Origin: Burkholderiales bacterium
GTDB taxonomy: Bacteria; Pseudomonadota; Gammaproteobacteria; Burkholderiales; Ga0077523
Reading direction: 5' to 3'
DNA length: 64,000 bases
Assembly: GCA_965279325.1 (NCBI GenBank)
Contig: OZ257154.1
Coordinates: 3,521,340 to 3,585,339, forward strand
Made by a program: the position numbers and the translations under genes. Shown piece after piece: positions 1 through 64,000 of this stretch. Numbering within the stretch: position 1 is the stretch's first letter; the number at the start of each line of letters is the position of its first letter. Below the pieces are notes generated by a model that was not told the DNA's origin, ran no database searches, and saw nothing but the letters and a program-made list of their open reading frames with translations.

Positions 1-597
1 CGCTATTCGGTGCGCTGGGCGGGAGAGCGCACGGATCTCTCCGGCTTTCTTTCCGCCTTCCATAACATTCCCGGTGGCAACGACGGTGACCAGGCGACCT
101 TCGATCGATCGCGACCTGGTGCGAGTGCAACTTATACGCTGTATCGCTATGGCGCTTCCGTAACCCAGACCCTCCCGGCCGATATCCAGATACGGCTCTC
201 GGCCAATGCCCAATACACGAGCGAACCTCTGGTTTCGGGCGAACAGTACGGTATCGGCGGCATGGATTCGGTGCGCGGCTTCATCGAGCGCGAGATCGTC
301 AACGACCGCGGCAGCCGCGTCTCGCTCGAGCTCTTCAGCCCCGACTTCGGCAGCCGTCTCTTTGCCGGAGCCAATGCGCGCATGGTGGCCTTCGGCGACG
401 CAGCCCAGGTGTCGCGTGTGCGCCCGCTTCCCGGCGAGGTGGTGAACGAATCGATCAGCGGTGCCGGTGTCGGCTTGCGGGCGAACTACAAGGCGATGTT
501 CTCGCTGCGGCTGGACTATGGCGTCGTGATCCAGCCGGGTGGGCTCCAGAGTCGCGGTGACCAGCGCCTGCAGGGCGTTGCCGCGGTGTACTTCTGA
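1..597 (+). CDS. TpsB-type outer-membrane transporter (ShlB/FhaC/HecB family), C-terminal fragment; 5' end outside window
   Basis: Frame open from base 1. Contains GIGGMDSVRGF motif and a beta-barrel-like C-terminus ending in F (GVAAVYF*). Lies 10 nt upstream of a TPS-domain exoprotein gene. Confidence 0.85.
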   Translation, partial: RYSVRWAGERTDLSGFLSAFHNIPGGNDGDQATFDRSRPGASATYTLYRYGASVTQTLPADIQIRLSANAQYTSEPLVSGEQYGIGGMDSVRGFIEREIVNDRGSRVSLELFSPDFGSRLFAGANARMVAFGDAAQVSRVRPLPGEVVNESISGAGVGLRANYKAMFSLRLDYGVVIQPGGLQSRGDQRLQGVAAVYF

Positions 598-607
598 GGC
601 GATACGG

Positions 608-3600
608 ATGAGCCGCCGCCGGGAATTCAGACCGACCACCCTCGCCGTCGCGCTCGCCGCGTGCTTTCCGATCGCGTCCATCGGCAATCCGCTCGACCCG
701 GCGGTCGTGGTGGGTGGAGCGACGTTCCAGACCCAGGGCAATACGCTGACCGTCACCAATGCGCCGGGGACGGTGATCAACTGGCAGTCGTTCTCCATCG
801 GCCAGGACGAGGTCACGCGCTTCATCCAGCAATCGGCCGCGAGCCAGGTGCTGAACCGTGTGATCGGCGGCGATCCCAGCCAGATCCTGGGTACTCTCCA
901 GTCCAACGGCCAGGTGTTCCTGATCAATCCCAACGGGATCGTCTTCGGTGTCGGCGCGCAGGTGGACGTCGCGGGCCTCGTCGTCTCGTCGCTCGGCATC
1001 ACCAACGCCGATTTCCTTTCCGGGCGGTTGTCCTTCGCCAGCGGCGCGACCGCGGGCAGCATCCGCAACGATGGTACGTTGCGGGCCGTCGACGGCGGTT
1101 CGATCTATCTCATCGCGCCTTCCATCGAGAACCACGGCATCGTCGCCGCGCCCGACGGATCCGTGGTGCTCGCGGCGGGCAAGACCGCGACCCTGATGGA
1201 TTCGAACCGGCCGTTCGTGCAGGTCGAGATCACGGCGGGTGGCGAAGCCATCAATGTCGGGCAACTGGTGGCGAGCAACGTCGGCATCTATGCCGGTGCG
1301 GTCCGCGTGAGTGGAACGGTCGAAGCCACGCATGCCGTGATGGATGAGTCCGGCCGGATCCGTTTCGCCGCGACCGGTGACACGACGATCACCGCAGACG
1401 GCGTGGTGAAGGCCGATGGTGCCTCGGGCGGTGAAGTGCGAATCGAGTCCGGCGGCACGACCCTGGTCGACGGGAAGATCACGGCCAACGGCAGCAGCGG
1501 CACCGGCGGCACCATCGTGCTGCTGGGAGCGCAGGTGGGCTTGCGGGAGGAGAGCTTCGTCGACGCATCGGGATTGCGCGGCGGCGGCAGCGTGTTCGTC
1601 GGCGGTGGCGTTCGAGGAATGGACCCGACGCTGCCGAAAGCCTCGCGTACGTACGTCGCGCCCGGTGCCATCGTCCGCGCCGACGCGCAGGAACGCGGCG
1701 ATGGCGGGCGCATCGTCGTCTGGGGTGACCAGTTCGCCGGCGTTCACGGAGCGTTGTCGGCGCGCGGCGGTGCAGTCGGCGGCAATGGGGGTTTCATCGA
1801 GACCTCGGGCGGCTCGCTCGTGGTGTCGTCCACGCCGGATGTCACCGCACCGGCGGGTGTCGGCGGAACCTGGCTCATCGACCCGAACAACATCACGATC
1901 GTGGCGGGCACCGGGTTCACGGGCATCAACAACGTCAACCCGTTCGCATCCACCGTCGACGGTGCACAACTCGGCGTCACGTTGATCCGCAATGCGCTGA
2001 CCGGTGGAGCGAACGTCACGATCACGACGGGTGCGGGCGGCAGCCAGGCCGGCGACATCGTCTGGAGCACCGGCGCGGCGCTGGATTACAACGGCTCCGG
2101 CACGAACTCGCTCACGTTGTCGGCGCATAACAGCATCACGCTGAGCTCGAACATCAGCGACAGCAATGCGACGACCACTGACCGGCTCAATCTGACGCTC
2201 ACGCCCAACAGCGACGGTGTCGGCGGTGGTGGTGTCACCGTGATGGCGTCCACCGTCCTGGATCTGAAAGGTGGATTGCTGCAGGTCAACGGTGGCGGCG
2301 GCATCACTTTCGCGAATGGCTCGACGCTGTCCAATGCCACGCTTCAGGCCGGCGCCGTCACGCTGAACAGCGGGAGCATCTACTTCAACGGCATTGCACT
2401 CGCGACGGACCTCACCGTCCCGTCCGGCACGACGTTGCGAGTGGACAGCGGGGATCTGACGTTGAGCGGCGCGAATCGTACGCTCACGCTGGCCGGAGAC
2501 ATGTACCTCTACCAGCAGACCGGGACGCAGACCCTCGGCGGGGCAGGACGAATCGTGTTCGCCAGCAGTGGGGCGACGATCTACTCGCCCTATGGCGGCA
2601 GTACGCAGGTGATCGGATCGGGGATCACGCTGACGGGTACCACCAACGGACAGTTCCAGAGCTGGGGCAACTTCCGCAACGAAGGGATCATCCGTTCCGA
2701 GGTCGCCGGGACCACCATCACGGTGACCAAGCAGAACACCGCCGGTACCAGGGCGGTGAACGTCGGGTTGATCGAGGCGACGGCTGGCTCGGTGACCCTG
2801 GGCGGCGGGCCCTGGGAGAACGAGGACGGTCCGACCAACGGGACGATCCGCGCCAACGGCGGCACGCTCAACCTGAACGGCGCATTCAGCACGGCCACCC
2901 TGGGCAACCTGCAATCGCCCTCGGGTGTGATGCAGATCGGTAGTGGTGGTGTGCTCACCAACACCGGCCAGACGCTGGCGTTGGGCAGCGGACTGACCAC
3001 CGCCTCGTTGCGGTTGGCCAATGGTGCAATCACCGGCGGCACCATCACCACGGCCAATGGTGCGACCTTCACGCAACTGGGTAGCGGTACCAGTTACCTG
3101 AACGGCGTCACGCTGGGCACCGACTTCGTCGTCCCGTCCGGTGCAGTGCTGCGGGTGGATAGCGGCGACCTGAACCTGAGTGGGACCAACCGCGTGCTGA
3201 CGCTGCAGGGTGATATTTACCTGTATCAGCAGACCGGCACGCAGACCCTGGGCGGGACGGGCCGGATCGTGTTCGCCAACAATGGCGCGCAGATCTACGC
3301 GCCCTATGGCGGCAGCACGCAAGTGATCGGCCCCGGGATCACGCTCACGGGGACGACCAACGGGCAGTTCCAGAGCTGGGGCAACATCCGCAACGAAGGG
3401 ACGATCCGTTCGGAAGTGGCCGGTACCACGATCACGGTGACCAAGCAGAACACCGGCGGCACCAAGGCGGTGAACGTCGGGACGATCGAGGCTACAGCGG
3501 GCGTGGTCACGCTCGCGGGCGGTTCGTGGGAGAACGAGGACGGGGCGTTGAACGGGACGATCCGTTCGGCCGGCGGGACGATGAACCTCACCGGCGGCTT

Positions 3601-6600
3601 CAGCACCGCCACGCTGGGCAATCTGCAATCGCCTTCTGGCGTGATGCAGATTGGCACTAGCGGCGTGCTGACCAATACCGGCGAGACGCTGGCACTCGGT
3701 AGCGGACTGACCACCGCCTCGTTGCGGCTGGCGGGCGGTGCGATCAACGGTGGAACCATCACCACGGCCAATGGCGCGACCTTCACGCAACTGGGCAGCG
3801 GCACCAGCTACCTGAACGGCGTCACGCTGGGCACCGACTTCGTCGTCCCGTCCGGTGCAGTGCTGCGGGTGGATAGCGGCGACCTGAACCTGAGTGGGAC
3901 CAACCGCGTGCTGACGCTGCAGGGTGATATTTACCTGTATCAGCAGACCGGCACGCAGACCCTGGGCGGGACGGGCCGGATCGTGTTCGCCAACAATGGC
4001 GCGCAGATCTACGCGCCCTATGGCGGCAGCACGCAAGTGATCGGCCCCGGGATCACGCTCACGGGGACGACCAACGGGCAGTTCCAGAGCTGGGGCAACA
4101 TCCGCAACGAAGGAACGATCCGTTCGGAAGTGGCCGGCACGACGATCACGGTGACCAAGCAGAACACCGGTGGCACCAAGACGGTGAACGTCGGGCTGAT
4201 CGAAGCGGTGGCCGGGTCGGTAACCTTGAGCGGTGGTCCGTGGGAGAACGAAGACGGGGCGCTCAACGGCACCATCCGCGCGGGCGCGGCGGGCACGGTC
4301 AACCTCAATGGTGCGTTCAACACCGCCACGCTGGGCAACCTGCAGACCACCGGCGCGGGTGTGATGCAGCTGACGGCCAGCGGCTCGATCGCGAACACGG
4401 GCCAGACGCTGACCCTGGGTGGGACGGGGACTTCGGCTTCATTGCGGATCGCAGGCGGAGCGATCAACGGCGGCACTATCACCACGGCCAACGGTGCATC
4501 CCTCACACAGCTCGCTAGCGGCTACAGCTACCTGAACGACGTCACGCTGGACACCGACTTCACCGTCCCGGCGGGCGGGATCCTGCGCGTCGACAGCGGC
4601 GGTCTGACGTTGGCCGGTACCAATCGCACGCTCACGCTGGTCGGGGACATGTACCTGTACCAGCAGACGGGGACACAGACCCTGGGCGGTACCGGCCGGA
4701 TCGTGTTCGCCAACGCGGGCGCGCAGATCTACAGCAACTACGCCGGCAACACCGTGGTGGTGGGCCCGAACGTCACGGTGAGCGGCACTACCAACGGCGG
4801 CCTCCAGCTGTACAGCAACTTCCGCAACGAGGGGACGATCCGTTCGGAAGTGGCGGGCACGACGATCACGGTGACCAAGCAGAACACCGGCGGCACCAAG
4901 GCGGTGAACGTCGGGCTGATCGAAGCGGTGGCCGGGTCGGTAACCCTTAGCGGTGGTCCGTGGGAGAACGAAGACGGTGCGCTCAACGGGACGATCCGTG
5001 CCAACGGCGGCACGCTCAATCTGAACGGCGCGTTCAGTACCGCCACGCTGGGCAACCTGCAATCGCCCGGCGGCGTCCTGCAGATCAGCAGCAGCGGCAG
5101 TCTCGACAACACCGGCCAGACCCTCGCCCTGGGCAGCGGACTGACCACGGCGTCGCTGCGCCTGGCCGGTGGGGCGATCAACGGTGGAACCGTCACGGCG
5201 GCCAATGGCGCGACCTTCACACAGCTCGCCAGCGGTTACAGCTACCTGAACGACGTCACGCTGGACACCGATTTCACCGTCCCGGCGGGCGGTATCCTGC
5301 GCGTCGACAGCGGCGGTCTGACGTTGGCCGGCGCCAACCGCACGCTCACGCTGGCCGGGGACATGTACCTGTACCAGCAGACCGGAACGCAAACGCTCGG
5401 CGGCACGGGTCGCATCGTGTTCGCCAACGCGAATGCGCAGATCTACAGCAACTACACCAACAACACCGTGGTGGTGGGCCCGAACGTCACGGTGAGCGGC
5501 ACCACCAACGGCAGCTTCCAGCTGTACAGCAGCTTCCGCAACGAAGGGACGATCCGTTCGGAAGTGGCCGGCACGACGATCACGGTGACCAAGCAGAACA
5601 CCGGTGGCACCAAGGCGGTGAACGTCGGGCTGATCGAAGCGGTGGCCGGATCGGTAACCTTGAGCGGTGGTCCGTGGGAGAACGAAGACGGGGCGCTCAA
5701 CGGCACCATCCGCGCGGGCGCGGCGGGCACGGTCAACCTCAATGGTGCGTTCAACACCGTCACACTGGGCAACCTGCAGGCGACCGGCGCAGGCGTGATG
5801 CAGTTGTCGAGCGGCGGCTCGATCGCCAACACCGGCCAGACACTGACGCTGGGTGGCGCGGGAACCTCGGCGTCCCTGCGACTCGCCGGTGGCGCCATCA
5901 CCGGCGGGACGGTCGCGACGGTCAACGGTGCGAGCCTCACCCTGGCTGCGGGCACCAGCCGGATGAATGCGGTGACGCTGGCCACGGATCTGACCGTCCC
6001 CGTGGGATCGGTGCTGCAAGTGGACTCCGGCGATGTGACTCTGAGCGGGTCGAATCGGGTGTTGACGCTGCAGGGTGATATGTACCTGTACCAGCAGACC
6101 GGAACGCAGACCCTGGGCGGCACGGGCCGGATCGTGTTCGCCAACGCGGGCGCGCAGATCTACGCCAACTACACCAACAACACCGTGGTGGTGGGCCCGA
6201 ACGTCACGGTGAACGCAACCACCAACGGAGCCTTCTCGCTGTACAGCAACTTCCGCAACGAGGGGGCGATCCGTTCGGACGTGGCTGGCACCACGATCAC
6301 GGTGAACAAGTACGGCACCGGCACTTCGGAGAACGTCGGGTCGATCGTGGCCGACGGATCATCGGCCGTGGTGCTGAACGGCACCACCGCCACGCTCGAC
6401 AATACCGGCGGCACGATTCGCGCGAGCAATGGCGGGCGCATCGACATCAACACGACCATCGCCACGTCGGATCTCGGGACTCTCGATGCCACCGGCGGCA
6501 CGGTGCGCCTCATGAGCAGTGGCGTGCTCGACAACACGGGCGACACGTTCCAGCCGGGCGTGGACATGGCGGGCTCGCTCACCGTGGCCGGCGGCACGAT

Positions 6601-9600
6601 CCGCGGCGGCATCGTGCAGGACGACCCGGCGAATCCGGCCGCGCTCATCCTCGTCAACGGCACCTCGCCGAGGTTCGACAACGTCACGGTCGACTACGAC
6701 CTCGCACTGGCGGCCAACCAGTTGCTCTACGTGGACAACGGCAACCTCACGCTGGCGAACGGCCGGACGCTGACCATCGGATCCGCCGCCGGAGCCGCCT
6801 ACCTGTATTTCACGCAGAACGCCGCGCAGGAACTCAGGACCACCGCCGGCGGCTCGGCGCAAGTGTTGTTCGCCAATGCGTCCGGCACCAGTTACGTCTA
6901 CTCCAATTCCAGCACGCTCAGCCACCAGTTGACCATCCGGCCGGGCATCACGATCGGTGGCACCGGCGACGGTCTCGTCTACGCGCCCACGCTGGTCAAC
7001 GAGGGCACCATCCGCGCCGGAGCCACGGGCCAGAGCATCAATGTCCAGGCCTACTCGTTCGACAACCTGTCCGGCGGCCTGGTCGAAGCGGCGTCGGGCG
7101 GCTCGATCCTGTTCCAGAACTACGCCACGAGTGCCTCCGAGTTCACCAATGCAGGGACGATTCGCGCCGCGCCCGGTGGCACGGTCGAGCTCGACTACGG
7201 CACTTTCTCCGGCACCTTCCTGTCGTCGCTGACGAGTACCGGCGGAACGGTGGCCGTCGGCAGCGTGGTCGACAACACCAATCAGACGCTGACACTCGAC
7301 CCCGCTACCATCGGCAATCTGAACCTGTTCTCCGGCGGCACGATCCGCGGCGGCACGGTGACGAGCGTCGGCGGTGCAACGCTCACCATCCCGAACGCCG
7401 GTTCGATCACGCTCGACGGTGTGACGCTCGACACCGATCTGGTCGCGGCCGGCAACTCGACCATCTCCGTGCCCGGCACGCTCACGATCGTGGGTGGCCA
7501 CCGGCTATCGTTGGGCTCGGCGGGCACGTCGGCGACGCTCGTCTTCAATGGAGCCGCGGCCAACAGCCTGCTGCGCGGCGGCACCGGGACGGCCGAGGTC
7601 GCCTTCGCCTCCGGTACGGGCAGCAACCTTTATCACAACAGCGGCACGCTCGACATCGGTTCGGGTGTCCTGATCCATTCCACCGGCGGCAGCGGAACGA
7701 TCAACAACAACGGCCGGGTTTTCACCAACAGCGGCGAGATCGACGCGGACGTATCCGGCCAGACCATCAACCTCGTCGCGACCGGGATGACCAATAGCGG
7801 CCTGGTCGGCGCCTCGAACGGCGGCGTTCTCGCCCTGAGCGGTACGTTCAACCCGGCATCGCTCGGTGTATTCGATGCCAACGGAGGCACGGTCCGGATC
7901 GGAAGTTCGGCGATCTTCGACCTGCAAGGCGGCGTCTTCGCCATGACTGCCGCAACCGGCGGCGTCGAACTCTCCGCCGGCACGATCCGTAACGGCACCT
8001 TGCGCGATGCCGGCGCCGCCATGACGGTCGGTCCGTCCTCCGGAACGCTCGACGGCGTGACGCTCGACCAGAATCTCACGCTCGCGAGCCGGAATCTCAA
8101 CGTTCCGAACGGTCTCGCGATCCAGGGCGGACGCACCGTCAACCTCGAAGGCGGCGGCGTGCTGACGCTCACGGGTACCGGCGTCGCCCGCGCGATCACC
8201 CGTGGAGGCAGCGGCACGGCGGAGATCGTGCTCGGCAACGGCGCGATCAGCGCCAACAACACCGGCACGCTGACATTGGGGCAAGGGTTGCTCGTGCGCT
8301 CGGGTGCCAACGGCAACGGGTCGATCGGTAGCGGCAACACGACCGCACTCATCAATCAGGGCACGATCGCCGTCGACCAATCCGGCCGCTCCATTTCGCT
8401 GTTCGCGAACGCGACCGGATCGATCGACAATCAGGGGCTGATCCGCGTCGTGCAGGGCGCGTCCCTGTCCACGACCGGCCATGCTCTCGTCAACAACAAC
8501 ACGGCGGTCGGCGGCGGATTGCAGATCGGCGGCACGATCACGCTGGGCACGGGTATCACGCTCACCAACAACGGGCGATTCGGCCCGGGCAATTCGCCGG
8601 GCCTGGCGACGATCAGCGGCAATCTCGTGCTCGGCACCAACAGCGTCCTCGATATCGAAGTCGAAGGGCTCGCGCGCGGCACGCAATACGACGCGATCGA
8701 CGTCACGGGGACGGCCACCCTCGGCGGCGCGGTCAATGTCATCCGGTTCGGGGCCTACACGGAGACCGCCGGCGATATCCTGCGGGTCGTGACCGCGCAG
8801 GCTCTGTCCGGCAATTTCCGATCGGTCACGGGCACCGCCACGTGGACGGTGCAAACAGACGTGCGCAACGCGTTCCTGCAAGCGATCAGCAGCGATCCGA
8901 TTCTTCTCTGGACCCTCAACGGTTCCGGGGCCTGGACGACGGCAGCCAACTGGAACCTCAATCGAGTTCCGACGGCCACGGACATCGTGCTGATCGATCA
9001 ACCGGGCACGATCAACGTCGCATTGTCCTCCGGTGCCTTGGCGGCGCGACGCCTGTTCGCGTTCGACGGCGTCACGATCAACGGCGCGACGCTGACGCTC
9101 GCCGGGTCGTCGTTCGTGGGAGCGGGATCGTCGTTCGCGCTGTCCAGCGGCGGACTCGGCGGTGCCGGCGACCTCACGTTGACGGGCGCGTCCACCTGGA
9201 GCGGTGGTGTCCTGAGCGGCGGCAGCGCGTTGCGTCTCGCCTCCGGCGCCGTACTGACCGCCAGCGGCAACTCTGCCACTACGCAGCTCGCGGGTCGCAC
9301 GCTGGAGATCCAGAGCGGTGCGAGCGCGACCTTCAACGGCGAGATCGAATCCGAGCCCGGCACCAGCGTGATCAACAATGCCGGCACGCTGACCTTGGCG
9401 GGCACGCGGCTGAGCCACATCTATAACGCCAGCGGCACGATCACGGTGAACAACACCGGGACGGTCAACAAGACCGGCGCCGGCGTCTACGACCTGGGCA
9501 CCGACTTCAACAACGACGGTACCGTGAACATCCAGGGCGGGACACTGCGCCTGGCTGGCTCCGGCACCAGCAACGGCGTCGTTGCGATCGGCGGCAACGT

Positions 9601-12600
9601 GCTCGAACTGGCCGGCGGTACCCAGACGCTCACCAGCGCTTCGAACCTCTCGGGCAGTGGAACGCTACGCACCAGCGGCGGCAGTCTGGTCGTGAACACC
9701 ACCACACCGAACTTCAGCTTCAACGGCACGGTGCAGACCAGCAGCGGCAGTGCGAGCTTTGCACCGTCGATGACCCTGTCGCAGCTCACGTTGAGCGGTG
9801 GTACGACGACCTTCAATGCTGCGGTGAGCACGCCACGGCTGACCCAGAGCGGCGGTACGCTCGCCGGCGCAAGTACGCTCACGCTGAGCGGTCCCGGCTC
9901 CACCTGGAGCGGTGGCACGTGGAGCGGTGGTGGCCGCGTGGTGCTGAACACCGGGACCGATCTCGTGGCCAGCGGCAACTCTGCTACTACGCAGCTTGCG
10001 GGTCGCACGCTGGAGATCCAGAGCGGCGCGAGCGCGACCTTCAACGGCGAGATCGAATCCGAGCCCGGGACGAGCGTGATCGCCAACGCCGGCACGCTGA
10101 CCCTGGCGGGAACGCGGCTGAGCCACATCTACAACGCCAGCGGCACGATCACGGTGAACAACACCGGCACGATCAACAAGACCGGCACGGGCACCTACAG
10201 CCTTGGCGCCAATCTGAACAACGACGCGGTGTTGAATGTCCTCGCCGGCAATCTCACGAACGACGGCAATGGGACCAGCACGGGCGATCTCGATATCGCC
10301 GCCTCGGCGACCTATCAGCACGCCGGCGGAACGCAGACGTTGACCAACGCATCCGGCGTGACCGGCGTCGGCGAGTTGCTGGTGTCCGGCGGTACCTTGG
10401 CGGTGAACACGCCGACTGCCGGATTCGCGCATACGGGCGTCATCCGGAACACCGGCGGACTGGCGAGTTTCGCCGCGAATCTCACGCCGTCGCACGTGGC
10501 TCTCTCCGGCGGTACGACGACCTTCAACGGCAGCGTCATCACGCCGTTGCTCAGTCAGAGCGGCGGCACGCTTGCAGGCGGGAGTCTGGTGACGCTGACC
10601 GGCGCCGGATCGACCTGGACCGGTGGAACGTGGACCAGCAACGGCACCGTGCGCCTGAACCCGGGTGCATCGTTGACCGCCAATGGCAGCTCCGCCACCA
10701 CGCAGCTTGCGGGTCGCACGCTGGAGATCCAGAGCGGTGCGAGCGCGACCTTCAACGGCGAGATCGAATCCGAGCCCGGTACGAGCGTGATCGCGAATGC
10801 CGGCACGCTGACCCTGGCGGGCACGCGGCTGAGCCACATCTACAACGCCAGCGGCACGATCACGGTGAACAACACCGGCACGATCAACAAGACCGGCGCC
10901 GGCGTTTACGATCTGGGCACCGACTTCAACAACGACGGTACCGTGAACATCCAGGGCGGGACACTGCGCCTGGCCGGCTCCGGCGCCAGCAACGGTACCT
11001 TCGCGATCGGCGGCAGCGTCCTCGAGCAAGCCTTCGGGACGCAGACCTTCACCAGCGCCTCGAGCCTCTCGGGCAGCGGGACGCTGCGCACCAGCGGCGG
11101 CAGTCTCGTGGTCAACACCACCACAGCGAACTTCGGCTTCTCCGGTACGGTACAGACCAGCAACGGCAGTGCGAGCTTCGCCCCGTCGATGACCCTGTCG
11201 CAGCTCACGTTGAGCGGTGGTACGACGACCTTCAATGGCGCGGTGAGCACGCCGCAGTTGACGCAGAGCGCGGGCGTGCTCGCGGGCGCGAGCGTAGTGA
11301 CGCTCACTGGTCCCGGCTCCACCTGGAGCGGCGGTACGTGGACGGGCAACGGCACCGTTCGTCTCGCCTCCGGCGCCGTACTGACGGCGAGCGGCAGCAC
11401 CGCCAGCACGCAGTTGGCCGGTCGCACGCTGGAGATACAGAACGGTGCGAGCGCGATCTTCAACGGCGAGATCGAATCCGAACCCGGCACGAGTGTGATC
11501 AACAACGCCGGGACGCTGACGCTGGCCGGCACGCGGCTGAGCCACGTCTACAACGCCAGCGGCACGATCACGGTGAACAACACCGGGACCATCGAGAAGA
11601 CCGGTACGGGCGCCTACATCCTTGGCGCCAACCTCAACAACAACCAGACCGGTGATATCAACGCGTCCGGGACCCTCGTGCTCGCCGGTGGCACGCTCAC
11701 CAATGCCGGCACCCTGCGCCCGGCGGGTGCCGGCACCATCGGCACGCTCAATCTCGGCGGAAACTTCGTGCAAACCGGCACGGGCGTGATCGAGATCGAG
11801 ACGATCGGTACCGCGCCGGGCGATTCGGACGTGCTCGCCGTGTCGGGCAACGCGGCATTGGGTGGATTGCTGGAACTGGTCGCCATCAACGGCTACACGC
11901 CATCCGGCGCGAGTGCGTACGCCGACGTTCTCACCTACGCATCCCGTACCGGAGCCTTCGAAGCCGTCGGTGGCGCGGCATTCCCGGCGCTTACCCCGAC
12001 CTACGGAGCCAACGGCCTCACGATCGCGATCACCACCGGTGGCTCCATCGTGTGTCCCACCGGCTTCAGCGTGTGCTGGATCGGCACTTCGGATGGCAGC
12101 TGGAACGATACCGCGCAATGGAACACCGGCGCAGTGCCAACGGCAACGGACGATGTGTACGTGGCGGCGCCCGGCAGCATCACCATTACTGCGGCGAACG
12201 GCGGCGCCGTGAATCGACTCGTGAGCGAAGAGAGCTTCCTCCTGGCCGGTGGGACGTTCTTGCTCAACGGCGCATCGTCCGTCGGTCAGACACTGGCGAT
12301 CACGGGCGGTATCTTGCAGGCTAACGCAAACCTGGCGGCTGGATCGATCACCCTCAATGGTGGCGCGCTCAACGTCGGGGCTGGCGCGACGGTGTCCATC
12401 GCGAACCAGTTCGCATGGTCGGGGGGGGGCATCAATGGTGCGGGCACCAGCTCGGTGCTGCAGATCGCCGCGCCCGCCACCGTGAATGTGAGTGGCGCAA
12501 CGAAGGCGTTGGTCAACGTCGCCGTTGTCAACGCCGGCCAGATGAATCTGGGCCTCAGCACGAACAGCATGCTGCAGTTGAACGACGGTGCGTCAATTTC

Positions 12601-15600
12601 GAACAGCGGGACGCTCACGTTCACCGAGACCAACGCGATCGGTAGCGTGTCGGGCTCGGGCAGCCTCACCAATACCGGCACCATCGCTGCCGCCGCGAGC
12701 CGCACGGGCACCGTCCAGTCGACCACGTTCGCCAACAACGGCGGAACGCTGCAGGCGAGCGCGGTGGGCTCTTCGCTGCAGATGCGTTCCGCGTCGAGCA
12801 GCTACAGTGGTACGACGACCGTCGCTGGTACCGGTGTCCGGTTCGATGGCGGGGCACACACGTTCAGCGACGGCGCGACGGTCACGGGCCAGGTGAACCA
12901 GTCCAGCGCCATCACGTTCAATTCGACGGCCATCAACGGAACGTGGAACCAGTCTGGAGGTTCCACCAGCATCGCGGCGGGTGATACGTTGACGTTGAAC
13001 GGCACGGCGAACTGGTCCGGCGGCGGTATCTTCGGTGCGGGGCCAGGCGCAGCGCTCGCGCTTACCACGGGCGACGTGCTGAACGTGAGCGGCGCGACGC
13101 GCGGCTTGACCAATGTCGCCCTGACCAATGCCGGCCAGGTGAACGTCGGGCTCGACACCAACGGCATGCTGCAGCTGAACGACGGTGCCTCGATCGCGAA
13201 CAGCGGCGCACTCACTTTCGCGGAGACCAACGCCATCGGTACCGTTTCCGGGTCGGGCAGCTTTGCCAATGCCGGGACGATCGCCGTGGCCGCCGGCCGG
13301 ACCGGCACGGTCGAATCCACGAGCTTCAGCAATGGTGGCGGAGCCCTGCAGACGGGCTCCGGGTCGGTCCTGCGGATGCGCTCCGGGAACAGCAGCTACT
13401 CCGGCGCAACGACGATCACCGGTACCGGAGTGCAATTCGACGCGGGGACGCACACGTTTGCCGATGGCGCCAGTGTCGTCGGCCAGTTCAATCAGGCAAC
13501 GAACATCGTCTACGGCGACACGGTGCTGGCCGGTGTCTGGAACCTGAGCGCCGGCACGGCCTTGCTGGGTGCCGGCAAGACAATCACGTTGAACGGTACG
13601 GCCAATTGGTCAGGTGGCGGTATCGTCGGCTCGGGACCCACCTCGGCTCTCGCACTGTCCTCGGGCGACACGCTCAACATCACAGGTAGCACCAAGGCGC
13701 TGACCAACGCTCGTGTCGATGCGGGTCCCGGCTCCGCCGTGAACGTGGGCCTGAACACCAATGGAATGCTGCAGTTGAACGACGGTGCGTCGATCACGAA
13801 CAGTGGGACGCTCACGTTCACCGAGACCAACGCGATCGGTAGCGTGTCGGGCTCGGGCAGCCTCACCAATACCGGCACCATCGCTGCCGCCGCGAGCCGC
13901 ACGGGCACCGTCCAGCCGACCACCTTTGCCAACAACGGTGGAACGCTGCAGGCAAACGCGGCTGGCTCCTCGCTCCAGCTGCACTCGGGTTCGAGCAGCT
14001 ACAGTGGCACCACCACGCTCAACGGTACCGGCGTGCAGTTCAGCAGCGGCACCCACAGCTTCGCCGACGGTGCGAGCGTGAACGGCGTGCTGAACCAGTC
14101 TGCCAATCTCGTCTTCGGTACCGTTGCGCTCAACGGCACGTGGAACCAGTCGGGTGGCAACGCCCTGATCGACGCCAACGACACGCTCAGCGTCAACGGC
14201 ATCGTCAACTGGTCCGGCGGCGGCATCGTGGGCAGCGGTGGCTCCTTGCTGCAGGTCGCAGCGCCGGCGCGGTTCAACATGAGCGGGGCGACACGCGCAC
14301 TCACCAATGTGGCACTGGTGAATGCCGGAGTGATGAACCTCGGCCTGAACACCAACGCCGTGCTGCAGTTGAACGATGGGGCGTCAATCGCCAATGCGAG
14401 TACGTTCACTTTCGTCGAAACCAACGCTATCGGCACCGGCTCCGGATCGGGCAGCTTCGTCAACAATGGAACGTTGACGACGGTTGCCGGCGTGGCCGGA
14501 ACCGTGGGCAGCACGTCGTTCACCAACGCAGGTCTGGTGCGGGCCGCCGCCAACGCGAGCGTGGCGCTGCAGGCGGGCGGAACGCACACCGGTGCGTTCG
14601 AAGCGGACACCGGCGGCACCGTGGCATTCAGCGGCGGAACCCACAACCTGGGCGACGGCAGCCGCCTCACCAACGGACTGGTTCAAGTGAACGGGGGCAG
14701 CTTGAATCTCGTCGGGACCGGCGCCGGAACGCTGATACCGGTGGGTGCCGTCGTGTCATTGAGCGGTCAGACACTCGGCGGTTCAGGACTCCTGGACAAC
14801 CGGGGTACCCTCAATCTCGGCAACAGCACCGTCGCGGGCAGCGTGACCAATACCGGGACGTTGAACGTGACCGGCTCCAGCGCCGTCAACGGCGCGCGCT
14901 TCGACCAGAACAACGGAATCCTGTTGCTCAACGCGGGCTCGACGCTGACCAAGAACAGCGGCGTCTTCGCGTGGAACGGCGGTACGCTCGGCGGTCCCGG
15001 CACGCTGACCATGGCGAATGGAGCGTTGTTCGACATCGCAGGAACCGGCGCCCGCGTGCTCGACGGTCCGACGCTCAACATCGGCGGTCTCGGTCTGCAG
15101 GCCGGCTCGCTCGAAGTGCGCTCGGGGAGCCTCACCACCGCCGGCATCTCCACCATCGTGTCCGGCGCGACGCTCGTCCTCAATGGTGGCACCTTCAACA
15201 ACACCGCGCCCATGACTGTCGCGGGCACACTCGATCTGCGGACCGGCAGCCTTGCGCTCAACGGCGACGCGAGCCATACCGGCAGCTTCCTGCTCGGATC
15301 CGGGACGACGCTCGCTTTTGCATCCGGAATCCAGACGCTCACCGGACCGCTGTCGGGCAACGGCACGGTGGTGGTGTCCGGTGCGACGGTGACGTCGACT
15401 GGGTCCTATTCCGCGGCCACCACCAACGTCTCCGGCGGGACGCTCGCACTGAACGGCGCCGCGCAATCCCAGATCGTCAACGTGGGCCAGGGCGGAACGT
15501 TGGCGACAGGCGGAACCGTCACGTTCACGTCGCTCAACGTCAGCGGCGGGACTGTCGATGCGCAAGGCACCCTGAACGCCACCAATCTGTCGGTGGGGTC

Positions 15601-16513
15601 GGGTGCGGTGAACGGCGCTGGAACGGTGAACGTCGCGAACTTCACGCAATCCGGTGGCAGCGTGGACGGCACCGGCACTTTCAACGTGACCAACCGCTAC
15701 AACGCGACCGGCGGTTCGCTCGGCACCCGCTGGCGTGTGATGGCCATCACGCACACGCAGGGTGACCTCGTGTTGAATCGGGTGCACGCGGCGGGTACGA
15801 CGTCGGTCAGCGTGAGCAACGGCGCCCTGCGGGTCGTGGCGCTCGGCAGTCGCGCCGGTATCAGCGGCAGTACCGGCGTGACGGTGAACGCGTCGGGCGA
15901 CCTGGTATTGCAGGGCGGTTCCGGCGAGGGGGCGAGCGCCTTCGTGCAGTCCGGTGGCGGACCCTGCACGATCAACGTCGGCGGTACCACGCGACTGATC
16001 GGCGGGACCGGACCAAGCTCCAATGCCTTCATCAACGGCACTCCCGATGTCGGCAGCTTCGCGCAGCCGATCCGGCTCGCGGGACCGATCGAATTCATCG
16101 ACGGCTCGGGCGGTACGGCGCAGGTGCAGTCTTTCTCGCCGAGCAGCGTGTACGTGAACTTCCCGACCTTGAGTTCGGGCGGCTACACCGTCAACGGCGT
16201 CGAGGTGACATCTGCTGGATCGTCGGGATTCTTCGCGGGCGGCGCGCCTGCAGTGTTGAACAGCAATCTGTTCATCACGTACGGAGCGCTAGTGGTGCCG
16301 CCACCGCCACCACCACCACTCGGAGGTGGCACGTTGCAGCTTCCACTACTGACCGGAGCGCTCGAAGGCGGACCGTTAGCCACCAACGTGGTGGTTACCG
16401 CATCGGAACGTGGTCTGCTGTTCAACTTCCCAGAACCGCCGAAACCCGCTCTCGGCCCGGGTAGCCAAGGCGTGGTCGGAACCGAACGCCGGAGCATTCC
16501 ACAATGTCGATAG
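608..16513 (+). CDS. Giant two-partner-secretion exoprotein (TpsA / filamentous-haemagglutinin-like), 5,301 aa
   Basis: ATG at 608 verified in sequence (ORF track opens at 539). Signal peptide MSRRREFRPTTLAVALAACFPIASIG. TPS domain with QVLNRVIGGDPSQILG...QVFLINPNGIVFG, then GGFIETSG...WLIDPNNITIV. Remainder is Gly/Thr/Asn/Ser-rich beta-helix-like repeats. Confidence 0.92.
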   Translation: MSRRREFRPTTLAVALAACFPIASIGNPLDPAVVVGGATFQTQGNTLTVTNAPGTVINWQSFSIGQDEVTRFIQQSAASQVLNRVIGGDPSQILGTLQSNGQVFLINPNGIVFGVGAQVDVAGLVVSSLGITNADFLSGRLSFASGATAGSIRNDGTLRAVDGGSIYLIAPSIENHGIVAAPDGSVVLAAGKTATLMDSNRPFVQVEITAGGEAINVGQLVASNVGIYAGAVRVSGTVEATHAVMDESGRIRFAATGDTTITADGVVKADGASGGEVRIESGGTTLVDGKITANGSSGTGGTIVLLGAQVGLREESFVDASGLRGGGSVFVGGGVRGMDPTLPKASRTYVAPGAIVRADAQERGDGGRIVVWGDQFAGVHGALSARGGAVGGNGGFIETSGGSLVVSSTPDVTAPAGVGGTWLIDPNNITIVAGTGFTGINNVNPFASTVDGAQLGVTLIRNALTGGANVTITTGAGGSQAGDIVWSTGAALDYNGSGTNSLTLSAHNSITLSSNISDSNATTTDRLNLTLTPNSDGVGGGGVTVMASTVLDLKGGLLQVNGGGGITFANGSTLSNATLQAGAVTLNSGSIYFNGIALATDLTVPSGTTLRVDSGDLTLSGANRTLTLAGDMYLYQQTGTQTLGGAGRIVFASSGATIYSPYGGSTQVIGSGITLTGTTNGQFQSWGNFRNEGIIRSEVAGTTITVTKQNTAGTRAVNVGLIEATAGSVTLGGGPWENEDGPTNGTIRANGGTLNLNGAFSTATLGNLQSPSGVMQIGSGGVLTNTGQTLALGSGLTTASLRLANGAITGGTITTANGATFTQLGSGTSYLNGVTLGTDFVVPSGAVLRVDSGDLNLSGTNRVLTLQGDIYLYQQTGTQTLGGTGRIVFANNGAQIYAPYGGSTQVIGPGITLTGTTNGQFQSWGNIRNEGTIRSEVAGTTITVTKQNTGGTKAVNVGTIEATAGVVTLAGGSWENEDGALNGTIRSAGGTMNLTGGFSTATLGNLQSPSGVMQIGTSGVLTNTGETLALGSGLTTASLRLAGGAINGGTITTANGATFTQLGSGTSYLNGVTLGTDFVVPSGAVLRVDSGDLNLSGTNRVLTLQGDIYLYQQTGTQTLGGTGRIVFANNGAQIYAPYGGSTQVIGPGITLTGTTNGQFQSWGNIRNEGTIRSEVAGTTITVTKQNTGGTKTVNVGLIEAVAGSVTLSGGPWENEDGALNGTIRAGAAGTVNLNGAFNTATLGNLQTTGAGVMQLTASGSIANTGQTLTLGGTGTSASLRIAGGAINGGTITTANGASLTQLASGYSYLNDVTLDTDFTVPAGGILRVDSGGLTLAGTNRTLTLVGDMYLYQQTGTQTLGGTGRIVFANAGAQIYSNYAGNTVVVGPNVTVSGTTNGGLQLYSNFRNEGTIRSEVAGTTITVTKQNTGGTKAVNVGLIEAVAGSVTLSGGPWENEDGALNGTIRANGGTLNLNGAFSTATLGNLQSPGGVLQISSSGSLDNTGQTLALGSGLTTASLRLAGGAINGGTVTAANGATFTQLASGYSYLNDVTLDTDFTVPAGGILRVDSGGLTLAGANRTLTLAGDMYLYQQTGTQTLGGTGRIVFANANAQIYSNYTNNTVVVGPNVTVSGTTNGSFQLYSSFRNEGTIRSEVAGTTITVTKQNTGGTKAVNVGLIEAVAGSVTLSGGPWENEDGALNGTIRAGAAGTVNLNGAFNTVTLGNLQATGAGVMQLSSGGSIANTGQTLTLGGAGTSASLRLAGGAITGGTVATVNGASLTLAAGTSRMNAVTLATDLTVPVGSVLQVDSGDVTLSGSNRVLTLQGDMYLYQQTGTQTLGGTGRIVFANAGAQIYANYTNNTVVVGPNVTVNATTNGAFSLYSNFRNEGAIRSDVAGTTITVNKYGTGTSENVGSIVADGSSAVVLNGTTATLDNTGGTIRASNGGRIDINTTIATSDLGTLDATGGTVRLMSSGVLDNTGDTFQPGVDMAGSLTVAGGTIRGGIVQDDPANPAALILVNGTSPRFDNVTVDYDLALAANQLLYVDNGNLTLANGRTLTIGSAAGAAYLYFTQNAAQELRTTAGGSAQVLFANASGTSYVYSNSSTLSHQLTIRPGITIGGTGDGLVYAPTLVNEGTIRAGATGQSINVQAYSFDNLSGGLVEAASGGSILFQNYATSASEFTNAGTIRAAPGGTVELDYGTFSGTFLSSLTSTGGTVAVGSVVDNTNQTLTLDPATIGNLNLFSGGTIRGGTVTSVGGATLTIPNAGSITLDGVTLDTDLVAAGNSTISVPGTLTIVGGHRLSLGSAGTSATLVFNGAAANSLLRGGTGTAEVAFASGTGSNLYHNSGTLDIGSGVLIHSTGGSGTINNNGRVFTNSGEIDADVSGQTINLVATGMTNSGLVGASNGGVLALSGTFNPASLGVFDANGGTVRIGSSAIFDLQGGVFAMTAATGGVELSAGTIRNGTLRDAGAAMTVGPSSGTLDGVTLDQNLTLASRNLNVPNGLAIQGGRTVNLEGGGVLTLTGTGVARAITRGGSGTAEIVLGNGAISANNTGTLTLGQGLLVRSGANGNGSIGSGNTTALINQGTIAVDQSGRSISLFANATGSIDNQGLIRVVQGASLSTTGHALVNNNTAVGGGLQIGGTITLGTGITLTNNGRFGPGNSPGLATISGNLVLGTNSVLDIEVEGLARGTQYDAIDVTGTATLGGAVNVIRFGAYTETAGDILRVVTAQALSGNFRSVTGTATWTVQTDVRNAFLQAISSDPILLWTLNGSGAWTTAANWNLNRVPTATDIVLIDQPGTINVALSSGALAARRLFAFDGVTINGATLTLAGSSFVGAGSSFALSSGGLGGAGDLTLTGASTWSGGVLSGGSALRLASGAVLTASGNSATTQLAGRTLEIQSGASATFNGEIESEPGTSVINNAGTLTLAGTRLSHIYNASGTITVNNTGTVNKTGAGVYDLGTDFNNDGTVNIQGGTLRLAGSGTSNGVVAIGGNVLELAGGTQTLTSASNLSGSGTLRTSGGSLVVNTTTPNFSFNGTVQTSSGSASFAPSMTLSQLTLSGGTTTFNAAVSTPRLTQSGGTLAGASTLTLSGPGSTWSGGTWSGGGRVVLNTGTDLVASGNSATTQLAGRTLEIQSGASATFNGEIESEPGTSVIANAGTLTLAGTRLSHIYNASGTITVNNTGTINKTGTGTYSLGANLNNDAVLNVLAGNLTNDGNGTSTGDLDIAASATYQHAGGTQTLTNASGVTGVGELLVSGGTLAVNTPTAGFAHTGVIRNTGGLASFAANLTPSHVALSGGTTTFNGSVITPLLSQSGGTLAGGSLVTLTGAGSTWTGGTWTSNGTVRLNPGASLTANGSSATTQLAGRTLEIQSGASATFNGEIESEPGTSVIANAGTLTLAGTRLSHIYNASGTITVNNTGTINKTGAGVYDLGTDFNNDGTVNIQGGTLRLAGSGASNGTFAIGGSVLEQAFGTQTFTSASSLSGSGTLRTSGGSLVVNTTTANFGFSGTVQTSNGSASFAPSMTLSQLTLSGGTTTFNGAVSTPQLTQSAGVLAGASVVTLTGPGSTWSGGTWTGNGTVRLASGAVLTASGSTASTQLAGRTLEIQNGASAIFNGEIESEPGTSVINNAGTLTLAGTRLSHVYNASGTITVNNTGTIEKTGTGAYILGANLNNNQTGDINASGTLVLAGGTLTNAGTLRPAGAGTIGTLNLGGNFVQTGTGVIEIETIGTAPGDSDVLAVSGNAALGGLLELVAINGYTPSGASAYADVLTYASRTGAFEAVGGAAFPALTPTYGANGLTIAITTGGSIVCPTGFSVCWIGTSDGSWNDTAQWNTGAVPTATDDVYVAAPGSITITAANGGAVNRLVSEESFLLAGGTFLLNGASSVGQTLAITGGILQANANLAAGSITLNGGALNVGAGATVSIANQFAWSGGGINGAGTSSVLQIAAPATVNVSGATKALVNVAVVNAGQMNLGLSTNSMLQLNDGASISNSGTLTFTETNAIGSVSGSGSLTNTGTIAAAASRTGTVQSTTFANNGGTLQASAVGSSLQMRSASSSYSGTTTVAGTGVRFDGGAHTFSDGATVTGQVNQSSAITFNSTAINGTWNQSGGSTSIAAGDTLTLNGTANWSGGGIFGAGPGAALALTTGDVLNVSGATRGLTNVALTNAGQVNVGLDTNGMLQLNDGASIANSGALTFAETNAIGTVSGSGSFANAGTIAVAAGRTGTVESTSFSNGGGALQTGSGSVLRMRSGNSSYSGATTITGTGVQFDAGTHTFADGASVVGQFNQATNIVYGDTVLAGVWNLSAGTALLGAGKTITLNGTANWSGGGIVGSGPTSALALSSGDTLNITGSTKALTNARVDAGPGSAVNVGLNTNGMLQLNDGASITNSGTLTFTETNAIGSVSGSGSLTNTGTIAAAASRTGTVQPTTFANNGGTLQANAAGSSLQLHSGSSSYSGTTTLNGTGVQFSSGTHSFADGASVNGVLNQSANLVFGTVALNGTWNQSGGNALIDANDTLSVNGIVNWSGGGIVGSGGSLLQVAAPARFNMSGATRALTNVALVNAGVMNLGLNTNAVLQLNDGASIANASTFTFVETNAIGTGSGSGSFVNNGTLTTVAGVAGTVGSTSFTNAGLVRAAANASVALQAGGTHTGAFEADTGGTVAFSGGTHNLGDGSRLTNGLVQVNGGSLNLVGTGAGTLIPVGAVVSLSGQTLGGSGLLDNRGTLNLGNSTVAGSVTNTGTLNVTGSSAVNGARFDQNNGILLLNAGSTLTKNSGVFAWNGGTLGGPGTLTMANGALFDIAGTGARVLDGPTLNIGGLGLQAGSLEVRSGSLTTAGISTIVSGATLVLNGGTFNNTAPMTVAGTLDLRTGSLALNGDASHTGSFLLGSGTTLAFASGIQTLTGPLSGNGTVVVSGATVTSTGSYSAATTNVSGGTLALNGAAQSQIVNVGQGGTLATGGTVTFTSLNVSGGTVDAQGTLNATNLSVGSGAVNGAGTVNVANFTQSGGSVDGTGTFNVTNRYNATGGSLGTRWRVMAITHTQGDLVLNRVHAAGTTSVSVSNGALRVVALGSRAGISGSTGVTVNASGDLVLQGGSGEGASAFVQSGGGPCTINVGGTTRLIGGTGPSSNAFINGTPDVGSFAQPIRLAGPIEFIDGSGGTAQVQSFSPSSVYVNFPTLSSGGYTVNGVEVTSAGSSGFFAGGAPAVLNSNLFITYGALVVPPPPPPPLGGGTLQLPLLTGALEGGPLATNVVVTASERGLLFNFPEPPKPALGPGSQGVVGTERRSIPQCR
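2288..6590 (+). repeat. Coding tandem repeat family A: six copies, period 714-720 bp (238-240 aa), inside tpsA
   Basis: YLYQQTGTQTLGG landmark (TAC codon) at 2504, 3218, 3932, 4652, 5366, 6083. Copies 2 and 3 are almost base-identical over more than 400 bp (about 3070-3480 vs 3785-4195). Three degenerate units follow to about 8400. Confidence 0.9.
9190..11660 (+). repeat. Coding tandem repeat family B: four copies, period 708-711 bp (236-237 aa), inside tpsA
   Basis: GGGTCGCACGCTGGAGATCCAGAGCGG landmark at 9292, 10000, 10711, about 11419. Peptide TQLAGRTLEIQSGASATFNGEIESEPGTSVI.NAGTLTLAGTRLSHIYNASGTITVNNTGT recurs four times. Confidence 0.9.
12330..14680 (+). repeat. Coding tandem repeat family C: four copies, period 594-600 bp (~199 aa), inside tpsA
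   Basis: ATGCTGCAG(T/C)TGAACGA landmark at 12569, 13166, 13766, 14360. Peptide NWSGGGI...MLQLNDGASI.NSG.LTF.ETNAIG.VSGSGS recurs. Copies 1 and 3 share a near-identical stretch of about 150 bp. Confidence 0.9.
12421..12429 (+). repeat. G9 homopolymer inside the tpsA reading frame
   Basis: Read directly: ...gcatggtc ggggggggg catc..., encoding W-S-G-G-G-I. The same motif in the other three family-C units is encoded TGGTC(C/A)GG(C/T)GGCGG(T/C), without a run. Confidence 0.95.
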
Positions 16514-17859
16514 TGTCCAGGACGCGGATCGTCGCGGTGGCAGTACTGTGCCTGTGGACGGTGGCCGGCCATGCCGCCGAACCCGCCGCGCGTGCATCAG
16601 GCGTGAGCGGTGTGGTCATCATCGAACGGGCGGCGGGCGGCGTGAAGTTCGCCGCAGATGGCACTGCACTCGAGACGGGCGACACGCTGCGCACGGAAGC
16701 GGCCAGCCAGACTCGGCTCGATTTCGCCGACGGCACCCAGGTGTTGTTGCGCCCGCAGTCCGTGTTCAAGGTCGAGAAGTACCGCTACAACGAGGCGAAG
16801 CCGCAGGAGGACGGGGCGCTGCTGCGCCTGCTCAAAGGCGGCCTGCGAACCGTCACGGGCCTGATGGGCAAGCGACGACCGGATGCATTCCAGCTCGGCG
16901 CCGGCACCGCGACGATCGGTATCCGCGGCACCGATTTCGTCGTCCGCATGTGCACCGACGATTGCGTCGCCGAGACGAAGGTGGCGGCCAAGACGGATCT
17001 GCCCCCGTTGCCAAGCTTCGCGGGACGGGTGATGAGTGTGCAGGGCCGGCTCCAGGTGGATCGAGGGGCCGGACCGCGGCCGCTGGCGGCAGGCGAGACT
17101 TTCTACGGCGGCGACACTCTGATCACGGCACCGTCCGCGCTGGCAGTCATCCTGTTTCGCGACGGCATGCGCGTCGTGCTCAAGGCCGACACGAAATTCC
17201 TCGTGGACACATTCCGCTACGAAGCCGCGAATCCGGAGCGCGGCAACGCGATCCTGCGCCTGCTCAAGGGCAGCCTGCGCGCGGTGACCGGTCTCGTCGC
17301 CCAGCGCAACCCGTCGCAGGTGCAGTTCGGTACTTCGGTAGCGACCATCGGCATCCGCGGTACGGGATTCGATCTGCGCTGTACCGGACCGTGCGCGAGC
17401 GAGGCGCCGGTCGCCTCGGACGAACTCGACGGACTGGCGGCTTACACCTGGAAGGGCTGCACGACGATGCTGACCGAGCAGGGCAACCTCGATCTGTGCG
17501 AGGGGCAGGCCGGTCAGGTTTCCGGCCCGGGCAAGGCACCGCGCAAGTTCGATGCGGTGCCGCGCTACTTCCTCGACGACAAGTCACCCCGGCCGGACGC
17601 GATCGATGGCGATCCGGATACGGTGTTCGGTCCGCAGAAGCAGGACTTCTCTTCCGCGGGCACTTACGTCTACGTCCGGGATGGCGCCGTCGTGCTGCGG
17701 GGTGGCGGTACGGAACAGGGCCTCGCGCGTGGCGAGGTCGGGTATCTCGATCAGAACGGGCGGTTTTCGCGCCTGCCCACGCCCCCGCTATTTATCGATC
17801 GCGATCCGGTGCTGCGTCACATGGATACCGACGCGAGCATGAGTTGCAGCGTGCCGTGA
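16504..17859 (+). CDS. Periplasmic protein with two tandem FecR-like domains, 451 aa
   Basis: Signal peptide MSIVSRTRIVAVAVLCLWTVAGHAAEP. Internal duplication: GDTLRT..RLDFADGTQVLL..LLRLLKGGLRTVTGL..ATIGIRGTDF and GDTLIT..VILFRDGMRVVL..ILRLLKGSLRAVTGL..ATIGIRGTGF. Start overlaps the tpsA stop by 10 nt. Confidence 0.8.
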   Translation: MSIVSRTRIVAVAVLCLWTVAGHAAEPAARASGVSGVVIIERAAGGVKFAADGTALETGDTLRTEAASQTRLDFADGTQVLLRPQSVFKVEKYRYNEAKPQEDGALLRLLKGGLRTVTGLMGKRRPDAFQLGAGTATIGIRGTDFVVRMCTDDCVAETKVAAKTDLPPLPSFAGRVMSVQGRLQVDRGAGPRPLAAGETFYGGDTLITAPSALAVILFRDGMRVVLKADTKFLVDTFRYEAANPERGNAILRLLKGSLRAVTGLVAQRNPSQVQFGTSVATIGIRGTGFDLRCTGPCASEAPVASDELDGLAAYTWKGCTTMLTEQGNLDLCEGQAGQVSGPGKAPRKFDAVPRYFLDDKSPRPDAIDGDPDTVFGPQKQDFSSAGTYVYVRDGAVVLRGGGTEQGLARGEVGYLDQNGRFSRLPTPPLFIDRDPVLRHMDTDASMSCSVP

Positions 17860-17872
17860 ACGACCGTCGGTA

Positions 17873-18529
17873 CTAGCGGGTCGGGGTCACGGCGTCGCGG
17901 ATTCGCAGAGCGGCCTGCAACATCGATTCGCCCGTGCGGCGTTCGATGTGTTCCACGCGCAGGAAGCGCGCGCTGTTGTGATCGGGATCGATGTCGGACG
18001 CCAGCGCCCTGCGGCTCAGGTGGAAGCGCATGAGTCGGTCGGCGCGATCGGCGTGACGATCGGTGAGATAGAGCCCCATGTAGATGTCGGCCAGGAGTTC
18101 GGCGCGCTGCACCTGGGCCGATGCTTCGCCGGCGCGCGCGGAATCGCTCGCCACGGCCTGGGCCTTGATGAACCCGGGGGACGCATTCGCGTGCTGTTCG
18201 GCGCAGTGTCCCATTTCATGGGCCAGCAGGCCCTCGAGATACGGCGCGCGATCCGACGGGTCCAGCTGCGCGAGCGTGGTGTCCAGGAACGAGGAGTTCC
18301 TGAGGGCGGCTACTTCGCAATCGGCCGGCCTGGCGAACGCAGCCAGGGCCGTGGTGATGGACGGGTCCGTGACGTGCCGCAGTCGGGGTTGCCACGCAGG
18401 GTCCGCGGCGGTACGGACCGCGGCCGCGAAGGCCTGATCGATGTCGGTCGCCGATTCCGCGGGTGCCGGCAGGAACGTCGCCAGGACTGCCGCCATGACG
18501 GGGATTGCCGGGGTTTGCCAGTGCCACAT
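17873..18529 (-). CDS. Hypothetical exported protein with HEXXH zinc-metallopeptidase motif (LLAHEMGHCAEQH), 218 aa
   Basis: ATG with GGAG 8-11 nt upstream. Hydrophobic N-terminus (AIPVMAAVLATFLPAPAESA). Single HEMGH motif; family not recognised. Stop lies 14 nt from the stop of the convergent FecR gene. Confidence 0.6.
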   Translation of the reverse strand: MWHWQTPAIPVMAAVLATFLPAPAESATDIDQAFAAAVRTAADPAWQPRLRHVTDPSITTALAAFARPADCEVAALRNSSFLDTTLAQLDPSDRAPYLEGLLAHEMGHCAEQHANASPGFIKAQAVASDSARAGEASAQVQRAELLADIYMGLYLTDRHADRADRLMRFHLSRRALASDIDPDHNSARFLRVEHIERRTGESMLQAALRIRDAVTPTR

Positions 18530-18604
18530 GTTTGCGTCGCTCCGTAGGTTCAGTGTTCGAACCGACGACTACCGGGCGACGACACGCGCTGGCGGGGAAA
18601 CGTC

Positions 18605-18712
18605 ACGGTCCCTCGAACCGGCAGCCCCGCTGGCATTCGGGAGAGATGCTCTCCCGGGTAGCCCGGTGGCTTTGCGTCCCCGTCTTTCGACGGGTTTGCC
18701 CTTGTAGCTCGT
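18605..18712 (-). promoter_or_regulatory. c-di-GMP class I (GEMM-I) riboswitch aptamer in the 5' leader of the HEXXH gene
   Basis: Minus-strand read: AAGGGCAAACCCGUCGAAAGACGGGGACGCAAAGCCACCGGGCUACCCGGGAGAGCAUCUCUCCCGAAUGCCAGCGGGGCUGCCGG. It has the hallmark GGCAAACC-[GAAA-capped helix]-GGGACGCAAAGCC...CCGG...AGCGGGGYURCCGG. Confidence 0.8.
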
Positions 18713-18861
18713 CCATTGCCGGGAGGAATGAAACCCGATCCCGGCGACGCACCTATTTCGGCGGTCCGGACACTTTCTTGAGGTGATTTTTCGGGTGGCC
18801 GTCTGGCGCGCTAGATGCTTCGGTCATGACCCCCGCCACTGCCCGCCCAATCGGAGGCTCC

Positions 18862-19176
18862 ATGCTCGTCACCAATCTCGAAATCATCCCCGGCAAACGC
18901 GTCGGCAAGCACCTCGGCCTCGTACAGGGCAGCACCGTGCGATCCAAGCATGTCGGCAAGGACATCCTGGCCGGCCTCAAGAACATCGTCGGCGGCGAGC
19001 TGAAGGGCTATACCGAACTGCTCAAGGAAGCCCGCGAGGAGGCCACCGAGCGCATGGTCCAGCAGGCCCAGTCGGTCGGCGCCAATGCGGTCCTCAACGT
19101 GCGCTTCAGCACCTCGTCGATTACCCAGGGCGCGGCGGAGATGCTCGCCTACGGCACCGCCGTGTTCCTCGAGTAA
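18862..19176 (+). CDS. YbjQ/UPF0145 family (heavy-metal-binding-domain) protein
   Basis: MLVTNLEIIPGKRV...GGELKGYTELL...ANAVLNVRF...AEMLAYGTAV is typical YbjQ. Internal ATG at 18862 chosen over ORF start 18826 to match family N-termini. Confidence 0.75.
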   Translation: MLVTNLEIIPGKRVGKHLGLVQGSTVRSKHVGKDILAGLKNIVGGELKGYTELLKEAREEATERMVQQAQSVGANAVLNVRFSTSSITQGAAEMLAYGTAVFLE

Positions 19177-19182
19177 GCCGCC

Positions 19183-19623
19183 ATGTGGGATCTCGTCATA
19201 TTCGTCACCCTCGTGGTGATCGGCTACGTCGTCGGGCGCATCCTGGAGGCGAGGCACTACCGTTCGATCCGGGCGCGCGAACAGGAACTGCGCGACATCA
19301 TGCTGTTCGCCAGCCGTTTCCCGCCGACGCTCGAGCCGTTGCAGCAGGATCTGGTGGCCGGCAGCGTCGTGGTCTCGGCCGACTATTTCAAGGTCGTGGT
19401 CGCGGGCTTGCAGAGCATCGTCGGCGGTCGCATGAAGACCTACGAGACACTGCTGGATCGCGCTCGCCGCGAGGCCATCCTGCGCATGAAGGAGGAAGCG
19501 CGCGGGCGCGGCTCGAAGATGATCGTGAACGTGAAGTTCCAGACCTTTTCCATTCCGGGCCGCAAGGCCGGCAGCCTCAAGGGCGTGGAAATGCTGGCGT
19601 ACGGGACGGCCTTGCTTGCCTGA
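19183..19623 (+). CDS. Membrane-anchored YbjQ-like domain protein
   Basis: N-terminal TM helix (WDLVIFVTLVVIGYVVG) followed by a YbjQ-like core (IVGGRMKTYETLL...MIVNVKF...VEMLAYGTAL). Starts 6 nt after the upstream YbjQ gene. Confidence 0.65.
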   Translation: MWDLVIFVTLVVIGYVVGRILEARHYRSIRAREQELRDIMLFASRFPPTLEPLQQDLVAGSVVVSADYFKVVVAGLQSIVGGRMKTYETLLDRARREAILRMKEEARGRGSKMIVNVKFQTFSIPGRKAGSLKGVEMLAYGTALLA

Positions 19624-20485
19624 CTATTCGAACCCGCAGATTCCGGACGGGATCAACGTCAGCCACACGCATCCGCTGGCGGATTTCGCTCGCCTTCTGG
19701 GGGGCATCCTGGTCGTGCTGGTCGTCGTCGTCGCAATCCTCGCGCTCGTGGCGGGACACGTGGCGAAATACATCCCCTTCGAGACCGAGCTCGCCATCGC
19801 CAACCGCTTCGCCGGCCAGCTCGATCAGCCCGGATCGAAGCCCGTCGTCGACTATCTGGATGGGGTCACCCGCAAGATCGTCGCGGCGCACGACCTGCCA
19901 CCGGGAATGACGATCACGGTGCATTACCTGCCGGACGACACGGTGAACGCCTTCGCCACCCTCGGCGGGCACGTCGCGGTCTATGGCGGGTTGATGCGGC
20001 GGATGCCCAACGAGAACGCGCTGGCGATGGTGATCTCGCACGAGATCGCGCACGTGAAGCTGCGGCATCCGATCTCCACGATGGGGCGTGGAATCGTGGT
20101 CGGCGTCGCCCTGACCGTGGTCTCGTCGGCAGCCGGCGGCGACCTGGTCGGCCGGGCACTCGGACCGGCCGGGTTGCTCACCATGATGAGCTTCTCGCGC
20201 GACCAGGAACGCGATGCCGATGCGGTGGGCCTTGAGGCCGTCGTGAAGGCGTATGGCCATGCGGGCGGTGCCGACGATACCTTCCGGAAGCTGAAGGAAT
20301 CCTTTGCCGGCAAGACCAGGCCCCCGGAGTTCTTCAGCACCCACCCGCTCGACGATGAGCGCATCGCGACCATCGCCGACACGGCCCGCGAACGCGGCTG
20401 GGCCGCGACCGGGAGCCTGACGCCCTACCCGCCGGAAGTCACCGCGGCGTTGGACGAGACCCGGACCGATACGCCGAAACCGTAG
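19616..20485 (+). CDS. M48-family zinc metallopeptidase, membrane-anchored
   Basis: HEIAHVKLRHP zinc motif and N-terminal TM segment (LLGGILVVLVVVVAILALVAG). TTG start overlaps the upstream gene by 8 nt; exact start uncertain. Confidence 0.75.
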   Translation: MPDYSNPQIPDGINVSHTHPLADFARLLGGILVVLVVVVAILALVAGHVAKYIPFETELAIANRFAGQLDQPGSKPVVDYLDGVTRKIVAAHDLPPGMTITVHYLPDDTVNAFATLGGHVAVYGGLMRRMPNENALAMVISHEIAHVKLRHPISTMGRGIVVGVALTVVSSAAGGDLVGRALGPAGLLTMMSFSRDQERDADAVGLEAVVKAYGHAGGADDTFRKLKESFAGKTRPPEFFSTHPLDDERIATIADTARERGWAATGSLTPYPPEVTAALDETRTDTPKP

Positions 20486-20578
20486 TCCGAACGCGAGGTC
20501 GATTGACACGCGAGTGCCCGGGCACTTACTTTGTGCGCTGCGTCATCCGTGCGGCGTTCCGCACAAGGATCCTCGGAC

Positions 20579-21880
20579 ATGCGTGTGCTCGTGCTGGGTG
20601 CCGGCGTGGTGGGTACCGCGTCGGCCTGGTATCTGTCGAAGGCCGGTCATGAAGTGACCGTGGTCGATCGACAGCCCGCAGCGGGGCTCGAGACCAGCTT
20701 CGCCAACGGCGGGCAGATTTCCGTGAGTCACGCGGAACCGTGGGCCAATCCCGGCGCGCCGGCGAAGATCCTGAAATGGCTGGCGAAGGAGGATGCACCG
20801 CTGCTGTTCCGGCTGCGTGCCGACTCGGCCCAGTGGTCCTGGGGCCTGCGCTTCCTGCGGGAGTGCCTGCCCGGTCGTACGCGCGACAACATCCTCCAGA
20901 TTCTCAACCTGGGCGTGTACAGCCGCACCGCGCTGCAGGCGTTGCGGGCCGAGACGGACATCCGCTACGACCAGCTCGAACGCGGCATCCTCCATTTCTA
21001 CACCAACCCGGCCGAGTTCGAAGCGGCGCTGGAGCCGGCGCGAGTCATGCGCGAGTTCGGCGTCGAGCGCCAGGTGAAGACCGCTGCCGAATGCGTGGCG
21101 ATCGAACCCGCACTCGAGACCGCACGCAGCCGTATCGCGGGCGGCACCTACACGCCGACCGACGAATCGGGCAATGCGCACAAGTTCACCACGGAGCTCG
21201 CGCGGCTGTGCGCCGCGCGCGGGGTCGCGTTCCGATTCGGCGCCCAGGTCCGTGAACTGCTCCGGGCCGGTGATCGTATCGAGGGTGTGCGCGTGGTTGG
21301 CGGCGACGGCGACGAGGCAACGATCACCGCGGATGCCTACCTGCTGGCCTTCGGCAGCTACAGCCCGCTGCTCCTGCGGCCGCTCGGATTGTCGATTCCA
21401 GTCTACCCGGCGAAGGGCTACTCGATCACGGTGCCGATCGCCGATTCCAGCCGTGCGCCCACGGTGAGCCTCACCGACGACGAGCACAAGCTCGTGTTCT
21501 CGCGCCTCGGCGGCGAGTTGCGGGCGGCCGGCACCGCCGAGCTGACCGGGTACGACACGAGTATCAACCGGGTGCGATGCGAAGCCATCGTCAAACGCAC
21601 CGAGGACCTCTTTCCCGGCTTCGGCGACCTGGCGCAGGCGCGCTTCTGGACCGGTCTCAGGCCCGCGACGCCGGGCAACGTGCCCCTGATCGGTCGCTTC
21701 GGCCTCGCCAACTTGTTCCTCAATACCGGCCACGGTACGCTCGGCTGGACGCAGGCGTGCGGATCGGGCCGCGCCATCGCCGACATCGTCAGCGGGCGCG
21801 TCCCGGACGTGGATTTCCGTTTCATCGGCCTCGAACCGTCATCGAAACCGGTTTCGAACGAACACCGCCGAGCGGCCTGA
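20579..21880 (+). CDS. dadA: D-amino-acid dehydrogenase (FAD-dependent)
   Basis: MRVLVLGAGVVGTASAWYLSKAGHEVTVVDRQ dinucleotide fold and DadA-like length and sequence. ATG at 20579 verified. Confidence 0.8.
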   Translation: MRVLVLGAGVVGTASAWYLSKAGHEVTVVDRQPAAGLETSFANGGQISVSHAEPWANPGAPAKILKWLAKEDAPLLFRLRADSAQWSWGLRFLRECLPGRTRDNILQILNLGVYSRTALQALRAETDIRYDQLERGILHFYTNPAEFEAALEPARVMREFGVERQVKTAAECVAIEPALETARSRIAGGTYTPTDESGNAHKFTTELARLCAARGVAFRFGAQVRELLRAGDRIEGVRVVGGDGDEATITADAYLLAFGSYSPLLLRPLGLSIPVYPAKGYSITVPIADSSRAPTVSLTDDEHKLVFSRLGGELRAAGTAELTGYDTSINRVRCEAIVKRTEDLFPGFGDLAQARFWTGLRPATPGNVPLIGRFGLANLFLNTGHGTLGWTQACGSGRAIADIVSGRVPDVDFRFIGLEPSSKPVSNEHRRAA

Positions 21881-21931
21881 AACCAGGGCCGCGAGTTTTC
21901 CTCCCACCGCAAGAACAAGGAGACCCCCACC

Positions 21932-23680
21932 GTGAATAACCGATCGTTGCGCAACTGGCTCATCGCAGCCGTATTCGCCGGATTGCCGTCCGCCGCGATG
22001 GCGGGTCCCTCCGACGCCGATCTCGCCGCGGCGGGAAAGAACCGGAGCGACTGGCTGATGTACGGCCGTAGCTACGACAACCAGCGCTTCAGCCCGCTTA
22101 CGCAGATCAAGCCCGCGAACGTGAAGAATCTGCGGCCGGTCTGGACCGCCGGGCTGAATTCGCTCGACGGCCTCGAGGCCACGCCCGTGGTCCACGGCGG
22201 CGTGCTCTATGCGACCGGCTCCCACTCCAACGTCTTCGCCTTCGACGCGGTCACCGGCCGCCGCCTCTGGCACTGGGCACCCGAGGAACCGGAAGGGCTC
22301 GGCACCGTGCTGTGCTGCGGCCCGGTGAATCGCGGTGTCGCGATCCACGGCGACCTCGTCTACGTGCTGACGCTGGATGCGCGGGTCGTTGCGCTCAACA
22401 AGGACACCGGCGCGGTCACCTGGGAGAAGGTCATCGATGACTGGAAGACGGGCTACTCCGCCACCGGTGCACCTCTGGTGGTGAAGGGCAACGTCATCGT
22501 CGGCGTCGCGGGAGGCGAGTACGGCATCCGTGGCTACATCCGCGCCTATGACGCGAACACCGGCGAAGAGAAGTGGACCACCTACACCATCCCCGGACCG
22601 GGCGAACCCGGCAACGAGTCCTGGCCCGGCGATACCTGGAAAACGGGCGGCGGTGCCACGTGGCAATCGGGTGCCTTCGATCCGGAGCTCAACCTGCTCT
22701 ACTGGGGCACGAGCAACCCCGGTCCGTGGACGTCGAACCTGCGCACCGGCGACAACAAGTGGACGGCCTCCCTGATCGCGCTCGATCCCGACTCCGGCAA
22801 GATCCGCTGGGGCTTCCAGTACACGCCCAACGACGGCTGGGATTACGACGGCAACAACGCGCCGATCCTCGCCGACATCTCCGTCGGCGGCAAGCCGGTG
22901 AAGGCCGCGCTGCAGACCAACCGCAACGGTTTCTTCTACGTGCTCGACCGCACCAACGGCAAGTTCATCTATGCCGTGCCGACGCTCGAAGGCATCAACT
23001 GGACCTCGGGCCTCGATCCGGTCACGGGCCGGCCGACGGTGAACGAGAAGATGCGCCCGCTCGCCGACGGGCAACCGGTATTGCCGATCATCCCGGGACT
23101 CGAAGGCGGAACCAACTGGTTCCCGATGGCGTTCAATCCGGACATGAAGGTCGCGTTCGTCCCGACCAACACGTGGGCGATGGCGCTGACCGGCTACAAA
23201 CCCGAGGACATCAAGTACGAGCCGGGCAAGGTGTACATGGGCATGGACTACAAGATGCACACGCTCGGTGACACGGTCGGCCGCCTCCGCGCCTTCGACG
23301 TGCAGAACAAGAAGTGGCTATGGGAGATCCCGAGCCCGCTGCCGGTGTTCGCGGGCGTGCTCGCGACCAAGTCGGGCCTCGTCTTCACCGGTGACCAGCT
23401 CGGTTTCTTCTATGCTGCCGACGCGAAGAGCGGCAAGGTGTTGTGGCGCTACCAGACCGGTTCCGGTATCAACGCTTCGCCGGTGACCTATGAAATCGGC
23501 GGCAAGCAGTACGTCGCGATTCTCTCGGGCCTCGGCGGCGATCCGAGCTTCTACTACAGCGCGCCGAAGGGCAACAGCCTGTTCGTGTTCGCGCTCGACA
23601 ACGCCAGCCACGCGAAAGCGGGTAGCGGCAAATGGGGCGTGACGAACATCGAGGGCGCCCTGACGCCGGTGCCGAAGTAA
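21932..23680 (+). CDS. PQQ-dependent alcohol dehydrogenase (methanol/ethanol family), lanthanide-type signature
   Basis: GTG start with AAGGAGA 9 nt upstream; signal peptide. Vicinal CC (VLCCGPVNRG). Propeller W-motifs. NDGWDYDGNN has Asp two residues after the catalytic Asp. Confidence 0.85.
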   Translation: MNNRSLRNWLIAAVFAGLPSAAMAGPSDADLAAAGKNRSDWLMYGRSYDNQRFSPLTQIKPANVKNLRPVWTAGLNSLDGLEATPVVHGGVLYATGSHSNVFAFDAVTGRRLWHWAPEEPEGLGTVLCCGPVNRGVAIHGDLVYVLTLDARVVALNKDTGAVTWEKVIDDWKTGYSATGAPLVVKGNVIVGVAGGEYGIRGYIRAYDANTGEEKWTTYTIPGPGEPGNESWPGDTWKTGGGATWQSGAFDPELNLLYWGTSNPGPWTSNLRTGDNKWTASLIALDPDSGKIRWGFQYTPNDGWDYDGNNAPILADISVGGKPVKAALQTNRNGFFYVLDRTNGKFIYAVPTLEGINWTSGLDPVTGRPTVNEKMRPLADGQPVLPIIPGLEGGTNWFPMAFNPDMKVAFVPTNTWAMALTGYKPEDIKYEPGKVYMGMDYKMHTLGDTVGRLRAFDVQNKKWLWEIPSPLPVFAGVLATKSGLVFTGDQLGFFYAADAKSGKVLWRYQTGSGINASPVTYEIGGKQYVAILSGLGGDPSFYYSAPKGNSLFVFALDNASHAKAGSGKWGVTNIEGALTPVPK

Positions 23681-23746
23681 CTGCTGTCCTTGTAATCTGC
23701 GGCGCGCCGTCCACGCGGATGGCGCGCCGCGCGTTCGAATCCCACG

Positions 23747-24121
23747 ATGAAGATCCACTCGTACTTCCTGTGTGCCTTCGCCGCGTTGCTGACGGTCGGC
23801 GATGCCGCCGGTCAGGCGCACCAGCCGCCCAAGATCGAGGCCGACACCTATGTCTGGGAGAACGCGGAGAATCCGTTCAGCGGCAACGCGGAGTCCATCG
23901 CCGAGGGTCAGCGCCTGTACCGGAGCACCTGCTACATCTGTCACGCGGATACCGGCTCGCGCGGCCCGAACCTGCGCAAGTCCAGGCTGAAGGGTCAGGC
24001 ATTCCTGAAGGTCGTGATCAACGGCAAGAAGGGCACTCAGATGCCGGCCTGGAAAGGCAAGCTCTCCGAAGAGGAGATGTGGAAGATCTACAGCTTCCTC
24101 GAGGTACCCCTGCCGCAGTAG
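23747..24121 (+). CDS. Small periplasmic c-type cytochrome
   Basis: Signal peptide, a single CYICH haem-binding motif and a distal Met (GTQMPAW). Directly downstream of the PQQ dehydrogenase. Confidence 0.8.
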   Translation: MKIHSYFLCAFAALLTVGDAAGQAHQPPKIEADTYVWENAENPFSGNAESIAEGQRLYRSTCYICHADTGSRGPNLRKSRLKGQAFLKVVINGKKGTQMPAWKGKLSEEEMWKIYSFLEVPLPQ

Positions 24122-24128
24122 CCGGAAC

Positions 24129-24207
24129 TCAGCCCTCGCCAGGCCGCCCTAAGAGGGCTGGCCCCCGGGGGAGAGGCCGAAAGGCCTATCGGGGGAACGT
24201 CACCTCA
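24129..24207. repeat. REP-like GC-rich intergenic element, copy 1
   Basis: TCAGCCCTCGCC...AAGAGGGCTGGCCCCCGGGGGAGAGGCCGAAAGGCCTATCGGGGGAACGTCACCTCA. Near-identical copy at 41003-41157. Confidence 0.8.
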
Positions 24208-25011
24208 GAGCAGCCCGTAGAGCATCTTCGCGGCGAGGATCGACAGCACCACCGCGAACACACGCTTGAGTTTGCGAATCGGAAGGGTGTGCGTGAGCCT
24301 CGCGCCGATGGGTACCGTGACGAAGGTGCCGGCCACGATGCCCACGAACGCGGGCAGGTAGACGTAGCCGATGGACAAGGCGGGCAGGTGATCCTTGTCC
24401 CAGCCCATCCACAGGTAACCGACCACGCCCGCGAGCGCGATGGGGATACCCAGCGCCGAGGAGGTCGCCACGCACTGGCGCATGGGGACGTTGCACAGGC
24501 TCATGAGCGGGATGCTGACGAAGCCGCCACCCGCACCCACCAGCGCCGACATCACGCCCACCACGCCGGCACTCGCCTGCAATCCGACCGGCCCGGGCAA
24601 TTGCCGCGACGCCTTGGGCTTCAGGTCGAACAGCATGTTGATCGCGGAATAGATCACGAATGCGAGGAACACCATCGCCAGCCACTTGGAGCGGAACTGT
24701 TCGGCGATCACCGCACCGAGCAGCGTGCCCGCGACCAGGCCGAAGGCGGAGTTGCGCACGATGTCCCAGCGCACCGCGCCGTGGGTGTGGTGCGACCAGG
24801 CGCTCTTCATCGACGTGAACACGATGGTGGCCATCGACGTGCCGAGCGCCAGGTGCATCACGCGATCTGCCGGAAAGCCCTGGGCATTGAACGCGATTAC
24901 CATCAGTGAGACGAGGATGAGGCCGCCGCCGACGCCGAGCAGGCCCGCGAAGAAACCCGCGAACAACCCCATCGCGGGATAGACCAGCCACCAGATCGAG
25001 AGCTCTGGCAC
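24205..25011 (-). CDS. TSUP (TauE/SafE) family anion permease
   Basis: Polytopic protein with GLLGVGGG and GAGGGF motifs, 268 aa. Confidence 0.8.
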   Translation of the reverse strand: MPELSIWWLVYPAMGLFAGFFAGLLGVGGGLILVSLMVIAFNAQGFPADRVMHLALGTSMATIVFTSMKSAWSHHTHGAVRWDIVRNSAFGLVAGTLLGAVIAEQFRSKWLAMVFLAFVIYSAINMLFDLKPKASRQLPGPVGLQASAGVVGVMSALVGAGGGFVSIPLMSLCNVPMRQCVATSSALGIPIALAGVVGYLWMGWDKDHLPALSIGYVYLPAFVGIVAGTFVTVPIGARLTHTLPIRKLKRVFAVVLSILAAKMLYGLL

Positions 25012-25012
25012 G

Positions 25013-25468
25013 CTAGAACAGCGTTTCGATGAAGCGCCACTCCTCGGGCGTCACCGGCGTGATGGACAGCCGGTTGCCCCGCTGAAGGATGATCATCCTG
25101 GCGAGCTGTGGGTGCTCGCGCAGTTCCGGCAGGCCGATGAGCCGCGTCTTCTTCACGAGCTTCACGTCGACCAGCATCCAGCGCGGCTGTTCACGCGTGG
25201 CCTTGGGGTCGAAATACTTGCCCTTCGGATCGAACTGCGTGTCGTCGGGATAGGGCGTGCTCGCCACCTTCGCGATCCCGGCGATGCCCGGCTCGGGACA
25301 ACTCGAGTGATAGAAGAGCACCGGATCGCCCAGCTGCATCTGGTCGCGCATGTAGTTGCGCGCCAGGTAGTTGCGCACCCCGAACCAGGGCACGGTCTTC
25401 TTCGGCATGCCGGCGACGTCGTCGACGCTGACCTCGTCGGGTTCGGACTTCATCAACCAGTGGCGCAT
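25013..25468 (-). CDS. EVE domain protein
   Basis: MRHWLMKSEPDEVSVDD...VRNYLARNYMRD...GDPVLFYHS is typical of EVE/PUA-like proteins. Confidence 0.8.
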   Translation of the reverse strand: MRHWLMKSEPDEVSVDDVAGMPKKTVPWFGVRNYLARNYMRDQMQLGDPVLFYHSSCPEPGIAGIAKVASTPYPDDTQFDPKGKYFDPKATREQPRWMLVDVKLVKKTRLIGLPELREHPQLARMIILQRGNRLSITPVTPEEWRFIETLF

Positions 25469-25488
25469 GTTCGGATGCCTTCGTCTCG

Positions 25489-25522
25489 AAAAAAGGAAGA
25501 GGCGGCTCGAGCCGCCTCTTCC
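25489..25522 (-). terminator. Rho-independent terminator closing the 6S RNA
   Basis: GGAAGAGGCGGCUCGAGCCGCCUCUUCC perfect hairpin followed by UUUUUU on the minus strand. Confidence 0.75.
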
Positions 25523-25524
25523 GT

Positions 25525-25720
25525 ACTACGGGTGCCCCCCGCAAATGCCGTTTGGCCGGGTCCCTTGAACCGGGCGGTTCAAGAGTGGTCGTGATCCGGG
25601 CGCCGCAGGTACGTCCGACGTGGGACGCGCACAAAAGCGCCTGACTGGTTCACAACGCTACGAAGTGCATTGGTTCAGAGAACATCGGCCTTGGCGAACA
25701 CCGCAGGGAGCGAAGCTTCA
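25525..25720 (-). ncRNA. ssrS: 6S RNA
   Basis: Conserved position immediately 3' of zapA. 5' arm CCCUGCGGUGUUCGCCAAGGCC (25708-25687) pairs imperfectly with 3' arm GGCCAAACGGCAUUUGCGGGGGG (25557-25535). Ends at a terminator. Ends approximate. Confidence 0.65.
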
Positions 25721-25774
25721 CGGCACCGCGACGCCATCGCATCGCGAACTCCCCGATTCCTCGCTTGGGCGATC

Positions 25775-26086
25775 TCAGAACAGCTCGTCCTGACTGGACA
25801 GCGCTGCGTCGATCACCGACTGCATGTGACGCATTCTACGCTTGACCTCGCCGACATCAAATCCGCCGGGCACGCGCGTGGTGAGCAATTCATGGGCAAT
25901 GTTGAGCGCGGCCATGACCGCGATGCGCTCGGTGCCGATGACCTTGCCCTGGTCGCGGATGTCGCGCATCTTGCGATCGAGATAGTCCACGGCGCGCAGC
26001 AGCTCGGGCTCTTCCTCGTCGGTGCACGAGATGCGGAAGTCGCGACCGAGAATCTGCACGTCGAGCGATTTCGCTTCCTTGCTCAT
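25775..26086 (-). CDS. zapA: Cell division protein ZapA
   Basis: VQILGRDFRISC...ERIAVMAALNIAHELL matches the ZapA pattern. Confidence 0.85.
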   Translation of the reverse strand: MSKEAKSLDVQILGRDFRISCTDEEEPELLRAVDYLDRKMRDIRDQGKVIGTERIAVMAALNIAHELLTTRVPGGFDVGEVKRRMRHMQSVIDAALSSQDELF

Positions 26087-26286
26087 GTGCCGCTGTCCTC
26101 CGGCAGGCGCGTGAGGACGCCCTCGAGGCGGACACGGGCCGCCGTCATCCGGTCGCGCATCAGCTTGCCTTCGTTCTGCGATGCGACGAGCTGCTGCCGC
26201 AGCTCCCCATTTTCCAACCGTAACCGCTCCGCGACCCGGATAAGGTGCTGGATCCGCTCGTCAAGGGTGTTCAGTTCGGCTTCCAT
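26083..26286 (-). CDS. Small coiled-coil protein (ZapB-like / TIGR02449-like)
   Basis: 67-aa heptad-rich protein overlapping the zapA start by 4 nt. Confidence 0.6.
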   Translation of the reverse strand: MEAELNTLDERIQHLIRVAERLRLENGELRQQLVASQNEGKLMRDRMTAARVRLEGVLTRLPEDSGT

Positions 26287-26461
26287 GGCTGGGACTATAC
26301 TTAGGAAAAATCATAAGAGTCAACGGATAACAAGACGTTTTGCATCCTGTTTTGCAGAACTTTCATCGATCCCCGCGTTGGCGCAAGACCCGTGCCTCGC
26401 CGGACCTCCGGTCTGCGTGCGTTCGGCCCGTGGATCGATTCGCGCTACACTCCAGCCCAAG

Positions 26462-26650
26462 TTTCAGGTGCCCGCGCCGGGTTTCCCGGCAGGGTTAAAC
26501 GGGAAACAGGTGAGCGGTTCGCGCCGCGATGCCTGTGCTGCCCCCGCAACGGTCAGTGAGGATGAGTGCGTCACGATGCCACTGTCGGCACGTGTCGCCC
26601 CGGGCTTGAGCCCGGGCCGACACCCGATGGGAAGGCGGCGCCCTTGGTCT
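26462..26650 (+). promoter_or_regulatory. Cobalamin (B12) riboswitch
   Basis: GGUUAAACGGGAAACAGGUGAGC...CCUGUGCUGCCCCCGCAACGGUCAG...GCCACUG (26578-26584)...GGGAAGGCGG. Upstream of a BtuB-like receptor. Confidence 0.85.
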
Positions 26651-26814
26651 CGCGAGCCCGGATACCGGCCAGGAACCCGACCGGCACGATTCCGCGGGGG
26701 GCGGACACCGGCGACGGTCGGTTCCCGACGGTCGCTGCCCCGACCACCCATGGCGTCATGTCATTCCGATTCAAGGCGTGCGGAGGGCACGCCACCACCA
26801 GGGTGGGGGACATC

Positions 26815-28782
26815 ATGGGATTTCGATCCGGCACGGCGCTGACCGCGGCATTGTCCATCGTCCCACTGATCGGACTGGCGGAGAGCGATCTCGCTTCCCC
26901 CAAGGTCGTCGTCACCGCCAACCGTTTCGAACAGAGCCCGGAGCAGACTCCGATCGGCGTGACGGTCATCACCGCGGAGCAGATTCGCGACAGCGGTGCC
27001 CGGACCATGCCCGAAGTATTGGCCCGGGAGGTCGGGTTCACCGTCCGCGACAATTCCGGTAGTCCGAACCGGCAGATCGACCTGCGTGGTTTCGGCGTCA
27101 CCGGCGACCAGAACACGCTGATCCTGGTAAACGGCCAGCGCATCTCGGAGAACGAACTCACCCCGGCCGACCTCGCGTCGATATCGCTCGCCACGGTCGA
27201 GCGGGTCGAGGTGCTGCGCTCGAGCGGCGCCGTGCTGTATGGCGGCGGGGCCACCGGCGGCACGGTGAACATCATCACGCGTGGCCCGCGACCTCGTGAA
27301 AGGTCGGCACAGGTCGCGGCCACGGTGGGGTCTTATGACACTTATGGCGTTTCAGCGGGCGTCAACCTTGGCCTCGAGCGCTGGGGTGCGACGCTGAATG
27401 CCGCTCGCCTGTCGTCGGACAACTACCGCCGCAACAACGCGCTGCGGCAGGAGAACGTATCCGGTGACCTGACCTGGTTCGGTGACCGCGGTCCGGTGTC
27501 GTTCAAGTTCTCGGCTGGATCGCAGGAACTCGGGCTCCCCGGGGCTCGCACCGAAGCGCAGCTGGAAACCGACCGGCGCGGCGCGACCAATCCGAACGAC
27601 TCATCTTCGCTGGACGACACGCGGGTGACGCTCGGAACCACGCAGCGGTTCGATGCCATGGAACTGGCCGTGGACGTCACCCATCGCGAGCGCCGCTCGA
27701 ACACGTTCCAGTTCGGCGGTACCAACGACATCAACGGGCGCGTGACCGGCCTGTCGCCGCGCGTTCGCATTCCCTTCACGCTCGGGCCGGTCGTGAATAG
27801 CCTCGTGCTCGGCGGCGACTGGGAGCAGTGGAACTTCAACAACCAGATTTCCTCTTTCAACTACTTCGGTACCTCGAAGCAGGACAACAGTGCCCTGTAT
27901 TTCCAGGACACCATCGAATTCCCGACCCGGACGATCGTGAGCCTCGGGGCGCGCAAGCAGTGGGTCGATACGTCGCTGACCGAGACCCAGACGACGGAGC
28001 AGCGTCGCACCGTTCCCGCCACCGAACTCGCGCTGCGGCAGGCCATCGGCGAGGCCTGGTCCGTGTACGGCAAGTTCGGTCGCAGCTTCCGCCTGCCGGT
28101 CGTGGACGAGATCCGCAGCTTCGGTTTCGGATTGCCCAACCTGCTCGAACCGCAAACCTCGCGCGATCGCGAGGTCGGCGTTCAGTATGCGGAGGAAGGC
28201 CGGCGTGCTCGGTTGGCCGCCTTCCAGTCGCGGCTCGAGAACGAGATCATGTTCGTCCCGTTCGCGGTCAGCCCCTTCTCCGGGCAGAACGTGAATCTCC
28301 CACCCACCCGGCGCACGGGCATCGAGGTCGACGCCGCCGCGACGTTCTTCCAGCGCTGGGAGTTCGGCGTCCGATACGCGTACACGGAAGCGGAGTTCCG
28401 GTCCGGTACGTTCTCCGGCATCGACGTCACCGGCAACGAGATCCCGCTTGTGCCCCGGCACAAGGCCGGCTTCTCGCTCGCCTGGCGGCCCACCACGGCG
28501 TGGCGCCTCGGCGCGGATGTGAACTACATCGGCGAGCAGCGGTACGACGGCGACCAGGCCAACACCTTCGACCGCATGATGCCGAGCTACACCGTGCTCG
28601 ACCTCAACGCGGCCTGGACCCACGGGCCGTTGACCCTGCGGGCGGCGATCCTCAATGTCACCGGCGAGAAGTACTATTCCTACGCCATTCTCGACACGTT
28701 CACGCCGGGCAACGCGTTCAACGCCTACCCGGCTCCCGAACGGACCCTGCTGGTCACCGCGGAGCTGCGTTTCGGCCGCTGA
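26815..28782 (+). CDS. btuB: TonB-dependent receptor, BtuB-like (cobalamin/corrinoid uptake)
   Basis: ATG 26815 verified with GGGGGA upstream; signal peptide. TonB-box/plug VVVTANRFEQSPEQTP resembles E. coli BtuB. C-terminus ends ...AELRF-GR. Preceded by a B12 riboswitch. Confidence 0.8.
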   Translation: MGFRSGTALTAALSIVPLIGLAESDLASPKVVVTANRFEQSPEQTPIGVTVITAEQIRDSGARTMPEVLAREVGFTVRDNSGSPNRQIDLRGFGVTGDQNTLILVNGQRISENELTPADLASISLATVERVEVLRSSGAVLYGGGATGGTVNIITRGPRPRERSAQVAATVGSYDTYGVSAGVNLGLERWGATLNAARLSSDNYRRNNALRQENVSGDLTWFGDRGPVSFKFSAGSQELGLPGARTEAQLETDRRGATNPNDSSSLDDTRVTLGTTQRFDAMELAVDVTHRERRSNTFQFGGTNDINGRVTGLSPRVRIPFTLGPVVNSLVLGGDWEQWNFNNQISSFNYFGTSKQDNSALYFQDTIEFPTRTIVSLGARKQWVDTSLTETQTTEQRRTVPATELALRQAIGEAWSVYGKFGRSFRLPVVDEIRSFGFGLPNLLEPQTSRDREVGVQYAEEGRRARLAAFQSRLENEIMFVPFAVSPFSGQNVNLPPTRRTGIEVDAAATFFQRWEFGVRYAYTEAEFRSGTFSGIDVTGNEIPLVPRHKAGFSLAWRPTTAWRLGADVNYIGEQRYDGDQANTFDRMMPSYTVLDLNAAWTHGPLTLRAAILNVTGEKYYSYAILDTFTPGNAFNAYPAPERTLLVTAELRFGR

Positions 28783-28830
28783 TCAGCCCGCGGAATTGGG
28801 ACGGCGCAGCATCTCTGCTATCGTCGCCCC

Positions 28831-30660
28831 ATGTCGACGCTGACGAGCCGGCAGCTCTACCTCCGCCTCCTCTCTTATGTGAAGCCGCACTGGCGCGTGT
28901 TTCTCGCGTCGGTATTCGGCACCACGATCGCTGCGCTCACCGAGCCCGCGCTTCCGGCGATGATGAAGCCCTTGCTCGACGGCACCTTCGTCGACAAGGA
29001 CCCGTGGCTGATGACGTGGATGCCGGTGCTGCTGGTCGTCCTGTTCCTGGTGCGAGGCTCCGCCAACTTCGTCGAGAACTACTGCTCGAACTGGGTCGCG
29101 AGCCGCGTCGTGCTGGACCTGCGCGATGCGATGTTCCGCAAGCTGATGCGGCTCCCCGCCGGCTTCTACGACGAACAGGGCAGCGGCAACCTCGTGTCCA
29201 AGGTCACCTACGACGTCACGCAGGTCACCTCGGCCGCCACCTCGGCAGTCACCGTTTCCATCAAGGACAGCATCGCGATCCTCGGCTTGCTCAGCTGGCT
29301 GTTCTGGCTCAACTGGAAACTCACGCTGGTCACGCTCGTGGTCGCGCCGCTGATCACCGTCATCGTGCGCCTGTTCAGCCGGCGACTGCGGCGCGTGGGC
29401 CGAGAGGTGCAAGCCGCCATGGGCGACACGACCCAGGTGCTGCAGGAGGGCATCGACTGCCAGAAGGTGGTGAAGATCTTCGGTGGGGCGGAATACGAGA
29501 TCGCGCGCTTTCGGGACAGCGCCAACCGCGTGCGAAAGTTCACGATGAAGTACGCCGCCGCGGCCGCAGCCAACACGTCCATCGTTCAGCTCCTCGCGGC
29601 CATTGCACTCGCGTTCGTGATCATGATGGTCGGACGGCAATCGGCGGCCAACGAAACGACGGTGGGCGGCTTCGTCTCCTTCGTGGCGGCGATGCTCATG
29701 CTGCTGCAACCGTTGAAGCGCATCACCGGCGTCAACGAACAATTGCAAAAGGGCTTGGCCGCGGCCGAGAGCATCTTCGCGCTGCTCGACACCGAGCCCG
29801 AACCCGACACCGGGACCGTGACGCTGCCTCGGGCGCGCGGTGAACTGCGATTCGATCACGTGACGTTGAAGTACCCACGCGCCGAACGCTCCGCATTGAA
29901 CGACGTGTCGATCGACATCCGCGCCGGCGAGACGATCGCCCTGGTGGGACCTTCCGGCGGCGGCAAGACCACGTTCGCCAATCTCGTCCCGCGCTTCTAT
30001 CTGCCGACGGCGGGCCGCATCCTGCTCGACGGCCACGAACTCGGTACGCTGACGCTCGAAAGTCTGCGCGCGAATGTCGCCCTGGTGTCGCAGGACGTGG
30101 CGCTGTTCAACGATACCGTGGCAGCCAACATCGCCTATGGTGCGAAAGCGGATGCGACGGAAGCGGAGATCATCGCCGCGGCGGAAGCCGCGAACGCGAT
30201 GGGCTTCATCCGCGAGATGCCGCAGGGGCTCCGGACGGTGGTCGGCGAGAATGGCGTGCGCCTGTCGGGCGGCCAGCGGCAGCGGCTCGCTATCGCCCGC
30301 ACGCTGCTCAAGGATGCGCCGGTGCTGATTCTCGACGAGGCGACCTCCGCCCTCGATTCGGAATCGGAACGGCAGGTCCAGGCGGCGCTCGAGACGCTCA
30401 TGCGCAATCGCACCACGATCGTGATCGCCCACCGGCTCTCGACCATCGAGCGCGCGGACCGCATCGTCGTCCTGAACCAGGGCGAAGTGGCCGAGGTCGG
30501 CACGCATGCCGAGCTGCTGGCGAAGGACGGCATCTACGCGCGCCTGTATCGCATCCAGTTCGCGCGTACCGAATCGCCGGAAGCGAACGCATTGCCCGGC
30601 GTCGTGCCGCTGCCCGAACCCGAAGCGGAACTCGCAGTGAAAGCCCAGTCGCCTTACTGA
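28831..30660 (+). CDS. msbA: Lipid A export ABC transporter MsbA
   Basis: Six-TM domain plus ABC ATPase (GPSGGGKTT, LSGGQRQRLAIAR, ILDEATSALD) with an MsbA-like N-terminus. Confidence 0.8.
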   Translation: MSTLTSRQLYLRLLSYVKPHWRVFLASVFGTTIAALTEPALPAMMKPLLDGTFVDKDPWLMTWMPVLLVVLFLVRGSANFVENYCSNWVASRVVLDLRDAMFRKLMRLPAGFYDEQGSGNLVSKVTYDVTQVTSAATSAVTVSIKDSIAILGLLSWLFWLNWKLTLVTLVVAPLITVIVRLFSRRLRRVGREVQAAMGDTTQVLQEGIDCQKVVKIFGGAEYEIARFRDSANRVRKFTMKYAAAAAANTSIVQLLAAIALAFVIMMVGRQSAANETTVGGFVSFVAAMLMLLQPLKRITGVNEQLQKGLAAAESIFALLDTEPEPDTGTVTLPRARGELRFDHVTLKYPRAERSALNDVSIDIRAGETIALVGPSGGGKTTFANLVPRFYLPTAGRILLDGHELGTLTLESLRANVALVSQDVALFNDTVAANIAYGAKADATEAEIIAAAEAANAMGFIREMPQGLRTVVGENGVRLSGGQRQRLAIARTLLKDAPVLILDEATSALDSESERQVQAALETLMRNRTTIVIAHRLSTIERADRIVVLNQGEVAEVGTHAELLAKDGIYARLYRIQFARTESPEANALPGVVPLPEPEAELAVKAQSPY

Positions 30661-30661
30661 C

Positions 30662-31975
30662 CTACGCGAGCTCGATGCGCTTCACGTCGCCGAGCACGAA
30701 GAGGTAGGAGGCCGCGCCGATCAGTGCCACCGCGCCGACGTACGCAAGCGCGTAGTGGAACGATCCGGTCAGGCCTACGATGAGACCGATGACGATCGGC
30801 GTGATGATGCCCGCGAGATTGGCGGCGAAATTGAAGACGCCGCCGGTGAGCCCCATCAGGTTCTTCGGTGCGATGTCGGAGATCAGCGCCCAGCCCAGCC
30901 CCGTCATGCCCTGGGCGAAGAAGGCCGCGGACAGGATGGCGATCACGGCGACATCGCTGTCCACGTAGTTCGCGAGGATGATGGTCGACGCGCCGAGCAG
31001 GCCGGCGATGATCGGGAGCTTGCGCGCGATATTGGCGGAACCGGTCCGTTGCAACAGTGCGTCGGAAAGCCAGCCGCCGAACATCACGCCCACCGCGGCC
31101 GCGAGGAAGGGCATGACGGCGAAGAAGCCGATCTTGATCCAGCCCATGTGACGCTCGGTCGCGAGATACGTCGGGAACCAGGTGAGAAAGAAGACGAGCG
31201 TGGAATTGCCGCCGAACTGGCCGAGGCAGGCGCCCCAGATCTGCCGGAAGCCCAGCAGCTTGCGGACCCGGGACCACGAGAAGCCACTGGAGCCCGATGC
31301 TGATGGCGGCACCAGTCCGCCGCCCTGGGCGATGTAATCCAGTTCGGCGCGGTTCACCGTCGTGCTCTCGTGCGGCTCGCGGTACTTCGCCCACCAGACG
31401 AACGCGAACACCACGCCCGCGACACCGGTGACGATGAAGGGCGCGCGCCAGCCGTAGGCGCCCATCAGCCAGAACAGCGCGGGACTGAAACACGCGAGGC
31501 CGAGGTACTCGCCGACGGTATAGACGCCAGTAGCGCGCGCCCGCTCCTGCTGCGGGAACCAGGTGGTGACCACGCGGCTGTTGGTCGGAAAGCACGGCGC
31601 TTCCGCGAGCCCGAGTCCGAAGCGGAACGTGAGCAGCGAATACAGTCCGGTCGCGAAGCCCTGGAGGATCGTGAACACCGACCACAGGCCGACCGACAGA
31701 AAATAGGTCAGGCGTGCGCCGAACCGGTCGAGGAACACGCCGCCGGGAATCTGCGCGAATGCGTAGGTCCACGAGAAGGCCGAGAACACGAGCCCCATGA
31801 CCGCGGCCGACAGGCCGAGCTCACTCGTGAGGGAAGGTGCCGCGATGCCGAGCACGGTGCGATCGAGATAGTTGATCATCGTGCCGGTCGCCAGCAGTGC
31901 GAGCACGACGAAGCGGGCGCGGGTCCGGCGTACCACGGGAAGCGTGGTGGTGTCCAAGGAGGTGTTTGTCGTCAT
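30662..31975 (-). CDS. MFS transporter (anion:cation symporter / D-galactonate-like family)
   Basis: ATG at 31975 verified. MINYLDRTVLGIAAP and GLGLAEAPCFP motifs. The ORF-track extension to 32332 overlaps the upstream gene and is rejected. Confidence 0.8.
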   Translation of the reverse strand: MTTNTSLDTTTLPVVRRTRARFVVLALLATGTMINYLDRTVLGIAAPSLTSELGLSAAVMGLVFSAFSWTYAFAQIPGGVFLDRFGARLTYFLSVGLWSVFTILQGFATGLYSLLTFRFGLGLAEAPCFPTNSRVVTTWFPQQERARATGVYTVGEYLGLACFSPALFWLMGAYGWRAPFIVTGVAGVVFAFVWWAKYREPHESTTVNRAELDYIAQGGGLVPPSASGSSGFSWSRVRKLLGFRQIWGACLGQFGGNSTLVFFLTWFPTYLATERHMGWIKIGFFAVMPFLAAAVGVMFGGWLSDALLQRTGSANIARKLPIIAGLLGASTIILANYVDSDVAVIAILSAAFFAQGMTGLGWALISDIAPKNLMGLTGGVFNFAANLAGIITPIVIGLIVGLTGSFHYALAYVGAVALIGAASYLFVLGDVKRIELA

Positions 31976-31989
31976 GGACTGGAGAACCT

Positions 31990-32856
31990 TCAGGTGGCGC
32001 TCATGGCGGCGAAATGATCGAGCATGCGCTGTGGATCGGGTGCAGCGCCGGTGAACAAACGAAAGGCTTCGACCGCCTGGAACACGGCCATGCCGCCGCC
32101 GTCGAGCGTGCGGCAGCCGACACGCCGTGCAGTGCGCAGCAGCTCGGTCTCCAGCGGGAAGTACACGATCTCCGCGATCCAGAGCTCGGGGCGTAGCCAC
32201 TGCGCGGAGAGCGGCAGGCCGGGATGATTCGCCATGCCGGTGGGTGTCGCATGGATGAGGCCTTGTGCGTCCGCGACGACCGCTTCGAGGTCGTCGACGG
32301 CGATGGCCTTGCCCGCACCGAAGCGTCCGCAAAGATCCTGCGCCAGGCGACCTGCGCGGGCGCGATCCGTATCGAACACGCTCAGAACGCCGGCACCGAG
32401 CGTCAGGATCGCGTGTGCCACCGCTGCGCCTGCGCCGCCCGCACCGAGCAGCACGACGCGGTCGATGCGCGCATCGGGGAGCCCACGCCGAAAGCTCGCC
32501 GCGAAACCCGACCAGTCGGTGTTGTGGCCGATGCGCCGTCCATCCCGCAACAAGACGGTGTTCACTGCACCCAGCGCCCGGGCGTCGTCCGAGAGGTCCG
32601 TGAGCAGTGGAATGACGGCCTGCTTCAGCGGATGGGTGATGTTGAGTCCGGCGAATCCCATCAGCTCGGCGGCGGCGAGCAATTGCGGCAGCGCCTCCGG
32701 TCCGACGTGGAGCACTTCCAGGTCGATCAGGCGGTACCAGTACTTGAACCCATGCGCGGCCCCTTCACGTTCATGCAGCGCGGGCGATCGAGAAGCCTGG
32801 ATGCCGGCGCCGATCAAGCCGATGAGGAATTCGCGCGTTGGTGCAGGAGAAGCCAT
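31990..32856 (-). CDS. Shikimate/quinate dehydrogenase family protein
   Basis: LIGAGIQASRSPALHE...GLNITHPLKQ...NTDWSGF...LLGAGGAGAAVA are AroE/YdiB motifs. Confidence 0.8.
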   Translation of the reverse strand: MASPAPTREFLIGLIGAGIQASRSPALHEREGAAHGFKYWYRLIDLEVLHVGPEALPQLLAAAELMGFAGLNITHPLKQAVIPLLTDLSDDARALGAVNTVLLRDGRRIGHNTDWSGFAASFRRGLPDARIDRVVLLGAGGAGAAVAHAILTLGAGVLSVFDTDRARAGRLAQDLCGRFGAGKAIAVDDLEAVVADAQGLIHATPTGMANHPGLPLSAQWLRPELWIAEIVYFPLETELLRTARRVGCRTLDGGGMAVFQAVEAFRLFTGAAPDPQRMLDHFAAMSAT

Positions 32857-32868
32857 TCAACCGCTCGA

Positions 32869-32954
32869 AACACGAAGGACACGAAGGATCACGAAGGAAA
32901 CCCGACCCAGGCCTTCGAGCGCCTTCCTTCGTGTCCCTTCGTGCCCTTCGTGTT
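32869..32954. repeat. Long hairpin built from three CACGAAGGA units and their inverted copies
   Basis: AACACGAAGGACACGAAGGATCACGAAGGAAA ... loop ... TTCCTTCGTGTCCCTTCGTGCCCTTCGTGTT. Lies between the polA stop and the shikimate-DH start. Confidence 0.85.
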
Positions 32955-32984
32955 CCAAGCTTTTCCCGACCCGCGCTTCGCGCA

Positions 32985-35690
32985 TCAATGCGCCCGCTCC
33001 CAGTTCGGCCCTGCCCCCACGTCCACGACCAGCGGCACCGCGAGTTCCGCGACCCGTGTCATGTATCCGGGCAGTTCGCTCTTGACCCGCGTGAGTTCGG
33101 CGTCCGGCACCTCCAGCACCAGTTCGTCGTGCACCTGCATCACCAGTCGCGTGGCGAGCCGATCGGATTCGAGCCAGCGCTGCACTGCGATCATCGCGAG
33201 CTTGATGAGATCGGCCGCGGTTCCCTGCATCGGCGCGTTGATCGCCGCGCGTTCCGCGCCCTGGCGCCGGCCCTGGTTCTGCGCGCGGATCTCGGGCAGG
33301 TACAGCCGGCGGCCGAAGACCGTCTCCACGTAGCCTGAATCGCGCGCCGCATTGCGGGTGCGCTGCATGTAGTCGGCCACGCCCGGATAGCGCGCGAAGT
33401 AGCGTTCCATGTACTGCTGCGCGGCCGAGCGCTCGATGCCGAGCTGGGATGCGAGCCCGAAGGCCGACATCCCGTAGATCAGGCCGAAGTTGATCACCTT
33501 GGCGTAGCGACGCTGCTCCGAATTGACCTGATCCACCGGAACGCTGAAGACTTCGGCCGCAGTCGCACGGTGCACGTCCTCGCCTTCGGCGAAGGATTTC
33601 AAGAGCGATGCGTCACCCGACAGATGCGCCATGATGCGCAGCTCGATCTGTGAATAGTCGGCCGACACGATGTGCGACCCGGGCGGCGCGATGAAGGCTT
33701 CGCGGATGCGCCGGCCTTCGGCGGTGCGGACGGGAATGTTCTGCAGGTTCGGATCCGTGCTCGACAGGCGCCCCGTCACCGCAGTCGCCTGGCCGTAGTT
33801 GGTATGCACGCGGCCCGTGCTCGGATTCACCATGCGCGGCAGCTTGTCCGTGTAGGTGGACTTGAGCTTCGTCATGCCGCGCCATTCGAGGATGCGCTTG
33901 GGCAACGGATGGTCGAGCGCGAGTTGTTCGAGCACATCCTCGTCGGTGGAAGGCGCCCCGCTCGGCGTCTTCTTGATCACCGGAAGCTTGTGCTTGTCGA
34001 ACAGGATCTCCTGCAACTGCTTGGTCGAACCGAGGTTGAACGGCTGGCCCGCCAGCTCCTGGGCCTCGCGTTCCAGTTGCAGCATGCGCTCCCCCAGTTC
34101 CCGGCTCTGGACCTCCAGGAGGCGCGCGTCGATCAGAACGCCGTGCCGTTCCATGGCCAGCAGCACCGGCATCACGGGCATCTCGATGTCGCGGTACACC
34201 CGCTCGAGCGCCGGTTCCCGCTCGACCTGCGGGAACATCGCCTGATGCAGTTGCAGCGTGATGTCCGCGTCTTCGGCGGAATACTCGGTGGCGGTCTCCA
34301 CGCTCACCTGGTCGAAGCCGATCTGGCCCGCGCCCTTGCCCGCCACCTCTGCGAAGGTGATGGTCTTGACGCCGAGATGGCGCATCGCGAGCGAATCCAT
34401 GTCATGCGGCTTGTGGCTCTCGATCACGTAGGATTCGAGCAGCGTGTCGTGCACGATGCCGCCCAGCCGGATTCCATGATTCGCAAGCACGTGGGCATCG
34501 TATTTCGCGTTCTGCCCCAGTTTCGGCTTGGCTTCGTCCTCTATCCAGGGCTTCAGCCGCGCGAGCGTCGCATCGAAGTCGAGCTGGTCTGGCGTGCCTG
34601 GGTAGCGATGCGCGAGCGGCAGATAGGCGGCCTCGTGCGGCGTGGTCGCGAACGACAGGCCGACGATGCGAGCCGTCATCGGATCGAGGCTCGTGGTCTC
34701 GGTATCGAAGGCCACGAGAGGTGCTGCGTCGATCTTCGCCATCCAGCGATCGAGTGCTGCCGCATCGAGAATGCATTCGTAGTGACGCTCGGGCGGCGGA
34801 ACGTCGAGCGCCGGCACCGTCGAGGGCTGCGGATCGGCGGCGTTCGCGTCCTTCAGTTCGCGCAGCCAGCTCTTGAAGTCGAAGCGTTCGAAAAGTTGCG
34901 CGAGACGGTCCCGATCCTCGGGCTGTGCTGCCAGGTCCTCCGGCGTCACCGGCAGCTCGACGTCGCGTTTCACCGTCAACAGGCGGCGGCCGAGCGGCAG
35001 CCAGTCGAGCGCCTTGCGCAGGTTTTCGCCGACCGCACCGCCGATCTCGTCTGCCCTTGCCACGATCTCGTCGAGGCTGCCGTACTGTTGCAACCACTTC
35101 ACGGCGGTCTTGGGACCGACCTTCTCCACGCCTGGCACGTTGTCCACGCTGTCGCCCACCAGCGAGAAATAATCGACGATGCGCTCCGGCGGGACACCGA
35201 ACTTGGCCTCGACGCCCGGCACGTCGAGGGTTTCGTTCGACATCGTGTTGACCAGGGTGACGTGCGGCGTCACCAGCTGGGCGAGGTCCTTGTCGCCGGT
35301 GGAGACCACCGTGTTCATGCCGTGATCGACCGCGCGGACGGCGAGCGTTCCGATCACGTCGTCGGCCTCGACGCCGTCCACCATCAGCAGCGGCCAGCCG
35401 AGCGCGCGCACCAGTTCGTGGATCGGTTCGATCTGCCGCGCGAGGTCCTCGGGCATCGCTGCGCGGTTCGCCTTGTATTCCGGATACCAGTCGTCGCGAA
35501 AGGTCTTTCCTTTCGCGTCGAAAACGCAGGCGATATAATCCGCCGGAATCTCGCGACGCAGACGGCGCAGCATGTTTGCGACACCATAGACCGCGCCGGT
35601 CGGCTCTCCGGCCCGGTTTCTCAGGTCCGGCATCGCGTGGAACGCCCGGTAGAGATAGGACGAGCCGTCCACCAGCAGAAGCGTTTTCAC
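32985..35690 (-). CDS. polA: DNA polymerase I
   Basis: GTG at 35690 verified (VKTLLLVDGSSYLYRAFHA). 5'-nuclease, 3'-5' exonuclease and polymerase motifs present (DYSQIELRI, QVHDELV). Confidence 0.92.
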   Translation of the reverse strand: MKTLLLVDGSSYLYRAFHAMPDLRNRAGEPTGAVYGVANMLRRLRREIPADYIACVFDAKGKTFRDDWYPEYKANRAAMPEDLARQIEPIHELVRALGWPLLMVDGVEADDVIGTLAVRAVDHGMNTVVSTGDKDLAQLVTPHVTLVNTMSNETLDVPGVEAKFGVPPERIVDYFSLVGDSVDNVPGVEKVGPKTAVKWLQQYGSLDEIVARADEIGGAVGENLRKALDWLPLGRRLLTVKRDVELPVTPEDLAAQPEDRDRLAQLFERFDFKSWLRELKDANAADPQPSTVPALDVPPPERHYECILDAAALDRWMAKIDAAPLVAFDTETTSLDPMTARIVGLSFATTPHEAAYLPLAHRYPGTPDQLDFDATLARLKPWIEDEAKPKLGQNAKYDAHVLANHGIRLGGIVHDTLLESYVIESHKPHDMDSLAMRHLGVKTITFAEVAGKGAGQIGFDQVSVETATEYSAEDADITLQLHQAMFPQVEREPALERVYRDIEMPVMPVLLAMERHGVLIDARLLEVQSRELGERMLQLEREAQELAGQPFNLGSTKQLQEILFDKHKLPVIKKTPSGAPSTDEDVLEQLALDHPLPKRILEWRGMTKLKSTYTDKLPRMVNPSTGRVHTNYGQATAVTGRLSSTDPNLQNIPVRTAEGRRIREAFIAPPGSHIVSADYSQIELRIMAHLSGDASLLKSFAEGEDVHRATAAEVFSVPVDQVNSEQRRYAKVINFGLIYGMSAFGLASQLGIERSAAQQYMERYFARYPGVADYMQRTRNAARDSGYVETVFGRRLYLPEIRAQNQGRRQGAERAAINAPMQGTAADLIKLAMIAVQRWLESDRLATRLVMQVHDELVLEVPDAELTRVKSELPGYMTRVAELAVPLVVDVGAGPNWERAH

Positions 35691-35728
35691 GTGTTCGTTC
35701 GAATCACCGCTCGAGGAATGACCAGACC

Positions 35729-36457
35729 ATGACGATCGGGAACAAGATTCCTGTTCCGCTTGCGCCCGAGTTGCTGGAAAAAGCATGGTCGGCGCGCGAG
35801 TCGTGGCGGGTGTTCGCGATTATGGCAGAGTTCGTCGAGGCGACCGAGCGTCTGAGCACGGTACGCCCGGCGGTTTCGATCTTCGGCAGCGCACGCACGC
35901 CGCCCGATCATCCCTACTACGCGCTCGCGGAAGACATCGCGCGGCAACTCTCGGACGCCGGCTTCACGGTCATCTCCGGTGGCGGCCCGGGCATCATGGA
36001 GGCGGCCAACAAGGGCGCGTTCTACGGCCGTTCGCTCTCGGTCGGCCTCAACATCCAGTTGCCCCACGAGCAGGCGTCCAACCGCTACCAGGACATCAGC
36101 CAGACCTTCCGCCATTTCTTCGCGCGCAAGGTGATGTTCGTGAAGTTCGCGTCGGCCTACGTCGTGATGCCCGGCGGATTCGGCACCCTGGACGAGCTGA
36201 TGGAGGCGCTGACACTGGTGCAGACGCGCAAGACGCGTCGCATCCCCATCATCCTGGTGCAGTCGGCGTTCTGGAAGGGCATGCTCGACTGGTTCCGCAG
36301 CACGCTCGTGACCGAAGGCATGATCGACGCCGACGACATGGATCTCATCCAGGTCATCGACGAACCCGCGGCGGTGGTCCAGGCGATCTTCGATCACTAC
36401 GAGAAACGCGGCTTCGAGCCGTCCGCAGCCGAGCGCGAGGCTCTGCTTAACCTCTAG
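35729..36457 (+). CDS. LOG-family / TIGR00730 Rossmann-fold nucleotide-binding protein
   Basis: GGGPGIMEAANKGA and PGGFGTLDEL motifs. ATG 35729 verified. Confidence 0.8.
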   Translation: MTIGNKIPVPLAPELLEKAWSARESWRVFAIMAEFVEATERLSTVRPAVSIFGSARTPPDHPYYALAEDIARQLSDAGFTVISGGGPGIMEAANKGAFYGRSLSVGLNIQLPHEQASNRYQDISQTFRHFFARKVMFVKFASAYVVMPGGFGTLDELMEALTLVQTRKTRRIPIILVQSAFWKGMLDWFRSTLVTEGMIDADDMDLIQVIDEPAAVVQAIFDHYEKRGFEPSAAEREALLNL

Positions 36458-36459
36458 CG

Positions 36460-37419
36460 ATGTCTGTTTTCACACGCGTCTCGCCCGAGCAACTCGCCGA
36501 GTGGCTCAAGGGGTACTCGATCGGGCACCTGACCGAACTGAAGGGTATCCTCGCGGGCATCGAGAACACCAACTACTTCGTCACCACGACCCACGGGCGC
36601 TACGTGCTGACGTTGTTCGAGAAGCTCAAACCGGCGGAGCTGCCCTTCTACCTCAACCTGATGGCCCACCTGTCCAGCCATGGACTGCCGTGCCCCAAGC
36701 CGATCGCGAATCTGGACAACGATTTTCTCGGTCACCTGAACGGCAAGCCGGCGGCGCTCGTCACGTGCCTCGAAGGCGCGCCCGTGATGACGCCCGGCGT
36801 GGACCAGTGCGCGCGCGTGGGCGAGGTGCTCGCCGACCTGCATCTGGCGGGCCGGTCCTACCGGGGCCAGCTCGACAATCTGCGCGGACCGAAGTGGTGG
36901 AACGCGACGGCGCCGGAACTGCTGCCGTTTCTTTCCGATGAGAACAAGGCCATGCTGACCGAGGAAGTGCGGTTCCAGTCGAGTCACCGGCTCGACGACC
37001 TGCCACGCGGTGTGGTCCATGCAGATCTGTTCCGCGACAACGTGCTGTTCCATGGCGAGGCCATCGGCGGGGTCATCGACTTCTACTTCGCGTGCATCGA
37101 CGTGTTGCTCTACGACGTGGCCATCACGGTCAACGACTGGTGCATGACCGACGATTGCGAGCTCGATCCCGTGCGTACCCGTGCCCTGCTCGATGCCTAT
37201 CGCGCCACGCGGGATTTCACCGAAGCCGAACGCACCGCGTGGCCGGTGATGTTGCGCGCGGGAGCGCTGCGCTTCTGGGTGTCGCGCCTGTACGATTTTC
37301 ACCTGCCGCGGCCCGGCGATCTCACCCACGCACATGACCCGGCGCGTTTCGAGCGCATCCTGCGCCACCACGTGACGGCGGCCGCGCGTCCCGACCGCAC
37401 CCTGCGACTAGTAGCGTAA
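36460..37419 (+). CDS. thrB: Homoserine kinase (APH-fold type)
   Basis: GIENTNYFVTTTHGRYVLTLFE and HADLFRDNVLF motifs. Confidence 0.85.
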   Translation: MSVFTRVSPEQLAEWLKGYSIGHLTELKGILAGIENTNYFVTTTHGRYVLTLFEKLKPAELPFYLNLMAHLSSHGLPCPKPIANLDNDFLGHLNGKPAALVTCLEGAPVMTPGVDQCARVGEVLADLHLAGRSYRGQLDNLRGPKWWNATAPELLPFLSDENKAMLTEEVRFQSSHRLDDLPRGVVHADLFRDNVLFHGEAIGGVIDFYFACIDVLLYDVAITVNDWCMTDDCELDPVRTRALLDAYRATRDFTEAERTAWPVMLRAGALRFWVSRLYDFHLPRPGDLTHAHDPARFERILRHHVTAAARPDRTLRLVA

Positions 37420-37421
37420 CC

Positions 37422-38162
37422 ATGCCCGAGATCCGACGCGTCGCTTTCACCCGGGGCTGGTACTGGATCGCCGAAGGCTGGCGCCTGTTCCTGCGCAAGC
37501 CGCTCACCGGCATCGTGTTCACGTTCGCGCTCTGGGGCATCATCGTGGTGAGCGGCATCCACTGGATGCTTGCGTCGGCCATCGCGGTGCTGCTGCCGGT
37601 GTTTCTCGCTGGCTGGGTGGTGGCCTGCGACACGATCGCGCGCGGCGAGCCGGTCCCGGTGACGATGTTCTTCGAAGGCTTCCGCCGCCGCACCGCCGAA
37701 CTGGGTGCCATCGGCGGCTTCAACGTGATCGCCAACCTGCTCATCCTGATGATCGTCTTCGCCGTGGGCGGCGAGACGCTGGGCAAGTTGATGAGCGACC
37801 CGACGTCGGTGGACCAGGCGACCATGCTCGAAGCCTATCCGCGCATCATGCAGGCGCTATTCCTGGGCGTGCTGGTCGGCGTGCCGGTGGCGATGGCGGT
37901 CTGGTTCGCGCCGCTCGCCGTGGCGCTGGACGGCATCCGGCCGCCGCAGGCGCTGCTCGGTTCGCTGCGAGCCATGGCCAGGAACATGCTGCCCTTCCTC
38001 CTCTACAGCATCGTCTGGAGCATCGTCGGCATCGCGCTGTTCAGCGTCGCAAGCGCGCTGTTCAGTCCGCGCGCCGCGCTCGGCATCGCGGTCTGGATCA
38101 TGATGCCGGTGCTGGTGCCCAGCGTGTACGTGAGCTACCGCGACATCTTCAAGGCTGCGTAG
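37422..38162 (+). CDS. Polytopic membrane protein of unknown function
   Basis: Multiple hydrophobic segments. Position after thrB resembles conserved betaproteobacterial membrane proteins; family not assigned. Confidence 0.6.
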   Translation: MPEIRRVAFTRGWYWIAEGWRLFLRKPLTGIVFTFALWGIIVVSGIHWMLASAIAVLLPVFLAGWVVACDTIARGEPVPVTMFFEGFRRRTAELGAIGGFNVIANLLILMIVFAVGGETLGKLMSDPTSVDQATMLEAYPRIMQALFLGVLVGVPVAMAVWFAPLAVALDGIRPPQALLGSLRAMARNMLPFLLYSIVWSIVGIALFSVASALFSPRAALGIAVWIMMPVLVPSVYVSYRDIFKAA

Positions 38163-38181
38163 GCCGAAGCCCCCACCCTGA

Positions 38182-38245
38182 CCCTCCCCCGGCAAAGCCA
38201 GGGGAGGGGATGTACACCCCTTCCCCCACCTTCGGTGGGGGAAGG
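38182..38245. terminator. Two GC-rich hairpins between convergent genes
   Basis: CCCTCCCC-N11-GGGGAGGG (38182-38208). CCTTCCCCCACC-TTCG-GTGGGGGAAGG with a C(UUCG)G loop (38219-38245). No clear U-tract. Confidence 0.4.
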
Positions 38246-38266
38246 CTGGGATGGGGGCAACGCTGC

Positions 38267-40450
38267 TCACGCTGCCGTAAGCTTCGCGTATTCGAGCGCG
38301 AGCCACTTGAGGCCCGCGTTGCGGAAATTGACCTGCACGCGCGCATCCGCACCGCGGCCCTCCGCATTCACGATGACGCCGGTCCCGAACTTCGGGTGCT
38401 GGACATTCTGGCCCACACGCCAGCCGGTATCGCCGGCGGTGGCCGAAGCGAACGGCGACGGCGCAGCAGCGCGAAACGGTGCCGGGGCCCACGAGTGGAC
38501 CGGGCGGGCATTGAGGCGCTTCATCAACTTCTCGGGCAACTCCTCGAGAAAGCGCGACGCGACGTTGTAGCGCGTCTGCCCATGCAGCATTCGCGACTGG
38601 GCGTACGACAGATACAGTCGTCGCCGGGCCCGCGTGATCGCGACGTACATCAGACGGCGCTCCTCCTCGAGCCCGTGGTTCTCGTTCAGGCTGTTCTCGT
38701 GCGGGAACAGCCCTTCCTCGAGCCCGCCGACGAACACCGCGTGAAACTCGAGCCCCTTGGCCGAATGCACGGTCATGAGCTGCAGCGCGTCTTCGCCCGC
38801 TCCTGCCTGGTGTTCACCGGCCTCGAGCGACGCATGCGCCAGGAACGCCGTGAGTGCGGCGAGCGGATCGTTCGGATCGGCGGTCCCGCCGCCCTCGGCG
38901 GCCGGATCGTAGATCTCCTCGACGACGAAGGAAGCCGCGGCATTGACCAGTTCGTCGAGGTTCTCGAGCCGTTCCGCGCCCTCCTTCTCGGTCTGGTAAT
39001 GCTGCTTCAGCCCGCTGCCGTCGATGGTGTGCTCGATGATCTCCGCGAGCGGCAATCCCGTGACCTGCCGGCGCAGCCCCTCGATCAATTGCACGAAGGC
39101 ACCGATGGCCTTGCCCCCGAGCGCACCGGCGCAGGCGGCCTGCCACAGGCTGGTGCCCCTCTGCTTCGCCGCCTCCTGCAACTGCTCGATGCTCCGGTTG
39201 CCGATGCCGCGCGTGGGGAAATTGATCACCCGCAGCAGCGCGCCATCGTCCTCGGCATTGGCGATGAGTCGCAGGTAGGCGAGCGCGTGCTTGACCTCCT
39301 GGCGTTCGAAGAAGCGCAGCCCGCCGTAGACCCGGTAGCTGATTCCGGCATTGAACAACGCGTGTTCCAGCACCCGCGACTGCGCGTTCGATCGATACAG
39401 CAGCGCCATGTCGGACAGGCGCACATCTTCGCGCTTGAGGTTCTTCACCTCGTCGACGATGAACGTGGCCTCCTCCACGTCCGTCGTGGCTTCGAAGACG
39501 CGCAAGGGTTCGCCGATGCCTTCGGCGGTCCAGAGATTCTTGCCGAGCCGCTCGCGGTTGTGCGAGATGAGAGCGTTCGCGGCGTCGAGGATGTTGCCGT
39601 GGGAGCGGTAGTTCTGCTCGAGCTTGATGACCTTCTCGATGCGGAAGTCGCGCTCGAAGGACGCCATGTTGCCGACGTCGGCGCCACGGAAGGCATATAT
39701 CGATTGGTCATCATCACCTACCGCGAACACCGCCGCCTCCTGGCCCGCCAGCAGTTTCAACCAGCCGTACTGCAGCTTGTTCGTATCCTGGAATTCGTCC
39801 ACCAGGATGTGCTGGAAGCGCGCCTGGTAGTGGGCACGCAACACCTCGTTGCGCTTCAGGAGTTCGTAGCAGCGCAGCAGCAGCTCGGCGAAATCGACCA
39901 CGCCTTCCTGGTTGCACTGGCGGTCGTACGCGGCATAGATGTCGGTCAGGCGGCGTGAGAAATCGTCGACCGGTTCCACCTGCGGAGCACGCAGTCCGGC
40001 GTCCTTCTGGCCGTTGATGAACCACTGGACCTGGCGCGGCGGAAACTTCTCGTCGTCCACGTTGAGCGAGCGCATCACGCGCTTCACCATCGCCAGCTGG
40101 TCGCTCGTGTCCAGGATCTGGAACGACTGCGGCAGGGCCGCGTCGCGATGATGCGTGCGCAGCAGGCGGTTGCACAGGCCGTGGAAGGTGCCGACCCACA
40201 TGCCGCGGGTGTTGATCGGCAGCATGGCCGAGATGCGCGTGAGCATCTCCCGGGAAGCCTTGTTGGTGAAGGTCACCGCGAGCAGCGCCATCGGACTCAC
40301 CTGCCCGGTCTGGATCAGCCACGCGATCCGCGTCGTCAGTACGCGCGTCTTGCCGCTGCCCGCGCCTGCGAGGATCAGCGCCGACATGCGTGGGAGGGTG
40401 ACCGCTTCGAGCTGTTGCGGGTTGAGGCCGTCGAGAATGGAAGAGGTCAT
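38267..40450 (-). CDS. uvrD: DNA helicase II UvrD
   Basis: LILAGAGSGKTRVLT (Walker A), VDEFQDTN, TVHSAKGLEF and a UvrD-type C-terminal domain. Confidence 0.88.
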   Translation of the reverse strand: MTSSILDGLNPQQLEAVTLPRMSALILAGAGSGKTRVLTTRIAWLIQTGQVSPMALLAVTFTNKASREMLTRISAMLPINTRGMWVGTFHGLCNRLLRTHHRDAALPQSFQILDTSDQLAMVKRVMRSLNVDDEKFPPRQVQWFINGQKDAGLRAPQVEPVDDFSRRLTDIYAAYDRQCNQEGVVDFAELLLRCYELLKRNEVLRAHYQARFQHILVDEFQDTNKLQYGWLKLLAGQEAAVFAVGDDDQSIYAFRGADVGNMASFERDFRIEKVIKLEQNYRSHGNILDAANALISHNRERLGKNLWTAEGIGEPLRVFEATTDVEEATFIVDEVKNLKREDVRLSDMALLYRSNAQSRVLEHALFNAGISYRVYGGLRFFERQEVKHALAYLRLIANAEDDGALLRVINFPTRGIGNRSIEQLQEAAKQRGTSLWQAACAGALGGKAIGAFVQLIEGLRRQVTGLPLAEIIEHTIDGSGLKQHYQTEKEGAERLENLDELVNAAASFVVEEIYDPAAEGGGTADPNDPLAALTAFLAHASLEAGEHQAGAGEDALQLMTVHSAKGLEFHAVFVGGLEEGLFPHENSLNENHGLEEERRLMYVAITRARRRLYLSYAQSRMLHGQTRYNVASRFLEELPEKLMKRLNARPVHSWAPAPFRAAAPSPFASATAGDTGWRVGQNVQHPKFGTGVIVNAEGRGADARVQVNFRNAGLKWLALEYAKLTAA

Positions 40451-40618
40451 GAGCGGTCGGGATTATAGGGGGCGCATCGCGCCGACCGGCAGCGGCGTTG
40501 CGCGGGTCATCTGGTATCGTTTCGGCCCGACATGCACGTTGAAGGGCAGCCCCTTCCGTCCCACCAGGAGCAGAGCTTGAACAATTCCCGCGCAGTCCCG
40601 GTTGTCCAATCCACTTCG

Positions 40619-40993
40619 ATGCGCACCCCCCGGTGGCGCTGGTCCGCCCTGCTGGCGCTGGCAATGATCGCGACCACGGCCAAGGCGGCCGAGGACGCGC
40701 AGCCGGTGCTGGTGACCATCGACTGGATTGGGGGCGATCGCTGCGAATTCATGCTGACGAAGGACGACGAAGGTTACGGCATCGTCCTCAAGATGGATCC
40801 GATCATTCCGCTCGCCCCCGGCGACGTGCTCAAGGGCAAGCTCTCGAGCATCAATTTCACCGGCCGCGTGGTGAAGGAGCCCTCCGGCGAGGCGACGATG
40901 ATGCGAGCCATGATGTACGGCGCCCGTCGCAAGGACGCGGTCAAACAGATCAAGATCTGGTCGCGCTTCTGCAAGCCGCCGGTGGAGGAGTAG
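40619..40993 (+). CDS. Small secreted hypothetical protein
   Basis: ATG 40619 verified. Signal peptide MRTPRWRWSALLALAMIATTAKAAED. No family recognised. Confidence 0.5.
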   Translation: MRTPRWRWSALLALAMIATTAKAAEDAQPVLVTIDWIGGDRCEFMLTKDDEGYGIVLKMDPIIPLAPGDVLKGKLSSINFTGRVVKEPSGEATMMRAMMYGARRKDAVKQIKIWSRFCKPPVEE

Positions 40994-41002
40994 CGCGCGG
41001 GG

Positions 41003-41157
41003 TCAGCCCTCGCCGGGCCTGCCATCGACCGGAGGCCGATGGCCTTCGGAAGGCACAGACAGTCCGCAGGGACTGTCTGTGTCCGGCCTCAGTCCGCAAG
41101 AGGGCTGGCCCCCCGGGGGGAGAGGCCGCAAGGCCTATCGGGGGGAACGTCACCTCA
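41003..41157. repeat. REP-like GC-rich intergenic element, copy 2 (with ~75-bp internal insertion)
   Basis: Shares both ends with 24129-24207. Extra segment includes the perfect palindrome CACAGACAGTCC-GCAG-GGACTGTCTGTG (about 41054-41081). Confidence 0.8.
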
Positions 41158-41832
41158 GTTCTCGATGCGGCGATAGAACAGCGTGTAGCCCACCCAGTTG
41201 GCGAAGCGGTAACCCAGGCCGGCGAGCAGCCGGTGCAGGTCGGAGGCGAGGATCTCGTCGATGTCGGTCGACAGGCGTTCCACCAGGATCAACGCCGGTC
41301 GGTAGCGCGCGAAGTCCAGGCCGCGAAGCACGTTCACGTCTTCGCCTTCCACGTCCACGTTGAGCAGGTCGATCGGGCGATCGCGAAACGTCGACGCATC
41401 CAGGATGGCCGTGAGCGTCGTGGTGGTCACTTCGCGCGTTCGACTGAATTCCCCGGCATCGGCGCCATCGGCGATCTCCGCGCTCAACGTCGCACGGGTG
41501 GAGTACCACTTGTCGGTGTAGACGTGGCGGACGACGGCGCGGTCGGAAACGGCTGCCACGATGCTGAGGTCACCAGGCCTCAGGAGACGGAAGGCGAGGA
41601 TCTTCGCCTCGTCCAGGTCGATATTGATGCCGCGCCAGCCGCGCTGCCGCAACAGATGGGTGTTCGAGCCCTTGGTCGGGTGATAGGCGCCGACATCCAC
41701 GTAGAACCCGTTGCGACGGTCGGACAGCCAGCTCGCGAGCACGCAGTCCTCGCCGTACTGGGACCAGTGGGATTTGGCTGCCCGCGTCAGCACGCTCTTG
41801 CGGACCACCTTCAACTTCTCGAGCAGCTTCAT
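41155..41832 (-). CDS. FkbM-family methyltransferase
   Basis: ATG 41832 verified, preceded by GGGGAGGAAG. YVDVGAYHPTKGSNT and LLNVDVEGEDVNVLRG motifs. Confidence 0.75.
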   Translation of the reverse strand: MKLLEKLKVVRKSVLTRAAKSHWSQYGEDCVLASWLSDRRNGFYVDVGAYHPTKGSNTHLLRQRGWRGINIDLDEAKILAFRLLRPGDLSIVAAVSDRAVVRHVYTDKWYSTRATLSAEIADGADAGEFSRTREVTTTTLTAILDASTFRDRPIDLLNVDVEGEDVNVLRGLDFARYRPALILVERLSTDIDEILASDLHRLLAGLGYRFANWVGYTLFYRRIEN

Positions 41833-41894
41833 CTTCCTCCCCGCGGAATGCGACGCCGCGGCATTCTGCCTCATGCCGCGGGGAAGGGACGGCG

Positions 41895-42773
41895 TTACAT
41901 GGACACGGCGGGCTCCGCCAGTTCGAATTCCGTCCGAAGCCGCTTGCCCAGCGCCAGTGCTTCGGCGCGGGATGGCAGGCCGGCGATCCTGACCTGGTAG
42001 GTCGTGGCCTCTCCGGCAGTGACTGGCCGGATCGATGCGGGATAGCCCGCTCCCCGCAGTCGGTCGTAAAGGGCCAGAGCGCCGCCCTGATCGGCGAAGC
42101 TCCCGGCCACGACCTTCCATTTGCCACCCGCACGCGCGGCCCCGCTGCCGGCGGCGATCTCGGTCTCGGCGGCGTACTTCAGGAGGTCAGGCATCGAGAC
42201 CGTGCCGAGCGGCGGCGTCGCCATGTCCTTCGGTGCATTGAACACCGACAGGGGCTGGTCCATGGCGACCTCGGGCGCATCGCCGCGTTGCACGGCGATC
42301 TTGCCTTCGATCAGGACCACGAACTCGCGATCGGCCTCGGCCTTGCCCCAGAGATCGGTGCCGCGGATGCCGGCGGTCACCGTGGGCAGCTGAATCCGGA
42401 TGTCGCGCTGCATCCGCGCCTTCGCGAGCGCCGAGGTGGTGAATCGGAACGCCCCGGTCAGCACCTGCAGCGTGGCCCGGAAGAGCCCCGCGTTCTCCTC
42501 GGCGCGTCCGGCCGTCGCGACGACGAAACGGGCGTTCTCGCCGAGCTTCACCGCACTGCCGTCCCCCAGGCGCAGCAACACGCGCGAACCGGTCGCCGTG
42601 GTGATCTCGTCCGCCGGCCGCAGGCTGTTGCCCACCGCGAGCGGCTGCTTTGCCGCCCCACGGGTGACCCAGGCCGGCATGTTCAGCCCCTCCACCACCA
42701 CTTCGTTGGCAGCCTGGACGTCGGCCGTGACGGCTGCGACCAGTGCGGTCGCCATGAACCACTTCGAAACCAT
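41895..42773 (-). CDS. Periplasmic FecR-domain protein with C-terminal SPOR domain
   Basis: Start at 42773 with AGGAGA upstream; signal peptide. FecR-like core (RVLLRLGDGSAVKL...TAGIRGTDLWG). C-terminus WKVVAGSFADQGGALALYDRLRGAGYPASI...YQVRIAGLPSRAEA resembles SPOR. Confidence 0.7.
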   Translation of the reverse strand: MVSKWFMATALVAAVTADVQAANEVVVEGLNMPAWVTRGAAKQPLAVGNSLRPADEITTATGSRVLLRLGDGSAVKLGENARFVVATAGRAEENAGLFRATLQVLTGAFRFTTSALAKARMQRDIRIQLPTVTAGIRGTDLWGKAEADREFVVLIEGKIAVQRGDAPEVAMDQPLSVFNAPKDMATPPLGTVSMPDLLKYAAETEIAAGSGAARAGGKWKVVAGSFADQGGALALYDRLRGAGYPASIRPVTAGEATTYQVRIAGLPSRAEALALGKRLRTEFELAEPAVSM

Positions 42774-42866
42774 GTCTCTCTCCTGGTGTTGCAGGGCCGC
42801 GCTCCCCACCAGCCCGGCCTGAGATACGGCGCCGGATGCCTGTTGGATGGGGGGCCACGGGTATAA

Positions 42867-45479
<2,613 letters not shown>

Positions 45480-45482
45480 ATC

Positions 45483-45577
45483 CGTGAGGGGTAAGGCGTG
45501 AGGCGTGAGGCGGGGACGGACCATGGCGCCGACGCTCCGCCGTGCGGGGTTGCACCCCTCACGCCTCACGCCTCACG
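45483..45577. repeat. Inverted arrays of GTGAGGC-type heptamers
   Basis: CGTGAGGGGTAAGGCGTGAGGCGTGAGGCGGGG ... ~40 nt ... CCCCTCACGCCTCACGCCTCACG. Begins 4 nt after the leuS stop. Confidence 0.85.
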
Positions 45578-46100
45578 TTGCACGAACCCACGCCTCGCCA
45601 GGCGCACAGCGATCCTGGTCGCGATCACGGCCGTCTTGACGGCCTCCTGCGGCTTCCAGTTGCGCGGCCGGGCGGACCTGCCGTTCGAGACGATCTTCGT
45701 GGAGGGCATGGACTATTCGCCCTTCACCGGCCAGCTCCGGCGTGCCATCGAGACGGCGAGCAGCACGCGCCTCCTGAACAGCGTCGAGGGTGCCCAGGCT
45801 GTCCTGACCCTGCTCGGCGAATCGCAGGAGCGCACGATTCTCGCGTTGTCCGGCGGTGGTCGCGTGCGCGAGTTCCAGTTGCGCTATCGCGTGAGCTTTC
45901 GCGTGCACGACGGCAAGGGCAAGGAATGGTTGCCGATCGACGAAGTGATCCTGCGCCGGGACTTGACCTACGACGATACCCAGGTGCTGGCGAAGGAAGC
46001 GGAAGCGCAGTTGTTGTTCAAGGACATGCAGAGCGATGCCGTGAACCAGGTCCTGCGCCGCATCCAGGCGATCCGGGCCGCTTCCACGCTGGACAGTTGA
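45498..46100 (+). CDS. lptE: LPS-assembly lipoprotein LptE
   Basis: Lipobox LTASC followed by GFQLRG, and an LptE-like body. The only canonical in-frame start upstream of the lipobox is the GTG at 45498 inside the repeat; start uncertain. Confidence 0.75.
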
Positions 46101-46104
46101 GGCG

Positions 46105-47265
46105 ATGAGCGCCGCCGCCGCTTCCGTGGCCGATTCCGTCGGTGCGGTGACGCCGATCGATGCGTCGTTCGAGGAGCCGCTGCGGTTGAAAAGCGGTGCC
46201 GTCATGCCGCAGTACTCGCTGCGCTATGAAACCTACGGCACCCTGAATGCACAGCGCACGAACGCGGTGCTGGTCTGCCATGCGCTGAACGCGTCCCATC
46301 ACGTGGCTGGTTGGTATGCGGAAGATCCGCGCAACGTCGGCTGGTGGGACAACCTGATCGGTCCCGGCAAGCCGGTGGACACCAACCGGTTCTTCGTGAT
46401 CGGCGTGAACAACCTCGGCGGCTGCCACGGCTCCACCGGACCGGCCACCACGAATCCCGCGACCGGCCGGCCGTGGGGCGCGGATTTCCCGGTGGTCACG
46501 GTGGACGACTGGGTGGAAACGCAGGCGCGCCTTGCCACCCATCTCGGGATCGAACGGTTCGCCGCGGTGATCGGCGGGAGCCTGGGCGCGATGCAGGCGC
46601 TGCAATGGACCATCAGCCATCCCGATCGTGTGGGTCTCGCGCTGGTGAGCGCGGCCGCGCCAAAGCTCTCGGCGCAGAACATCGCCTTCAACGAAGTGGC
46701 GCGCCAGGCCATCACGACCGATCCCGATTTCCACGGCGGCAACTTCTACGCCCATGGCGTCGTGCCGCGGCGCGGTCTGCGCCTGGCGCGCATGCTGGGC
46801 CACATCACCTATCTGTCCGACGATGCGATGGCCGAGAAATTCGGTCGCGAATTGCGCGGCGGCGGATTCAAGTTCGGCTTCGACGTGGAGTTCGAGATCG
46901 AGTCCTACCTCCGTTACCAGGGCGACAAGTTCTCGACCTACTTCGACGCCAATACCTACCTCCGCATCACCAAGGCACTCGACTATTTCGATCCGGCGCT
47001 CGAGCACGGCGGCAAGCTGTCGGCCGCGATGGCGCACGCGAAGGCGCGGTATCTCGTCGTTTCGTTCACCTCCGACTGGCGGTTCTCGCCGGCGCGCTCG
47101 CGCGAGATCGTCAAGGCGTTGCTCGAGAATCGTCTCGACGTGACCTACGCGGAGATCGATGCGCCGCACGGCCACGACGCGTTCCTGATGGAGGATCCGC
47201 GCTATCACGCGCTGATTCGCGCGACGATGGACAACATTCCGCTCGGAACAACGAGGGCGGCATGA
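46105..47265 (+). CDS. metX: Homoserine O-acyltransferase MetX
   Basis: Alpha/beta-hydrolase MetX pattern ([32 protein letters not shown]). Confidence 0.88.
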
Positions 47266-47882
47266 ACCTGGCGCTTCCCGGCCGTTCCGACTTCGACGCC
47301 ATCGCCGCCTGGGTGAAGCCCGGCGCGCACGTGCTCGACCTCGGCTGCGGCGACGGCTCGCTGCTGCGCTTCCTCAAGGAGGCGCGCGGCGCGAGCGGCT
47401 ACGGCGTGGACATCGCCGACGACAACGTGCTCGCGTGCGCGAAGAACGGCGTGAGCGTGATCCAGAGCGACCTCGAAGCCGGACTTTCCGGTTTCGACAC
47501 CGGATCGTTCGATTGCGTGATCCTGTCGCAGACCCTGCAGGCGATGAAGCACACCGAGCGCATCCTCAAGGAGATCCTGCGCGTGGGTCGCGAGGGCATC
47601 GTGAGCTTCCCGAACTTCGCCTACTGGCGCGTGCGGCTGCAACTGCTCAACGGGCACATGCCGGTATCGAAGGAACTGCCCTACCAGTGGTACGACACGC
47701 CCAACATCCACCTGTTCACGCTCTCGGACTTCGAGACCTTCTGCCGTGGCCATGGCGTGCGCATCCTCGAGCGCGTTGTGCTCACCGCCGGCCGGCCCGT
47801 CACTCGATGGCCGAACATGCTCGGGACGCTCGCGGTGTACCGCCTGGACCGCGCCCCCGGTGCCGTCCCCGTCGCCCCTTGA
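47262..47882 (+). CDS. metW: Methionine biosynthesis protein MetW
   Basis: ATGA overlap with the metX stop. [15 protein letters not shown] motif; MetW-like throughout. Confidence 0.88.
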
Positions 47883-47892
47883 TTCCGGTCTA

Positions 47893-49161
47893 GTGACGAG
47901 CGCCAAGCCCTCGATCTGGTCGGCGCTGCTCACGCGGCGGATGCTGATCTGCATCTTCACGGGTTTCAGCTCCGGACTGCCGCTGTACATCCTGCTGAAC
48001 CTCGTGCCGGCCTGGCTGCGTACCGAGGGCATCAGCCTGAAGGCGATCGGCGCGTTCGCGCTCATCCAGTTCCCCTATACCTGGAAGTTCCTGTGGTCGC
48101 CGCTGCTCGACCGGTATGTGATCCCGGTCCTTGGCCGGCGCCGGGGCTGGATGCTGGTGACCCAGATCGGCCTGCTCGCGGTGATCGCGTGGCTGGGTAC
48201 GCTCTCGCCGCGCGACGATCTCGCTTGGGTCGTCTATGCCGCGACCGCGCTCGCGTTCCTGAGCGCGACCCAGGATATCGTGCTCGACGCGTATCGCCGT
48301 GAGCTGTTGCAGGAGACCGAACTCGGCCTCGGCAATTCGGTGCACGTGAATGCGTATCGCGTAGCCGGCCTCGTACCCGGCTCGCTCTCGCTGATCCTCG
48401 CTGACCATCTGCCGTGGTCCGCCGTATTTGCCGTCACCGCGGCTTTCATGGTGCCGGGACTCCTGATGGCGCTGTCGGTGAGCGAACCGGCGCTGCGCAT
48501 CGCCGCACCGAAGACCCTGCGTGAAGCCGTCGTCGAGCCGTTCCGCGAGTTCATCGGTCGCGCGACGGGTGTGCAGGGTGCGGTGCTCGTGCTCGGCTTC
48601 ATTTTTCTCTACAAGCTGGGCGACAGCATGGCCACGGCGCTGGCCACGCCGTTCTATCTCGACATGGGCTTCACCAAGTCGGACATCGGCCTGATCGCGA
48701 AGCACGCGGGTCTGTGGCCCGCCGTCATTGGCGGGCTGGCCGGCGGGCTGTGGATGGTCCGGATCGGGATCAATCGCGCCCTGTGGCTGTTCGGCGTGGT
48801 GCAGGTGGTGAGCATCCTCGGCTTCGCCTGGCTGGCGCACGTGGGGCCGTTCGCCTCGATCGGTGCGGACGAAAGAATCGCGCTCGCGCTGGTGATCAGC
48901 TTCGAAGCGCTCGGCGTCGGGCTCGGGACGGCGGCGTTCGTCGCCTTCATCGCGCGCACCACGAACCCGGCCTACACGGCGACGCAGTTCGCCCTGTTCA
49001 CCAGTCTCGCTGCCGTGCCGCGCACCTTCATCAACGCCACCACCGGCTGGATCGTCGAGCGCATGGGCTGGTTCGGCTTCTTCTGGCTGTGCGTGGTGCT
49101 GGCCGTGCCCGGGATGCTGCTGCTGTTCAAGGTCGCGCCGTGGCGCGGTGACGATCAGTAG
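47893..49161 (+). CDS. ampG: AmpG-family muropeptide MFS permease
   Basis: GTG at 47893. FSSGLPLYILLNLVPAWLR and FPYTWKFLWSPLLDRY motifs. Confidence 0.82.
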   Translation: MTSAKPSIWSALLTRRMLICIFTGFSSGLPLYILLNLVPAWLRTEGISLKAIGAFALIQFPYTWKFLWSPLLDRYVIPVLGRRRGWMLVTQIGLLAVIAWLGTLSPRDDLAWVVYAATALAFLSATQDIVLDAYRRELLQETELGLGNSVHVNAYRVAGLVPGSLSLILADHLPWSAVFAVTAAFMVPGLLMALSVSEPALRIAAPKTLREAVVEPFREFIGRATGVQGAVLVLGFIFLYKLGDSMATALATPFYLDMGFTKSDIGLIAKHAGLWPAVIGGLAGGLWMVRIGINRALWLFGVVQVVSILGFAWLAHVGPFASIGADERIALALVISFEALGVGLGTAAFVAFIARTTNPAYTATQFALFTSLAAVPRTFINATTGWIVERMGWFGFFWLCVVLAVPGMLLLFKVAPWRGDDQ

Positions 49162-49925
49162 TCGTAGTCGATCGTGAGGGGCGCGTGATCCGAGAACCAT
49201 TGCTCCGTGTAGATCGACGTACTGCGCGCCAGGGTTGCGAACCCTGGCGTGGCGATCTGGTAGTCGATGCGCCATCCGACGTTCTTCGCACGCGCCTGGC
49301 CGCGATTCGACCACCACGTGTACTGGCCCGGGCGTTGATCGAGGCGGCGGAACACGTCTTCGAAACCCAGGTGGTCGAACACGCCGGAGAGCCACGCCCG
49401 CTCCTCGGGCAGGAAGCCGGAGTTCTTCTGGTTGGAGCGCCAGTTGGTGAGATCGATTTCGCGGTGCGCGATGTTCCAGTCGCCGCAGATGACGACGTGC
49501 CGGCCGCTTTGCGCGAGATCGTGCAACCTCGGGATGACGCGCTCCATGAAGCGGAACTTGATCGCGAGCCGCTCCTCGGACGTCGTGCCGGAGGGCAGGT
49601 AGAGGGATATGACGGAGAGATCGCCGAAGTCGGCCTGCAGATAGCGGCCTTCGGCGTCGATGTCGAGGATGCCCAGCCCCTCGACGATGCGGTCGGGTTC
49701 GCGGCGGCAGTACAGGCCCACGCCGCTGTACCCTTTCTTCTCGGCATGATGGAACCAGCCCTTCAGGCCGGCGGGAGCGCGCATGGCGTCGGAGAGATCC
49801 GAGGCCTGCGCCTTCAGTTCCTGTAGGCATACGACATCGGCATTCTGCCGCTCGAGCCAGGGGAGGAAGCCCTTGGCCACCGCCGAGCGGATGCCGTTCA
49901 CATTGACGGAGATGATGCGCAGCAT
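49155..49925 (-). CDS. xthA: Exodeoxyribonuclease III
   Basis: [15 protein letters not shown]...VVCLQELK...SDHAP. Confidence 0.9.
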
Positions 49926-50580
49926 GGATGACGGTCAGAAATATCGGGGAGAGTTCGTCGGGTTCGCGGTCGAGAAAGGCGTGTTGCTGTTCGGCGAGTT
50001 CACGACCAAGGCCGGCCGGCAGTCACCCTACTTCTTCAATGCGGGGTTGTTCAACGACGGCGAGAGCCTGCGGCGGCTGGGGCGATTCTACGCACAAGCG
50101 CTGCAGGCTTCGGGGCTCGGTTTCGACGTGCTGTTCGGGCCGGCGTACAAGGGCATTCCCCTGGCGGCCGCCACCGCCGTCGCTCTTGCCGAATTTGGGC
50201 GGAATGTGCCGTTCGCATTCAACCGCAAGGAAATCAAGGATCACGGCGAAGGCGGCAACGTGATCGGCGCGCCGCTGAAGGGCCGCATCCTGATCATCGA
50301 CGACGTCATTTCGGCCGGCACCTCGGTACGGGAGTCGGTCGACCTGATCCGGGCGGCCGGCGCCCAGCCCGCCGGGGTGGTTATTGCCGTCGATCGGCAG
50401 GAGCGGGGGCAGGGGGATCTGTCGGCGGCGCAGGAAGTCCGGCGCCTGTACGACATTCCCGTCCTGAGCATCTGCAGCCTGGACGACATCGTCACCTACC
50501 TGTCACATCGTGAGGATTTGGCACACCGCTTGCAGTCCGTTCAGGCGTACCGGCAACGCTACGGAGTGCAGATATCATGA
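49924..50580 (+). CDS. pyrE: Orotate phosphoribosyltransferase
   Basis: [21 protein letters not shown] and [13 protein letters not shown] motifs. N-terminus aligns with E. coli PyrE. Confidence 0.9.
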
Positions 50581-51206
50581 AGTCCCATGTTTTCATCATC
50601 TTAACGGCTACCCTGGCTCTGGCGACCAGCGGCGCTTCGGCGGCGGCCAAACTCTACAAGTGGGTGGACGACAAGGGTCAGGTCCACTACTCCGAGACCA
50701 TGCCGCCCGAACACAAGGACAAGAGCTCCACCGAGCTCGACCGGCGCGGGCGCGTGCTGAAGAAGAACGACGCCGCCATCCCGTCGGAAACGGCCAAGCT
50801 CGACGACGAAGGCCTCGTGCGCAAGCGCCTCGAGGAGAAACGCCTCTACGAGCAGCGCCGCCGCGACAGCGCCCTGATCAACACCTATACGACCGAGGCC
50901 GAGATCGACGTCGCGCGCGACCGCAACCTTTCGCTGCCGACGCAGGCGATCAAGGGTATCGAGCCACGCCTCAAGGCCGCATGGGCTCGCCTGGAGGCGC
51001 TCAAGGGACAGGCCGATGCGCTCGCCAAGAGCGGCAAACCGGTCCCGGACGCGCTCAAGGAAGACATCCTGCTGGAAGAGAAGCAGGTCGCGCTGTTCGA
51101 GGGTGAACTGCGCGCCAAGCAGACCGAAGCCACCCACATTCGCGAGAAGTACGACGCCGACAAGATGCGTTTCCGGGAGTTGTCCTCGGTCGCCTCGAAC
51201 AAGTAA
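50577..51206 (+). CDS. DUF4124-domain periplasmic protein
   Basis: Signal peptide followed by [18 protein letters not shown], the hallmark of DUF4124. Confidence 0.75.
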
Positions 51207-51260
51207 TATCACGCAGCCCGACGAAGTCCCCCGCCGCCCGATCGGCTGACCTGGCGGGAA

Positions 51261-51296
51261 CTGGCCGACTCCTCAAGAGCCGGCCAGTTTCTTTTT
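51261..51296 (+). terminator. Putative rho-independent terminator after the DUF4124 gene
   Basis: CTGGCCG-N13-CGGCCAG followed by TTTCTTTTT. Overlaps the 3' end of convergent gatB. Confidence 0.45.
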
Positions 51297-52727
51297 CAGG
51301 ATCTCGTTCACCTGCGCCGGGTTCGCCTTGCCCTTGGTCGCCTTCATGGCCTGGCCCACCAGCGCGTTGAACGCCTTGTCCTTGCCGGCGCGGAATTCCT
51401 CGACCGACCTGGGGTTCGCCGCCAGCACGTCGTCGATGATCTTCTCGATCGCACCGGCGTCCGAGATCTGCTTCAGGCCGCGCGCTTCGATGATCGCATC
51501 GGCCGCACCCTCGCCCGCCCACATGGCGTCGAATACTTCGCGCGCCATCTTGCCCGAGAGCGTGCCGTCGGCGATCCGGGCGAGCAGCCCCGCCAGTGCT
51601 TCCGCTGCGACGGGCGAGGCCTCGATCTCGACCTGGTCGCGGTTCAATCGCGCCGAGAGTTCTCCCATGACCCAGTTGGCGCAGAGCTTCGGATCCGCCG
51701 GCAGCTTCGCCACCAGGGTTTCGAAGTAGTCGGCCATTTCGCGGGAGGCGGTCAGGGCGGCGGCGTCGTAGGCGGGAAGTCCGTACTGTGACTCGAAGCG
51801 CTCACGCATCGCCTGCGGCAACTCGGGCAGCTCGCGCCGGACGCCCTCGATCCAGCTCTCCGCGATTTCCAGCGGCAGCAGATCGGGATCGGGAAAGTAG
51901 CGGTAGTCCTGCGCATCTTCCTTCGAACGCATGGACCGCGTCTCGTCGCGGTCGGGGTCGTACAGCCGCGTTTCCTGCACCACGCGACCGCCGTCCTCGA
52001 TCAGCTCGATCTGGCGCGTCACCTCGTACTCGATGGCGCGTTCGAGGAACCGGAACGAGTTGAGGTTCTTGATCTCGCAACGCGTACCGAGCTTCGGGTC
52101 GCCGATGCGCCGAACGGAGACGTTGGCATCGCAGCGGAACGAGCCTTCCTGCATGTTGCCGTCGCAGATGCCGATCCAGCGCACCAGCGCGTGCAGCGCT
52201 TTGGCGTATGCCACGGCTTCGGCCGAGGAGTGCATCTCGGGTTCGGAGACGATCTCGAGCAACGGCGTGCCGGCACGGTTGAGATCGATGCCGCTCATGC
52301 CGTGGAAGTCCTCGTGCAGCGACTTGCCGGCGTCCTCTTCCAGATGCGCTCGAGTCAGTTGGACGACCTTCTCCGCGTCGCCGACCTGGATCCGTACCGT
52401 ACCGCCCTGGACCACCGGGATCTCGTACTGGCTGATCTGGTAGCCCTTGGGCAGATCGGGGTAGAAGTAATTCTTGCGCGCGAAGATGGAGCGGCGGTTG
52501 ATCGTCCCGCCGATCGCGAGGCCGAAGCGGATCGCGCGCTCCACCGCGCCGCGGTTCAGCACCGGCAGCACGCCCGGCAGGGCGAGATCGACCACGCTCG
52601 CCTGCGTGTTCGGTTCGGCACCGAAAGCAGTCGAGGCGCCCGAGAAGATTTTCGACCGGGTCGAAAGCTGGGCGTGGGTCTCGAGGCCGATGACCGTTTC
52701 CCAGCCGCTCCTGGCGCCAGCGCTCAT
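51273..52727 (-). CDS. gatB: Asp/Glu-tRNA amidotransferase subunit B
   Basis: [14 protein letters not shown]-terminus. Start derived from the ORF-track frame (residue 173 of the long ORF). ATGA overlap with the gatA stop. Confidence 0.9.
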
Positions 52728-54187
52728 GCGAACCCCTTCGGCACCCGCGTGTGCCAATCGGTGGCGAGCTGATACTGGTGCGCCGCGCCGAGCATCTTCG
52801 CTTCCTCGAAGTAGTTCGCCATCAGCTGCAGGCCCACGGGCCGGTCGTTCGCGCCGAAGCCGCAGGGGATGCTCATGCTCGGGATGCCGGCGAGGCTGCC
52901 GGGGATCGTATAGAGGTCGGACATGTACATCGCGACCGGGTCGGCAGCCTTTTCGCCGAAGCCGAAGGCGACGCTGGTCGTCACCGGTCCGGCGATCAGG
53001 TCGCATTGCGTGAAGGCGCGCCGGAACTCGTCCGCGATCAGGCGCCGGACCTTCTGCGCCTGGATGTAGTAGGCGTCGTAGTAGCCGTGCGACAGGACGT
53101 AAGCGCCGATGAGGATGCGACGCTTCGGCTCGGCGCCGAGCCCTTCGGCCCGCGACTTGCGGATCATATCGGTCAGGTCGGCGTAGTCCTTCGCCCGGTG
53201 GCCGTAGCGGACGCCGTCGAAGCGGGACAGGTTGCTCGAGCACTCCGCCGGGGCGATCACGTAGTAGACCGGGATGCCCAGCTCGGCACTCGGCAGCGAG
53301 ATGTCCACCAGGGTCGCGCCGAGCGACCGGTACTGCTCCAGAGCCGCGCGGACCGCCTTCTCCACGTCCGGCTGGAGTCCGGCGCCGAAGAACTCCTTGG
53401 GTACCCCGATGCGGATACCCTTCATCGAGGCCTGCAGGTCGCGGGAGAAGTCTTCCGCGGGGCGGTCGACGCTGGTGGAGTCCTTCGGGTCGAAGCCCAC
53501 CATCTGGCTGAGCACCAGGGCGGCGTCTTCGGCCGACGACGTCATGAGGCCGGCGGTGTCGAGGCTGGAGGCAAAGGCGATCATGCCCCAGCGCGATGGT
53601 CGGCCGTAGGTCGGCTTGGTGCCGGTGACGCCGGTGAAGGCCGCGGGCTCGCGGATCGACCCGCCGGTGTCCGTGGCGGTGGCGACCGGCGCGATGCGGG
53701 CGGCCACGGCGGCGGAGGAGCCGCCCGAGCTTCCGCCCGGCACGGCGCCCTTGTCCCAGGGGTTGAGCACGTTGCCGTAGGCGCTGTTCTCGTTCGACGA
53801 GCCCATGGCGAACTCGTCGCAGTTCAGCTTGCCCAGGGTGACCATGCCGGCCGCACCCAGCTTCTCCACCACGGTCGCGTCGAACGGGCTCATGTAGCCC
53901 TCCAGCATCCGGCTGGAGGCGGTCGAGGCGAAATCCCGGGTGACGAAGATGTCCTTGTGGGCGATCGGGACGCCCGTCAGCGGGCCGGCGGTACCTGCGG
54001 CAATGCGCGCATCCGCGGCCCGGGCCTGCGCCAGCGTCACCTCAGGCCGGACATCCAGGAAGGCATTGAGGTCGCGGTGCGCCTCGATCCGCGCGAGAAA
54101 GAGCTGCGCCAGCTCCACCGCGGAGATGCGCTTGCTGGCGAGCTGCCGGGACAGTTCGGCGATCGAGGCTGCGTGGAGCGCGCTCAT
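52724..54187 (-). CDS. gatA: Asp/Glu-tRNA amidotransferase subunit A
   Basis: Amidase signature [12 protein letters not shown], 487 aa. Confidence 0.92.
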
Positions 54188-54471
54188 TCGATCACCTTGG
54201 GTACTAAAAATAGCCCGTCCTGCTGCGCCGGCGCATTCGCCATGTTGGCCTCGCGGCCGCCGTTCTCCGTGACCGCGTCCTCGCGCAAACGCTGCCCGCC
54301 CCCGAGGGGATGGGCCATGGGCTCCACGCCGGAGGTGTCCACGGCCTGCATCTTCGCGATCAGCGCGAAGATGTCGTTCAGCTGGTCCAGCGTCCGTCGG
54401 GCTTCGGCGTCAGTAATCTCGATGCGCGCCAGGTGCGCGATGCGGGCGACGTCGTCAAGCGTCAGCGCCAT
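54184..54471 (-). CDS. gatC: Asp/Glu-tRNA amidotransferase subunit C
   Basis: [19 protein letters not shown], 95 aa. Overlaps the gatA start. Confidence 0.9.
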
Positions 54472-54591
54472 GGGGGATCAGGGCTGAAAAGGGGCTCAAT
54501 TGCGGGGAAAACAGGACGAAAACAACAGGGACCATTTTGTCCAACGAAGCGGCGTAAGGTACCATAGCCCGCTTGATCCGCACCACATTGA

Positions 54592-55668
<1,077 letters not shown>

Positions 55669-55742
55669 TCCGGCCCGTTGCAAGCCCCCGGTAACTCTTC
55701 GCCGCGTTCCGCGCGCGCCTCCGGCCACTGCTGAACGGCTCC

Positions 55743-56645
55743 ATGCAAGCCACGCCCCAGCCCATCTTCAAGCGGGGCCCGAGCCTCGCGGTCCGGCTGG
55801 CCTTCTTCTCGCTGCTGTCGCTGGTCCTGCTGGTCTCCGATGCCCGATTCCGCTACCTGGAGGGCATCCGTAGCGTCGTCTCGGTCGTGCTCTATCCGTT
55901 GCAGCAGGCTGCGAGCCTGCCGGGCGACCTCCTGGCCCGCACCGGGGAGTTCTTCGTGACCCAGTCGGCGCTCTACCGTGAGAACGAGCTGCTCAAGCGC
56001 GACAACCTGCTGAACGCGCCGAAGCTCCAGCGCCTGGCGATACTCGAAGCCGAGAACGCCCAGTTGCTGCGCCTGATCGACGCGAAGCCCGCGCCCGATC
56101 GCAAGACCACGATCGCGGAGATCCTCTATGAGAGCCGTGACGCCTTCACCCGGAAGGTCGTCATCGACCGCGGTTCCAACCACGGTGTCCGGGAAGGTCA
56201 GGCCGTCATCGACCACGTGGGCGTGATCGGCCAGGTCACGCGCGTGTTCCCGTTCGTGTCCGAGGTGTCGCTGGTCACGGACAAGGCCCAGTCGGTGCCG
56301 GTGCAGAACGCCCGCAGCGGCATGCGCTCGGTCACTTTCGGTCTCGGTCACGACGGCGCGCTGGAATTGCGATTCATCCCGGTGAATGCGGACATCCAGA
56401 CCGGCGACGTGCTGGTGACCTCCGGCATCGACGGCACCTATCCGGCGGGGCTGCCCGTGGCGACGGTGGCCAACATCGAGCGCAATGCGGCCTTCGCCTT
56501 CGCCCGTATCACCTGCACACCCTCGGCGGGTGTCTCCAGCTTCAACCGGGTCGTGGTGCTCTCCGATGGAACATCCCCGACCGGGAACCCGCTCAAGACC
56601 GATCCGGCCGCCGTCAAGCCGCGCAAAACGGTGACGAAGCCATGA
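55743..56645 (+). CDS. mreC: Rod-shape protein MreC
   Basis: Position after mreB. N-terminal TM, coiled coil and beta domains. Confidence 0.88.
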   Translation: MQATPQPIFKRGPSLAVRLAFFSLLSLVLLVSDARFRYLEGIRSVVSVVLYPLQQAASLPGDLLARTGEFFVTQSALYRENELLKRDNLLNAPKLQRLAILEAENAQLLRLIDAKPAPDRKTTIAEILYESRDAFTRKVVIDRGSNHGVREGQAVIDHVGVIGQVTRVFPFVSEVSLVTDKAQSVPVQNARSGMRSVTFGLGHDGALELRFIPVNADIQTGDVLVTSGIDGTYPAGLPVATVANIERNAAFAFARITCTPSAGVSSFNRVVVLSDGTSPTGNPLKTDPAAVKPRKTVTKP

Positions 56646-57175
56646 GCCGCTCGAATCTCGGCGACAACATCCAGGGCGGCGAGATCCTGCTGCCGGTCAG
56701 GACCGGGTACATCCTGATCACGCTCCTGATCGCGGTGGTGCTCGATCTCGTGCCGCTGCCGGGTTGGCTCACCTGGGCGTGGCCCGATTTCGTGGCGGTC
56801 ACGCTGGTCTACTGGGGCGTGTTCCAGCCGCGGCGCCTGGGTCTGTTCCCGGCCTGGCTGCTGGGCCTGCTCATGGACGTCGCCGATGCCACGCTGTTCG
56901 GCCAGCACGCGCTCGCCTATTCCGCACTCATGTTCGCGGCGATCTTCCTGCACCGGCGCATCCAGATGTTCCCGATGCCCTATCAGATGGCGCACGTGGG
57001 CGCGCTGCTGCTCGCGCAGCAGTGCATCCAGCTCCTCGTGCGGCTGGTCGATGGCGCCGAGTTTCCCGGCTTTCCCTACTTCGTCGCGAGCCTGACCGCG
57101 GCCGCGCTCTGGCCCGCGCTCGTGATGGCGTTCAACGCGCCGCTGCGGCGGCGCTCGGGTGCGGACGACGTCTGA
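56642..57175 (+). CDS. mreD: Rod-shape protein MreD
   Basis: Polytopic 177-aa protein overlapping the mreC stop. Confidence 0.85.
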   Translation: MSRSNLGDNIQGGEILLPVRTGYILITLLIAVVLDLVPLPGWLTWAWPDFVAVTLVYWGVFQPRRLGLFPAWLLGLLMDVADATLFGQHALAYSALMFAAIFLHRRIQMFPMPYQMAHVGALLLAQQCIQLLVRLVDGAEFPGFPYFVASLTAAALWPALVMAFNAPLRRRSGADDV

Positions 57176-57277
57176 CCGGCGGCGCGCGCTGACCTCATGC
57201 TGCTTCGGCTGCCGTTCAAGCTCGGAATCTTCCAGCGCTCGCGGGCCGGGTTTCGTCCACGCGGCCGCGGCGTGGAG

Positions 57278-59164
57278 ATGCGCGATCTCATGCGCGATCT
57301 CCAGCGCTTCCAGTTGCGGCTCGCCATCAGCGCGGGCGGCGTGCTGCTCATGTTCTTCCTGCTGCTGTTGCGCTTCGTCTACCTCCAGGTGGTCCAGCAC
57401 GAGTACTACCTCACCCTGGCGGAGAACAACCGGATCTCGGTACTCCCGGTCATCCCCAACCGCGGCCTGATCCTCGACCGCAACGGGGTCGTGATCGCGC
57501 ACAACTACTCTGCCTTCACGCTCGAGATCACGCCCAAGGAGGTCGGCGACATCGAGCCACTGATCGACGAGCTCTCGGCCATCATCGACATCCAGCCGAA
57601 GGACCGCAAACGCTTCAAGAAACTGCTGGAAGAAAGGCACGACCTCGACTCGCTGCCGATCCGGACCCGCCTGACCGACGAGGAAGTCGCGCGCTTCTCG
57701 GTGAACCGCTACCGCTTCCCCGGCGTGCAGATCAACGCGCGCCTGTTCCGCCACTACCCGAACGGCGACCTTGCCTCGCACGTGCTTGGCTACATCGGCC
57801 GCATCAGCGACCGCGACAAGGCGAAACTGGAGAAGGACGGCCTCGCGGCGAACTACAGCGGCTCGGACTACATCGGCAAGGTGGGCCTCGAGGACAGGTA
57901 CGAGAAGGAGCTCCACGGCGTCACCGGGTTCGAGCAGGTGGAAACCGACGCCGGCGGCCGGGCGGTGCGGACGCTGCGGCGGATCCTGCCGGTCTCGGGC
58001 AACAACCTGCATCTCGCGCTGGACCTGCGGCTCCAGGAGATCGCCGAGCGCGTGTTCGGCGATCGCCGCGGCGCGCTCGTGGCCATCGAGCCGGCCACGG
58101 GTGGGGTGCTGGCGCTCGTGTCGAAGCCTGGATTCGATCCGAACCAGTTCGTCGAAGGCATCGACGCGAAGGACTGGGAGCTGCTCAACACGGCTTCCGA
58201 CAAACCCCTCAACAACCGCGCATTGCAGGGCGTGTATCCCCCGGGTTCCACGTTCAAGCCGTTCATGGCGCTCGCCGGCCTCGAGCTCGGCAAGCGCACG
58301 CCCCAGTACACGATTTCCGATCCCGGTTACTACATCCTGGGCGGTGCCGCGCATCGCTTCCGCGACTGGAAGGCGGGCGGGCACGGCATGGTCGACCTGC
58401 ACCGCTCCATCGTGATCTCCTGCGACACCTACTACTACGGTCTCGCGAACGATCTGGGCATCGACAACATCCATCGCTTCATCGGTCAGTTCGGCTTCGG
58501 CAAGGCGACCGGCATCGACATTTCGGGCGAGTCCACCGGCCTGCTGCCGTCGCAGGACTGGAAGCAGCGCCGCTTCAACCAGAAGTGGTACGCCGGCGAC
58601 ACCATTTCGGTGGGCATCGGCCAGGGCTACAACCTCGCCACGCCGGTCCAGCTCGCCTTCGCCACGGCGATTCTCGCCAACAGCGGCGTGGTCTATCGTC
58701 CGCACCTGGTCCGCCAGATCGAGGACAGCCAGACCGGAGAACGGCGCACCATCGAAGCCGAGCCCTTCACCACGTTCACCATCAAGCCCGACACTGTGAA
58801 TCGCGTGCGCGACGCCATGGTCGACGTCAACAAGTCCGGTGGCACGGCGGCCGGCGCGTTTTCGGGCGCGGGCTATCCCGTCGCGGGCAAGACCGGCACG
58901 GCACAGGTGGTCGCGATGAAGCAGAACGAGAAGTACGACGAGTCGAAGGTGGCGGAACAGTTCCGCGACCACGCCCTCTACATCGCCTACGCGCCGGCCG
59001 ATGCGCCGAAGCTCGCGCTCGCGATCCTGGTGGAGAACGGCGGCCACGGCGGCTCGGCCGCGGCACCGATCGCGCGCGCCATCTTCGACTACATCCTGCT
59101 CGGCAAGGAGCCGAAGCCGCCCAAGGAAGTCGTGCGTCCCGGAGAGGAACCCGAAGGTGATTGA
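57278..59164 (+). CDS. mrdA: Penicillin-binding protein 2 (elongasome transpeptidase)
   Basis: STFKP, SCD and KTGTA motifs. Start at 57278 chosen by N-terminal similarity to PBP2; 57197 also possible. Confidence 0.88.
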   Translation: MRDLMRDLQRFQLRLAISAGGVLLMFFLLLLRFVYLQVVQHEYYLTLAENNRISVLPVIPNRGLILDRNGVVIAHNYSAFTLEITPKEVGDIEPLIDELSAIIDIQPKDRKRFKKLLEERHDLDSLPIRTRLTDEEVARFSVNRYRFPGVQINARLFRHYPNGDLASHVLGYIGRISDRDKAKLEKDGLAANYSGSDYIGKVGLEDRYEKELHGVTGFEQVETDAGGRAVRTLRRILPVSGNNLHLALDLRLQEIAERVFGDRRGALVAIEPATGGVLALVSKPGFDPNQFVEGIDAKDWELLNTASDKPLNNRALQGVYPPGSTFKPFMALAGLELGKRTPQYTISDPGYYILGGAAHRFRDWKAGGHGMVDLHRSIVISCDTYYYGLANDLGIDNIHRFIGQFGFGKATGIDISGESTGLLPSQDWKQRRFNQKWYAGDTISVGIGQGYNLATPVQLAFATAILANSGVVYRPHLVRQIEDSQTGERRTIEAEPFTTFTIKPDTVNRVRDAMVDVNKSGGTAAGAFSGAGYPVAGKTGTAQVVAMKQNEKYDESKVAEQFRDHALYIAYAPADAPKLALAILVENGGHGGSAAAPIARAIFDYILLGKEPKPPKEVVRPGEEPEGD

Positions 59165-60251
59165 CCGCCTGATCGCATTCCTGACGCGCCACCTCGACCC
59201 CTTCCTCGGGACCGTCGTGAGCGTGTTGCTCCTTCTCGGACTGGTCGTGCTGTTCAGCGCGTCTGGCGAAAGTTTCGGCCGCATCGGCAGCCAGCTCGTC
59301 AACATCCTGGTGGCGGTGACGGTGATGTGGGTCGCCGCCAACGTCGCACCCCAGCACATGCTGCGGCTCGCGGTGCCGGTGTACGTCGTCGGCCTGATCC
59401 TGCTCATCGCGGTGCCGCTGGTCGGCGACGAAGCCAAGGGCGCCAAGCGCTGGCTCGACCTGGGCGTGACGCGCATCCAGCCTTCCGAGCTCATGAAGAT
59501 CGGCGTGCCCCTGATGCTCGCCTGGTACTTCGACCGCTACGAGGCGATCCTCAAGTTGAAGGACTACGTGATCGGCACCATCGTCCTGGTGGTGCCGGTG
59601 GGCCTGATCGCGACACAACCCGATCTCGGGACCGCGATCCTGGTGGCGACCGCCGGTTTCTTCGTGCTGTTTCTCGCGGGCCTGTCATGGAAGGTGCTCG
59701 TCGCGCTGGGTGTTGCTGCCGGCGCCAGCCTGCCGATCATCTGGGGCACGATGCGCGACTACCAGCGCCAGCGCGTGCTGACGCTGATCGATCCGGACCA
59801 GGATCCACTCGGCCGCGGTTATCACACCATCCAGTCCACCATCGCGCTCGGTTCCGGTGGCGTGTTCGGCAAGGGCTGGCTGAACGGCACGCAGGCCCGC
59901 CTCGATTTCCTGCCGGAGCGCACCACCGACTTCATCTTCGCCGTCTACTCGGAAGAGTTCGGCCTGTTCGGCAACATGATCCTGCTCATCCTGTTCCTGC
60001 TCGTGATCGGCCGCGGGCTCTACATCGCGGCCAACGCATCGACCCTGTTCTCGCGGCTGCTCGCCGGTGCCGTGACGCTGACCTTCTTCACCTACGCGTT
60101 CGTGAACATGGGCATGGTGAGCGGCATCCTCCCCGTCGTGGGCGTGCCGCTGCCCTTGATCAGTTACGGTGGTACCTCGGCGGTGACGATCCTGTTCGGC
60201 ATCGGCATCCTGATGAGCATCCACACGCACAAGCGGCTGGTGAAGACGTGA
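59157..60251 (+). CDS. rodA: SEDS glycosyltransferase RodA
   Basis: GTG at 59157 overlapping the mrdA stop by 8 nt. PSELMK and GVPLPLISYGGTS motifs. Confidence 0.88.
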   Translation: MIDRLIAFLTRHLDPFLGTVVSVLLLLGLVVLFSASGESFGRIGSQLVNILVAVTVMWVAANVAPQHMLRLAVPVYVVGLILLIAVPLVGDEAKGAKRWLDLGVTRIQPSELMKIGVPLMLAWYFDRYEAILKLKDYVIGTIVLVVPVGLIATQPDLGTAILVATAGFFVLFLAGLSWKVLVALGVAAGASLPIIWGTMRDYQRQRVLTLIDPDQDPLGRGYHTIQSTIALGSGGVFGKGWLNGTQARLDFLPERTTDFIFAVYSEEFGLFGNMILLILFLLVIGRGLYIAANASTLFSRLLAGAVTLTFFTYAFVNMGMVSGILPVVGVPLPLISYGGTSAVTILFGIGILMSIHTHKRLVKT

Positions 60252-60261
60252 GGTCGATCTC

Positions 60262-61209
60262 ATGAGGCGCGAGGCGTCAGGGGTAAGGCGCGTACTGAAT
60301 TGCGTGTTCGCAGCAGCCTGCGCGATGCTTGCAGCCTGCGCGGGGACGCCGATCCAGGAGAACGAAGCCGGTGCGCCATCACGGCCCGCCCCAAGCACGG
60401 CGCCTTCGCGACCGCCGGATATCGCGGCACCGGGCAAGAAGCCCGGCGGCTACTACCTCGACGATGGTCCCGACGCGAATCCGCCGACGAATCTCGATGC
60501 GATTCCCGATGCCGTGCCCCGCCGCGAGCTGATCAAGGTATCGACGGCGCGCCCGTACACGGCGCTGGGACGTGCCTACACCCCGAAGAGCGAGCTCGCG
60601 CCGTACAAGGCGCGGGGTCTGGCCTCGTGGTACGGCAAGCGTTACCACGGCCAGCGCACGTCGAGCGGCGAGGTCTACGACATGTACGCCATGACCGCGG
60701 CGCATACGACGCTCGCCATTCCGAGCTACGTGCGCGTGACGTCGCTGCGCAACGGGCGATCGGTGGTCGTGCGCGTCAACGACCGCGGCCCTTTCCACTC
60801 CGATCGCATCATCGATCTGTCCTACGTCGCCGCGTGGAAGCTCGGCATCGTGAGCGACGGCAGCGGCATGGTGGAGGTCGAGTCCATCATTCCCGGGGCC
60901 GGAGAAACGCCGGTCGAAACGCCCAAAACCGTCGCCGCGCCGGTCCAGGCGACGCCTCCACCAGCGTCGCCGCCGACCGCCGGGATCTTCCTGCAGCTCG
61001 GCGCCTTCGGCAGCCGCGACAACGCCGAGGATTTCCTCTCCAAGATGCGCGTAGAGCTGGAAGATCTCGGTGTCTCGCAGGAAATCCTGGCACGCGACAA
61101 CCTGTATCGCGTGCACGCAGGCCCCTACGTCGATCGCGCCACGGCCGCGAACGACGCGACCCGCATCAACGATCGCCTCGGCGTGAAGCCGGTGATCGTG
61201 GTCCGCTGA
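60262..61209 (+). CDS. rlpA: Septal-ring lytic transglycosylase RlpA (lipoprotein, DPBB + SPOR)
   Basis: Lipobox MLAAC. GLASWYGKRYHGQRTSSGE...VRVNDRGPF. C-terminal SPOR (FLQLGAFGSRDNAEDF...YRVHAGPY). Confidence 0.88.
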   Translation: MRREASGVRRVLNCVFAAACAMLAACAGTPIQENEAGAPSRPAPSTAPSRPPDIAAPGKKPGGYYLDDGPDANPPTNLDAIPDAVPRRELIKVSTARPYTALGRAYTPKSELAPYKARGLASWYGKRYHGQRTSSGEVYDMYAMTAAHTTLAIPSYVRVTSLRNGRSVVVRVNDRGPFHSDRIIDLSYVAAWKLGIVSDGSGMVEVESIIPGAGETPVETPKTVAAPVQATPPPASPPTAGIFLQLGAFGSRDNAEDFLSKMRVELEDLGVSQEILARDNLYRVHAGPYVDRATAANDATRINDRLGVKPVIVVR

Positions 61210-61257
61210 ACCTGCCTCCCCCCTTACCCCTCACTCCTTACGCCTCACGGGAAAAGC

Positions 61258-62196
61258 ATGCACACCCTCATCTGCGGTTCCGTCGCCTACGACACTATCA
61301 TGGTGTTCCACGACCGCTTCAAGCACCACATCCTGCCCGACCAGATACACATCCTGAACGTCTCCTTCCTCGTGCCCGACCTGCGGCGCGAGTTCGGCGG
61401 CTGCGCGGGCAACATCGCCTATTCCCTCCAGATGCTGGGCGGTGCCCCGTTGATGATGGCGACCGTGGGTTCGGAGGATTTCTCGAGCTACGCGCGGCGC
61501 CTGGACGCGCTCAAGCTGCCGCGTGCCCACGTGCGCGAAGTGCCGGACAGCTACACGGCGCAGGCCTTCATCACCACCGATCTCGACGACAACCAGATCA
61601 CGGCGTTCCATCCGGGCGCGATGATGCATTCGCACCTGAACCACGTGGCGGATGCGAAGGACGTGAAGCTCGGCATCGTCGCGCCGGACGGCCGCGACGG
61701 CATGCTGCAGCACGCGCGAGAATTCCATGAGGCAGGCATCCCCTTCATCTTCGACCCAGGCCAGGGATTGCCGATGTTCGACGGTGCCGATCTATCGCGC
61801 TTCATCGACATGGCGAGTTACGTGACCGTGAACGACTACGAGGCGAAGCTGGTGGAGGAACGAACCGGCGAGACCGTCGAGGCGCTGTCGAAGCGCGTCA
61901 AGGCGTTCGTCGTCACGCGTGGTGGCGACGGCTCCACCATCTTCACCGATGGCAAGCGGCTCGACATTCCGAGCGTCGCGCCGCAGGCTGTCGTCGATCC
62001 CACCGGTTGTGGAGATGCGTATCGCGCCGGGCTGCTGCACGGCATCGTCACCGGCATGGACTGGTCGCTGACCGGGAGGCTCGCATCGCTGATCGGTTCC
62101 ATCAAGATCGCACGTCGCGGCGCGCAGAACCATCGATTCACGCGCGACGAGATCGAAACGCGCTTCCGCGAGGCTTTCAGCACACGGCCCTGGTGA
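61258..62196 (+). CDS. PfkB-family carbohydrate/nucleoside kinase
   Basis: GGCAGNIAYSL and DPTGCGDAYRAG motifs. Confidence 0.8.
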   Translation: MHTLICGSVAYDTIMVFHDRFKHHILPDQIHILNVSFLVPDLRREFGGCAGNIAYSLQMLGGAPLMMATVGSEDFSSYARRLDALKLPRAHVREVPDSYTAQAFITTDLDDNQITAFHPGAMMHSHLNHVADAKDVKLGIVAPDGRDGMLQHAREFHEAGIPFIFDPGQGLPMFDGADLSRFIDMASYVTVNDYEAKLVEERTGETVEALSKRVKAFVVTRGGDGSTIFTDGKRLDIPSVAPQAVVDPTGCGDAYRAGLLHGIVTGMDWSLTGRLASLIGSIKIARRGAQNHRFTRDEIETRFREAFSTRPW

Positions 62197-62306
62197 TGTC
62201 GGCGTTCGCGAACAGGCGGATTAACCAAAACTTCAATCGCCGGTAACCCCGCTGTCACCGAGCCTCACGAACATGTGCGCCGTCCAACCAGTGCTTGGAG
62301 GCGTAC

Positions 62307-63065
62307 ATGCTTCTTTCCGAAGTCAATGCCCGCCCGCGCGTGCGGGCGCAGCTCTCGGTGCACCTTGCCCGGGATGCCGCGGAGGTTCGTGAGGCGCAGA
62401 AACTGCGCTGGCGCGTGTTCGCCGACGAGATGGGCGCCCGGCTCGACGCGCCTGAAGTCGGCGTAGACAGCGATCTGTTCGATCCGTGGTGCGAGCACCT
62501 CATCGTGCGCGAGCACGGCAGCGGCGAAGTGATCGGCACCTATCGCATCCTCACCGGCGCCCGTGCGCGCGAACTCGGCGGCTTCTACTCCGACGACGAG
62601 TTCGATCTCACCCGCGTCGATCATCTACGCGACCGGACCGTCGAAGTGGGCCGCTCGTGCGTGCATCCGGACCACCGCAACGGCGCGACCATCGCACTGC
62701 TGTGGCAGGGCCTCGCGCAGTTCATGCAATCGCACCACTACGAATACATGCTGGGTTGCGCCTCCATCTCCATGGCCGACGGTGGACATGGTGCCGCGAG
62801 CATCTACAATAGGCTCCGGCAAGCCAGCATGAGTCCGATCGAGTACCGGGTGTTTCCGCGCTGCCCGTTGCCGCTCGAGCGCCTCGACGAATCGCTCGCC
62901 GCAGCCATCCCCCCGCTCATCAAGGGGTACGTGCGCTGCGGTGCGTGGGTCTGCGGAGATCCCGCGTGGGATCCGGACTTCAATACGGCCGATCTGCTCA
63001 TGTTGCTGCCCATGTCCCGGCTCGACAGCCGGTACGCTCGGCACTTCATGAAGCATGACCACTAG
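62307..63065 (+). CDS. olsB: GNAT-type acyl-ACP N-acyltransferase, OlsB-like (ornithine lipid synthesis)
   Basis: AQKLRWRVFADEMGA...GTYRIL... pattern with GGAGG upstream of ATG 62307. Followed by a PlsC-type acyltransferase. Confidence 0.7.
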   Translation: MLLSEVNARPRVRAQLSVHLARDAAEVREAQKLRWRVFADEMGARLDAPEVGVDSDLFDPWCEHLIVREHGSGEVIGTYRILTGARARELGGFYSDDEFDLTRVDHLRDRTVEVGRSCVHPDHRNGATIALLWQGLAQFMQSHHYEYMLGCASISMADGGHGAASIYNRLRQASMSPIEYRVFPRCPLPLERLDESLAAAIPPLIKGYVRCGAWVCGDPAWDPDFNTADLLMLLPMSRLDSRYARHFMKHDH

Positions 63066-63912
63066 CGCACTCGCCCGCACCTATCGCATCACCCGGATGT
63101 TCGTGCACCTGGCCACAGGCCTCGCGGCCTCGTCGCTGGTGTTTCCCTTCGTCGGCCGCAACGGCCGGCTCGCCATCTTCCGCCGCTGGTCGCGCTCCCT
63201 GCTGGCCATTCTCTCGGTGCAGGTCCGGGTGCACGGCACCCCGCCCATCGAACGCCACGCCGCGACCATGCTGCTGTCGAATCACGTGTCGTGGCTCGAC
63301 ATCTTCGTCATCGCCAGCACCGTGCCTTCGCGTTTCATCGCCAAATCGGAGATCCGCGGCTGGCCCGTGGTCGGCTGGCTCATCGCCCGGCAGGGGACGC
63401 TGTTCCTCGAGCGAGCGCGTCGCCACGACACCGCGCGCATGAACGGATCTGTGAACGAAGCGCTGGCGAAGGGCTATTGCGTGGCCGTGTTTCCCGAAGG
63501 CACGACGAGCGACGGCACTGAAGTGAGACCCTTCCACGGTTCGTTGCTGCAGCCGATCGTGCACGCTCACGGTGTCGCGGCGCCGGTGGCGCTGCGCTAC
63601 GTCACGGCCGAGGGCGAGATCGACGACTACCCCGCCTATACAGGCGAACGGACGCTGTGGGATTCGCTGAAGCTGATCGCCTCGCGCCGCGAGCTGTTCG
63701 CGGAAGTCCACTTCCTGCCGCAAGTGACAGCCACCGGCAAGCATCGGCGCGACCTGGCCGAGCACACCGCCAGGCTCATCGCCGAGGCGCTTTCGCTTCC
63801 GGCCCCGGGCAGGAAACGCGGAACAGCTTCCGGTCTTCCAGGCGCACCGCCGTCAGCGCCCGGCCCCACAGACAACCCGTATCCAGCGCAAGGAGCCGCG
63901 GCTCGACCTTGA
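63055..63912 (+). CDS. olsA: Lyso-ornithine lipid / 1-acylglycerol-3-phosphate O-acyltransferase family, OlsA-like
   Basis: NHVSWLDIF (HX4D) and FPEGTTSDG motifs. Overlaps the olsB stop. Confidence 0.7.
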
Positions 63913-64000
63913 GGCTGAGGGCGGACCAGTGCCCGCACAGGACCGTGTGCGAGGTGCTGCGGCGGCCGGGCACGTCGAACCAGGGGATGTAGCCGCGCGG
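63776..64000 (-). CDS. apaH: Symmetrical bis(5'-nucleosyl)-tetraphosphatase ApaH, C-terminal fragment (5' end outside window)
   Basis: Reverse frame open to the window edge: [14 protein letters not shown]...[11 protein letters not shown]...[20 protein letters not shown]. Confidence 0.75.

Follow-up and report, generated by a model that had tools for sequence, protein, structure and literature searches.

The minus strand at positions 18713–18518 of the window (the whole stretch of DNA analysed, 64,000 nucleotides) is best read as an mRNA leader that carries a canonical class I c-di-GMP riboswitch, which would act as a translational OFF switch upstream of a probable zincin-like metalloprotease gene. 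We give this reading, taken as a whole, a probability of roughly 60%. The elements on which it is built are the following:

18616–18709, minus strand: GEMM-I (c-di-GMP class I) aptamer, placed by the cmscan alignment, the sequence and helix pairing in eight orthologues
18698–18713, minus strand: 5′ switching strand GACGAGCUACAAGGGC, comprising the 5′ strand of P1, the junction with G20 and the GC of the first aptamer helix
18569–18592, minus strand: 5′ strand of the predicted stem sequestering the Shine–Dalgarno (SD) sequence and AUG, CCAGCGCGUGUCGUCGCCCGGUAG, based on folding, orthologue pairing and duplex energy
18564–18577, minus strand: switching or anti-SD segment GCCCGGUAGUCGUC, which can pair with the aptamer 5′ strand or with the SD region
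18547–18563, minus strand: apical hairpin GGUUCGAACACUGAACC, which caps the sequestering stem and recurs in the anti-aptamer fold
18518–18547, minus strand: 3′ strand of the sequestering stem, CUACGGAGCGACGCAAACAUGUGGCACUGG, which holds the GGAG and the start codon
17873–18529, minus strand: regulated gene for a 218-aa signal-peptide protein, defined by its ORF, motifs, homologue alignment and model

In the mechanism that we propose, when c-di-GMP is low the first 16 nt of the element, GACGAGCUACAAGGGC, would pair with GCCCGGUAGUCGUC about 120 nt downstream. This anti-aptamer pairing would dismantle the binding pocket and hold the SD in no more than a weak local hairpin; the gene would then be translated. 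With c-di-GMP bound, the aptamer would keep its 5′ strand and set GCCCGGUAG free; GCCCGGUAG and the sequence upstream of it would then zip with CUACGGAGCGACGCAAACAUGUGGCACUGG into a long stem, capped by GGUUCGAACACUGAACC, that buries the SD and the AUG, and translation would fall. The product that is switched in this way would be a Sec-exported, zincin-like (HExxH...ExxAD) probable metalloprotease. We favour translational OFF control because of the costs of opening the ribosome site, the conservation of both folds, the lack of a terminator and the complementarity of the aptamer 5′ strand to the expression platform, each of which is taken up below.

The aptamer was located by an Rfam scan of the whole window, run at gathering thresholds, in which the best member of each clan by E-value supplies the label. 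Positions 18616–18709 of the minus strand gave a full-length match to clan CL00126 (GEMM-I), covering model positions 1–80 of 80. The best-ranked model was RF03167 (c-di-GMP-I-GGC) at 70.1 bits and an E-value of 1.5e-14 (gathering score 59), and a second, lower-ranked match from the same clan also exceeded the gathering score set for it. A match this far beyond chance shows that the aptamer is real.

Only two other RNAs were found in the 64 kb by the same scan. The first is a cobalamin riboswitch (RF00174; 26449–26687, plus strand; 79.6 bits, E 5.5e-18), lying directly upstream of the ORF of a TonB-dependent receptor (26566–28782; Plug and beta-barrel domains) and overlapping its listed start, which is a typical B12-uptake arrangement. 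The second is a 6S/SsrS RNA gene (RF00013; 25532–25712, minus strand; 50.7 bits against a gathering score of 46.4, E 3.5e-07).

To compare the aptamer with the Vibrio cholerae Vc2 structure, we took Vc2 numbering as model numbering plus 10, which places consensus A18 and G20 correctly and makes the junction position 47. In Vc2, c-di-GMP is contacted by G20, A47 and C92, and C44-G83 is the universal interhelical pair (PMC4744006). On the model alignment, the window has G20 at 18700, A47 at 18673 and C92 at 18621, and this triad is the same in all orthologues; C44 (18676) and G83 (18630) are also present and invariant, as is the GAAA tetraloop at 18688–18685. The receptor-like halves are CUAC (18661–18658) and AAUG (18637–18634), whereas the RF01051 consensus is CUAA/UAUG, and about half of the orthologues have CUAA.

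The aptamer helices are 97–100% paired in eight orthologues, and compensatory changes are seen at two pairs of the distal P3 stem. The local P1 helix is weak and is broken in three orthologues. The element thus shares with the c-di-GMP-I family and Vc2 the two hairpins, the GAAA tetraloop with its receptor-like motif, the ligand contacts, the interhelical pair and a place in a sense-strand 5′ leader (PMC4744006). It differs in its host, an uncultured Burkholderiales lineage, in its very weak local P1, and in using the 5′ side of the aptamer as the switching strand, with a partner about 120 nt downstream.

The 3′ end of the aptamer lies 87 nt upstream of the ATG (18529–18527) on the same strand, and a GGAG Shine–Dalgarno sequence is found at 18543–18540. 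The first-pass annotation had proposed a class I c-di-GMP aptamer in the leader of a small HEXXH protein gene from the letters of 18540–18715, and it was right on each count: the minus-strand sequence is present exactly as it was transcribed, the GEMM-I match is full-length with its core blocks, GAAA-capped helix, ligand triad and C44-G83 pair, and the downstream ORF contains HEMGH. It had also described a hairpin, GGUUCGAACACUGAACC at 18547–18563, which does exist downstream of the aptamer, but at 52 nt from the aptamer 3′ end rather than about 40, and with 1 nt rather than 2 nt separating it from ACGGAG. Nor is this hairpin a stand-alone element, since it caps a longer stem, predicted to sequester the SD and AUG, that competes with an anti-aptamer helix.

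The two competing folds were obtained as follows. When the aptamer is enforced, the leader forms a long irregular stem between 18592–18569 and 18547–18518, capped by GGUUCGAACACUGAACC, in which GGAG and AUG are buried. When it is left unconstrained, both RNAalifold on eight leaders and the single-sequence minimum free energy (MFE) prediction pair GACGAGCUAC-AA-GGGC (18713–18698) with GCCCGGUAGUCGUC (18577–18564), which ties up G20 along with the GC of the first aptamer helix. For window transcripts of at least 140 nt, ending at +16, this anti-aptamer fold is the MFE structure. The segment GCCCGGUAGUCGUC reaches the SD region through GCCCGGUAG, which pairs with CUACGGAGC; GCCCGGUAG is common to both folds, and the aptamer/SD-stem fold and the anti-aptamer fold are predicted to be mutually exclusive.

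Our orthologue sets comprised 12 leaders for position 47, 10 for segment invariance and eight for folding and pairing. The switching strand GACGAGCUACAAGGGC is invariant in all orthologues, GCCCGGUAGUCGUC is nearly invariant in 10 leaders, and GCCCGGUAG is invariant in 10/10. Pairing is kept across orthologues in 91.7% of cells for the SD-stem fold and in 94.6% for the anti-aptamer fold. In the SD stem, the L006 group of orthologous loci has changes that wobble pairing tolerates (U-A to U-G and G-C to G-U), and there is one double change. The helix of the GGUUCGAACACUGAACC hairpin is 100% paired, with G-U replaced by G-C in two sequences and a 1-nt deletion in one orthologue (L012) absorbed by a register shift. 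Most key platform pairs never vary and the orthologues are close to one another, so covariation support outside the aptamer is thin.

The anti-aptamer helix has 13 bp and a duplex energy of −18.2 kcal/mol, and the sequestering duplex has one of −27.3 kcal/mol. In 2000 dinucleotide shuffles, complementarity of the 5′ strand to the platform was equalled only nine times and is rare, whereas that of the SD stem was equalled 129 times and is only mildly unusual for this G+C content. The aptamer-enforced fold lies above the MFE by 9 kcal/mol at transcript lengths of 150–185 nt and by 4 kcal/mol at 200 nt, a gap of 4–9 kcal/mol that tight ligand binding could plausibly pay for. At full length, the aptamer-enforced fold acquires the SD/AUG stem.

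Opening the ribosome site costs more with the aptamer formed than with the anti-aptamer fold in 8/8 orthologues, with transcripts ending at +16 and at +40 nt; the values for the window are 12.9 versus 7.7 kcal/mol and 15.0 versus 8.4 kcal/mol. The SD nucleotides are largely paired in both states, and the difference is one of stem stability rather than exposure. With 33 nt of coding sequence included, the SD stem is part of the window MFE with or without the enforced aptamer. These calculations suggest that the ribosome site opens less readily once ligand is bound, and that the element is probably an OFF switch. The first-pass annotation held that polarity could not be read from the sequence; here we depart from it, and tentatively predict OFF with c-di-GMP from the opening costs in the eight orthologues.

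There is one competing interpretation that keeps the aptamer and the ligand and reverses the polarity, such that c-di-GMP would turn translation on. In that arrangement, a 9-bp helix between GACGAGCUAC and GUAGUCGUC (on the 18572–18564 side) would serve as an extended P1 in the bound state and keep GUAG from CUAC, which would prevent the SD stem from closing; the stem would form when ligand is absent. It is kept alive because the 9-bp long-range helix and a folded aptamer can coexist in transcripts of intermediate length, where the best aptamer-enforced fold (150–185 nt) includes the helix; in addition, the local P1 is weak and poorly conserved, and ON-type class I switches do exist, as with Vc1 upstream of gbpA (PMC4744006). 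At full length, however, combining the aptamer with the long P1 costs 5.7 kcal/mol more than combining it with the SD stem in the window, and 4–14 kcal/mol more in the other orthologues. Moreover, the long-range helix does not separate the two states, because the ligand-free MFE already contains it, extended by GGGC/GCCC, and the opening costs point the opposite way in 8/8 orthologues. We therefore consider an ON switch unlikely and retain OFF polarity as the prediction.

Two further pairings with the 3′ half of the aptamer were considered and set aside as functional elements. An upstream CCGGCA is not conserved and is absent in L001, and the coding-region segment CCGGCAAUCCCCG is likewise not conserved and is absent in L004. 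The latter (18498–18510, minus strand; codons 7–11 of the regulated gene) is complementary to CGGGGCUGCCGG in the 3′ half of the aptamer and captures it in full-length MFE folds; given its absence in L004, the complementarity is probably fortuitous.

An intrinsic-terminator scan of the minus strand from 17700 to 19000 gave no terminator-like site, and there is no U run in the leader between the aptamer and the start codon. The earlier remark that no U-tract is seen is thus borne out, and its preference for translational over terminator control continues to be the best reading, given the lack of a terminator, the SD/AUG pairings and the opening costs. A different form of transcriptional control would be Rho-dependent termination in the leader or the early coding sequence, with the switch also tuning antisense read-through into the convergent genes for a FecR-domain protein and a TpsA-type exoprotein. 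Untranslated leaders are typical Rho substrates, and intrinsic terminators are lacking both in the leader and between the convergent stop codons, 13 nt apart. The conserved pairings nevertheless centre on the SD and AUG, as translational control predicts, and Rho would add to such control rather than replace it. As the main mode of regulation we find it distinctly improbable, and translational control by the SD/AUG stem stays the preferred reading.

Conservation begins sharply at GACGAGCUAC (18713). No sigma-70 promoter match was found by a scan of 17700–19000, and a sigma-54 pattern search allowing three mismatches returned fewer matches than chance and no such motif in the window. In two orthologous loci, a perfect sigma-54-type core, TGGCACagcgcTTGC (TGGCAC-N5-TTGC), is present (L001, 3932–3946; L002, 226–240), with the conserved GACGAGCUAC block following about 17 nt downstream. 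This placement suggests a transcript start near that block. Upstream of the element, the window and the other orthologues share a different conserved block, CTCAAGAAA...GCCGAAATAG, in which neither a sigma-70 nor a sigma-54 match can be recognised. It appears that the promoter was swapped between orthologues while the riboswitch was kept.

The label that Rfam assigns to the aptamer requires some care. The first-pass annotation had pointed to RF01051, and while orthologous leaders that carry this label match the model strongly (75.0–81.4 bits against a gathering score of 35), the top label of the window itself is RF03167. We infer the standing of the window against RF01051 from these near-identical leaders, which differ from it at 2–9 nt. 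Leaders that are labelled RF03167 score 68.3–71.4 bits on that model (gathering score 59), and this is the label for five orthologous leaders (L008, L009, L011, L012 and L017). The E-values are nearly tied across labels: L016 is called RF01051 at 81.4 bits with an E-value of 9.9e-15, and L017 is called RF03167 at 69.8 bits with an E-value of 9.7e-15.

Taken at face value, the label would place the aptamer in the GGC variant, with a ligand other than c-di-GMP or an altered specificity. The overall sequence is indeed very similar, and RF03167 is the winning model above its gathering score in the window and in the five leaders just named. The variant was reportedly defined by Weinberg et al. in 2017 by a G instead of an A at position 47, and we took this definition from the RF03167 consensus. 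After the first hairpin, however, that consensus reads GACGC-G-AAgCc, whereas the window reads GACGC-A-AAGCC, as do 12/12 orthologous leaders, so that position 47 is A throughout. The defining G47 is lacking, and the ligand triad is for this reason the canonical G20/A47/C92. As near-identical leaders switch between RF01051 and RF03167 with tied E-values, we regard the GGC label as an artefact of clan competition. Covariance models of the GEMM-I clan are known to pick out the same sequences (PMC9943018). Membership of the GGC variant is thus very improbable, and on its sequence the window aptamer is a canonical member of the c-di-GMP-I family, which would be expected to bind c-di-GMP.

A second variant was also rejected. 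An A at position 20 is said to define the c-AMP-GMP (GEMM-Ib) riboswitch, as reportedly described by Kellenberger and by Nelson in 2015; the window has G there (18700), and so does every orthologue. This variant class is cited in PMC7266159.

When the orthologous loci were scanned, the aptamer was found upstream of every orthologue with enough 5′ DNA. Nucleotide identity between the window and the orthologues is 90–98% for the aptamer, 76–100% for the 88-nt platform, 70–91% for the coding sequence and 50–93% for the 100 nt upstream of the element, and the aptamer and platform are more strongly conserved than the coding sequence. That the aptamer is a decaying or non-functional relic without a regulatory role, which the weak local P1 might suggest, is hardly credible in view of its higher identity than that of the coding sequence, the compensatory changes in the distal P3 stem and the intact state of every ligand-contact and tertiary-contact nucleotide.

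The regulated protein has an N-terminal hydrophobic, signal-like segment and the motifs HEMGHC (residues 104–109) and ELLAD (144–148). Nine homologous clusters of 61–90% identity, all metagenomic, were found among 5.8 billion proteins, and the wider family comprises 30 representative clusters among 1.84 billion. In 22 divergent members, C71, H104, E105, H108, C109, E144, A147 and R174 are invariant, and D148 and H184 are nearly so. On account of these residues, HExxHC...ExxAD can be read as the gluzincin arrangement, as in peptidase family M48. From its sequence, this appears to be a very small orphan family with a zincin-like predicted fold.

The likeness to M48 (HtpX/BepA-type gluzincins) consists of HExxH followed about 36 residues on, in a second helix, by E-x-x-A-D, a weak Pfam similarity around the active-site helix, and a predicted fold of a three-stranded sheet with two helices. 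The protein falls outside Pfam PF01435 (M48), with a sub-threshold score of 15.6 bits against a cut-off of 20.3 (E 0.015); Zn_peptidase is also sub-threshold, and the M48 profile matches 4/22 family members, with a best E-value of 0.005. With 218 aa, the protein is much smaller than M48 peptidases and has no membrane or TPR domains, and its invariant Cys pair (C71, C109) and DPxH motif are absent from M48.

PDB-wide sequence and profile searches returned no relative. A confident AF2 model built on a deeper alignment (pLDDT 88.1) has a three-stranded sheet (strands within 47–76), the HExxH helix at 91–115 and the Glu-bearing helix at 130–158. The top Foldseek matches to this model are zincins (MATCAP, M61 aminopeptidase, SPRTN and CapP), all with E-values of at least 0.13, which are not significant. 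The motifs and the model suggest that the product is a probable secreted zincin-like metalloprotease.

The gene stands tail-to-tail with two overlapping genes on the opposite strand:

16504–17859, plus strand: FecR-domain protein of 451 aa, the convergent neighbour, identified by Pfam and in orthologous contigs
539–16513, plus strand: TpsA-type exoprotein or adhesin of 5,324 aa, repetitive, with an N-terminal TPS secretion domain

The tail-to-tail arrangement with the FecR-domain gene is found in all orthologous contigs that are long enough, and in these a very large ORF runs at its 3′ end into the FecR-domain gene. The window copy of this ORF has long internal repeats of about 240 aa, and its 3′ end overlaps the start of the FecR-domain ORF by 10 nt; the N-terminal TPS secretion domain is the reason for naming it a TpsA-type exoprotein or adhesin. 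The regulated and FecR-domain genes have their convergent stop codons 13 nt apart (17860–17872), no terminator was detected in this interval, and read-through across them would be antisense to the opposite gene.

On the other side lies a divergent operon (18826–20485, plus strand) for two proteins of the YbjQ family and for an M48 peptidase of canonical type (289 aa, Pfam E 1.4e-25), and the riboswitch is thus flanked by two HExxH proteins. Synteny of this YbjQ-YbjQ-M48 operon with the riboswitch gene is kept in L006, L009, L012 and L014. Orthologous genes have products of 104 aa, so that translation of YbjQ probably begins at 18862, with the internal Met of MLVTNLE. Since PolA, UvrD, LeuRS and GatB are also encoded in the window, we take it to be chromosomal; two relatives from genome collections are metagenome-assembled genomes (MAGs) of Burkholderiales/Betaproteobacteria. 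Two distant family members (L018, 31% identity; L019, 22%) have no riboswitch and have different neighbours. The association of the riboswitch with TpsA is therefore specific to the close subfamily, the distant members being without both.

In Clostridioides difficile, a class I riboswitch is present in the mRNA of zmpI (PPEP-1), which c-di-GMP represses, and ZmpI is a small secreted HExxH zinc metalloprotease that removes adhesins from the cell surface (PMC6366702). The window resembles this system in having a class I riboswitch before a gene for a small secreted HExxH protein, in its predicted OFF polarity and in a link to an adhesin, which here consists of synteny alone, the protease-like gene adjoining that of a giant adhesin. 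It differs in that a PDB-wide profile search detected no sequence similarity to ZmpI, and in that the candidate substrate is a TpsA exoprotein, whereas those of C. difficile are sortase-anchored. Gram-positive c-di-GMP riboswitches typically act by transcription termination, as does Cdi-2-4 (PMC6366702); the zmpI host is Gram-positive, whereas the window comes from a Gram-negative for which translational control is predicted. Among known systems, zmpI is the nearest functional analogue, and the predicted OFF polarity would fit the same logic, in which the adhesin is retained on the surface at high c-di-GMP.

As the class is well known, one more copy of this riboswitch is routine. For those who annotate such elements, the case illustrates that the GGC-variant label of Rfam can land on canonical aptamers through clan competition, and the defining nucleotide should be checked before the label is recorded. 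The find would also give an entry point, by way of c-di-GMP regulation, to the exported HExxH proteins of this very small orphan family.

The gene keeps strictly to its place next to that of a giant two-partner-secretion adhesin, and this synteny suggests a testable circuit of protease and adhesin release, parallel to C. difficile ZmpI. It is possible, though doubtful, that the riboswitch is the c-di-GMP input of an adhesin-release module, in which the gluzincin would process or release the neighbouring 5,324-aa TpsA adhesin when c-di-GMP is low. The protease would be periplasmic or secreted and might act through the co-encoded FecR-domain protein; at high c-di-GMP, it would be switched off and the adhesin retained on the surface. 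If this is true, Gram-negative bacteria would have in this module an RNA-based equivalent of ZmpI/CD2831 from C. difficile and of the LapG/LapD-controlled adhesin release of Pseudomonas, and the module would employ a protease family without a characterised member. If confirmed, riboswitch-controlled adhesin shedding would extend to Gram-negative Betaproteobacteria.
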